A stretch of DNA of 54,853 bases, the filler included, from Sphacelaria rigidula (taxonomy: Eukaryota), in the NCBI GenBank assembly GCA_964200075.2. It is 4 parts of 4 records of this genome, joined end to end, with 100 filler letters (N's around TTAATTAATTAA, not from the genome) between each part and the next. Parts side by side here need not be neighbours in the genome. Positions count along the whole stretch, not along the records: positions 41,218 to 54,853 come from CAXNAA020002755.1; 3 more parts are not named here. One strand, 5' to 3'. Position numbers and translations under genes: made by a program. Under the pieces are notes generated by a model. The model searched no databases. It had not been told where the DNA came from and worked only from the letters and a program-made list of their open reading frames with translations. Of the stretch, positions 1-54,853 are shown one piece after another (the first letter of the stretch is position 1; each line of letters opens with the position of its first letter).

Positions 1-652
1 CGAATAGAAAAATGACTCACTTAAAGCGAATGATCAAAGCCACTCTCAATCGAATCATCTACTCTCAATCTCACGAAAACACTCTTGTATGTATATAGCA
101 TGCATATAGTGATCGTGGGTCTATGTATCCGGTCGAAAATGGCATCCTTGCCGGATATTACGATCATAGTCGAGCATAAATTCCACGTTGCGAGCATAAA
201 TGCGAGCATATATTCCGCTTTACGAGCATAATTTTTGGTGAGATTACTAGCATAAAAAAGTGACCTTACTAGCATAATAAGTAAAAGCCTAGTATTCTGA
301 CAAATGCCGCGATAGCCCCCCCCCTAAAAAGTGCAACTTAGACTGACTCAAAATCCACGAATCACGTGTTTTCAAAAGAACACAAACTTATCAGTTGTGC
401 CAAGACTTGCTGGATCATGATCCATCTCATAGCGTGGGTAGCGTGTTTACAAATGCCAGAAGGTTGTCGTTGATCTAACCTGAGCTGGCTTCAGAACCAG
501 CTCATTACACCGGAGTAGTCGTGGCGAAAATGTATCCCATGAATAAATACAGCAGCATCAGCAACGCGCCGCGTTCGTGTCACCTATACTAAATTCTCAA
601 GAGTTCAGTATCAAACCTTTCAAAGTGGAGGTACGTATAGAAGAAGACTATC

Positions 653-1087
653 TTGTATGGTAACCAATCCGTATTTGTACGAATATGAGGATTTCAGCCC
701 GTCTTCATCCGATTTTCTCCCGTGGGTTGATTTTTCTGACCCCAGTCCGGTGTGCAATGTTTTCCGCCCAGCTCTGAGGAAACCAGACATATTCTCTGAC
801 TCTGTGGACGCTGACTTTTGGTTTGTCACATTTGTGCTCAGATCGGGAGTCTCCCGCATCTCCCCCGATCTGGGCCCCAGATTCGGGGGGGATGCGGGAG
901 TTCCGGACCTAAGCAGAAAGCTGATGAACCAAAAGTCAGCGTCCAAAGAATCGGAGAAATTGTCAGGTTTTCCTCAGAGCGAGGCGAAAAACATTGCCCG
1001 ACGGACTGGGATCAGAAAAATCAATCCACGGGAGAAAATCGGATAAAAACTTCATATTCGTACACATACGGATTGGTTACCATACAA
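653..1087. mobile_element. Foldback / MITE-like palindromic element (435 bp)
   Basis: Ends TTGTATGGTAACCAATCCGTA ... TACGGATTGGTTACCATACAA are a perfect inverted repeat; imperfect complementarity continues inward to a centre near 872; no TSD seen. Confidence 0.8.
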
Positions 1088-3140
1088 AATGGTTCAACAC
1101 ATCGACATCGGTCATGGAGAAAAGGGAAAGTAGGCAATAGGAAGTCGACTATAACAGGAAATCAACAACGTCAGGACCTTAATATCGGACGAAAAAGAGG
1201 CGTAAGACCGCCCTGCTTTGTTGTTGCTCTCAGACAGCCATATCACCCATTCTAGACACAGAAGCTATGCCAGGAACGCTGCACGCCTGCAAATACAATG
1301 CGGTGATTGGACGCGCGATTGAAATAAAAGGGTGGCCGGACCTATTTTTACACGCCAGACCGCATGTTTCACACGTACGTCTAAAAAATTCGGATCCGAT
1401 GAGTCCGATGGGTCACGATCCGTGGGCTGATTTCGAATAACTCCTGGGACTCGACTTTTTTTCGTCTTTATTGTGCGAATCGGCTCGTAGGCCTCGAGCC
1501 AGTACGAGTCATGACTAGTCGGATGTGTGTAATGCTTACCCCACCAAGACTCTGCACATGCGACGTTGAACATTTGGGCCCTAGGCTGATCTGTGAAGTT
1601 CGTCGACTACATCGTTATGAGAGCTCGATTTACCACGTTCACGTGGGGAGAGTATTTTGTGCCCCGTTGAACGCGCATATCGGCAGTAGCGCAACTTTTG
1701 CTATTTTGTAGACTGTAGAGGGGAATAACTTCCACGTGAGCAACTCTCGACCACGTACCCACCACGTCGTGTCGTGACCCACACATTTTTTTGGGGTAAT
1801 TTTTGTGTGACAAATGGCAAAAATCCCAGTGGACCCAAAGATGTTATTTCTTTTCTTTACTTAGTTCGCGCCCTTTGCTGGGAATTTTGCGGAAGGTCGA
1901 TACCCATTCTGGGAAAACAAAAAAAGTGATCAGACCGGTTGATGGGAAGGCACGCGGTGCGACGACGATTTTGTAGCGACCAAGAAGTGTGGCTCTAAAG
2001 TTAAGCAGCATACACACCACACTACGGTATACGCAGCAGCGCGCACACCGCAATGTAGCTCTTGGTTGATGGGGCACCGTGTAATTCTTCGGGTTGGATC
2101 CAAAATACACTGAATGAATGAGAACCGATGCTTGCAGTAGCCATGAAGAAGTCAGTCACACAGACGGCGTCAAGATGAAGGTGCTTGTGTTTCCTCTCCG
2201 AAATCATGAGTCTTGGCGTTGCTATGCCCTACCGAACCCATTTCCGCGAACTGGAGCTTGTTTCACGTGGCAGAGCGAGAGAGAAAGAGAGAGATATCAT
2301 GAAGTCATTTGTACCCGTGCTTGGGCGCTTTACATACAGATGCTGGCAAGAGCGGGTGCTCATCGAGGAACCTCTTTCTTACATTAAGATGGACCCGGGG
2401 AACGCTCTAAATGAATTTCTGCGTAAGGTAAACTAGCTTCTGCAGTGCCTTGCTCGATCAAGTTACCGTTCGGTCTTTTTTTTTTCATCTTTCCTTCGTG
2501 GAACAAAATCTGCCCAAAACAAAAAACTGACCGACTCGCATCAGAACTCACTTTTTGCACAAATTGGGTCAAGGCAGAAATTCATATTCTGTGGCGAAAC
2601 GTAAGCTGCCAATCACTGCGCCGTTGCGGACAGAAGAACTTCGCCATTTTGAAGTCGACACACGACCCATCAACCACCGTTTTACGGAACTATCAATGCC
2701 CTATCGAACTCGTTCATCGTGAACACCTACCGCTCTACGACACCATATATCCCAGGCTTCAATACCGAGTGTCTACGAGAGGACGGTTTTCGGCACATCA
2801 CGCGCAACAACAACTCCGAAGCTAACCCAATTCGAACTTCAACTCTGTGCAGCCTAATATACGCTAGCAAGGCGGATCGCAGTCCACATGCTGCAATTCT
2901 CGACGTCCTCTCATCAAGAAGAGGGATGCTGCGCACGTGTCAAACACTTCATTCTGCAGGAATGGCGAAGTTTTATAGCCCGGCGTCAGCAGGCGCAAAA
3001 GTGCATTCCTAATTTTTCCTACCTTCCAACGACTTACTGCAGATCTACCCGACTATTCTACATCGCGAGACCTATCACGGTGGAACTTCACCCGTCCGGG
3101 ATGCATCGGCGGAAAAACTCAGGTCGCAAGTGAGAACGTC

Positions 3141-3242
3141 TCAAGCCTCCACGCCGATAAGCTTCAAGAGGTCAGCAGCATGTACTTGGACACTTCCTTC
3201 GTCCCCCAATTCGGGGTAAACAGCAACAGCCCCGGCAAAATC
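3141..3242 (-). CDS. cbbY: CbbY-like terminal exon (DFAGAVAVYPELGDEG...IGVEA*)
   Basis: CAG acceptor, TGA stop at 3143-3141. Confidence 0.9.
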   Translation of the reverse strand, partial: DFAGAVAVYPELGDEGSVQVHAADLLKLIGVEA

Positions 3243-6200
3243 CTGAACATCAACACAAGTAACACGAGCCACATCCGACAGTCCCAAACGAGTACGGCGA
3301 GGAGCAAAATACGCAACAGACAACGATGTACGTATGTTGAAGGTGGAAACAAGCTCAGTGTTTCACTTCGTGAACGTTTGTGTTTGGTCTCCAGCATACA
3401 GGTAAGGCCGAAAACGTGTCCAAAACATCTGCTTCTAAGAAAACAAAAGTCAAGTAACACCGAGATTTGTATCACTTGGGCTGAGAGCAAGCCATGTCCT
3501 TGCCTGTAACGGGTTTGCACCATATTATTCGTCTCAAGCATGTATTACTGTACGCAAAACGCAGCGTGAAGGCAACTTCTGGTGGTCTGTCTCACTTGGT
3601 CCTTTGTGGAGTCCGTGTGAGTAATGACGCATGCCATGCTGGCTCCCAATGCTGCTTCGAGGCCGATGAGGCTGTCCTCAATCACCATACATCTGTGCAT
3701 GGGCAATGTGGCAAGACAAAGTGTAAAACAACGTGATCAGAACGACTCTCAAAACCCCGACAACATGAACAGGGCAGAGCGTCAACCGCAAATTCCATAT
3801 CGCTCAAAAGTCCGTGAACAAGTAACAAGTGGGCAGAGATCATGCATAAATCCTGCTTCATCTGCGATCATGTCGATAAAGTACAGAGACGCAGGCGCCA
3901 CTTGTCAATGGTACCCTTAAGGCTTGAGCTAGCCATTACAAATAGTCACTATACCTCACGCGCAGTGCCTCTCAGCATACTTGAAGAGGAAATATCCCTA
4001 CAGTACAAGTATGTATCGCTGGTTTTGGTGCCACAAAGTCATTCTCCTCCGAAGAACACACATTTCGCGAGGTACGAAGGACACCAGACACGTACAAAAT
4101 TAGTCTGATGCGATCGATCTCTTGACATTCCAAGTTTCTTCACTACACTCTGAAGTCGATATTCCATGATATCAGTATCGATATATCGCTTCGATACCCT
4201 CGTGTCTGACCAACACCTCAGAGTGTATACAGTACCTGTCTGATGCGACGCCCAGCTTCTCGCTCGCAAGATTATATATCATTGGGTCCGGCTTTCTACG
4301 AGGTACGTCATCGCCGGCGAGGATGAGATCGAACTTGGCCAGATTCTCTTTCCCCAGCAGATTATCCAACACAAACAAGCAAGAATCCTTCGTAGATGCG
4401 GAGCAGATGGCCATCTTTCCCCCCTGAAGAGGGGGAACAAGCACACGTGCAAGGCGCAAAATATGATCATGTGGTAGTATGGTGATGGGCGACGCTGTGC
4501 CTACCAAAACGAGATACTCCGCACATGAATCGGGCGGGCTAACCTGCAGGCATAAATACCACCATGCAGCTATAGCATGACTGAAAGTCTGACCACTTGC
4601 CAACATGGTTTCAAATGATTTTTTTTCTTCCTTAGAGCGTGTTTGAGTTTCGTGTTTCTTAGGTACCTACGTCAATCATGACACCACGGCTGGACCCCTG
4701 GGGGGTCACTTAAAGTGCGACAATCAATCAAAATCTAAATCAATCAATCAAATGCGCTCGAGTGTAAAAGACTTGAACCTGTACCGAGTTTGTCTATTGC
4801 GGGTACACCGCTTTTGTAGGCTCCAGACTTGCGTGTGCGAGCAGTCTCTGAACAAGGTATGCTGACCTATCAAGAGTATGTTTTCTCTTTCGACACACTC
4901 GTGCTGCATGTAGGTCCGCTTTCTCGTACCATGATATGATCAAACACGACAGCACGCGTCTCTGTTGCACCAGTGCTAGGCTGCATGCAGCTGAATGGTA
5001 CTCGTGTTGAAGGTCCAACACACGTGCAGAGTTCGTGAAGCAGGGCGATCCGCATCTAGTTGACGTGCACGAAGATCAACTCGTGATCATACGGATAGCT
5101 GTGATCACGAGGCAATACTCTCTTGCGTCTCCTAAAGCTTCCAGATCACGGAGAGATGGTAATTCGGACAACTCACCGGGATTGACGCTGCCTCATCGAT
5201 CAGGCGTTGGACTCCTGGTCGTAAAACTGCAGTGCCGTCTGCTATGAAGTCCTTGTAAATGATTGTTTTTCGATCCTACGAACCGAACCGAACCGAACCG
5301 AACGGAAAAAATGCAACACGAACAACGCCGCGGAAAAATACCACAATTAAGGGAAGGGAGAGAAAGCACCTTCTACACAGCTTACTTACATTCACACGTT
5401 CTCTTCGGTGCTATTTTCGGATGCAACTGCGCAGCGGAATGCGCTGGCAAAGTATAGTCCTTATCATCCATTAAAGAGTTTTCCGAATTATAGCACTGGA
5501 TGAGCTAACCACCCAATATTCTGGTTGTGAGCATTCACAACGATATTGAAGGATTGGCGCGATGGATGAGGTGGGTCGGAGCGCCCCCCGATGTTACCGT
5601 GAGTCACAGCAATAGTGCTGACCGACCGATAGACTTGGCTTCTATTCTCGCGCATGTCTGATAACGTCAAAATGAGTCACTGGGAAAAACCCGTGTGTAC
5701 GATCAATCACCTTCACCAACATGCCAACATACCCTCGAGTACAGTACTGCAATTGAATAAATCGCTTTGTATTGCCAGTCAGGGCGTTTGGAGGTGCCTC
5801 GAGCTGTCCTGTCCATGCAAACGCAGATCAAATCTGCCTCGAACGGCTGAACACGCATAGCCGTAGTAGCCAACAGTATGCACTTTCAATACTGGACATT
5901 ATGACCGCAAGCAAAGACGTACTTCAGAATAGAGTGCATATCATAAAAGTAATGGCACCCTCATATATGCGAGGCCAATGGTCTTAAGACGACGGCATGC
6001 ATGATCATGAGTACATTCCCCATATCTCCACTAAAGCCAGATAATACAGGAACAAGGTACCCCAGATTAGGCCACAACCTACGATGGAAGCCCCGCTTTG
6101 TCAACACGTGGCCACCTGCAACGCGTCAATAAGTGCATCCTTCTCCCCATCCGTTTCTGGAGGACCCCCCAACTTGGAACTCGGCCAGCCGTTCTCTCCG

Positions 6201-9113
6201 AAGTAATATCGCATCTTCGGCTTTCCGCCTCCAATCTGGTCGACAACATCAGAGAATCGAACAACCCAATGAGCGTCATGACATGGGCGGTGTGCACGTC
6301 AGGAACATGCAATGGTGGGAAAACGTCTCGAGCGAGAAACCCGCGAACGCGAAGTCCGTTCTGGTTCATTACATGTCATGTCAACGACAACGTGCATGAC
6401 TTGGTTTTTCTCTGTGTACGGATGCTTTGGCAGTACGGCAAAGATATTCAACTACTCCACGCTCTGCAGGTGAACTTCCCGAGAACTACAGTGCATAGCC
6501 ATATATTACGCTGCCCTTGGTGCTTGCATTTCAATCTATTGTACAAGCTAATTCAGAGACACCTCCGAGTATCTCCGTGGCTGATATATCAATATCTGTG
6601 TAGACTCCAGTAAGCGCAGAGGGTGAGTTAGCTATTCCGATTCGCTTCCTCGTGAGCGTTTCCTGGGCCTTGTGCCCAATCATGCCGTACGTGGACCATT
6701 CACAAGACATTTTACGCCAACGACCCCGACGTCATGAAAACAAACAACACGGCCACCACGTTGGCATATTGCGTATTGCTTATGCTCGAGTCTTCGAAAA
6801 TGGATGACAATTTCGCTTCTGGCGAATTTCACGGTGATGTCAGCACGCTTCAGTACTTCTCTCTCGTCGACACCACACCACGGGCCTTGCGTTTCGAGAA
6901 AATGGAGGTGAAGAGACTACTCACTAATGGATGCCATGCTCTGCCACCCATGATATGACGTTGGTGCGGCACAGATTTCGACCAACGCTTATGGAGACTG
7001 ATCCCAGATCTGCAGAAAACACTGTGCCTAGTAATGTTCAGCTATAATGCCCACAGGAACATCTGCAGGGGTCTTGTATGGGCCAACATATTTTGTAATG
7101 TTTTTGTGCAAGTGCGTCATTTTCCGGAGGGGTGTACTAGTACAGTCACGAAACGATAGGCAATCATCCAACAAAAGGACCGTGCCACAGAATTGCCCGG
7201 TACTGCAGTGGAATATACCGTACACCATCCTGCAAGTACAGTACAGTACATTACATTTATATCTTTCCCATCATGTCAAGAGGGCATGACGTTACTCGCC
7301 TTTTCATTGCCAAACCCCATGCAACTCATGAACTGCCTAACAAAGCTGCTGCAATATCTGGCGCAGGTACGGTCTTCACTGTCATGGGTCTGCTGCTTTT
7401 CGTGCGGGCGGTTTCTGAACGCCAAACGCCTCCTGCGCAAGTACCAGTTGTGATGGGTGCACCTTTCATACCCCAACTATTCTTGCAAATCCGTGCTCTA
7501 GATTTGTGGAAACTCGGGCCAAAAAATGTTTTGACGTATCTGCGTTCGCAAAATCCAAGCTAGATCTGCACTCATACAATGACAAAAAAAAATATTAATC
7601 TGGGGTATGACGAAAACACGTGCGTGCAATTCTGTGTTTATTTCATTGTGATATTTTTACCATTTGGGGTCTGAAAAAAAGTCGACCTTCTTACAGGTCC
7701 TGGTAGCGTGTCTCGACTGGACGTGGGCACCGTTGAAAAAAAACGGTGATAACCGGTTCTTGGAAACCCTAGTGGGCGTTCACCGGTTCCGGTTCCGAAA
7801 AAAAAAAACGTTTTTTTTTCCTGATTTAACCGGTTCACCGGTGGACCGATTTAACCAGGGAAGGAGGCGTCATTCTGGCGGTTAAACCTTGCAATGATTT
7901 TGTGTTCAGATGGCGCCGTCGTCGCAGGATTTCTTGACTCGTAGCTGAGGCAGGCAAGTTTATTCGAGTCTCAACAGCGTAATCTTTCGCCAAGGGGAGT
8001 CAGATACTGGTGTTGGGTGTTGGAGTGACAATATCACACAGAGTAATGTAAGATGGCACGTGTTTAAAGCAAAGCAAATGGGCGTGAATTTATGTTCACT
8101 CTGAAGATCTGCTCTAGTTTCCTCCCGGAGGGTACTGTAATATCATGATGTTGGCGTACACAAAAAAGTCTGGCCTGGCCGTCGGTGCTTCTTCTCGATA
8201 AAAGTTGATGCCATGTCTTGTCGCCTATCGCCTCTCTATCACTATTGCGTCATCGTTCATAATGTGGGGCAAAATTGCCCAGGGAGTGGGTGTGATCGCA
8301 TGGTTTGCGCGGTTTGCAGCGTCTTGTCTGGCTTTTCCGTTGTCAGCTGTCGTTTTCATTGTTGTCGGACACTGAGGCGGTGCACTTTTTCCATGCAAAG
8401 TTGAGGGAGAGCGTCACTTTCGCTCCACCTTCCTAGTTTTAGGCATCGGGTTGCGGGGTCGGGTGGAGAGTGGGGTGCAGAGTGTTTTTTCCCTTTCGAC
8501 GCCGCATGTTTGGCGTACACGCTATAGCTCATGCCGGACCGTCTTCACATGGACAGAGCAGTCTTTCGTGCTAATGCCTCGTCGATTTGTCCATGCCATT
8601 TTCAAGTTTCGAACAGCAGCTGTTCGAGTAATATTGAGCATCGCTTCTAGTCAAGCATTAAAATTAGTGTTGCCAGCCATAGGGTTGTGCGTTCGACAGA
8701 TATTGCACGGGTGCGGAGGTGTGAGACAACACCTTGCCGTCACAGGCAATGGGTATGTTTGAGCGTATCAATCACCCACCACGCACGAAACTCGACAGGA
8801 ACGCCTAATTTACCTGCGCTTCGTTGATTTGGAGGTGTCTTTTCTTGCTCGTCAGGCTGTAAAAAAAACGGTCTAACCGTGTTTTTTATTCTGAAAATAA
8901 CGTCTCCTGTCCGATAACCATTTTTGTTGTTGTTGCCAGTGCCCACTTCCGGTCTCGACCAAGCTCCAGAGCTAGAAAAATCAAACTTCTGCTGGGAATG
9001 AGTGACGCACTTACCGTGTTCTGCAAAACGTCGTAGTACTCCGGGCTCCAGTTGTAATCCACCCCAAACTCACGGAACACCGCATTGTACGCTTCCCGGT
9101 GAAGAGACTCTGA
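3141..9113 (-). CDS. cbbY: CbbY-family HAD-superfamily phosphatase (xylulose-1,5-bisphosphate phosphatase-like), 5'-partial, 6 exons, 234 aa visible
   Basis: Exons 9113-9015, 6235-6116, 5275-5177, 4423-4236, 3692-3596, 3242-3141, all GT-AG and frame-consistent: SESLHREAYNAVF..WSPEYYDVLQNT|IGGGKPKMRYYFGENGWP..LIDALQ|DRKTIIYK..LRPGVQRLIDEA..|GGKMAICSASTK..LAGDDVPRRKPDPMIY..|CMVIEDSLIGLEAA..|DFAGAVAVYPEL..*. HAD motifs II-IV and the GGGKPKMR cap motif are present. The DxD motif-I exon was not found in this fragment. Confidence 0.93.
3596..3692 (-). CDS. cbbY: CbbY-like exon (CMVIEDSLIGLEAALGASMACVITHTDSTKDQ)
   Basis: CAG acceptor, GTGAGA donor, 97 nt, HAD motif IV (EDS). Confidence 0.92.
4236..4423 (-). 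CDS. cbbY: CbbY-like exon (GGKMAICSAST...KPDPMIYNLASEKLGVASD)
   Basis: CAG acceptor, GT donor, 188 nt, HAD motifs II and III. Confidence 0.93.
4630..4752 (+). repeat. Family D retroposon-like 3' end with (TCAA)n tail
   Basis: TTTCTTAGGTAC..ACCACGGCTGGACCCCTGGGGGGTCACTTAAAGTGCGACAATCAATCAA; homologs at 27085-27245, 47497-47631 and 16297-16392 (minus). Confidence 0.75.
5177..5275 (-). CDS. cbbY: CbbY-like exon (DRKTIIYKDFIADGTAVLRPGVQRLIDEAASIP)
   Basis: TAG acceptor, GTGAGT donor, 99 nt. Confidence 0.92.
6116..6235 (-). CDS. cbbY: CbbY-like exon (IGGGKPKMRYYFGENGWP...DALIDALQ)
   Basis: CAG acceptor, GT donor, 120 nt; not in the supplied ORF track, translated manually. Confidence 0.92.
9015..9113 (-). 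CDS. cbbY: CbbY-like exon (SESLHREAYNAVFREFGVDYNWSPEYYDVLQNT)
   Basis: CAG acceptor, GTAAGT donor, 99 nt, phase 0/0. Confidence 0.92.
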
Positions 9114-10789
9114 CTGTTGGGATGGATCACAACACCAAGAAAAGCAGGAGCCGCCGGTCAAACGGTGATTGATCGTCATGCGCTCAGCTTGTGATTGTCA
9201 AATCGTCGGCCAACTGCGATGTCCATCACGTTGCTCGTTCATAAGCTAGCAGCTAGCTGTACCAGTTTCTCCGATCTCAACACTGGAGGGATTTTATTTA
9301 AGGCTTTCGATCCGGATAAGGAAGCCTTAGCTTTTGCGCAGAAGAGGTACTACACATGAGATTTCGCGCTCGAAAAACGCCATGAAGCCTGCTTCCGCTC
9401 CGAAATACTTGGGTGCACAGGGGGTATGTGCTACACCCGTACCTTGGACCCCGCTCCCCGAAAAAACACTTTACTCGCGTCATACGGTCGTGCACTTGAG
9501 AGCTTCCCTATATTGCTCGGAAAAAAACGTTGTTCCACATAGCCACCACGTACACCGCGTACAATATTTCCCCTTGAATCATATACTCCCCTTTTCCAAA
9601 GCGCCGACGTACCCTGTCGAGGGTATCGTGGACTCACTACCCTACCCTCGTGCTGTTTTAGATGGAGCGCACGACCAAAAAAATGCGTTGAAAACAGCAA
9701 CCACGAGAGCCGCAGAATCGATACGTCACCGGCTTACGTGTTGTTTATAACCGCAACGATCGACCTCGCGTCTCTCGTGATGGGTATTTTTTTTCCATCA
9801 GTATTCGGCACCAACAAATGTCTTCAAAGTCTTCACTTTTGGATTGCGGCTGTGTTACCCAGTTGGTCACCTGTGGGGTCGTTTCTCGTGTCTGTCTCTG
9901 ACTGTCACGACAAAACACGGTTCAGCCCCAACCCATGTAACTGAAAAAAATCGAGCAAAGACAGGTTTCATGGCGTACTGCCTTAAATGTACGCTTTTGT
10001 CGCATGTACTAGCGTTTCACGGCAAACCCACCCAAGCGAAGATAATTCCAAAATGAGGAAATATGTGCTCCGTAGGAGCGAAATTATCACATTTGATAAA
10101 GTAATCGCAGGAGACTTACACGTGAGTCGCTATCTATCGAAAACGAATGATAAAAAAACAAACGTTGGTTAGTCAGTCAGGGTTTGGAATGAATTCGCCC
10201 ATCAAGAGTCATACACCAAAGCAGTCGCCAACCAATGCGCTGAGGGCTTGAGAAGCAGAAACATTGACACAAGTTTGGAACGGCGGCCCGAGCAGCCGGT
10301 TGCCCTCGTTTGAGTGCAGTACAGCGGTGAAAACGGTAGTGTTGAGAACATGTCAGGATTCGCATTGTTTTCCCGCCCGCCCGTCCGGTGCTTTTAACGG
10401 GTGTCAATCCAGTGAGGGCCATCGGTCCAATACTGAGCGAGTAGCATGGTCACAGCAGAATTCCGCAATTGCCGAGTCTACGAGTGATTCCGATATTTGG
10501 GAGAGTGGCTTTCGAGATGTACCCTTGACTCAGATCGTGCTCGGCGATATGTATCTACAGTATGTCAACAGCAGCTGTACCTTGCGACTATGTACTACAG
10601 TAGTCGTGGTTGACTGTCAGCGATATGTTCTTGCGACTGTGCAATCAAGGCGTATCAGCGGGTAGAAGGAGGTGCGCCGATACTACCGATGTGACCTTCT
10701 GGGGGAGCGCGAGCTTCGATTATGGGATGGGCACAACCAATCTAATATGCACAGAAAGCTGCGTACTCGACACCTCCCGTAGGTCAGGG

Positions 10790-11170
10790 GAATATGCCAG
10801 TCGCAATTTCAGCGAGTACGCTGGCATAGATGTACCCTAGGCTCTTAATGTACCCCGCAGAGCCATGGGCGATTCGTCCAGATACGAATTGGACTACAAA
10901 GGACTTGAGCAGTCCGTCAAGATGCGATGGTTGACACTTAGATGTAACGAAGAGTTGGTGTACACACTGGTGGTGTAGGGGGCGAAGAAAGGCACTCGTG
11001 TGGACGATGACGGAGTAGAGACAGGGTACTGCATCTGGTCCGACTGCTCAAGTCCTTCGCAGTCCAATTCGTATCTTGACGAATCGCCCATGACTCTACG
11101 GATTACATTGAGCGCTCCCACGGGAACACCTATGCTAGCGTACTCGCTGAGATTGCGACTGGAATATTTC
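10790..11170. repeat. Inverted repeat, about 140-bp arms (10790-10925 / 11031-11170), 105-bp spacer
   Basis: Reverse complement of left arm (GACTGCTCAAGTCCTTTGTAGTCCAATTCGTATCTGGACGAATCGCCCATG) aligns with right arm (GACTGCTCAAGTCCTTCGCAGTCCAATTCGTATCTTGACGAATCGCCCATG). Confidence 0.85.
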
Positions 11171-12239
11171 GTCAGGAGCGAAACGGACTCCATCGCCATG
11201 AGCAGCCTAATGGGAGTCCTGCGGAGAGTGATTGGGGAGGGCAATCACTGGAGCAGTACGGCATTTCACATTACCATGAGGTGCTACGCTAGCTCTGAGC
11301 GAGAGCTCAGCCTCCCACCCCTGTCAGTAGGCTGTATGAAGACACCAGTAGAGCTGAGGTTTACGAGGGTGCCACTGAAGGGTACCAACATCCACTGCAG
11401 GCTGGAGGTTCCCGAATCTCACGTGTGGCCTTGCATCTCGAAAAGCTCGTCGTCACGTGTACCGACATACTCACAGCTGTAGCTGTAGATGTAGATGTAG
11501 CTGTAGTGGTCGCATCGTGGAGGGATCCCGAATGCCCACAAAAGGCACAAAATGCACACGGACAGAAGCACAGAAGCACTGGAGTGTGACATGTCACCGG
11601 CAGTGCATAACATTCTTGTGCCAAACGGTATATATTTTCTCGGATGAACATGTATATGGGGGTATGAGGGTGGGGTGGTGGCTGACAGAGACCTATGGTT
11701 CTGCTAGTTACTGGGTGTTGCCGAGTATTGCGAGCACTAGCACTCGGGGAAGGTTGGCATTTACGGGAAAATGCCCCCAACAATCTACCCTGGCTACGCG
11801 GCATTTTTATGTACAGGTTTGAGGGCCTAGTACAAAGGTTGCCTCACCATGAACAAATCAGTTACGCTTGCTGTGAGGCATTGTAGGGGCAAGCGAGTAG
11901 ACTTTCGCTGTGTGGGTACCGAACTATTTACGGTAGGTCATGGTCATCATCCACGAACCGAACGAAGCGAAAATCTTTCCGCTATCGTTGTTCTAGTTTT
12001 TCTCACCTGCGTCATACATCATACGTCATACGTGGTATCTTTCGGCCCCAGGTGATGTGGTAAATTATTACTTTACGGTAATTGCCGCATTTTCTAGGAT
12101 GGCATGTCCACATGCTCGCGCGAAATTCGTGGCGAGAGTTTTCGACTTTGCCTATTCACCACCTTGCAGCTAGAGTGGGATTGATATCTCGATACCAACC
12201 TTTCTTGCCTACATTTTTCTTCCGTTACACGTTCATTTC

Positions 12240-12430
12240 CTCTCCTTCCTCTCGGGACGCATCCGTAGTCTGAATGCTTCTACCCACCTCTCCCCCGGTA
12301 CAATACACGCCTGACCTTTCATTTTGGTCGTGCGGATTGGATCAGCTCTACCGCACCGCGCCGACTGTCGTCAAAGAAAGTCAGTCAAACAAGGCCATTT
12401 TGCTACTCACGTTCTCATGCTTCCAAAGAG
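12240..12430 (-). mobile_element. Diverged family C SINE body fragment
   Basis: Shares CTCTCCCCCGGTAC, TTTTGGTCGTGCGGATTGG, CCGCACCGCGCCGACT and TACTCACGTT with the two fuller copies. Confidence 0.6.
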
Positions 12431-13199
12431 GCACACGGCCTACGGATAGGGTCGATCATTTTGGCTGGCACAATTTCAAGCCCAGTCAGAGCTTCCTAAT
12501 ATACCAAAATGCGGCGTAATTTCTTCGATCAGATGAAAGAATTGAGTGGGAATTGAGTGGTCAAATAGCCGTGATTGGCTCACACATTGCGCCGCTGCCA
12601 GTCAGACAGCTGCAGTCATCAATCGCTTGGGATACAGAAGATCCGTGCTGGCTCAGTGTGTGTGCCCCAACCTGCAAGCGTCCGCCTTGCGTGTCTTCTC
12701 CAATCACAGCACCCGACTACAACTGTACTACCGAAGAAGACGCAACACACAGCTGCACAGTCGTCACGTAATCGTTTGAAGTTTGTGTTCAGCACTTTGA
12801 TCCCACCCCAATTCTGTGCAGACCGGAACACGGCATGCAACAGTGTGTAGACAGCACCGCGTGCCGACAGTCACAATTTTCCTCATTTTCTGTGAAGACA
12901 AAGGCAACGACACTAAGGCAACTCACGCAATCCCAGCGAAGACCAGACCGTCTTCGCAAAGGTCCGAACACACCACAGCGCAGTGACAGCTTCAGTACAT
13001 GTCTCATGTTTTACTTCTTCCTCTCATTTCAGACGGTTCCTCAATTTTTGCCGAGTGCCGATTTTTAAACGCTCGGCCATGATCACGCTTCGCGCGAAAA
13101 TCTTTCAATGCACTTTGAATTGCCTTCATCTATGGGAGGTGAGCCTTCAACGACCGACATAAGATACAAGTACAATTCCTTTGATGAATAAACCCGAAC

Positions 13200-13275
13200 G
13201 CATATGGCGAGAATAGAACCGGCGTTATATCCACCCTGTGGGGTAGGTTATACCATTACACCACCGGCGCGTGCC
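13200..13275 (-). mobile_element. Isolated tRNA-like SINE head
   Basis: Minus strand CGCCGGTGGTGTAATGGT ... AGGGTGGA ... GGTTCTATTCTC resembles family C head. Confidence 0.5.
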
Positions 13276-13386
13276 ATGGTCAAATAAAATGAGTGGGCAA
13301 AAGTCGGTGAGGCGGGGTCTTATCAGAAGTGATGATCACTATTAAAATAATCACTTTCGGAGAAGTGATTGCCCCCACAACGACCA

Positions 13387-13639
13387 GTGTGTGTGTGTGT
13401 TCTCGTCCCTTCAATTCTAGACGCCGGTCCATACCTTTCGGTATAAGTGGGCGCATCAGCCGGGGTCACACAGGGGGAAGGTCAACACAGGAGTCTTTTC
13501 TTTTTTATTGTTTTTAGAACTCCATCTTCCTTCTGCGGGGCTTGCCTTTATTTTTTTATCGCGAGAGGGGTTCAACAATCCCTTCCCCTCGTCGACCGTT
13601 GAGTCGAATTTTGTGTACCCACGGCATAGTCGCTCTCCA
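13387..13639 (-). mobile_element. Family E SINE, head truncated by scaffold end
   Basis: ACCTTTCGGTATAAGTGGGCGCATCAGCCGGGGTCACACAGG matches the 39440-39500 region; same (GT)n flank. Confidence 0.75.
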
Positions 13640-13739
13640 NNNNNNNNNNNNNNNNNNNNNNNNNNNNNNNNNNNNNNNNNNNNTTAATTAATTAANNNNN
13701 NNNNNNNNNNNNNNNNNNNNNNNNNNNNNNNNNNNNNNN
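13640..13739. other. Artificial scaffold-joining spacer (44 N + TTAATTAATTAA + 44 N)
   Basis: Exactly 100 bp; central 12-mer has stops in all six frames. Confidence 0.97.
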
Positions 13740-14416
13740 AAAAATTTGCCTCGCTGCTATGTGGTGGCGGCTTGCGGCGAGGCGGAAAAAAAAATAAAAA
13801 AAAAAAAAGGGGGGGGGGGGGGGGGGGGGGAGCAAGGAGATATCTAGCGAAAACAGACAAACAAGCGAACAACCACCGCACGGAATTTTATTTCGCATCA
13901 CATTACATACGTACGGAAAAACGAACGGTAGGGAACATACACGCGAGTGAAAACGATTACACGAAGAGGACAGTTATGTAAGATAGATATTTACGGACTT
14001 TAATTCGCCCTTGACACCAACTCTTCCGGTGACCTCGATGTATACGTTCGCCGTTCGCGCTTCATTCATGCTGTTCGATTAAGTCGCCAAAATGGGGTTG
14101 TTGATGCTTCGTTATTCCCCTTCGTCACTCGCTCAAGGTGCCGAGTGTACTCGTGTTGTTGTCTGTACTGGCCAACATTTCGTGATCAGGTCCCACTTTG
14201 AGCTAGCTTGGTCATGGCAGAAGGGCAGAGGCAATTGGTTCCACCATGGAGCCAAAAGCAAACAAAAGCGAAAGCACCATCAACTACAGTGCTGGCATGC
14301 GCTCTATTAACCAAAGGAAGCTGCTGCTCACAGGATCTAAGATTCTGCGGGAATCTCGCCGGAAACGGCGACACCAACGCAGGTTGCCAAAGGGACAAAT
14401 GTACACATGAAAAATC

Positions 14417-14540
14417 GGGGGGGAGGGTACTCAATCGTTGCTTGCCTTAGTCGTTTGACGATTGACCACGCATCCCTTTCGAGACGGAGCACCGTTCCTA
14501 CTCCTGATACGGCCACCTTCAACATTCGGGCGCTCATTAC
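14417..14540. repeat. Family B dispersed repeat (G-run + GTTGCTTGCCTTAGTCGTTTGAC..CATCCCTTTCGAGACGGAGCACC)
   Basis: Copies at about 26695-26813, 27293-27378 and 41041-41117. Confidence 0.85.
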
Positions 14541-14693
14541 GTTTCTTCCATACAGTACATTGCACAAAAACATTGTGCATGTCTTATCCCCGTCCTGTTT
14601 CACCGTCTGTGGCCACAACTTATCCCCTAGTACAACCATCGTTTCGGGGGGGTGGGGGGTGGGGGGTACTCATGATTCTGCATGCCGTACTCA

Positions 14694-14936
14694 TTAGACC
14701 ATTGACATCATATGCCTACAAAACCGGGAGGGAGCACGCCGGGTTTTCGCCGGACCAAGCAGGCTCGCAATCACCGAGTGCGAAGCGCCGTCATGCGTTC
14801 GGCGAGTCGCAGGAAGGGTGAGATGTATCTCACTCGAAATGCTAGGCCCAGCGCGTACTCGTCATCTTGCGTATGGATGACAGCCTCGGATGGGTTGCGT
14901 CATTTTCTAATATCGTCACCTCCAGACACAGTCACT
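14694..14936. repeat. Family A old dispersed repeat
   Basis: AGACCATTGAC..CCTACAAA..CAAG(C)AGGCTCGC..GTTCGGCGAGTCGCA..ATGGATGACAGCCTCG shared with 22957-23200; opposite-orientation copies at 29590-29880 and 54750-54853. Confidence 0.75.
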
Positions 14937-15486
14937 TTCGGGGGGAGGGCGGCGGGAGCGGGAGTGAAGGGGACTTCCTGAAACGTTCCGCGCGTTGGGG
15001 GCAGGGGGGTCTTGAGGTATTTGCAAGCGTACCAGGCTGCCGTCTAGCGACTATTAAACGTGCCGACAACGGATCACAAGTGGTTCGGGCAGAATATACA
15101 CCGTCGGGTACCCTGGAGTTTCGGTTGATACCCTGCTGGGTAATCTCGATGAGTACTTTGTATCTTCCACACGTCAGACAGCTCATGATCTACCTAAATA
15201 TTACTTCCTTTTGGTGTACTGATCTAGATCATGAGATAGCTCATTTGGTCCCTTTTGTCATGGATGCTCCCTACAGCGCCGGGCGCCGGACACGCCGGGT
15301 AGCGCAAAAGTAGCTCTTTGGCTTCTCGGATCCCACTGGCGCATGTTCTATGTTATTGGACAACGGATCCGAGGAACCTCGTCGATTGGTCGTCTGAGGT
15401 GGCTCATGAGCTGTCCGATGTGTGGTATCTTCGGCGGTGGATCCCTGGGTTGCCGTCTCAACGCCGTTGTACTGTGTTTTTATCTT

Positions 15487-15816
15487 CATTTTTTATTTGT
15501 CGCACTTTGAACCCCCCCCCCCCCTCCTCCTCCTCCTCCTCGGGATGAGCCCGTGGTCTCAAGGGATAAACCTATCTCTCCCCGGTATACGCCTTGCATT
15601 TTGGTCTCGCGGATTGGGTTATGATCATCAGCACTCCCGCACCGCGTCAACTCACGTCAAACAAAATCAGTCGACTACTTTGTTTTTACTCACGTTTCCA
15701 CGCTTTTCCACGATGGAAACTACCTGCCACCAAGAGAACAACCAACACATCGGGAATCGAATCCTCGTTCTCTCCACCCTAATGGCCGCAGACGGACCAT
15801 TACACCACCGGGGCGC
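15487..15816 (-). mobile_element. tRNA-headed SINE, family C
   Basis: Minus strand: A box TGGTGTAATGG, B box GATTCGATTCCC, body shared with the 20330-20640 copy, 3' end GGTTCAAAGTGCGACAA plus A-rich tail. Confidence 0.8.
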
Positions 15817-16296
15817 AAGTGTACCGGTTGACAACTCCGTCAGCGCACACAACGTCGGGAATATTCACCTCAAATTTTTGGATGTGGCCACCATTGTACC
15901 ATGCGGTATCATAGTCACGAACACAATCATACGGAGTCACAAAAGTAAAGAGTACCAAACGTTTCTCACCTGAAGCAATACAGCGGGGGCTTACCGTTTC
16001 TCTTATCCTCTCGGGACCGAAACAACTGTGATACTAGCTTGGCGTTTCTCTGTTCTTTCCTTTCTCCCTTTCTTTTCCTTCCCTTTCCTTCCCTTTCCGT
16101 TTTCTATTCTTCATCTCCCCTTCCATTTTGTTCTTGTTTAGTTTTTACTTTGTTTTCTCTATCTTCTTATTATTTCCACGCTTCTTCTGAGCGAGCGTTT
16201 CCGTGATGTTCACCTTGATACCGCTTACCCTGTTGATCATGACAGCGGCTGGGTCTCGGAGATCAGTTAATGTGCAGCAATCAAGTGATGGTTAGG

Positions 16297-16392
16297 GATT
16301 GATTGATTGGTTGTCGCACTTCAACTAATCCACCATCGATCCATATCTGGTGAGAGTTATAGATGTACCCGAGACGAAACAAAATCGATCAA
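16297..16392 (-). repeat. Family D copy (reverse, diverged)
   Basis: GATTGATTGATTGGTTGTCGCACTTCAA is the reverse complement of the family D terminus. Confidence 0.6.
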
Positions 16393-16664
16393 TTACTGTG
16401 CTCCATCTCGTGTTTCCTTCCATCGTTTGTCGCCCCTTCTGTTTCTTCTCGAAGTGCTTTCATGGAGCGTGTCCCCTCCATTTTCACCTTCGGTGCGTGT
16501 GTATATCTTGTGGCCGCGGCTGAATTCGAAGCATATCAGTTAATGTGCGACAAGTAAATAAATTATAAGATGTGCGACAAGAAATAAAGTAAAATAAAAT
16601 AAAATAATGTTAATCACTCACCCACTCTACTCACTCACTCGATCACTCAATGCGCCTGAAATTT

Positions 16665-16865
16665 TCATCTCACCGGGGAGGACTTGCTACTCTCTCCGGA
16701 CGGCTTAGGCCTGCTACTGCCCATCAACGGGCTGCCCGCGAGGCTGCCGGCAGTGCTGCCAGCATTCGAGTCCACGCCACCGCTGCCGCCGCCGACGACG
16801 ACGACGGGCGTGCTGCTATCCGCGGGCTTTGCATCTTCGACGAACATTTTTCGCCCAAGGGGCAC
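16665..16865 (-). CDS. Unknown protein probable terminal exon (VPLGRKMFVEDAK...SSPVR*)
   Basis: CTAG acceptor phase 0, TGA stop, same low-complexity composition. Confidence 0.72.
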   Translation of the reverse strand: MPLGRKMFVEDAKPADSSTPVVVVGGGSGGVDSNAGSTAGSLAGSPLMGSSRPKPSGESSKSSPVR

Positions 16866-19800
16866 CTAGATGAAGCATCAGCGCCAGACCGAGGTACAAT
16901 GATATATACTGTCAGTCCCTCACGTGGGGATTTTATCACGAAAAATCTCTCAGAAGCGGAGCCCGAGGTCCCGCGCGCTTTCGCAGTCGTGAACATCGTG
17001 TCTGCTGCTACCGTATATGGATATGTACTTTGTCCCGGTAGCAGCGCCTTGGTCGATGGACCGAGCACGGGGTGGTTGCCGTACGGCGCCAATGGACACA
17101 CATATTAGCCAACAACGGTTTCTGCTCACTCATTTCCCATGAACCTAGCCTCCCACCTCCATCATTTGACCAGTCCAACGGGAAGTGCAGAGAGTTTTTC
17201 CATTTTGCATGTACAATACACAGCGAAGTAATCATCACTTTCACCGGATATTATTTTCTTCTCTCGTCATACTACCGACCTGTGCGCTTTCCCGAGAGGA
17301 ACCCTATGTTGCAAGGAAGCAACAAATCTCCCCCTCGGTACCTGGCATCTTGATGTCAAGGATTTCGATCAGCACTCCCGGAGTCACCATTTCAACTATT
17401 GTCGCTTCTTCTTTCCTGCTTAGGTTCTGACGCTTGCAAACGTTAGAAACCAGCTTCTCCAAAAAAAGTCGATATCTAAAAGAATTTGTACTCGCGACCT
17501 TTCCTCCAAGCTGGCCGCCGGTGTACCATTATAATTCACACCACCGGGGCGTGTCACACAAAATTCTCACGTTAGATTAATGAAATACGAGAAAAGCGAC
17601 CGAACACCATGCCAGGAGCAAAAATGAAGACAGGTCGACACCCAAACCGGCTCACAACATCCAACGCGACATACCTGTGGAAGGACGGTAGGGGTGCTTG
17701 GGTGCGACGACGCGAGCCAATCATCGTCTCCGTGAGATGCATCCCCGGCGAAACACCGGTGACTTTCCAACTGCAAGCCGCCCACGACAACAACATCCCC
17801 TATAGACTCGAAGCTCGCAGCGCGAGATGCCCGTGTGGTGGTGTTTTCACCACCGCCGGCGTCGGCGTCGGCGCCGCCGCCACCTTTTTTACCGCTGTCT
17901 ACACCATCGGTAGCGGCAGCGGCCGCCGCGACAGCAGCCGCTGCCGCTGCTGTCGCCGCCGCTTCGCCCGCCGTTGTTGCTGATAACTGATCCTCTTCCT
18001 CCCCAGGAGATTTTTTTGTGAAAAGGTACGAAACCGCGGCCGCCTCGATCGCGGGTCCGGACAGCGTTCGACCGGTTCCGTCGCCCCGGAAACTATCTTC
18101 GCTCCGCGCCCAGTCCGACAGCACGGCGGCATCTGCCGCAGTCAAAGCCCCCGGCATGGAGAAGCCGCGTTGGGGCGCGAATGCGACTCGGGGAGAAGAG
18201 CCGCCGCCGGAGCTGACGGATGCCGTTCCCGAGACGCCAGTGCTAGCGCTGGCGCCACCGGCGTGGATACCCCGTGGCCGCGGAATCCCTCCCGCTCCCC
18301 TTTGTGGGCTAGGGCTTCGGCTTATGCCGACGGATGATCGCGGACTAGGGGACGCGCGGGGGCTGCTGCTCCTCGGCCGGCCGGCCGCTATTCCCAGAGA
18401 GCCACTACGGCCGCTACGGCCACCGCCACCGCCACCACTGCTGCCTGCCCCGCCCGAGGTGCTGCCCGATAGCGACTCCGACAGGGTGGTCGGACGAGTG
18501 TGGCGCCCGCGTGAAGCATATGATGTAATTGAAGCACCGCTGCTACGAGGCGACCCCTCTGGAGACTCGTCGTCCCTCTTTACCGACGGCGAGCTGCTGC
18601 GGGACCTCTGCCGGGTCACGCGCGGATTTCCCCGTGAGCTAGAGAAACCGGCGTTGTTGCCAGCTGCGGTCGCCGGCGGTGGTGTACCGCCGCTGGATTT
18701 TCCAGTGGTGGTTATCTGTCGTTGTGATTGGCTCGACGATCCTACCGCAGAGCCGGGTATCTTCCTGGTCCTAGGGGCTGCAGGGTCTGAGGATCGGCGC
18801 GGGGACGGTTCCGGTATTGGCGACTGCCCACTGATGCGACGACTAGTCTTGGAGCCGGCGGAACGCCCACCACTCACCCCCACCCCCCCGGAACCGCTGC
18901 TTCCGCCGGACGTCTTCCCAGAAGCAAAATTCGCGACTTTTCCGATGGCGGTGGCCGCCGCTGCTTTTCCAAACGCCGAAGCCGTGGAAGCGGAGCCCGA
19001 GGAAGTCCGCCTCATCGACAAACGAGATGAACCATGCCGCGACGAACGCAAACTATTGCCAGTCCCGTAACTCCGGCTCGCGGCGGTCGACACCTCTCGC
19101 CTCCCCCCGAAATACCCGAAGGTACCGGACGGAGGACCGGACCCATACCCATACCCGGTCCGCTGGAGGCCGCGGGACGACGCACTGCTCCCCAATCCCC
19201 CGCTTGCGCCCGCCGGGTGGTGGGATAGGGCGCGCGTTGAAGGTGCCATCGCAGCCCCCGCGGCGCCGACGCCCGTTGCTCCTCCCGTCCTTGCAATGGA
19301 TGGAGTAGTCCCCGCGCCGGCGAAGAGTCGTCGGAGCTCGCTAACAGGGCGGGGCTTAGGGTTCTCTGATGCAAGGTTGGCGGCGATGGCGGCGGCTTGG
19401 GCAGCATCGTCGGCGGCCACGCGCTGTTCGGTGGCGCCGATCATGGCCTCGAGAAGCCCTTCTACTTCAGAACGGCGGTCGATGAGCTCCACCATGTCTT
19501 CCACGGTACGGTACACCTCGTAGTGTTCTGATGTAGGATTGATGAAGCACAGCGAGAGGACGGTGGGGTTCGGTGTGCCCAGGGGTCGAATAGTTCAGGT
19601 TTTGTGTAACTGACAGTGCGATACATCCTACTCGAAGAGAGCATAGTGGACCCGTTCTTACCCCACTAGGCTGCAGTTTGAACCATGGTTCATTTCATTG
19701 TTCTCGTCCTTACCTACTCGTAGCCTTCAATTAGGGGCGGGGTGATGGAACTTCGTGATTTGTCCTTCGCATTGGAATGATCTTAAGGTAATACTTTCTA

Positions 19801-22800
19801 AAGTCCAAGGCACGCAATTGATCCAATTCTTGAAAAACTAGGATCGTTTGACTTCACTTACAGTATTCCTACAGGATGCTTCGGGCCCATGTTAACAAAG
19901 CAGCTCTTCGGCCTTTGGGAAACCTACAAAACTGACTTCACGGGGAGAGGGTCATGTACCGCTAAAAAACCAGGAATTTTGTTCTTTAGCCCGCTACATG
20001 CACTACCCAGTTGGATCTCCATGCAAACATTGACACAGCACATGCTGAGGCGTGTGTCGACAAGCTCACGACGGAATTAGCGCGGAAGGAAAGAAGAAAC
20101 AGACCAAAATGACTTAGCTATAGCACTGAGGGTGACTGCGTACAAGACTAGCTGCCGATATTGAATGCTGCTCTAGAAGGAGACCTCGCGCTCGAAGTGT
20201 AAAGGAGCCGCACAATAGCACGATCCCCACATTACCAAGACGTTTTTCTCAAACTAACCAGGCAGCAGAACCTACTTCGGCGTTTATTCTCATCGTATGT
20301 GAAAATATTTTCGTTTTATTTCATATTATTTTTTTAATTATTTATGTTTGTCGCACTTTGAACCCCTTCCCTTCCTCGGGACGAGTCGGTGGTCTCAAAG
20401 GATCAGCCCATTTCTCCCCGGTACACGCCTTGCATTTTTGTCTCGTGGATTGGGTCAGTACTCCTGCACCGCGCCAACTCACGTCGAACAAACTCAGTCG
20501 ACTACTTTGTTTTCGCTCACGCTCTCACGCGTTCCACGATGGGAATCACATCCTAGAAAAAAATAATCAACACATCGGGAATCGAACCCTCGTTCTCTCC
20601 ACCCTAATGGCGCCAGTCAGACTATTACACCACCGCGGCGAGGCAAGTGATATTTTGAGAAAAAAATCAAAACCGAATAAGACAAAGACAGGCTATGAAG
20701 GCGAGGCTTTCATGCCCCCCTGCAACAAAATCAACATCAGCCTCGCTGGAGGGACATTCAAGAACAAGTCAAATATTGAGTCAGTCGTACCCAACCATTG
20801 TTTGTAGACGGTGCCCTCCTGTACAAAAGGGGAACGGAAGAAGAACATGACGTACACACATTGGGGAATGTGGGCAATTATCTTATACCCTTGGCGTAGG
20901 CCCATGAAAAATGTCATATTCCGTTGCAGGAGAAAAACACAAAAGGACGGGGGTGCGTCCGTCCACGCGCTGGTGTACCCTATCGGTGAAAGTACGCGGC
21001 CGTTCCGGTGTTTTTGCCTGGACAACAAGAATGTATGCCCAGCCCACACGTCAAACGGACCCCGTGAAGGGGGGGGGGGGGGGGGGCGGGCCACGTCTAC
21101 ACCTAATAATAGGTTCGGCGTGGTTGCTTGGTTGGTTTATTGTTGGCCGCTGCAAAATATACTCACCTTCGACCTTGTCCACGATGTTATCCAGGGCAAA
21201 CATCACCTCCCCCGTTACCTCCACCTGGTCCAACATCTCGTCCATGGCCTGAGAGAACAGCCAGAGCAACAAGAGGGTGACAAGAGGGTGACAAAATTAC
21301 ATTACATCGTCAGACACAAACACACACTTAACGGGGGACCAAATGACGTTCGTCTACCCCTAGTGTCCTTGCGGTAGAATTTTGCTTCCGCGAGAGTATT
21401 CCGTGTGTATTCATCGACACGCTCATGTTCTCATCACTGCTGGAGTCGTCTGAGCGAATCAGTGAATGCAAGACAACCGACCAACCGTAGGGCAGATCCA
21501 CGATCAGTGCCGTGCGCAGGGAATTTTCGATCAAAACGAAAAAATCAAAAGTGTACAGTAGACCGGCTGTAAATTCGGTGGAGACTCTGAATCGGATGTG
21601 AGAATTCTGAAAGAAAAAAAAAGAGGTTGCGTACATCTGGCATGTCGTACTCGACGTACCGCATATATAGATGATGAAAATTCAAGACAAACCCGCAAAA
21701 CGGTTTTCTGACACCGAGTGGGTGAGGGTATTGAAAATTGGGCCACACCAGCTGGTGCAAACGCTAGCTGAAGGTTCCAGCAGCTGCGAACAACGTGTCT
21801 TGAACGTTTTCGATCCGTATCTGGGAAAAAACGGTAGAATGTAGACCATACTCTATCTGACCAAATTTTCATCGGCAGTCGGCTTTGTAGTGATATCACT
21901 TCAATCCCCTGGGGTGCAGGCATTCGTAAGTTGGAGGTCGACAAACGGCAGATAACAACTCCCTCGATACGGTTGATCACAGCCCCCTAGATACGGCAGA
22001 CATCACCCATCGGCGATGGCCATCTCCTCCCTTCCTGCCGAACCTTCCACCCTCAGCCCAAATCCAACTCCAACGTCCTTTTTTTACTGATAAGCTGGAC
22101 GTACGAAAATTTGGGATCTCACGGAGTTGTGCAATATGTGGAACCCGGCAAAGAAACAAAAGTGATCTACGTTATCGCGGGTCTGCTCTATATTAGTGAG
22201 TAGTCTATGATCACCTGTGCCACCTCCGCTCTGTCCTGCAACTCGTCTAGTTCGCCATCTTCTGGCCGCCCTATCCTCTTGATCTATGGTGAAGAACAAG
22301 CAAACAAAGGAACACAGACACAGGAACAATGAGGCGCAGGACGATTTCGATGAATATCAACACGTACCTCGAAAATGCCGATCAAACGCTCGATAATCAA
22401 AAGTGCAAGGGAAGTACCGGGTGAGAGATTACTTGATTCCTTTGAAGATCTCAGCATTGCGCCATCCTAGTCGACAATAGGTCCACACCAGACACATACG
22501 TCCGGCAGTCAGTCGCTGCAAATACAAGGAAATCCCAGCACTGCGCAAATGCAGAATCGACAACAATACACACGCTCTCCCTGACACAGTCACACACATG
22601 CGCACGCACACAAGGAACAGACCTCTAGCAATCGCTTGATGGCCTTCTGGATGTGCTCCTCCGTGTGCCTATCCACACCTCCGTCGCGCTCGGTTCGGGG
22701 TCTCGCCATCCGTCTGTCGGAATACTTCTTTAGCGTAGTCAGAAGCTGTCCGGCAGCGACCAGCCTGTCGATGTCAAAGCCCAACGCGTGCGCCGTGCGT

Positions 22801-25800
22801 CATAAGGAAATCAAAGCGCTCAACATCGAAGGGTGGAAGCAGTAGCGCCGTTTGTGTCCTCGTTAACCCCTTTCGCACACAGGTATCGCAGATCGACGGC
22901 ATCGAGAGCACCTTATGCTGTCATTGGGTATACTCACGATCTTGTATGCCGTAGACTTGAGACCATTGACCTCGCATCCCTACAAAGCCGGGACGGAGCA
23001 TGCCGGGTCTTCGCCGGACAAGGCTCGCGATCCATCACCAAGCACGAAGCACCGTGATATGTTCGGCGAGTCGCATGAAGTGTGAGCTGTATCCTACTAA
23101 TTCGTTCGGCCCGAAGCGTACTAATCATCTTGCCCATGGATGACAGCCTCGAAAGAGTTGCTTCATTTTCTGGGATCGCCACTTCCAGAGACGGGTTACA
23201 GTACCTCATGGGTGTGTGCTGTTACTGGAAGGTTGTCGTCGTAAAATAGACAGCAGCTGCTCGGGTTATTGCCTCGGGGTTTACCAGCGTTAATAAAGGT
23301 CAGCCGGCGCCGGCGGGTCCGGAAGGGGGTCTGGGGCCCAAGAAGTTCAACGAAACAGTGCGATGAAAGTACAGAACATCATGGCGTGAAAAAACATTAC
23401 GTACACCAGCGCAAAAGCACAACGCAAAACCAACAACAACAACAACAACAAAAAGCACACCGCAGCAAGCACAACTCACCGCTCGTTCCAATGAGTAGCC
23501 TTCAGGTAAATATCCCTCCTGAACTTCGTGAGGTACACCACCATATCCCCGGCATTCACGGCCCGCCCACCTCCCCCGCTTCCCCCACCCTTTGCACCCG
23601 TTCCACCGCCACCGCTGCCTACAGCCCCGCTCGACGCCGCCGCCGCTGTCACAGCCGTGATCACTGTCTGAACCGCAGCAGCCACCACCACCGCCGGTGC
23701 CTTGACGCCGCCCTCCTTGCCCTCCCCGGGGGCACTTCCCGCGGAAGCCTGCCGGGATGAATCTTTGCTCTCACCGCTCGCGGTGGCGGGGGGCGCGGCG
23801 GGGGCAGGTGACGCTGTAGTACTGCTGGTGCCCTGGGTATTCTTGTTGGGAGTTGGCGTCACTGAGGGATCGGTCGGCACAGGCAATACCTTCGCTGTTT
23901 CGACAACCCCTGTCGAGGGAGAGGAAGATATTGCGGCGGCGAGAGGTTTCGGGTTGCTGTCGCCGCCGCCGCTTTTGTCGCCAACAGTAGAATCCGACGA
24001 CAGTTCGTCCGCAGGGCGTTTAGCTTCCGGCTGATTCCATTGCTGCTGGCCCGTAGCATTCGGAGCTGCGCCCTTCGACCCCGGCGTTAAAGCAGTAGGG
24101 ACAGGTGCGTTGCTGTCACCAGAACCAGGGCCGGGTGTTGTTTGTGGAGATGAGGGGCGTGAGGTGCCTACATCGCCACCGCCTCCACCAACGGTCGCCT
24201 TCTCGCGGTCTTCGACAACCGTGGCGAGTGCGGGGATCGTCTCCGACAACGCGGGAGCGGAGGCGATAGTCGGTGAAGCAGGCGCGGAAGATGTTGAGAC
24301 CGTTAACGGCACGGCTGCCGCGGAGCTCTCATCTTGTGTTACAGAAGCGCTCAAACCGTCGACACAGGCAGAAGCACGAACACCACGCACTCCAGTGGAC
24401 GGGCGGTCCGAAAGCGCGTCAATATCACCACCGTCATTGTGCTCAACCGCAGCGGTCGCTGCTTCCGTCGGTCCCGCACCGACGCCTGCAACCGCCACCG
24501 CGGCCCCAGCCGCAGCCTTCCCCGTGTCAAGACTTGGGTCGGCGACGACGGCGTGACCCTCCACCGCCGATTGAACTAGCCTCCCCGCCGCCGGCGGAGG
24601 AAATGATTGCGCGGTCGATGACTCTGCCAAGGACGGCGGCGGGACAGATATGGTGGCGGGGGACGAGGCCGTGGCAGTGGTGGCGGAGGTGACACCGCCA
24701 CCACTGTCGCCCCCGGCAGAGGTTGGCGCCACGGTCGGAACGGATGCTGAGGAAGCTGCACGCGTGCCGCTCCAGTCGTCGGTAGGGGTCTGCGGGCGGT
24801 CTTGCTCCCGTACTTGGGACTTGGCAAGTGCTGGCGCCGCGGCGCCCACCCCTGCCATGGTCGACGGCTCTGCGGGGTTTCCAGCTGCAGCGGTGGCGGC
24901 AACAGGGGTGTCACCTGTGATATCTTCTACGGTGACACGAGCGGGCGGCGGCGGCGGCGTGGGCTGTCTCAGGAGCTCTTGCAGCGCGTCGCCGAATACC
25001 TGGACGGCCAGTTTCGTCTGCATGGAAACGGCGAATGGTGCGTACGCGAGAGTGAAGCGAGGGAAGAGAAGTACAGTAAAGGAATCAACTACTGGTCGAC
25101 GAATTGCGAAACCGTTGTCACTGGGGTTGCTGACCCACTGAAAACATTGGGATGAATGATTCAAGCGAATGCCCTATTTCGCTCCATATTATTTGCACCG
25201 ACAACCCAGGTGGCACTGGTGCTCATGCGGCACACAACAGAAAAAGCGACCGTATTCTGAGAGCTGTCTACATGAGGGTTCCGTTGCGCTTACCGCGGGC
25301 AGACGAGCGACGACGCGTGGGCTCCGAGCCATCTTCTCCAGCAGCTCCAGACCCATGGCGACCAGCTCCATGCGTACCTCCAGCGCTTCCTTCACGACGG
25401 CTGATAGAGCTTCGAGCTGAAAAGGCGTGTTTCGGTACAAAAACAAAAAAAAACATCACTATGGAGAAAGACACCTGGCACCACCGAAAATTGAAATACT
25501 TCGGAGCATGTGTACCTAGGATTCAGGAGCAAAGCATGTAGCCACTGCTGCACGACCCGTACACACGGTACAATAGTATGTCATGATGCAGAGCCGAAAT
25601 TTGATGGTAGACCATGATGCAGAATAAATAAACGAGTACTATCACGGCCATCGACAACGTCGCCCACGAGCTACCCCCCGCGGAAGGACCAACGCCATGG
25701 CGGAAAAAAGCACAAAAATTAATGAACACACACTTCTCCTTCACTATCACATCACCGATTATCGTTCACGAGGAATTAGTTATCACGAATGGTTTCGAAC

Positions 25801-25973
25801 CTCAGCTGCTCACATCTTGCAGCTGGGGCGCTTCGGCCATGTGGAGAATCTTGGCGAGACCGTTGTCGAAGTGGGCGAACAGCTCCGACGTGTCCATGGC
25901 CACACCCTTCAAGAGAGAATCGAGTGCCTTCTTTTCGAACGATGGCTCCAGCGGCAGCGCATGACGGATAAAC
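16665..25973 (-). CDS. Large protein of unknown function, 5'-partial, 7 exons, 1365 aa visible; helical islands separated by S/G/A/P/T-rich low-complexity tracts
   Basis: Exons 25973-25814, 25416-25294, 25017-23480, 22764-22623, 21248-21167, 19527-17675, 16865-16665. Every junction is GT-AG with matching phase (e.g. THWNE-CG|G-LVAAG; DKVE-G|AA-HYEVY). TGA stop at 16667-16665. No family recognised. Confidence 0.85.
17325..17555 (-). mobile_element. Degenerate SINE-like copy related to family C (further fragment at about 50338-50430)
   Basis: CACCACCGGGGCG head motif plus GGTACCTG...GATCAGCACTCCC body motif shared with 50338-50430 and partly with family C. Confidence 0.45.
17675..19527 (-). 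CDS. Unknown protein large exon (S/G/R/A-rich)
   Basis: Overlaps 649-aa ORF 17567..19516; CATCAG acceptor, CAG|GTATGT donor. Confidence 0.88.
20330..20640 (-). mobile_element. tRNA-headed SINE, family C (intronic)
   Basis: A box TGGTGTAATAG, B box GGTTCGATTCCC at 20588-20577, colinear with 15487-15816. Confidence 0.82.
21167..21248 (-). CDS. Unknown protein exon (AMDEMLDQVEVTGEVMFALDNIVDKVE)
   Basis: CTCTCAG acceptor, GTGAGT donor, 82 nt. Confidence 0.85.
22623..22764 (-). CDS. Unknown protein exon (LVAAGQLLTTLKKY...AIKRLLE)
   Basis: ACAG acceptor phase-matched to previous donor, GT donor, 142 nt. Confidence 0.82.
22957..23200. repeat. Family A copy (intronic)
   Basis: Colinear with 14694-14936. 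Confidence 0.75.
23480..25017 (-). CDS. Unknown protein large exon (A/T/P/S/G-rich)
   Basis: Within ORF 23476..25164; TGCAG acceptor, GTGAGT donor, GC-rich coding composition. Confidence 0.88.
25294..25416 (-). CDS. Unknown protein exon (LEALSAVVKEALEVRMELV...RLPA)
   Basis: TTTCAG acceptor, GTAAGC donor, 123 nt. Confidence 0.85.
25814..25973 (-). CDS. Unknown protein exon (FIRHALPLEPSFEKKALDSLL...PQLQD)
   Basis: TTTCAG acceptor, GTGAGC donor, 160 nt. Confidence 0.8.
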
Positions 25974-26096
25974 CTGAAAGTCATAAGCCCAGTTTTCGCC
26001 CCCCCCCCCCCCCCCCCCCCCCCGAACACAAAAAACACAAACAACACAAAAACCAACCCAAACACCACAACCAAAAACACACCCAACACAAACGGG

Positions 26097-26106
26097 NNNN
26101 NNNNNN
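26097..26106. other. Intra-scaffold gap (10 N) in low-quality C/A-rich sequence
   Basis: 10 N between poly-C runs. Confidence 0.9.
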
Positions 26107-26694
26107 GCAAACGGAAGCGCATACAGGAAAAAACAGAAAAAACAAAACCCAATTTTTCCCCCCCCCCCCCCCCAGATGACGGGAAAAACAAAAAAAACGC
26201 ATACACAAAAACGTTGTAAACAAACGCTCAAAATTTCACGCATCATCATCAGTGGGTTTTTATTTTCCTCTTCAAACAGCACCTTCCGCGCTAAATAGCC
26301 AGGCGTTGACGTTTCATGGTGCCATACAATACAAAGTACGCATGCGCTGTTGTTTGATGTATGTATTTGAACATGGAGTACAATACGTTAGTATCTGTAT
26401 CTGAACACGCAGTACAGTATGTGCATATCCATTATATTGGTTCAGGGTATGTGTCTTGCATTCTGTGACGACGGGTTCAACCTCATGTGTGAAGAAGACG
26501 GCCGTGAAATGAAGTAGAGGAGATGCAATCGATAACCCGCGACCCCTTCGGTGGAAGGGTGATTAGAAAAGGTGAGGAGATACATCCCATGCAATGATGA
26601 AGGGTCGAACATGTGCGGGCACAGGGCAGGGCGAGAAAAACTAAAAGGGAATTTTGGAATGGTACGGGGAAGAAAACGAAATGGTGCTATTTGA

Positions 26695-26813
26695 CCCGGG
26701 GGCTACTGATTGTTGCTTGCCATAGTGGCTTGACCATTGACTACGCATCCCATTCGAGACGGAGCACCAGTACAACTCCTGGTCGAGAGACCTCCGATAT
26801 TTAGGCGATCATT
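26695..26813. repeat. Family B copy (diverged)
   Basis: GTTGCTTGCCATAGTGGCTTGACCATTGACTACGCATCCCATTCGAGACGGAGCACC. Confidence 0.8.
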
Positions 26814-26994
26814 GTTGGTGGATCTGCGGTGCCCACTGGTGTGTGTCTGTACCTATGCTGCTGCCCCGAATTCCTCAGGGTCTCCCCTTTTTTTGTTTCA
26901 TTCCATTTTGTTTCGCTCTTTTCTTTCCCCTTATTTTCCTTTTTTTGTTTGAGGTCGGCCATTTCTTTCTGTGCTCTGCTTTTGTTGACTTCAT

Positions 26995-27062
<68 letters not shown>
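26995..27062. repeat. (TAG)22 microsatellite
   Basis: Perfect TAG tandem. Confidence 0.95.
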
Positions 27063-27084
27063 TTTTCTTGTTGACGTCTTGATC

Positions 27085-27245
27085 TACCATGTCGTTCTGT
27101 TCGACTTTTTTTTGCTCTTTCGTTTTCTTGAACGACTGTGTCAGTTTTGGTTTTCTTGGGTACGTACGTACGTCTATCATACGACCACGGCTGGACCCCT
27201 CGGGGGTCATTCAAAGTGCGACAATCGATCAATCGAATCGAATAA
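27085..27245 (+). repeat. Family D copy
   Basis: ATGTCGTTCTGTTCGAC ... GACCACGGCTGGACCCCTCGGGGGTCATTCAAAGTGCGACAATC. Confidence 0.75.
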
Positions 27246-27292
27246 AATCATTGCGTATCTTCCATACATTCCACGAAACACGGTGTGTGTGT

Positions 27293-27378
27293 GGGGGGGG
27301 GGGGTATTCATTTGTTGCTTGCCTTAGTCGTTTGACCATTGACCACGCATCCCTTTCGAGACGGAGCACCGTTCCTAC
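27293..27378. repeat. Family B copy truncated at scaffold end
   Basis: Near-identical to 14437-14500. Confidence 0.85.
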
Positions 27379-27478
27379 NNNNNNNNNNNNNNNNNNNNNN
27401 NNNNNNNNNNNNNNNNNNNNNNTTAATTAATTAANNNNNNNNNNNNNNNNNNNNNNNNNNNNNNNNNNNNNNNNNNNN
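27379..27478. other. Artificial scaffold-joining spacer
   Basis: Identical 100-bp structure. Confidence 0.97.
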
Positions 27479-27489
27479 AGGTTTCCCAT

Positions 27490-28190
27490 CGCACACTATA
27501 CGTCGGGGAACGTATGTACCCCCCTTGTCCGAGGGTCTCGTACGCTCGGATCGGGGTTAGGTGCTCGTCCAGGACGTGTTTTGGTCGAAATCGGCGCCTG
27601 CGGCGTCGATTTCAGATCTGCCAACGCACACTATACCTAGGGGAACGTATGTCCCCTCCTTGTTCGAGGGTCTCGTACGCCTTGGGTAGGGGTTAGGGTT
27701 AGGGGTAGCGCTTTTGTTAGTTTAAAAAAAAAACAATCATAAATGTACGAGCAAAACTCTAGCTCGCCTCGGCATTTGAGTCACATCTGGGTTTAAGTTT
27801 TTATTACCCCTTTGACTGCGAGGATAGGTCACCTGCGGAAGCGGCATCAATTTCGCTTGAAAAACTACTCCAGAGTAAACTATCGTGGGCCACAAATGTT
27901 CATGGTTGACACATTACTTGATTTGAGTGTAGAACAAGAATCGGATCTTCAGAAGGACTGACGACAGTCCCATGTGCGCCTCACCTGTAGGGAACGCGTC
28001 TTCGTTCAAGACTACTGTACCAAGGCCGCCCTTTGCCTCGGGAATGTATGTACCGTCCTTATTACCCGAGGGTTCTCGGTATGCGTTGGGGGTCTACGAA
28101 GGCCATACTTTGCCTAGGGAATGATATGTACCGCCCTTACCCGAGGGTCTTTGGCATGCGTTGGGTTGGGGTTAGGGGTAGGGGTAGCGA
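27490..28190. repeat. Four related 60-85 bp units ending in telomere-like GGGTTAGGG / GGGGTAG motifs
   Basis: Core GGGAA(C/T)GTATGT..CTT..CGAGGGT at about 27505, 27640, 28040, 28117; GGGTTAGGGTTAGGGG at about 27690. Confidence 0.7.
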
Positions 28191-29134
28191 TAGTTGTAAA
28201 ATGTGTCAACCATGAACATTTGCAGCCCAGCGTCGGTGAGCCCTTGGACCTCGAAGCTGACAGTCCATCTGGAAGACACATACTTTTTTCAAGTGAAATT
28301 GATGCCTATCCAACAGATGACCTACTCTCGCTATGCAAGGGTCAACAAACCTCAAAACGTAGGCAGACTGAAGACATCGCGGGCGAAGCCCATATCACAA
28401 GCCAAACTTCCCACACAGAGATAAGGGTGACCCAAAGTGCATTGAAAGAAGCAGGACCATGGCCGAGCGTTCCAACTCAACACTGGTCCAAACTTGAGGA
28501 CCTCTCCAAAATCAGACGGAGGACTAAAACATGGGATATTTCCTGTTTCACCACTGTACTGCAGCAGAAACACCCAAGCCGTAATCATGTGTTCAAGCTT
28601 CCACTGTCTGTTCTGCTGTGGTGTGTTCACGCATTGCGAGCACGGTTTGGATTGCATGGGCTGCGATATTGTTGTTGTGTTCGTCTCTGCAGAAAACAAT
28701 GTTAGTCGGCACGCAGTGCTGGCTGCACACTGTTGAGAGCTCCATGGGTGTGTTGACTGTTTCCTCTTCGGTAAGACGAGCAGCGCGCTGTCTGTTGCTG
28801 CAACACTCCTGCTGGTGCCGTGCGTTGGGCGCCTGTACTGTACCGGACTACTGTATTGCGTTCAGTCTACTATACTGTACTATTCATGATTCTGTATCGT
28901 GTTGGAAGACTACGAGATTGGACCGCATGAACACTAGGTTGGGCTATTACATGTGTATGTACACAAGCAGCAGCGCTTTTCTAGACAAAATTCCTCATTG
29001 TGGGAGGCACGACAACGATTTTCACTCTCGTCCCCCATGTTACTAACGGAGCGGAGCCTTGGCTGTATAGACGGTATGTCGTCACTTCAGCTGCGATACC
29101 CCGAAGCGTAGGTCCCAACACACGGTGGGAAAAA

Positions 29135-29208
29135 ATCCTCGTTTATCTAAGAATCCTGCTATTTTGAAGAATCCTGCTAAATGGCAAGATTCTTAGATAA
29201 ACGAGGAT
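29135..29208. repeat. 21-bp perfect inverted repeat
   Basis: ATCCTCGTTTATCTAAGAATC ... GATTCTTAGATAAACGAGGAT. Confidence 0.85.
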
Positions 29209-29589
29209 GAATCTCCATCAAAGATTCAGCTGAAATTCCCGGATCTTCCTGTAGTGATGACTCGAGGGACATCAAAATTTTGGTTCTTTTCTCGGAAAGG
29301 TCGCGAAGTTTTTCCCAACTTTCAACCATACGGATCGAAAACCGTGACGTGGACAAGCGCATTAGACTAACAGGTGGTGAAACTGTCAGATGGAAGCTAT
29401 TCTTTACCGTTCTTTACCGTTCTTGGTTCCTCTTCACGTCATAAACCGGGAGGGATCTTTCACAAAGATCCATTTGGAGAATCCTCGATGTCATTTCGGG
29501 ATCTCCGTTGAGTTCTCTCAAACTCGTATCCCAGGACATCCTGAACTATTCGTCCAATAACCCAGGATCGCCGAGTATGAGACACCTCT

Positions 29590-29880
29590 ACTACGTGGTC
29601 TTCAAAGGGTGAGACACTTTTGAGGCAGTGTGTAAGCCGTGGCTGTCTCTGGAAGTTGTAATATCAGAAAGTACAGCAACTCATCGGAGGCTGTCACCCC
29701 TATGCAAGATAATCAGTAGGCTTCGGGCGGAACAATCTTAGCAGGGTGCAGCTCACCCTTAATGTAACTCGTCGATCTCTCCACGGCGCTTCGCGCTTGG
29801 TGATTGATTCCCAGCCTGGTCCAGCGGACACCCGATGTGCTTCATCCCGGCTTGGTAGGGATGCGAGGTCAACGGCCATC
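29590..29880. repeat. Family A copy (opposite orientation)
   Basis: GTCTCTGGAAGT..GCAACTC..GAGGCTGTCA..GTAGGGATGCGAGGTCAA matches the reverse complement of 22957-23200. Confidence 0.72.
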
Positions 29881-30109
29881 TGACCATGTTATGCAAGATT
29901 TGGAGTACACTCCCCGCTCGGAGAAAACGCAGCACAGTGTCCTTGCTCCCGGACGTTTGCGTTCGTCGTTGTACCGGAAATGGGATTACCAATCCAAAAG
30001 CACCGACCGACGCCGCACATGATTACGACCTCTCGCACCGGTCGATTTCTACGTTGTGGCATGCTGGAGGAATCCTTGCTATACAGAGAGATTATATACA
30101 GAGATGATA

Positions 30110-33100
30110 TCAGTTGCATTTGTTCTGAGATTCGGTTCCTGTAGACAGGTGTCATTTTGCTGCATTTCTCTCTTGATTTTAGAGTACATATCTTCCGGGG
30201 CCATTTCGTTCTCTGAAGCTCTGACAAGCCAGCATTTCTTCTTCACTTGATTTTAGAGTACACGTTTACCCTGATTATACATACCAGCTTCTTCGCTAGC
30301 AATTCGCTGGGCGTTGGAGTGCGCTCCTGTTCTGTTTGGGTTTGGAGTGCATACGCTTTACGCGTTGTGTTCTGCATGGCGTTTTGACATTTCGATGCGT
30401 TCCGTTTGATGCATTCCCTCGCTGGATGTCTCGGTGGACCCTTCGACCGTCGGAGATGCAACCTCTCGATCGCACACAGGCCATATTTATTCGTGGAATC
30501 GGCATCGTTTTCACTTGAACAAAAACTCGACATCACGCTCAGTTGAATCGGATCTGTACGGAACGGAGAGCGATGGTTTAGCTCTCGGGGCACACCTCGA
30601 GCATGTTGTGATCTTGCCCGCATGTCACCTCGTCTCGACTGTACTTCCCTTTTTACTCTCTGGACTGCGGCTTTACCATACATGCGATGTTTTCATCATG
30701 GGGCGCTGAAAACAACAGCTTCTATTTTTTCAGATTTGCATCGGCAGCCGGTCGCACTGTGCTCTGTGTTGCCTCGGGGCCCTCTTCTGCACGGCGTTGA
30801 GGCTCGCGTTGTGACGCATTTCCTGCACACCCTGGACAATAGAACACACTGTCGAAAAGTGTACTGCGTACAGTATCGACTACTGCGCCTATTTCAATAG
30901 ACATAAGATTCCATACTGTACGCAGTATATTTTTCTACAATAGAATCCATTGTCCAGGGTGTGAGTTCCTGTCTCCACGCATCAGGGCTGTTCGACCGTC
31001 AGGGGTATGAATTACTGCAATGAACATCGAATCGGCATCAAATTTATTTGACAATCGCAAGACACGAGATCAGCCATGCAACTGCTCTCCATCGGACACA
31101 GCATTCCTGTCGACACAAAGCTTGAACACCTCGATCGTGTTTTGATGCGTGAGTCGATCGTCGTGCTATCTCCACACAGCTGTCGGGGCACGGTTCCACC
31201 TACCATTTTTCGGCTCGTTTCTCATTGAATTCTGAGGAGATCGCGTGAGGTCGTAACTCTTTGACCGCGACCATGAATAGTCTGCGGAATCAGCATCAGG
31301 CTCACATGAAAAATCACTGCATGACCAGCTGACCTACCCTCGCGGTCTACGGGATAAATAACGCACTCTCAGCTGATGAGCAGCTAAGGCATTTCTCCGA
31401 AATATGACCTGTGCCACTACGCAACGCACGCAATTATCACCGGTTCGGGCGCAAATCATCGTTTCTCTTCGAATTCTGAACAGATTTGTGCAAGGCCACG
31501 CACAGGTCAGGTGATGAGCAGCTCCGGCTCGAGCGGTGTGTCTTTGGTTTTGCGGGGGCAATGAGTGTAGAGGTTCGCCTTTGATAGTGTTTTGGTTGTT
31601 GCCTATCAAGTGTCAAGCCTTCACCTGTGTCCCCGTGAACGGAACACCTGTGTTCCTCTCCGGACTACAAACGAGGCCAAAATATACATCTTTGGAATTG
31701 GCATCATCTTCAAAATTAAATCGTCACGCACACTAAAACCCCAACCTTATCACCGGTGCCCATGTATCTTGGCTGTCGATCCACTGATCGTGGCGGCGAG
31801 GCCGCCGAGACTCTTGCTGTACATGTATATACACATAATATACAGGCTACATTTCGGCTCATTTTCAAGCCCTGCAGACAGGTGTCACTTTGCTGAATTT
31901 CTTCTCTTGATTCGAGAATACATATCTCCCGGGGTCATTTCGTTCCATGAACCTCTGAGAAGCCAGCATTTCTTCTTCACTTGAATTTAGAGTGCACGGT
32001 TTCGCTTATTGTACATATCAGTCTCTTCGCTTTCATTTCGCTAGACAATACGGTGCGTTCCGGTTCTGCTTGGGTTTCGAGTGAATACGCTTCCCGGGCT
32101 GTGTTCTCCACGGTGTCTTGACGTTGCGATGCGTTCCGTTTGATGGATATCCCAGCCGGTGTGTCGGTGGACCCTTTGGGCGTCCGAGATGCCACCTCTC
32201 GACCGCACACAGGCCATATTGACTCGTGGAACCGGCATCGTTTTCACTTGGAAATTGAACCGGCATCATGCTCAGTTAAGGAGTGACATCGGAACGGAGC
32301 GAAACGACAGTGTGTCATGGCTCTCCGTTCACTTTCCGGGGCACACCTCGAGCATGTTGTGATCTTGCCCGCATGTCGCATCGTCTCGACCGTTCTTGCC
32401 CTTTGCTGTCTCTAAACTGCTGTTGTAGCTGCTGCTACTGCTCTACCGTACATGCGAATTCATGAGGTGCTGAAAAACAACGGCCTCTAGTTTTCGCATT
32501 GGATTCTGAACACATATGCGCGACATGGAAATTGTTTGACCGCGACCATGGATAGTCTGTGGAATCAGTGTTAGTTATACATGACCTATCCTCGCGGCTT
32601 AGCTCTAAGGGAGAACAACGTGCTCTCAGCTGATGAGAAGCTACGGCGTTTCTTCGAAGTATGACCTGTGCCACTATGCAGCGCACGCAGTTAGCACCGG
32701 TTCGCGCACGACTCACACACATCATCGTTCATCATTGAATCTGATCAGATTTATGCAAAGTCACGCACAGCTCAGGTGATGAGCAGCTACGGCTCGACTT
32801 GCGTGTTTTTGTTTTTGCGAGGCCAATGAGTTCCCGGGGTTCACCTTTGATAGTGTTTTGGTTGTTGCCTATCAAGTGTCAAGCCTTTGCATGTGTTCCC
32901 GTGAACGAGACACCTGTGTTCTTCTTTTTCGGACTACAAACGGGGAAAAGTATTCATTTTTGGAATCGGCATCATTTTCAAAATTGAACCGTCACGCACA
33001 TGCTCAGGTAGTGAGCAGCTACTGCCTCTTCCCCGAATCATGACCTTCGCTATCACGCAACGCACACAGCTATCACCGGTGCCCATGTATCTTAGCCGTC

Positions 33101-33145
33101 GATTCGCTTATCGTGGCGGCGAAGCCGCCGAAATGTTTACTGTAT
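30110..33145 (+). mobile_element. Head-to-tail tandem of two diverged non-coding units (about 30110-31820 and 31850-33145), Helitron-like 3' ends
   Basis: Colinear blocks 30138-30720 vs 31872-32490 and 31260-31820 vs 32535-33145; each unit ends in hairpin GGCGGC-GA(A/G)-GCCGCC, 10 nt, then CTGTA and TA-rich sequence. Confidence 0.65.
30826..30963. mobile_element. hAT-type MITE (138 bp), nested in tandem unit 1
   Basis: 15-bp perfect TIR CACACCCTGGACAAT; 8-bp flanks ATTTCCTG / AGTTCCTG; internal inverted repeat ATACTGTACGCAGTA. Confidence 0.88.
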
Positions 33146-33692
33146 ATATATATAATAAAATATATTATACATATACAAGGTTCCCCTTCGGGAGGTTGGT
33201 ACGGGCCTCGCGAGGGTGACGCGAGTCGAAAATAGATGGTGAAGAGGGGCTGTTGCTGTGCGATGCCGCGCCCAATTTGAGGTACTTTGGGCCGGAACTT
33301 TGCCAGGATGTCGTTGACGCGAGTGGCCGTATGTGTTGGAGCGTTGTCATCGTCTTCATCAAATGGTAAGGAAGTGATGGCATTTTTCCTGCTTTTGCTG
33401 AAACTTCAACTCGCTCTAACTTCCTGCTTTCTTCTATTTTTCCTCTGCACCCCTCATGGGGTCACACGGGTTGATGCTAAAAATGTCGTGTCAAAATTTC
33501 AGCGCCCAACTCTTCGAATTACCAATGGCATCTCCACATTTCGTTCAAAAATCACTGTCAGCTGGCCCAGTTAGTAGCAGTTCATATTGCTAATACATCT
33601 ACAGATGGTGTAGCCCTGCATGCACGACTATGTCTAGCGCACCTGTTTACAGTTTGTGGTCTGATGTACAGCCAAGCTCACAGAATGTGAGC

Positions 33693-33918
33693 TTGATGGT
33701 ATCGTGTGCGTTGACTTTGAGCTTGGGAGTAAACATAGCTCTGTGGCCCCCAAGGTACACAGACAGTTCAACAAATCTCCTAGAGCAGTCCAGTCGACAC
33801 CCGATTGATGGCATCGTATGCGTTGGCTTTGAGCTTGGGGCGTAAATATAGCTCCGTGGCTCCCAAGATACACAGGCAGGTCAACAAAATTTCCTACAGC
33901 AGTCTATCCGACACCCGA
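33693..33918. repeat. Diverged tandem duplication, 112/114-bp unit x2
   Basis: TTGATGG(T/C)ATCGT..CTTTGAGCTTGGG..CGACACCCGA at 33693-33804 and 33805-33918. Confidence 0.85.
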
Positions 33919-34641
33919 GGAACTTTCCTTACGCTTAAAACTTCCCCATGGACGTGGGTCTTGTTCTCGGTAGATCGATGAGGACTGTTGGGTTCGCATA
34001 AGTGGGACCCACATTCCGCAGATGTGCCTGTGTCAGAGGCTTCATGTCAAAACTGAATAATGAGGGATCTCAGACCATTCGACTTGTGTTTGCTGCTGAC
34101 TAAGGCCAAGGCAATGTTCAATTGTTTTCAATTGCTTTGCTCTCATGTTCTCGTGACATTCGCTGCATAACCGCCGTCTTCGTGCTCCCGAATCAACGAG
34201 AACGCAAAGAAAATCACGGTGTAAAAAATACACCGCCAAACGTTATCCTGTTCGAACGATTGTCTTCACCAGGCTTTTGTGGTTTGGGATCGACACCCCG
34301 CGAAAAAGAGCCAGTTTGAGCGACTTTCGGTGGCCAGAACACGCGCCACAGATATCAGATGACATCCAAACCTGAACGGTAATGTACCGCTGCGCCTTCT
34401 TCGTGCGCTGCAAAAGAAAGCGCGGGATAAAATGCCTTGCTGCCAGAGAAAACTCGGCAAAAGTGGTGAAAAATGTGAAATGATACATGTACATGTATCA
34501 CTCTGTACTACCGTGGACACGGAGTGCTCTGTTCGGCGAACGCCGAAGTAAACTGTGCAAGTATTACAGTATGATATTTGATCGACATGGGTCATGACCC
34601 ATCCCTACGTGTGCCAATGACCCCCCCCTCCGGCCTCTCAC

Positions 34642-34702
34642 CTCATTGGTGAGTAATCCTCCGAAACCGTAGAATAGGAATGACAAGTACTGGAGCCACT
34701 CG
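34642..34702 (-). CDS. ABCG exon (EWLQYLSFLFYGFGGLLTNE)
   Basis: ATCAG acceptor, GTGAGA donor, 61 nt. Confidence 0.9.
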
Positions 34703-37700
34703 CTGATGTCGACGAGCGTCCCATCAAGAGTCCAGCAGACATACCGGCATACCGTCACGTGCGACATACCGACAAACAGCACGCAGGGAGGTGAGGGAAA
34801 AGCTCGCGTCGGACTTTACAGTACGTAGCAGCCACTTTTGTTTGGGGGGAGAGGGCGCAAATCATGCAAAATGGAGATGTCAGAGTGCAATCCAGTGGAA
34901 ATCAAAGGGGATTCGTTTGCACCGTAGCCCATACCCCCTCCTCTCCAATGTGGTGTACCTTACGGTGCAGATTAGGAGCCTGTACTGGCTAATAGTGGAT
35001 TAGGAACACGAGAAAACCCTCGATGGCTCTAGCCTTCCAGCGTTGGCGGGTATAAGGGCATCGGTGGTCCCTCTACGATCATCGTAGGGTCCCCTTAAGA
35101 CTCAAGTTCCGCGTGGGGTTCCGCAGCATCGGGGACCGTGTGCAGGAGTTCTTCCGATCCCCCAATTCATTGGTCATTTACACGCGCCTTCTAGAATATT
35201 CTGTTGTCGAGTGCGGATTCGGCCGCCTGGGCATTGCTACAATTCGTACGTAATTTGTCGTCTAAAGCAGAAGTGGTTGACAATGTAGAAATAGCTCTCG
35301 AAGCTTAAGGGCACCAGAACAAATCATGGCACGAATGAGGCACGAAAAACGCGGAAAACACACAAGGGCGAAAATCAACAATCGCTTTGGGATCAGCAAG
35401 GGAGGGTATAGGTATAGGTATAGTCATGGGGGCAAACTAGCACAACCTGGATAATAGGTAGTACAATGGTTGCAATAGGGGGAAACGTGTGCCGGGAAAA
35501 GGATCAACGCTGTCATAGGCAATAGGCTCCATGCTTGACGCACTACACTTTTCCCCCTATCGCAACTATTACAACACCTACTATTATCCAAAGTGTGCAA
35601 AGTCCACTGCGGCAAGCAAAATCCGTCCCTTTTTGCTCGCCACAACTTGTAAACCCACTTGCAGACCGCACGCAGCTCAGGGCATACACACCCGAGCACA
35701 ATGAACCGTCAGCACAGGCGATGAACACAGTTTTCGACAAGCAGAGTAGGGTCTATATGACAAACCGCTGCCAACGACTATGTAAATGAGAAAGCACTGT
35801 GCTTCTCCGCCGACACGCGAAAATCGGATGATAACAACTATACCACTAACGCATTGTCGACTGCAGAGGTATAAGATAGAAACTGGACACACGAAATCGC
35901 CGGGAAACCAAAACAAAACAAAACAGCCGAACAAACATATTTCACGTGTGTACGACTTGCGACAGGTGTGTCCAGGCTTCGACTATTGTATGAACTTTCG
36001 ATTACCTGGCGACTGATGACGTAAAAAAAACGTCTCCGTCGTATGAAAAACGAAATAGGGCGGGAACATACGATTATCTAGCAGTTGGTGTTTGGAGAAA
36101 AGCGCGCAAATAAAGTTTTGATTACTTCCATCGGCTAAATGATTGAATGATCGTCAGATTCGGCGAAGTGGAGCCAGCGGTCGACGGGGGCTGGGACGGT
36201 TGTACCTTCCCCCGGTGACGGAAAACAGAAAAGGCAACTTGTACCTGTAAAAGATACACCCAAGAAAAATCAGAACAGAGAGAAAGAACTGTTGTTTGGT
36301 CGTTCTGTCACTTGCGCACACCATCGTCGTCTAGTCATCGTCCACAGATAACAAAATCTCGGCACACTCATCAGCCGAGATTGGAGTTTGCTGCGAGCAC
36401 GTATTTTGTGCATGCTATGCGTGTGTTTTCCGCTGTCGATGTTCAGAAAAGGAGAAACCTCGTCCCCCCGCACGGTGGCGAGAAAATCCCGAATACTATC
36501 TCCGAGGGCGAGAAAAACCAAACGAATGACGGGATCAAACGAACCGAAAGAAAATGACCCATCGTCCTTTATCGTTCGTGTGCTCGGTCGTTTCGCAATC
36601 ACAGCACGGTGAATAAGTGTATGACCTCGAATTCTGGGAGAACAAGAAAAAAAAATCAAGAAGGCGACAACGACGATGACGACGATGACAGTGTCGAAGG
36701 GTCCGTGAAGCAAAAATGATAGGGAAAAAAACAACAACATAAAGAACAAAGGCCTGAAAAAAAACAACGAAGAAGAATGTTCTGTCGCTCTCTGCCCTCT
36801 GCTTTCTACATGTTCACGGCATGTTCGCATGCATGTACATACATTTTTTTCCGACGGAAGTTCCGTTGCATTCCCTATCTCGAAGAGGCAAAAAAGCATC
36901 ACAACGTCAAGAACCATGGTCAAGTCTCCCCTTCCCTTTTGAGCGCACCCGCTTGGAAAACACAAACACGCGCAGACATACAGTACAAGCACCAAAGTAC
37001 GGAAGCACACTTACATGCCGTCGGGAATGTTTTCGCTGTTCACGTAGAATCCACCTAGGTAGTTCGTCGTTGTGACCATCGTCGTCGTCGTTATTGTGGC
37101 GGTGGTGGTGATGGTGGTGGTGGTGGTTGTAGTTGAAGATGTGGTGGTTTCCGAAGTTGTGTTGAAAGATGACAACATACAACGTGGACCGATCGCACAC
37201 CGGCAGAAGCGGCAGCAGCACCAGCAGCACCAGCATGGAGAAAAACAAGAAACGAGGCACGGGACAGGGCAACATTCAGTAAAACAATATCAATGAGAAC
37301 TTGATGAAGACCACCATCGCGTTTCGGCTTTGGCGGTACAACAGAATAGCGCGTGCATCCCGTGTCATTTCCCATGGACAAGGAGAATGTAACGAGGGGG
37401 GAAGGGGGGGAAGATGAAAAACTCTGATGATGAAAAAAACAGCGCAATGAACAACAGCAGCAGCACGGGCGGTGAAAAGTGAGAAGTCAAGAAATATATC
37501 CTTCTCTGTCCGCGGGAACGCCGAATATTCTGATTGCCAGCCTCCCGTACATGGGCACACTGACAAAATCAAATTGCAAACGTCCGTATCGGCACACTGC
37601 AGACCAGCTCACTCACTGAAAAATGATCAATATATAAAAAAACAAGAAGTAAGATCTCATTGACCGACAACCGTTTGCCCACGAGGTGTTCATTTTGATC

Positions 37701-40147
37701 ACCTTTGATTGCGAGATGACCATTTCAATACCTTGAATATCAAACCCCCTCAGGTGAGCCATAGACGGACAACTGAAAACACGAGGGGGGGTTAGAGACA
37801 TATTCCGGGAGACATGCCCCCGAAACCTCCGAACAGGGAAGAAACGTGGCGAGTGAGTGGGGAGGCGACGCATGCTACTGTTATCCCCCACCGGATCACA
37901 GTTGTACAACCTTTTTGTCCAGAGAAATGCGTACAATCACACATATATGGATATACGCATATATACGTAGATACTCGGACGCTGCCTAAACCAGGAGAAA
38001 CGACTCTGAGAACTCCGACACACAACATAGCTGCTATTTCAATCACCAGAGACATATTCAGCTCTGCAGCCCTACGTAGTGGAGAAAGGGATGAAAATAA
38101 CCCCGCAAAAAACGTGAAATTGGCGAACACACCACATGCATGGCAAGTGAAAAATGCATAAAAAGGAGACAAAGAATAAGAGCGCAGGACAAAAAAAAAA
38201 GGAAAACACATTCAAAAACGAGCGCGGGGGTGGAGACTGCGCCGTGATGACATGACAGCGGTTCCGAACACCTAGAATAGAATTTTCACACGAAGCAAAG
38301 GCAACACCATAACACAAAGCTTGCGGAATCATCAAATGAAGAGGAGAAAAACACAACTCAACAAGACGGGAAGGATGCGTCTTATAGTGTTACCATAAAA
38401 TTTCGAACAAAGCACAAAACGAGGGAACATGGCAGAAAGAAAAAGAAAGAGAAAAAACAATAAGAATGTATCAAAATACCAAAATAAGACGATACTAAAG
38501 TATAGGGAAAGGGAAAACAACACAAAACAGAAAAAAAAACACGAGATAAGAGAACGCGTATGCTGTCTTGTCACCGTCTCATCCCAGCTCAACTCACCGA
38601 AGAGCATGAGAGTAAGGATCAACACGAACGAGAACGACTGCGCGGTGAAGATGTCCGGGATGGCCGTGCTGATCAGCAGCCCAATGCTCTGGCCCACGAT
38701 CACCTGCTCAGCAGCATGTCGTGTATCACCACAGTTGGCGGTAATAACTAGGTTGTGACTTCTTCAAACATCAAAAGCAGTGCACGGATGAAACAATTGT
38801 AGCCCGAGATGCATCGATAGGTAAATACACAAAACACACACAGGAAAGACACATACACCAGGCAGGAACAAGAGCAACGACAGCACGTGCACTGCGGCTG
38901 CGACAGCCTCAACAGAGCGTGAAAATGACTAAACATATTTTGGGGAACCACCCCCCCCCCACCCCTAACCCCCCCCCCGCCGCCGCCGCCTGCCGCCCGC
39001 CTGGCCGCCAGATGCATGAAAAAAAAGCAAATGGACAACGACGATACAAGGCAACGACTTCGTAACTTTTACCAAGTCCTCGGTCAGACTGAATCCAGCA
39101 GCCCACAAAACGATAAGCCTAGAACACCATATGAAGATGACCTACCCGGCACCCAAGGCCCTGAACCTGCTATTTGGAACACCACGCCCAACAACCTCTC
39201 CGTGAAGATCTGAATAGTACATCTTTCCCTCCCCTTATTCCCCAGATCGGGGGGGGCATTGTGTAGTTCTGTACTGTACTTACTAAAACACTGGTCGTAA
39301 ACCTTCAGGGCAGTACATACTCCAATCCTGGCAAAAGCGATGTCCATCACCAAGGCGTACCTACTCGTGAGCAAACCGTGTGTGTGTGTGTGTGTGTGTC
39401 GTGCGTGTTTTCATCCATCCATTCCAAGAGCCTGTCTACACCTTTCGGTGTATGTAGGCGCATCAGCCGGGATCACACAGGAGAAAGGTCAACGCAGGAG
39501 ATTTTTCTTCTTTCCTTACTCCACCTTCCTCCTGCTGTGCTTGCCTTCCTTCTTTATCGTGAAGTTTCGGTTCGGCGGTCCCTTTCCCCCGTCGATCATA
39601 AAGTCGAATGCTGTGTATCGAGGATATGGTCACTCTCAACTGTTTGGCACAATATGAGGAACAAGAAAAAAAAGTGTGACCCGACCGAGCTTCGAACCCA
39701 CGTCCCAACCGACACAAGGTTTCAACACTACCACCTAAGCCACCGGGGCGACCACCACCAGTGTATGTGTGCATCGTAGAAACGCCAAAAATGCCAGTCA
39801 CTTCACTCTTCCTCCATGCTTTCTCCTCGAATAACAAAACATGCTAATTTTTACAACATCGTGACTCGTTCCCCCCCCCTTCCCGTACTACTACCGCGGG
39901 TTGTCAGCACACAGTTTGAATGTCTCGCCTGGCCCATGAAGAGCAGGAGAAAAATGAAGAAGTGTCCCGCGTCCGCTCGCAGTCCCACACACCAGTACAC
40001 CACCGTCGCGAACAAAATAGGCGCCGCCGTGTACAGCCCGATGTCGCTCGTGGACTTCGCTAGGAAGTAGGGACCGACGCGATACGATCCGGTCGATCGC
40101 TCGCGTATCATCAGGCCTCGTTCCGGCGGGAACACTCGCATGCTCGT
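34642..40147 (-). CDS. ABC transporter G family (white-like), ABC2 membrane-domain exons, partial at both ends
   Basis: Exons 40147-39929, 38703-38598, 37054-37015, 34702-34642 splice to TSMRVFPPERGLMIRERSTGSYRVGPYFLAKSTSD...FFIFLLLFMGQ|VIVGQSIGLLIS...LMLFG|GFYVNSENIPDGI|EWLQYLSFLFYGFGGLLTNE: the F..ER....RER..G.Y...YFLAK, LFGGF and WLQYLS...Y......NE signatures of ABCG membrane domains. ATPase exons and last exon(s) not identified. Confidence 0.93.
37015..37054 (-). CDS. ABCG 40-nt mini-exon (GGFYVNSENIPDGI)
   Basis: CTAG acceptor, GTAAGT donor; phases 1/2 bridge the flanking exons exactly. Confidence 0.9.
38598..38703 (-). CDS. ABCG exon (VIVGQSIGLLISTAIPDIFTAQSFSFVLILTLMLF)
   Basis: GCAG acceptor, GTGAGT donor, 106 nt. 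Confidence 0.92.
39378..39753 (-). mobile_element. tRNA-headed SINE, family E, with (CA)n tail
   Basis: Minus strand head GGTCGCCCCGGTGGCTTAGGTGG (A box) ... GGGTTCGAAGCTC (B box); (AC)n tail; body homologous to 13387-13639. Confidence 0.8.
39929..40147 (-). CDS. ABCG exon (TSMRVFPPER...LLFMGQ), probable GC donor
   Basis: GCACAG acceptor; CAG|GCGAGA donor gives a clean phase-0 join; 219 nt. Confidence 0.88.
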
Positions 40148-40405
40148 CTGTGCGAGACCGGTAACACGGGGTAGGGGCGCGGGGGGTCAAGAGGGAGGGA
40201 GGTGGGGAATCATGGAATTCAAGGACAGGTCTGTACGTAACAATGTGTTGCGGAAGCATGCCCAGGAGGAGAGCAGTGTTTGGCTCGTGGGTGGTTATTT
40301 CCTTCACAGTTTTCCCGAAACTTTCACTGTAAATATCCATCTTCCATCGGCACGTATTGTGTGCAAAGGACGCTGTTTGCGCCCAAGCTTTTCATTCACC
40401 TGCTC

Positions 40406-40475
40406 GTATTACCGCCGGTTATTGTGAGGAGACGGTCACCGTATTACCGCCGGTTATTGTGAGGAGACGGTCACC
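40406..40475. repeat. Perfect 35-bp tandem duplication
   Basis: GTATTACCGCCGGTTATTGTGAGGAGACGGTCACC x2. Confidence 0.9.
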
Positions 40476-41040
40476 GTGGGTGGACAATGAGTTCCGAATC
40501 GAGTGTTCTCGTAAAACTGCGCGTGCATGGCGGCACTGGGCCTGCTGCACCTATTGTGAACATTACGGATATTCTTCTTCATGAGTAACTCGTCGACATC
40601 TTTCGGTATGGTAGTCTCTGAAAAAAGTCAACCTATCTTGCCATCCGTTCACGTGATATTTGTGTCGGGTAATGCGGAACAGACAAAACAGAAGCTATAT
40701 TTTATTTAATGCGTGGAAGAAGACAAGTACCTGATTCTGCGGTACGTATGTGACATTATAAATGGTACAGCATGGTGATGGACAGATAAATGGAGTATAC
40801 AGCGTCTATATGGAAAGTGACACAGAATGAGCTGAACATGTTGAAAGAGTGAGTACGTGAGTGAAACAATTAGTAGATAAGCTGAGTTTGATTGACGAGC
40901 GCTGACGCAGTGCGGGAGTGCTGATAGTCATAATCCAATCCGCGACACAAAAATTCCTAGATGTAGGAACCGGGGAGAGAGGGGTTGATCCCTGGAGACC
41001 ATTAGACCATTAGACCATTAGACCACGGACTCGCCCCAAG

Positions 41041-41117
41041 GAGGGGGGGAGGGGGGGCGTGCTCATTTGTTGCTTGCCTTAGTCGTGTGACCATTGACCA
41101 CGCATCCCTTTCGAGAC
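41041..41117. repeat. Family B copy truncated at scaffold end
   Basis: GTTGCTTGCCTTAGTCGTGTGACCATTGACCACGCATCCCTTTCGAGAC then spacer. Confidence 0.85.
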
Positions 41118-41217
41118 NNNNNNNNNNNNNNNNNNNNNNNNNNNNNNNNNNNNNNNNNNNNTTAATTAATTAANNNNNNNNNNNNNNNNNNNNNNNNNNN
41201 NNNNNNNNNNNNNNNNN
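41118..41217. other. Artificial scaffold-joining spacer
   Basis: Identical 100-bp structure. Confidence 0.97.
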
Positions 41218-41604
41218 CCATGGGCCATCGCTTGTGGATGGCACCCGTGGTTTATGAAGTCAGTGCAGTCACAGTTGCAGAGTGAAAGCTATGGTTCATA
41301 CACACATGAATTTCTGTGTCGGTGAAGGTCGGAACCGATATGAATCTGTTAACATTTTACTCAACGTCCAATTCTTCGTTCCACTTTCTTCTTCGGCACA
41401 TTGTGAGCAAAAACGCGTCGCAGGCTTAGCACCTGTCCAGCTTTTTTGTCCATGCTAATGAAGGAAAAATGCAAGGTCACATTTCATTTCATGACACAAA
41501 CTCGATAACGCAAAATGCTTTCCCTTTGTTAGGTGATGTTCCCTCTGTTCTGCCAATGTGTGTGCGTGTGTGTGTTTTTTTTTTCATCCTATTATTTTGC
41601 ACAG

Positions 41605-42159
41605 GCTGGGGCATTAGAAAACGGTGACGCAATCGCTGTATCCGACGCTTCCGCTACCCCGTCGCCAACATCTGAAGCACCGCTGGCTGCAAGTGACACT
41701 GCCGATGATGCCGGTGACAGCAACAACAGCACACCATCGGCATTAACAGCAGCGTCAACAACGACAACGACAGCAACAGCAACAGCAACAGCAACCACCC
41801 AAGGGAAGCAAGAATCTGATCGCGATAAAGGCGAACATGACAGGAGCAGGTCAACCACCATAACGAACGGTAACAACGGCGACGATGACAAAGACGACGA
41901 CGGAGGACGCGGGACAATCGAGACCGCTTCTTTTTCCAACCACAACGACAAAAGTCACCAGGCAATCGCGGAGGGAAGGAGTGGCTCCTCGGCTGCTTCT
42001 CGAGACTCAGCGTCAGTCGTTGGGAAGTCCGATGTTGGCCAGGAAAATGGCGAAAGCGGAGTAGCAGAAACCCAGAGAGGGTTCCTGGAGGGGCAGCGAC
42101 GCGAAAGGGTTCGAGCCCTGACAGCATTGGTGGTGACAACGGCTGCTGAAGTTCTGCAG
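41605..42159 (+). CDS. PKS exon: acidic S/T/D-rich linker and start of ACP (..[18 protein letters not shown])
   Basis: TTTTGCACAG acceptor, CAG|GTGATG donor, within ORF 41533..42192, phase-0 join to ACP exon. Confidence 0.8.
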
Positions 42160-45100
42160 GTGATGATTTGGCCACGAGTGCGTGAGCTGTAGGAGAGTGG
42201 CGTACGGGCAGTCGGATATATGCACTTTTTTTGTCAAGGAAGGGGGGAGGGGGATGTCCTTCGGTATGCCTAACGAGGCAAGGGCAACAAACGACTCCTG
42301 GGTGACCAGCAAGTAACCGCAGACATGTGTCCAGAAGAACATTACGCGGGGGCGAGGGAAGAGGAGATTTCCTGTGTGCTTGACAAGACTGGATACATAG
42401 CGGCAGGGTACATGGGCGTTGCGGCGAGTGTTGCGAGTAGACACGGACGTCCTCCCTCAATGTCTGTTCAACCAGGTAGCCACGATGCAGCATCTTGACT
42501 ACCGTGAATTACGGTGTACACACATATCATTCGTTAGTGGTTTGCCGCTTCTCCTGGGCATCACGTCTGCGTGTAAGTTGTCGTATATGTTGGCCATCGT
42601 GAACTTTTTGCCGTCTATTTTCGTGTTAATTTGATACATCAATCTGCACAAATAAATACCCTCACACATGCATCGCACGCTTCCGTGTCGCCATATTTCA
42701 TGGTCATGTTCCACACCAGGGATCCACGATTTCGCCCGATCAGCCCTTGTTCGACGCCGGCTTCGACTCCGTCACAGCCGAAGAATTTGTGGGGAGGCTG
42801 CAGGAGAAGCTCGTCACTGGCGGCTGGGTAAAAGGTGCGGCGGCCGTGGCGGCGGCGGCTGGTGAAGAGGCTGATGAAGAAGCGGCGGCTGCGGCCATCG
42901 TAAATAGCACCACCGTGTTCGATTGTCCCACCGCGCAGCACATGGCGGAGCACATCGAGCGATCTGCTGCGGGAGACATTGTGGGGAGTAGGTAAGTTGT
43001 GGAGATTCCACTCGTTCATTCGTGTACTGGGTGATGCTTTCTTGACCCCTCCCCTGTCTCCGGAAGAACCCATAGCCGCGAGAGAATCGATTAACCCGTC
43101 TATCTTCCCCGGTGCATGCCTGGCATGTTGGTATCAAGATTTTGGGATGAAAACTCTCGCAGTCGGTCGACTTTCTGTACACTGCTGCATTTTTTTTCCC
43201 CTTTTTTGCCAACCCTCGTTACCGTATTTTGCGGATGGTGAAGACTAGGAGCAAGAAGATTGGTTTACTACTGCCGGAATTCAAAACTATACAGTGGGGT
43301 CAGATTGGAGTTTGGATGTAACGGTTTGATCACCGGGGGTGCGGCGGAAAACGGTGCATGCAAGACGTACGTGACTTGACCTGTTGATTGTTTTTTTGCA
43401 TTTTGATTGTCTTTTTGCATCTGGTTTTGTTTGTGGATCCAGATTGACGGTGCTCCACTTCGGAGAACACTGTGATCGCTATATTTTTTTTTGCTGCGAC
43501 ATGAGACAAGAGAAAATGAAACCACAGAATCACCCGCCTTTCCCGATGTAGAACCAACCGGTCGTGAAAACCTGAAAGACAAAAACTACACGTATTTCTG
43601 CCTTTTTTTCCTTCTTCTTTTTTTCCTTTCTTATCGTCGAATCAGCGTGTTGCTGTCGTACAGCTGTTATTCGTAAATTGTTTCAAAAGTGAACCGCCAA
43701 CCTTTCGTTTACAAGGTAGCACAGCGTTCGTTGATCTTGCCAACGTCTTGACATGAAGACATTTTTTTTCACGGGTAATTGCACAACCGTTTCCCAAACA
43801 TCCGCACAGCTAATCTTCCCGTGTACCTCCTACCCAACAACTCAACACCCCCAACAACCCAACACCCAACGCAACCACACCCAGTGCATCGGCCGCTGGT
43901 GGCGCAGGAGCATCTACAGCAGCTGTCGAGGGCGACGATAACACCTCCCTTGCAGTGGTGGGGATAGCTTGCCGTTTCCCCGGGGGCTGTGACAGCCCAG
44001 AGGCGTTCTGGGACTTCCTCAAGAAGGGGGTGGACGCCACCTCGGGAGTTCCATCGGAGCGGTGAGGGGCTGGATGGGAGCAGCGGGGGTTGTGTGGAAT
44101 TGGTGTTAGGTGTTGAGGAACGTGTGGTGTCTTTGATGTGCCTGTATGCATCGTTCGCCCGGAGTCGTTGACACAAGGTCGTTGACGCGAAATTGCGAGG
44201 AGGAGGGTGTGTGTTGTGTGCCCGTTCGTGTTATACTGTAATAGCATTTTTGCTTATTTGAGTTATTTTGACGTGCTTGTCGTCCACAAAGTCAACGCGG
44301 GCGTTCATCATGCACGGCCAGGCAAATCTGTGCGCATACACACGTAGTGATAACACAGTATATTGGAACATGCTCACCCATCGGTACTCGCCCCTTCAAG
44401 TGCATTTTGTTGGTACAGCGAGGGTCCCAGTACAGTGCGGTTCCTCTAAAGTTCGGGGTCCCATCGCAGTGCGATCTACAGCACTTGCCACAAGTCGGAT
44501 CCGCTATACAAACATCAAGTAAATACACCGTAAACGTATAATGCGGGGTCCCACCATCGTCCGGTCATGCCGGGCTGACGACCCACCGCGCTGTACTTGG
44601 ACCCTCAGGGTATTGTCGAGCCACGCAGGTATCGGAAGGTGTTGATATGTTCGTACACCGTAATTCACACGTGAAACGTGCGGAAGTCAGTCTTTGTGGG
44701 GGCGAGCTGTCTCCGCGTCGGTATCATGGACCCTACGGAACGTCTTGGAAGTCTGCTTTTTTTCTGAGTTGGAGACTCTTGGTCCCTCCGATCTCCCTCT
44801 GCCCCCCTTCCCTCAACAACTGACGGAATGTGATGGATGAACCAGCTGGAGTGCCGACGATGAAGAGGGAGACAAGGCTGATGATGGCAGCGTAACCCGG
44901 GGAGCGTTCTTGAAAGATGGCGCCGCGTGGGCCTTCGACAGCACGTTTTTCGATATTCCTCCGGCGGAGGCTCGCTGCATGGATCCTCAGCAGAGGATTA
45001 TGCTCGAGGTATAGTACTCTGACGGTGCGCGCAAGCGCTGGGAGGGATTTATTCTGTACAGTGAGTACCCACAGGTAGAGCAAGTGAGGTCTTTCCCATA

Positions 45101-48100
45101 TCGGCACTGCTTCATATACAGGAAAAATATCGGTTTTGTCGTCTGCACGTGGGTACTGTAGGTGGCAAATATCCTGTGATCCTGTGGATGTGACATTTGG
45201 CTTTGTGGAATGAATCATCACATGCAATATGTGCGCTGTGCGATTAACGTTATCGACCTTCTCTCGACAAAGCACAGCACAAAAAAGTGTGTTTCACATT
45301 CTGACACCCGTCCTTCATGTTGAAAAGTGAAATAAAACGATTCAATTGCCGTCTGAGATTGCAGACGAGAGAACCAGATATTGCGCAAGGAGGAATCAAT
45401 ATTCAGTAATAGGTCAGATAGTGATCGATCAAGCACTCATCCACCTTCATCATGTACGCCAGAGGGTTATGGTGGGGTAGAAACGCAGCTTGTGATACGG
45501 TGTGCGATCGATGGGCGGAGGAGTTGATTGAGCGTGTCGCACAATTGACTCCTTTACCACGAGTTCAGTCGTGAACACATGGGTAGGTGCATGCAAGGTG
45601 AACAAACGCAAGCAGAAGCATTGACTACGAGGAAACTTCCAGAAAGTGAGAAGAGCGAGAGAGATGGACGACAGAGGAGACGAACAGTGTACACTGACCT
45701 GGGTGCCAGGCATAGAATAACCCCGAACTCGATACATAGACAGAGCAGGCCCTGACTGGGAGAATTAGGTACAAGCTCGCGCAACATGCAAGACCATGAG
45801 GAAAAGGTGGAGCTCAGCTATCTGGAGGCCGTGCTATTATTTAGTAAATCTTAACCGCGAAATCTGAGGAAAGAAATCCCAATACAAGTACAACGCATGC
45901 GAAAAATGAAGACAAAATGCGAGGGAATATGACCAGGGGGGAAAAAAAAAGGCCGCCGGTCGAAAGCACCAGCCTTACTGGCTGATTGTCTCGAAAAATG
46001 AATAAAGCAACTTCACGACAGGGGAATAAGTACGTGCGGCTCTGATCTTGGGGGTAGGTTCCGACATTTCACCGCCCCTGATTGGGAAAAAAAAAGCGAT
46101 CATAGGTTCTCTTCCACTGATTGTCGTTAACACCGTCCCTTTCGCTATGCTACACTGGGGAAGTTTGTTCGCGTAGCGTTGTCACACTATGTTACCGACT
46201 CGTGTTGCACAATAGTAATAGCAATAGTCCATCACCTCACCACAAACAAATTTGCTTTTTTCAGCTTCCTTTCATATCTCGGGCATTCATCTGCCTCACT
46301 TTTTCATCGTCCCGATTGCTGCTGCGAACATCCGCAATGCGCAGGTTGGATACGAGGCCCTACATCGCGCCGGAATGAACAGGGAGAGTCTTCGCGGCAG
46401 CAATACGGGGGTGTTCGTGGGTGCTTGCGGGACCGACTGGGCGACTAGACTTGCGGAGGGGGCGGGTCCACCAAGGGGAACGTACACAAGGTGTGCTGCC
46501 ATAGTCCATCTCACACCCCCCAAAACGTGTTTGTTCATGTTACAGGATCTAAATATCCACTGCACCGTATGTGTCATGTTCTAGTGCTAAAGAGAAGGTT
46601 CAGGTACACTCGAGCGATTAAGGATCAATTTCAAGCACAGTACCGGTAGCGATGTACAGTACACTGCCCCAAATACGACTGTCGGGTTGGCCGAGGTGGA
46701 AGGATACCGTTGACGACTTCAAATCCAGTACATGTATATACCTGAATATATCTACTCCCCCGCCCCCTCCGCTCGACAAGTGTGACAGCGAACTTCGCAG
46801 ATACAGACACCAGTTTGTCTCGTTTCGAAACGTCCTCGAGAAGTCATCGTCGCTCATCACATTCGCCCACAAGGAGTGGCTATCCCGCGCGCACTTGTGT
46901 TGAGTTGCTGTCGGGCCTCATGTTGCGGGCATGTTGCGCGTGGGGGAAAATACGTGGTTTGCACTTCACGATGCGAACGCACTTTAGTACGTACGCTTAT
47001 CGCCATTGCTATTGACAGCAGTGCAGTGCAGTACCGTGCAATATTCTAGAACGATATTCCGCAGCTACCGCTTTCACCCCGTAGAACTCGGGGAAGCTAC
47101 TTCTCGGGTTTTTTCTTGGCGGATCTCTTCTTGTTTTCATTTTTGTAACATATTGGGTGATGACATTTTTTCTTCATAATTAGGATGCAGCCTCAGAAAA
47201 AAAGTTGACGAGGACTCTCATGTCTTGTAAAGAATAGCAAGGACGGTGTTGGAAAGACGAGCCTACGTCTGTGACCACGGGTTCGAGAGATCGGACTAAT
47301 GTGCGTAAAAAAAATGATAGTAATAGAATAATATAATAATAAAACCGCTCTATGGGATTCGACATGTGCACGCAAAATAGGCTGAAGAAGAGGCTGTCTG
47401 CACCCTCATGTTTGAGCTGTTCGTCTCACTTTACATTGATGCCATCCATGCTTGTGTTGACTTTTTTTATTATTATTTTTGGTTACGACTTAGTCTGCTA
47501 TGTCGTTCTGTTCGACGTTTTTTCTTCATGTTCCTTCTTTTCTTCAGAGCGTGTTTCGATTTCGTTTTTCTTGGGTACTTCTATCATGAGACCACGGGGG
47601 GTCAGTTCAAGTGCGACAATCAAGCAATCATTCGTATCCTGTCAGCTCCATCGCGCGTTTCAGTGGCGTACTTACTCCCTGCACCGGAGGAAAAGCTGTT
47701 ACAGGTTGATTCCTCGACCCTACAAGCTCATATCGAGGAAGTGGGCTTTTAGGAAGCGTTCGCCGATCACCCTCACGAACCCGTTCCCCCCCGTCCCCTC
47801 CCCCCCAAACTCCATGTCTTGTAACACCCTTTCTCTGCGCACCGCGGAATTAAATCCCAAAACGAAACCCCAAGAGCAACCCATTATCGTTTCCCACGCT
47901 TTCATACACGTTTCGTTGTGACAGCACCGGCGCTGCGTCTTCCATGCTGGCGAATCGCCTGTCCTTCGCTCTTGGCACCGTGGGGCCCAGTCTCACGATC
48001 GACACGGCTTGCTCCTCGTCTCTCGTGGCGCTCCGGGAGGCTTGTTTACATCTAAGGGCATCTGCGGCTGGGGGAAGACCCCGGGCGGCGTTGGTGGGCG

Positions 48101-51100
48101 GAGTGAATCTGCTGCTGTCCCCGGGCCCTTTCGATCTCTTCTCCAAGGTACGTTTTTAGCTTTACTCGTTTTAATATCGTACGTTTGTTTCTTCTGTGTG
48201 CTTGCGGTTACTTGTATGTGTTCGTTTTTTTTTCGGTGTACAGGATCAAACCATTTTTTGAAGGGAATGTAAAGTAGTAGCGTGTGTCTAGTTCGAGAGT
48301 GCCGGTTTCGAACGTTCGGCAACATTTTTTTTCCGCTTTACAAAAAGTGGCCAGGCAGACAAACAAACAAAGCCACCTCGAAACGACGAGATTTACAATC
48401 TCTACAGTGAACGATTTCGTTACACTTGAGGTGGCAGTTTTTTTCGAAATTCCAGTGTTGTGTAAAAATCCGAACACTTGTCGAGACCTTCGACGGTAGG
48501 GGTGCACTTTTTTTGGTCCAAAAGTTTTCTGAGGTTGCATAGTAAGGCCCAGGTGTTCGTCATGGAGAGGCTCCTGAAGTGCAGAGCCCCAGAAGAAAAT
48601 GTGCACCCGTACCGTGGAACCATTCTGATGTAAGTCCGAAGATACGCACTTTACATATAGAGACACTTCACGGCTTTTGTGCGAAATTCTCGGGCCCAAA
48701 CCAAACTGCATGCCCCGAAATTCGCCCCCGCCGCCGCCCCCCCGAGTGCGCAGGATTTCCCCCCTACCTCGACAATAGAGCTATTTATCCCGAGGTTACA
48801 TTTTTTCCGTCCGGATGTTTTTTGACGCGAATGACTCCTCCGATGATCATTTTTTTTTTTCAAGGTAAAATTGTTTTTTTGTCGACACAAGAAGAATCTC
48901 ATGATGACGTATAATTTTCGTTGCTTTTTGAGTTTTTTTGTTTTTGTTTATTGCTTTAGTTTTGAGGGTCCAAACACATTCGGCTGGTGTAGTGGAGAAA
49001 ACACGTGGCTTGGAGAATGTTGAGAAGGCGGCCACGAAGGCAATCGTGATCCTTTCACTGCCAACGGATAATTGCGGCTGAGTTACCCGGGCGACATGCT
49101 GTAATCTTCTCCGAGCATGTCTTGGCCACATTTTTGTCCAGCAGGCTAACCCCTGTAATGCCTGGCCCTCTAGTTGGGTTTTCGTTGGACGGATTCATAT
49201 CAGGCGCGTGGTAAAGATGTAGCCCGTACGCAACAGCAGGAAGCTTTGGGGTCGAGAGGCTGGTGCCACGCGTCCCCATTCCGTCATCATTTGTAGAGGG
49301 CATGAGCTGCGACCAGAGCTCATTAGCTGTGGCGCGCGGAGGCCACCATGAGCGGTGATCTTCGCCAGCAGTATTCATGTATAGAACGAGAATACCACAC
49401 GCGGTACACAGCCTGCGTTCGTGTCCATTATTGTTTTAGTTTGCTTTTATTTTGAGGTCTCAGAAGGAGGTGCTACAAGAACGCTTCGACTTCATGTGAA
49501 AAATGGTGGTGACGGGGCTGGAAATGCAAGCCTACTGTACGTTTATGACCGCGGTGCGAGAGATCGGGCAAACCTGCCAAAACAATACTGCCACGACGAT
49601 AACAACAACTACTATTACTACTACTACTACTACTTGTAGCGTCATTGTGTGTTACCTCTTCTTGGGTGGCCATGTTACTGTTCGGCCACGACGCTGCCAC
49701 TCGGCAATCCCACGCTAACGTCTAGAGCTAATCCTACTTGCCATAAACGATATTCTTTTAAAATTCCCGTTCGCGCCCGCGTCCAACCAGCGTCCGTCTA
49801 CGCATAGCCTATAGGTCATTTTCTGGTATCGAAGGTTTGAACTTCCTCTGCCTCCCTGAATTATTGGACCGTCAGCATCGAGAATATAAGGACCAATTAG
49901 CACTGGTGCGTTTCAAGGTACCACATGGAGCACTTTCCCGCACGTGACGATGGAGCGGAACCTCTAGCGGATACCGTATATTGACTCTAGTATGCGTTGA
50001 ATACAGTACCCTGCGCGATGCAGATCTGATGCTACAGTATAGCAACCCGTGTGCAACGAAAAATAGGTCATACTACAAGTACAGTCCCTTTGTTTGACGC
50101 TTGTTCCCCCCTCCCCGCGCGCGCGCCCTTGAATGTGGTGGCTCTTGCGTGAATCATCGGCGGCAGACGGGTATGCTGGCTCCCGACGGTCGATGTAAGG
50201 TGTTCGCCGCCGGTGCCAACGGCTACGGCAGAGGTGAAGGCTGCGGTGCTGTGGTGCTGAAGAGGCTGGAAGATGCAAAGGCGGACGGGAACAAAATCTT
50301 GGCTGTCATCAAGGTAATGTTGTCCCATTGATGGTACGGGACGAGTCCGTACTACAGCTTCGAGGGATGAAGCCATCTCTCTCCGGGTACCTGCCCCCAC
50401 TTTTTGATATCGACGGTCGGATCAGCACTCCCTACCCCCGTAGACATCCATAAAGTTTTCTTTCTACTCACGTCCTCGCGCTTCTAACAACCGGAACCGT
50501 TTCTGCCGCTGAAGATACCACTGCGGTCGAATCTGTCGGGCTTTGAATCCACCAAGTTCGCTCAAACCGGTCGTTGGTGTGCATCATCTTGACTACCGAG
50601 GCACGGCAATGTGCCCCAGTGCGTGTGAATATGTGACGGGTGGGGCTGATTTTGAGGAAGTCGTTGGGATGGCATTGTCGCAATGCATCGGCGCGGAATC
50701 GCATCTTTTTGCTCAGTTTGACATGACGGGGAGCACCCTGTGTGTGGATTGGTATGCGGACCATGAACGTTGTTCATCACACTAGTTCCTCAGTGTCCCT
50801 GTGCAGCAGGTGCGGAGGTGATGGACGTCATGATTGGACTGCATTTGTCTCTTTCGAGATTCCCCTGCAGACGTCGCGATTTGCTTTGACCTGCTTTCAA
50901 GATCTTCGCGCTATACCACGCCCTTCCCCCCCCCCCCCCCCCCCCCCCCCCCGCCCGGCCACCCACGCCGACGCCCGCCTACACGCCCATCCGCNNNNNN
51001 NNNNCCCCCCCCCCCCCCCTTGGATTGAAGTAGCTCGTCGGAACAAAAGCATTACACCAGTTGCTTCGCGCTTTGCACAACTCCTTGCTGCGTATATCTC

Positions 51101-53313
51101 CTTTTAGGGAACGGCTGTTGGGCACAACGGCCAAAGCGCCACCCTTACTGCACCAAACGGTTTGTCGCAGAGGGCCACCATCTCCGCCGCGCTTCGAGAC
51201 GCAGGGGTGCCCCCCAACCAGGTGAGTTGCGAGAGCTGTTTTTGACGAGAAGAGCATTCACGTGGATGCATCTAGCAAAACTCGATGGGCGCCGATGTCG
51301 AAAGGGGTTGTGGCCGAATCGAGAAAAAGGAAGGGGAGTCGATTTTTTTTTTTTTGTATCCATGCGTGTTGCTGTATGTAAAATGGAAGCACCAAATGCT
51401 TCGGGTCTTGAGAAAAGAGGGCATTGAGTCGGAAACGGCCCGGCGTTTGGTGATTCCCATGTGTTTGCGGCCGCCTTTGCGTGTGTGTGGGAGTGTGTGT
51501 CTTTTGTCCACGGCGAAATATATCCGGCGTTTGGGGGTTTTATTACCGTTCTGGGCAGCAGCACAGCATTCCCGTCGCGATTCAACCCTTTGGATACCAC
51601 ACAGCTGCGTGCATGTTTTGCAAGATATGTCCCGGACTATTCACTTCGTTTTGGATGTGAGGATTGGAGATGTATTCCGTTGGCGCGCAGAAATGAAGCT
51701 GCTTGCCCGCACGACCCTATCTCCTCTGCAACAGGGGCGCTCTGCTGCCCACACAGGGTTGTCCAGCACAAACAATGATGATATTGATATCAACGACCAG
51801 AGTCCTGTCGAACATGTAATGGTCTTTCTCCATTCGGGTGCGCATGTTGCGGGTGAAACAAGGTGACGAGGTACCCACACGTTGAGACCCGGGATGCCAC
51901 GTTGACCCTGGATCGACCATAGGGAAGATTTGAAAGGAAACTGACTTGGTCAAACCAAATTGCGCTAGTGAGGAAGGGTCTGGGGAATCACTTCATACGC
52001 GGTATGCTTTGTCGTTTGAGGGGGGGTGTTACTTAACAGAGAAGGCATTCTCAGCTGCAGCGTCGATACTACTCGTTTCGGAATTAAAGGTCGACCGGAG
52101 ATATTGTTCCGGGAAGAGGTCTGGTCCCCGAGGGGTTGCCGATTACTAGTAGATCGGGAGTGTCCGTACCATGATGTGTGCATTCTGGCGTTAGTGGTTT
52201 ATCGTTGGCAATTTATCTGCCTCGTTTTCTATGGAAACATTAAAGTACATGCACGTACTTGCAGGTGTGTCGGGATGAACCAAGACACGTGTACCCCAAA
52301 CATTAAAAGAGTCGGATTCTTATGGCACCGCATTCTTGAGCCCAGAAGTGTCGACGATTCGACCGTAAAACCAAGTATGGCGGACTGATTTTTTGTGTCG
52401 TATCGTATCTTGTTTCTCTCGTTTCGGAACTTCAATCACAGGTGTCGTACGTGGAGGCACACGGAACAGGGACGGCCCTGGGCGACCCGGTGGAATTCGG
52501 AGCGCTCGAGGCTGTCTACGGGAAGAACAGGTGAGACGTCTTCCGGTCGCGCCGTCCGCTGGTGCTGGTACTGCCCCATACCTTGTTATGATCCGGCCAC
52601 GCTTGATGATAGGTCAAATGTTGCATTTCTGCCTCTTTGGAGTTGAAATAAAACGTTTGTTAGCTTATCCGATGTCTTTTTCTTTCCTCCCCGTCGTTGC
52701 TACTGTGTCGATTATTTTCAGGGTTGCGGAAAGCCCGTTGGTCATCGGAGCTGTAAAGAGCAATATTGGGTAAGTGGGGACCCTGTAATTCGTATATATA
52801 TCTTCATTAAACACCGCAGACACGTCATCGGGTCATCATCCATTTGGGTTTGCAAACTCATGGTTGAACTGCGACTTTCTTGGCTTTGGTTGCGCTTGAT
52901 TATTTCTACACAGCCACAGTTTGACGACTAGACCCCCGTATGATTTAGATGATCAGCTGAAGTGAGTGCCTTGTGTTGTGGAGGCTCAACAGCGCTCTTC
53001 AAAAAGCTCTCGAGAAAAGACAGCATGATCTCCACTGTTGAGGCTGGTCCCCAATGCACATCCCTACATAGAGACGACCAGAGATGCACATAAAGGGATA
53101 AACACGGTGCCTACTTGTTGTTATTCTTGTCTTCCAGGCACCTGGAGGGCGCGGCAGGCATTTCCGGCCTCATCAAGACCATTCTCGTTCTCGCACACGG
53201 GGCGGCCCCGCCCAACCTGCACGCCTCTACGAGTGTAAACCCCAGAATTGATCTCAAGGCTCTGCCGGCTGTCCTCCCCGCGCCAGGAAAACTGACTCGT
53301 CTGTCGTCAACAG
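41605..53313 (+). CDS. Type I polyketide synthase, internal part: low-complexity linker - acyl carrier protein - ketosynthase; 11 exons, about 703 aa visible, partial at both ends
   Basis: Exons 41605-42159, 42720-42991, 43885-44061, 44846-45008, 46345-46490, 47925-48147, 50167-50313, 51108-51221, 52442-52530, 52722-52769, 53138-53313, all GT-AG and frame-consistent. [20 protein letters not shown] motifs [86 protein letters not shown]. Confidence 0.96.
42720..42991 (+). CDS. PKS exon: ACP core ([23 protein letters not shown]...)
   Basis: CCAG acceptor, GTAAGT donor; GxDS phosphopantetheinylation motif. Confidence 0.9.
43885..44061 (+). CDS. PKS exon: KS N-terminus ([39 protein letters not shown])
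   Basis: CCAG acceptor, GTGAGG donor; manual translation. Confidence 0.93.
44416..44610. mobile_element. MITE with about 21-bp TIRs, possibly Tc1/mariner-type (TA flanks)
   Basis: GAGGGTCCCAGTACAGTGCGG (44420) vs CCGCGCTGTACTTGGACCCTC (to 44606); TA on both sides 4 bp further out. Confidence 0.6.
44846..45008 (+). CDS. PKS KS exon (W...RGAFL...[25 protein letters not shown])
   Basis: CCAG acceptor, GT donor; MDPQQR motif. Confidence 0.93.
46345..46490 (+). CDS. PKS KS exon ([32 protein letters not shown]...)
   Basis: GCAG acceptor, AG|GT donor. Confidence 0.93.
47497..47631 (+). repeat. Family D copy (PKS intron)
   Basis: ATGTCGTTCTGTTCGAC ... GAGACCACGGGGGGTCAGTTCAAGTGCGACAATC. Confidence 0.72.
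47925..48147 (+). CDS. PKS KS exon with catalytic Cys (DTACSSS)
   Basis: ACAG acceptor, GTACGT donor. Confidence 0.95.
50167..50313 (+). CDS. PKS KS exon ([34 protein letters not shown]...)
   Basis: GCAG acceptor, GTAATG donor. Confidence 0.95.
50995..51004. other. Intra-scaffold gap (10 N) inside a PKS intron
   Basis: 10 N flanked by poly-C; KS reading frame is continuous across this intron. Confidence 0.9.
51108..51221 (+). CDS. PKS KS exon ([38 protein letters not shown])
   Basis: TTTTAG acceptor, GTGAGT donor. Confidence 0.93.
52442..52530 (+). CDS. PKS KS exon with first catalytic His ([19 protein letters not shown])
   Basis: ACAG acceptor, GTGAGA donor. Confidence 0.95.
52722..52769 (+). 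CDS. PKS KS 48-nt exon ([16 protein letters not shown])
   Basis: TTTTCAG acceptor, GTAAGT donor. Confidence 0.93.
53138..53313 (+). CDS. PKS KS exon with second catalytic His ([29 protein letters not shown])
   Basis: TTCCAG acceptor; 3' boundary at ACAG|GTGTGT is the best candidate but less certain. Confidence 0.9.
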
Positions 53314-53392
53314 GTGTGTACTGTGTACGGCGTCGTAGCACGCTCGTGCCAAGTCCAGCATATCATTGTAGAGGGCGCATGTGGATGTTTTT

Positions 53393-53536
53393 CACACCCT
53401 GGATAATGACGATATATTACATTGTCACAAAGTGTATTGCGTACAGTTTGGAATCTGTTGTCTATTCCAATAGACGCAATAGTCGATACCGTACGCAGTA
53501 CACTTTTTGGCAATATAATCTTTTGTGCAGCGTGTG
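53393..53536. mobile_element. hAT-type MITE, same family as 30826-30963, opposite orientation
   Basis: CACACCCTGGATAAT ... TTGTGCAGCGTGTG; perfect 8-bp TSD ATGTTTTT. Confidence 0.85.
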
Positions 53537-53874
53537 ATGTTTTTATAGTCGAGGGGCAGCTTTCATTAGACCGGTGCTATTCATCAGTAATTTCATACAG
53601 ATCACTCCATGATTTCATGGACGCATACAATATTACATGCGTACCGGGGAAATAAATTGTCTGTTTGTTTGTGATCTCTTGCTTCAGTAAATAATATATA
53701 AATAATATTAGTGTTGGAGTCATACTGGAAAGAGCGGTCCCTCTTGGTGCTCAGTTCACATTAATATTGGTGCAACTATCGGTCTACACAAAACAACCTG
53801 TTTTCTGTGATGGTACCGTTGGGACTACAATATCTTATAGAGCGCTGCTTTTGGAAGTATCGGTAGCATTTGAT

Positions 53875-54133
53875 CACACGTCGGACAGATCATGATCTGT
53901 CTGAAAATTACTTCTCCTCAGTATAGTGATCCGGATCATGACCCGTATCATCTGACCCCACTTTTCCATGTTCACTCCTAACGGTGCCGGACGCTGAGCA
54001 TGCCGAGTAGTGCAAAGGTTGCGCTTTGGCTTTACTGACTCCGCTGTCACATATTTTGTGTTTTTGGACCAACGGACTCGAGAGTCTTCTTTCGTAAGTT
54101 GTTTCAGACAGATCATGATCTGTCCGACGTATG
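53875..54133. mobile_element. hAT-type MITE (259 bp)
   Basis: TIR CA(C/T)ACGTCGGACAGATCATGATCTGTCTGAAA; perfect 8-bp TSD CATTTGAT at 53867-53874 and 54134-54141. Confidence 0.92.
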
Positions 54134-54749
54134 CATTTGATATATGATGGATCATTGCTTGGTGTTCGTCGTGCGCAGTTTACATTCGTGTTCTCTCACC
54201 TCTGAAGGTATTGTGTGTGTGATGTCGTTCCTCCTATTCTGGACGCCGGTCTATACCAGTGAGGAGATTATATTGATCGCAAAGCGTGTGGATGACTGAA
54301 CCAACTCTGTACGTTGACCAAATCAGAAGTGGCAGATGCCCTCGCACAGTAGGAGCTAGGAGAGCTTCTCTTGCTGGCCGTCGTGCCGCGAAACTGATTC
54401 CGGAAAGGAATAAAAAAATCGTTGTCCTGGATCACAGCTTTCCCCCCTCAGCACTTGCTCCAATAAGAAAGACCAGACGCAATTAGTACGGCAGATTGTT
54501 TTCCTCGGTGCTTGGTATATGAACCCTCACGTATTCCTCCGCCGCTTCGGCCTGGCTTTCCCCTCGATGGGGTTGTTCTCGGTTGGCGATGACGCTGTAA
54601 AACACACCTCTCACTGCGTGAGCGAGCCAACCATGTTACCAATTGTTTTGCGCGCTTGCGTGTTTTTTGCAGTAATCATGATGATAGTCAAGCTAGATCA
54701 TATTGTGTGGGGGGGGAAGACCTCAACTCCGCGCAATCGCGATGATCGT

Positions 54750-54853
54750 ACCACGTAGTGTTTCAATAGTAAGGCACCCAGGAGGCAGTGTCTAAGCCGT
54801 GACTGTCTCAGGAAGTGGCGATACCAGACAAGAAAGCAACTCATTGTAGGCTG
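54750..54853. repeat. Family A copy truncated by window end
   Basis: GAGGCAGTGTCTAAGCCGTGACTGTCTCAGGAAGTGGCGATA matches 29622-29665. Confidence 0.7.

Follow-up and report, generated by a model that had tools for sequence, protein, structure and literature searches.

What kind of enzyme is encoded by an intron-rich type I polyketide synthase (PKS) gene in a brown alga, and what could it make? To our knowledge, nobody has followed up the type I PKS that was reported for Ectocarpus in 2015. Work on brown-algal polyketides centres on type III enzymes, and the available excerpts of the 60-genome Phaeoexplorer paper mention polyketide synthases as type III only. We analyzed a 54,853-nucleotide window from Sphacelaria rigidula that consists of four fragments, separated by artificial spacers (N44-TTAATTAATTAA-N44, as seen from the N runs and by direct reading). 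The gene lies on the fourth fragment (Table 1). We put a probability of roughly 0.75 on the reading that the contig encodes the ACP1 and KS of a nuclear gene, both spliced and expressed, that is the counterpart of Ectocarpus EsiPKS1, a cis-AT type I PKS primed by a fatty-acyl-AMP ligase (FAAL).

Table 1. Features of the Sphacelaria contig (positions count along the whole window).
Feature	Position	Strand	Length	Content	Splice joints or other evidence
Fragment 4/4	41218..54853	.	13,636 bp	One entire Sphacelaria rigidula (brown alga) contig	
Exon 1	41605..42159	+	555 nt	Low-complexity linker rich in T/A/D/N/S (about 160 codons), followed by first helix of ACP	Acceptor pairs with an upstream exon beyond the contig; RNA-like contigs match from 41604 and continue upstream
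Exon 2	42720..42991	+	272 nt	ACP core, then Ala/Glu-rich insert	PF00550, 4.3e-08; joints in RNA-like contigs, 42159/42720 and 42991/43885
GFDS motif (exon 2)	42759..42770			Predicted phosphopantetheine serine codon, 42768..42770	
Exon 3	43885..44061	+	177 nt	ACP-KS linker and KS start	PF00109 positions 4-40; joints seen
Exon 4	44846..45008	+	163 nt	KS	PF00109 positions 41-96; joints seen
Exon 5	46345..46490	+	146 nt	KS	PF00109 positions 95-126; joints seen
High-copy dispersed repeat (intron 5)	47133..47924	.			X5 read depth; short matches in fragments 1 and 2
Exon 6	47925..48147	+	223 nt	KS active site	PF00109 positions 145-217, 4.3e-19; joints seen
DTACSSS motif (exon 6)	48001..48021			Catalytic Cys codon, 48010..48012	
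Exon 7	50167..50313	+	147 nt	End of KS N-terminal domain	PF00109 positions 210-252; joints seen
Exon 8	51108..51221	+	114 nt	KS C-terminal domain	PF02801 positions 6-46; joints seen
Exon 9	52442..52530	+	89 nt		PF02801 positions 42-74; joints seen
EAHGTGT motif (exon 9)	52454..52474			His codon, 52460..52462	
Exon 10	52722..52769	+	48 nt	Microexon (16 codons); KSNIG of KSNIGH, Gly codon interrupted by intron 10	Joints 52530/52722 and 52769/53138
Exon 11	53138..53313	+	176 nt	KS end; second catalytic His codon, 53139..53141	PF02801 positions 90-118; donor 53313/GTGTGT leads to an exon beyond the contig; RNA-like contig matches stop at 53313 and the contigs continue
Start of intron 11	53314..54853	.		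Repeat-rich, no recognisable exon	

From open frames and GT/AG sites, we modelled 11 exons on the + strand (41605-53313). They sum to 2110 nt (703 codons, none of them a stop), and all 10 introns are GT..AG. The spliced translation contains each of the expected motifs once: GFDS (aa 199), DTACSSS (aa 464), EAHGTGT (aa 604), and KSNIGH (aa 641). The original prediction was of 11 exons that join without a stop into linker-ACP-KS with a Cys-His-His triad, and of a KS that is spread over at least 9 exons; the model bears this out, with the KS in exons 3-11. The gene had been annotated before, as an unnamed partial protein (CAM9330329.1). The database protein P0001 (540 aa) lies inside our spliced translation and is 100% identical to it.

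Pfam matches were found in 9 of the 11 exon-bearing segments. They are colinear, from PP-binding through positions 4 to 252 of the N-terminal KS family to positions 6 to 118 of Ketoacyl-synt_C. (Pfam gave no match for exon 1, which is linker, or for the 20-aa segment with exon 10.) In the whole P0001 protein, PF00109 matches at positions 4-252 of 252 (7e-78), PF02801 at positions 1-118 of 119 (9e-42), and PP-binding at 4e-07, so both halves of the KS are complete and colinear. The catalytic residues C307, H446, and H486 of P0001 are invariant in an alignment of 5 sequences. The region before the KS is a carrier domain, given its PF00550 fold and the serine in GFDS. Among solved structures, the best single-KS match by sequence is the KS-AT didomain of CurL from the curacin pathway (PDB 4MZ0; E 4e-118, residues 131-530), which suggests a KS fold of the cis-AT modular type. 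CurL differs in being a bacterial, mid-pathway module without ligase priming.

The gene is spliced. In each of three RNA-like public runs (X1, X2, and X3), one contig spans all 10 splice joints at exactly the predicted bases and without a single mismatch, while a DNA run from the same organism (X5) has 0 of the 10 splice joints. (X1-X3 come from one study, and their RNA status was guessed by the tool and is not on record. X1-X4, whose RNA status is likewise guessed, contain 0.17 of the words.) The spliced contigs are 6915, 10263, and 12545 nt long, and the transcript of the gene is apparently 12.5 kb or longer. Beyond the fragment, the transcript contigs go on for at least 2321 nt on the upstream side and at least 8113 nt on the downstream side. 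By arithmetic rather than direct observation, 2321 nt fits one FAAL domain and a 5' UTR, with no space for another module.

The expectation that the remaining domains lie outside the fragment also held up: the transcript contigs run past both ends, and tblastn with the Ectocarpus relative P0004 as the query found no further PKS exon in 53314-54853 and none in the other three fragments of the window. The predicted FAAL, AT, KR, and ACP2 of the Sphacelaria gene lie beyond the contig.

A further claim was that the introns carry the same repeats as the other fragments. Three non-simple BLAST matches agree with this: 47468-47629 to 27058-27234 (69%), 47535-47627 (which overlaps the first match) to 4620-4731 (72%), and 53392-53536 to 30964-30826 in fragment 3 (77%, E 1e-26). 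But the other 9 of the 12 rows between fragments are 30-57 bp long and mostly resemble simple repeats. Read depth in X5 is 27,000-175,000 in two bins at 47133-48042 (these take in the beginning of exon 6) and 1e4-1e5 in four bins at 53048-54853 (exon 11 falls within the first of these), versus about 60-85 elsewhere. Intron stretches at such depths imply that the introns carry high-copy elements of this genome.

We then placed the KS in a phylogeny. In a tree of 56 rows, 11 rows form a clade with SH-aLRT support of 100: two from brown algae, four from Chrysoparadoxa, two from Eimeria, and three from P0121. A FastTree run with 177 rows recovered these neighbours again, with lower support values (86, 49, and 32). 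The brown-algal KS thus groups with eukaryotic microbial KS, in a test of a protist (SAR) type I PKS clade, and not within one bacterial group. The gene has a eukaryotic (SAR) KS ancestry and is neither contamination nor a recent transfer from bacteria. This matches the earlier view of a resident nuclear algal gene, as do the Sphacelaria rigidula contig and the introns.

The nearest KS relatives (55-56% identical) are proteins of Chrysoparadoxa australica. These type I PKSs (P0139, P0023, and P0035) are also stramenopile nuclear genes in the same clade, and P0139 begins with AMP-binding-ACP-KS. They differ in having two or more KS along with DH domains, which makes them multi-module reducing synthases. 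The KS domains of an apicomplexan protein, Eimeria P0224, fall in the same clade with support of 100 (P0224 was compared by its KS alone), but apicomplexan type I PKS and FAS proteins are giant multi-module enzymes. In Cryptosporidium, CpPKS1 and CpFAS1, ligase-ACP loading units are the rule.

Sphacelaria belongs to the Sphacelariales and Ectocarpus to the Ectocarpales, which are different orders of brown algae. Across this distance a type I PKS gene is conserved: a protein from Ectocarpus sp. CCAP 1310/34 (CAB1118032.1, our P0004) is 75% identical to P0001 over 540 residues and is the sister of the Sphacelaria protein in both trees, with support of 100. The ACP of exon 2 is 56% identical to the Ectocarpus ACP, and exon 6 has 79-85% identity to three other brown-algal proteins. 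According to Pfam, P0004 has the C-terminal part of an AMP-binding domain, then ACP, KS, and AT. Its residues 1-264 score best against FAAL families (FadD32-like, 1.7e-41; PRK12476, 1.1e-38) and more weakly against a CoA-ligase family (5.2e-27). The NCBIfam FAAL matches are under the curated cut-offs because P0004 has only half of the domain. The AT scores best against fabD, a malonyl transferase. A caveat is that the P0004 model is cut at both the N and C termini and is mis-modelled. Among proteins of 992-3157 aa, a search with the ACP-KS of P0004 gave no full-length brown-algal orthologs (the matches listed were crowded by multi-KS bacterial proteins), and neither did a search with its FAAL region among proteins of 3158-5000 aa.

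EsiPKS1 (Esi0520_0008) of Ectocarpus siliculosus was predicted from sequence by Shelest et al. in 2015 as the "first type I PKS in a macroalga" (PMC4661987). Its listed domains are AMP-ligase-ACP-KS-AT-KR-ACP, with one KS and a cis-AT, and it is truncated (PMC4661987, supplement file 2 row). We take P0004 to be the counterpart of EsiPKS1 because no type I PKS other than EsiPKS1 is listed for Ectocarpus (PMC4661987); this pairing comes from that count and not from a comparison with the EsiPKS1 sequence. (A literature search for "Esi0520" gave no match.) The Sphacelaria gene shares with EsiPKS1/P0004 the order of ACP and KS, the KS motifs DTACSSS and HGTGT, an intron-rich nuclear brown-algal setting, and, presumably, a ligase-type loading domain before the ACP. 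It differs in that only ACP-KS is on the Sphacelaria contig, in the Ala/Glu-rich insert in its ACP, and in the KSNIG microexon (exon 10), whose equivalent is absent from the P0004 gene model. By sequence, we classify the Sphacelaria gene as a member of the brown-algal EsiPKS1 orthologous group. The family had already been described from sequence in 2015, and what is new is this Sphacelaria member of an uncharacterised kind of enzyme. Several parts of the original prediction are borne out here: the closest kin is known from sequence rather than as a characterised enzyme, and the Ectocarpus relative (FAAL-type-ACP-KS-AT), along with transcript contigs that extend both ways, agrees with an ACP-KS that links a loading unit to a module of a larger synthase.

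We consider it very improbable that the locus is a pseudogene, a bacterial contaminant, or a type I FAS. In favour of such readings, the contig is short and the gene leaves it at both ends, and a type I FAS was the first annotation of the Ectocarpus gene (PMC4661987). Against a pseudogene, the 703 codons are stop-free with catalytic motifs intact, the identity to Ectocarpus is high, and the spliced contigs match the exons at 100% identity. Ten spliceosomal introns, a GC content of 0.61 in exons versus 0.49 in introns, and the eukaryotic KS clade argue against a contaminant. As for an FAS, DH and ER are absent from P0004 and from the published EsiPKS1 string, and the enzyme appears to be primed by a ligase instead of being self-starting. 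(These absences and the ACP preceding the KS also speak against an animal-type type I FAS.)

How would the EsiPKS1-like enzyme work? The likeliest course is a single C2 extension of a long-chain fatty acid, with reduction of the product. The FAAL-type domain at the N terminus, beyond the contig, would adenylate a long-chain fatty acid and load it onto the phosphopantetheine arm of the ACP (exons 1-2). The acyl chain would then be transferred to the KS cysteine (exon 6), and the His-His pair of the KS (exons 9 and 11) would decarboxylate malonyl-ACP2 that had been loaded by the downstream AT. The resulting 3-ketoacyl chain, two carbons longer, would be converted by the KR to 3-hydroxyacyl-ACP. 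The ACP and KS in this scheme come from the window, the C-terminal half of the FAAL-type domain and the malonyl-type AT from the Ectocarpus relative only, and the predicted KR-ACP from the published table only. We infer the fatty-acid starter, the single extension, and the presence of the same outer domains in the Sphacelaria gene.

Some 3-4 kb on the downstream side of the transcript contig lies outside the assigned domains, so more than one extension is possible. The gene might then be the first module of a larger assembly line that makes a longer reduced polyketide, as in Chrysoparadoxa, whose proteins are its closest KS kin and have two or more KS (one of them after a similar AMP-binding-ACP-KS start). 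Shelest et al. also wrote of a "multimodular organisation" for the truncated EsiPKS1 (PMC4661987). However, EsiPKS1 is listed with one KS (PMC4661987), none of the brown-algal matches had a second KS, and the 8.1 kb downstream must hold the AT and inserts, KR, ACP, and 3' UTR, which leaves room for at most about one small module more. We regard this assembly line as improbable, and slightly more so than the hydrocarbon-forming enzyme that we consider next.

The fatty-acid-extending enzyme could instead continue like the cyanobacterial olefin synthase (Ols), which has FAAL-ACP-KS-AT-KR-ACP followed by a sulfotransferase (ST) and a thioesterase (TE) (PMC3903477). (We confirmed the Ols domains with Pfam on Xenococcaceae L015:8132-16846.) We think it unlikely, though worth stating, that the brown-algal gene encodes such an enzyme. 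A C20 polyunsaturated acid would be extended by C2 and reduced, and the 3-hydroxyl would be sulfonated before a decarboxylative release. The product would be 1,6,9,12,15,18-heneicosahexaene from eicosapentaenoate (EPA) and 1,6,9,12,15-heneicosapentaene from arachidonate.

Several lines of evidence are consistent with this. First, the published EsiPKS1 string and the eight-domain Ols string agree over the first six domains. Second, both of these delta-1 C21 polyenes have been reported from brown algae (PMC10005330), and by our derivation their double-bond positions are exactly those expected when a delta-5 C20 acid gains C2 and loses CO2. Third, the major brown-algal hydrocarbon, 21:6 delta-1, builds up in Ectocarpus and Saccharina independently of FAP, with no 22:6 acid detected; the enzyme that makes it was called unidentified in 2026 (PMC13521276). 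The authors weighed three routes, none with a PKS, and the words "polyketide" and "PKS" are absent from the text of PMC13521276. An Ols-like route, if true, would account for the lack of any accumulating C22 acid precursor. Fourth, the 8113 nt past the KS has space for about 1000 further codons after KR-ACP. Finally, a sulfotransferase and a KR module occur together in a PKS described from Emiliania (PMC7073580); excerpts of that paper do not link brown-algal PKS to ST-TE.

On the other side, no sulfotransferase or thioesterase was seen in the brown-algal sequences. We searched 1.84 billion representatives, which include few brown-algal proteins, with the Ols ST-TE as the query. There were 45,207 matches, 1311 of them with E <= 1e-30, and among the best 150, which we inspected, no protein looked brown-algal and none was conspicuous by low complexity. 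In the 25 strongest rows among these 150, the KS was at most 47% identical to P0004. Ten matches were looked up, and those with names were from Pseudomonas, Myxococcales, and Kofleriaceae. (A Logan contig, P0453, was considered as a eukaryotic ST-TE candidate and set aside, as we judged its R/A-rich composition to be like that of a GC-rich bacterium.) Also, an elongase together with an OleT/UndB-type enzyme would yield the same product.

The KS does not group with the Ols KS either: six of eight Ols KS domains form their own clade, apart from the brown-algal KS in the eukaryotic clade. Forcing brown-algal and Ols KS into one clade costs 71 log-likelihood units, with a borderline p-AU of 0.054 (the group was chosen after the tree was seen). 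KS grouping is a weak feature, however, in that two proteins with an Ols-like architecture, P0397 and P0473, also have their KS outside the main clade of Ols KS; the architecture occurs with KS of different lineages.

Compared directly, Ols and the brown-algal enzyme would share the first six domains in the same order (if the published EsiPKS1 string applies), FAAL-type loading, a malonyl-type AT, and one extension followed by ketoreduction. They differ in that the KS are 45-53% identical and in different clades, the first ACP has no significant match to Ols ACP1, the linker between FAAL and ACP is about 160 residues in Sphacelaria versus about 45 in L015, and the Sphacelaria gene is eukaryotic with introns. 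We call the hydrocarbon link speculative because the ST-TE end that defines Ols was not found. Still, our analysis gives an uncharacterised type I PKS a concrete, if doubtful, candidate role, the formation of the 21:6 delta-1 hydrocarbon. Speculatively, the gene and its Ectocarpus counterpart would be the FAP-independent hydrocarbon-forming enzyme of brown algae, a eukaryotic, intron-rich analogue of Ols. CRISPR is functional in Ectocarpus (PMC13521276).

The polyketide synthase (PKS) gene lies on the last of the four fragments (see the table), and we rebuilt it from stop-free segments and GT/AG sites. Its 11 exons on this fragment sum to 2110 nt and splice into 703 codons with no stops, which confirms to the base the original prediction of a linker-ACP-KS. 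Each of the ten introns is GT..AG and fits the consensus well, and the GC content is 0.61 in the exons versus 0.49 in the introns. Pfam matched 9 of the 11 exon-bearing segments, colinear with its profiles: exon 2 matches PP-binding, exons 3-7 match ketoacyl-synt N, and exons 8, 9, and 11 match Ketoacyl-synt_C. Exon 1 (the linker) and the 16-codon exon 10 had no Pfam match when searched singly. The motifs that were predicted to be intact (DTACSSS, EAHGTGT, and KSNIGH, the last interrupted by intron 10) each occur once in the spliced translation, as does GFDS. With exon 6 as the query, we found a 100% identical protein, P0001 (CAM9330329.1, "unnamed protein product, partial [Sphacelaria rigidula]", 540 residues). 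P0001 is contained in our translation, which is longer by 160 residues at the N terminus and by 3 at the C terminus. (Intron 7 holds a 10-N assembly gap, beside a proline-codon-rich CCN repeat; no exon is touched.)

Sequencing runs agree with these junctions. Four runs from one study contained 0.17 of the sampled words, which is near the exon share of the stretch, and DNA runs from the same organism contained 0.50-0.96 of them. In each of three of the RNA-like runs (X1, X2, and X3, all from one study and RNA by a software guess), one contig (lengths 6915, 10263, and 12545 nt) joins the exons across all ten introns at the predicted bases, and the spliced contigs differ from the predicted exons by 0 letters. 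In the DNA run X5, all 30 bins were covered and 0 of the 10 exon joints were present. It is hard to explain, other than by splicing, contigs without ten GT..AG introns that are kept in the DNA. The window's exons correspond to positions 2322-4432 of the longest contig, so at least 2321 nt upstream and 8113 nt downstream lie off the DNA contig. One assembled contig is no proof of a single transcript. (Extra short contigs from X1 and X2 end in GGCGGCGGCGG at position 42859, in the GCG/Ala tract of exon 2. These ends may mean that the GCG repeat encoding the alanines of the ACP insert varies in length or that the assembly broke there.)

We then placed the KS among its relatives. The set comprised 80 bacterial loci (the best 80 of 617 matching stretches), their extra KS domains, and the searched proteins. 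In a FastTree tree of 177 KS rows, the two brown-algal KS group with four Chrysoparadoxa KS (support 86), and two Eimeria KS and three KS of another protein, P0121, join them more weakly. A quick IQ-TREE tree of 56 rows unites these brown-algal, Chrysoparadoxa, Eimeria, and P0121 rows (11 in all) with an SH-aLRT of 100. By BLAST, the Chrysoparadoxa KS match at 55-56% and 390-431 bits, versus about 53% and up to 389 bits for the best bacterial KS. Together, the trees and the BLAST ranking place the Sphacelaria KS in a eukaryotic PKS lineage of stramenopiles and alveolates. Among solved structures, the best single-KS match was the KS-AT of CurL (4MZ0, 4e-118).

The depth of X5 is even, at about 50-90, outside repeats. 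It rises to 1e4-1e5, versus about 60-85 over the remaining contig, in two intervals with many loose ends and odd joints, which hold high-copy dispersed elements of the S. rigidula genome; these bins are mostly intronic but also cover exon 11 and the beginning of exon 6. The introns had been said to share repeat families with the other fragments. Direct comparison bore this out only in part, with three short, non-simple matches. Considering the ten spliceosomal introns, the even DNA depth, the intronic high-copy repeats, these matches, and the KS tree, we conclude that this is a resident host gene and not bacterial contamination, as was originally proposed.

Exon 6 is also 79-85% identical to three other proteins: P0002, an unnamed ENA fragment; P0003, a fragment from Hapterophycus canaliculatus; and P0004 (CAB1118032.1), with 1804 residues, from Ectocarpus sp. 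CCAP 1310/34. P0004 is 75% identical to P0001, and its domain order is AMP-binding (the C-terminal part only), ACP, KS, and AT. Its first 264 residues are most similar to FAAL families (FadD32-like, 1.7e-41, and PRK12476, 1.1e-38), with a weaker match to a CoA-ligase family (5.2e-27), and its AT scores highest against FabD. With partial or interrupted domains, the ligase and AT scores fall under the curated cut-offs. The gene model of P0004 is cut at both ends, and at residues ~880-902 it has 25 unrelated residues where Sphacelaria has an RNA-supported 48-nt KSNIG microexon. The missing microexon is probably an error in the gene model and not a sign of a dead KS. No longer brown-algal ortholog was found among proteins of 992-5000 residues.

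We take P0004 to be the counterpart of EsiPKS1 (Esi0520_0008), a gene with a type I FAS annotation that may be truncated and whose scaffold is small. The one KS of EsiPKS1 carries DTACSSS and HGTGT, and the predicted domain string is AMP-dependent ligase-ACP-KS-AT-KR-ACP (Shelest et al. 2015, PMC4661987). A table in O'Neill 2020 appears to list T1PKS for Ectocarpus, and the accessible text names none (PMC7073580). The accessible part of the Phaeoexplorer preprint mentions polyketide synthases as type III only, and a literature search for "Esi0520" found no mention. Since the published record is a description at the sequence level, this gene family is known yet uncharacterised.

The simplest reading, and the most likely one, is a fatty-acid-primed PKS with a single extension, because of the FAAL-like ligase, the carrier before the KS, the malonyl-type AT, and the published KR-ACP. 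The FAAL would load a long-chain acid onto the ACP encoded in the window, the KS encoded there would condense the acyl chain with malonyl-ACP2, and the KR would yield a 3-hydroxyacyl thioester that is two carbons longer. By arithmetic, the 2321 nt upstream have room for one FAAL and a 5' UTR. The 8113 nt downstream exceed the needs of the AT, KR, ACP, and UTR by ~3-4 kb, so additional C-terminal domains are likely. Overall, the interpretation of the gene in the original prediction is supported.

Those additional domains could be the ST-TE release unit of the cyanobacterial olefin synthase (Ols), which is FAAL-ACP-KS-AT-KR-ACP-ST-TE (PMC3903477); the published EsiPKS1 string matches the first six of these domains. 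(A complete example by Pfam, FAAL-ACP-KS-AT-KR-ACP-ST-hydrolase, is the 2905-aa protein from Xenococcaceae at L015:8132-16846.) The gene would then make the C21 hydrocarbons of brown algae. A 21:6 hydrocarbon, taken as the 1,6,9,12,15,18 isomer, accumulates in Ectocarpus and Saccharina. FAP knock-outs leave its level unchanged, 22:6 acid is not detectable, and the enzyme that forms the hydrocarbon is called unidentified (Cabanel et al. 2026, PMC13521276). That study proposes three routes, none with a PKS, and lacks the words "polyketide" and "PKS." By our own derivation, the Ols mechanism would convert EPA (delta-5,8,11,14,17) to exactly 1,6,9,12,15,18-21:6 and arachidonate to 1,6,9,12,15-21:5, and both hydrocarbons are reported in brown algae (PMC10005330). 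A sulfotransferase-bearing PKS reported from Emiliania (PMC7073580) is a precedent. However, 6 of the 8 Ols KS domains cluster in a clade of their own, separate from the brown-algal KS (IQ-TREE, 56 rows), and forcing the two together costs 71 lnL units (a borderline p-AU of 0.054). KS ancestry is a weak criterion, as two proteins screened as having the Ols architecture (P0397 and P0473) have KS outside the main Ols clade; their placement suggests that the ST-TE unit has been joined to KS of different lineages. Searching 1.84 billion representatives, which cover very few brown-algal proteins, with the L015 ST-TE didomain (L015:15029-16846) gave 45,207 matches. Among the best 150 of these, none of the 25 strongest listed had a KS over 47% identical to P0004, and the ten candidates that we looked up were bacterial or without a name. 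We consider an olefin-synthase-like role unlikely. The main value of the S. rigidula gene is that it offers one concrete candidate for the open 21:6 question, which is accessible to a knock-out test in Ectocarpus.

Features of the window and their coordinates
Feature	Position	Strand	Remarks
Fragment 4	41218-54853		one whole small contig; carries the PKS gene
PKS gene, linker-ACP-KS part	41605-53313	+	11 exons
High-depth intervals	47133-48042, 53048-54853		X5
Assembly gap	50995-51004		intron 7
KSNIG microexon	52722-52769	+	48 nt
Artificial spacers (44 N, TTAATTAATTAA, 44 N)	13640-13739, 27379-27478, 41118-41217	none	separate four ~13.6 kb fragments
ABC-2 type transporter membrane domain	39854-40186, fragment 3	-	PF01061, 1.4e-14, open segment
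Long open frames, 675 and 565 codons	17570-19594 and 23479-25173, fragment 2	-	GC-rich stretch, 0.59-0.62
HAD-like segment	4175-4666, fragment 1	-	borderline match, 5.6e-05

Features must not be read as continuous across the spacers. Neither of the two long open frames in fragment 2 matched Pfam at E 1e-4. The transporter segment in fragment 3 probably represents a single exon from a gene for an ABCG-type transporter.
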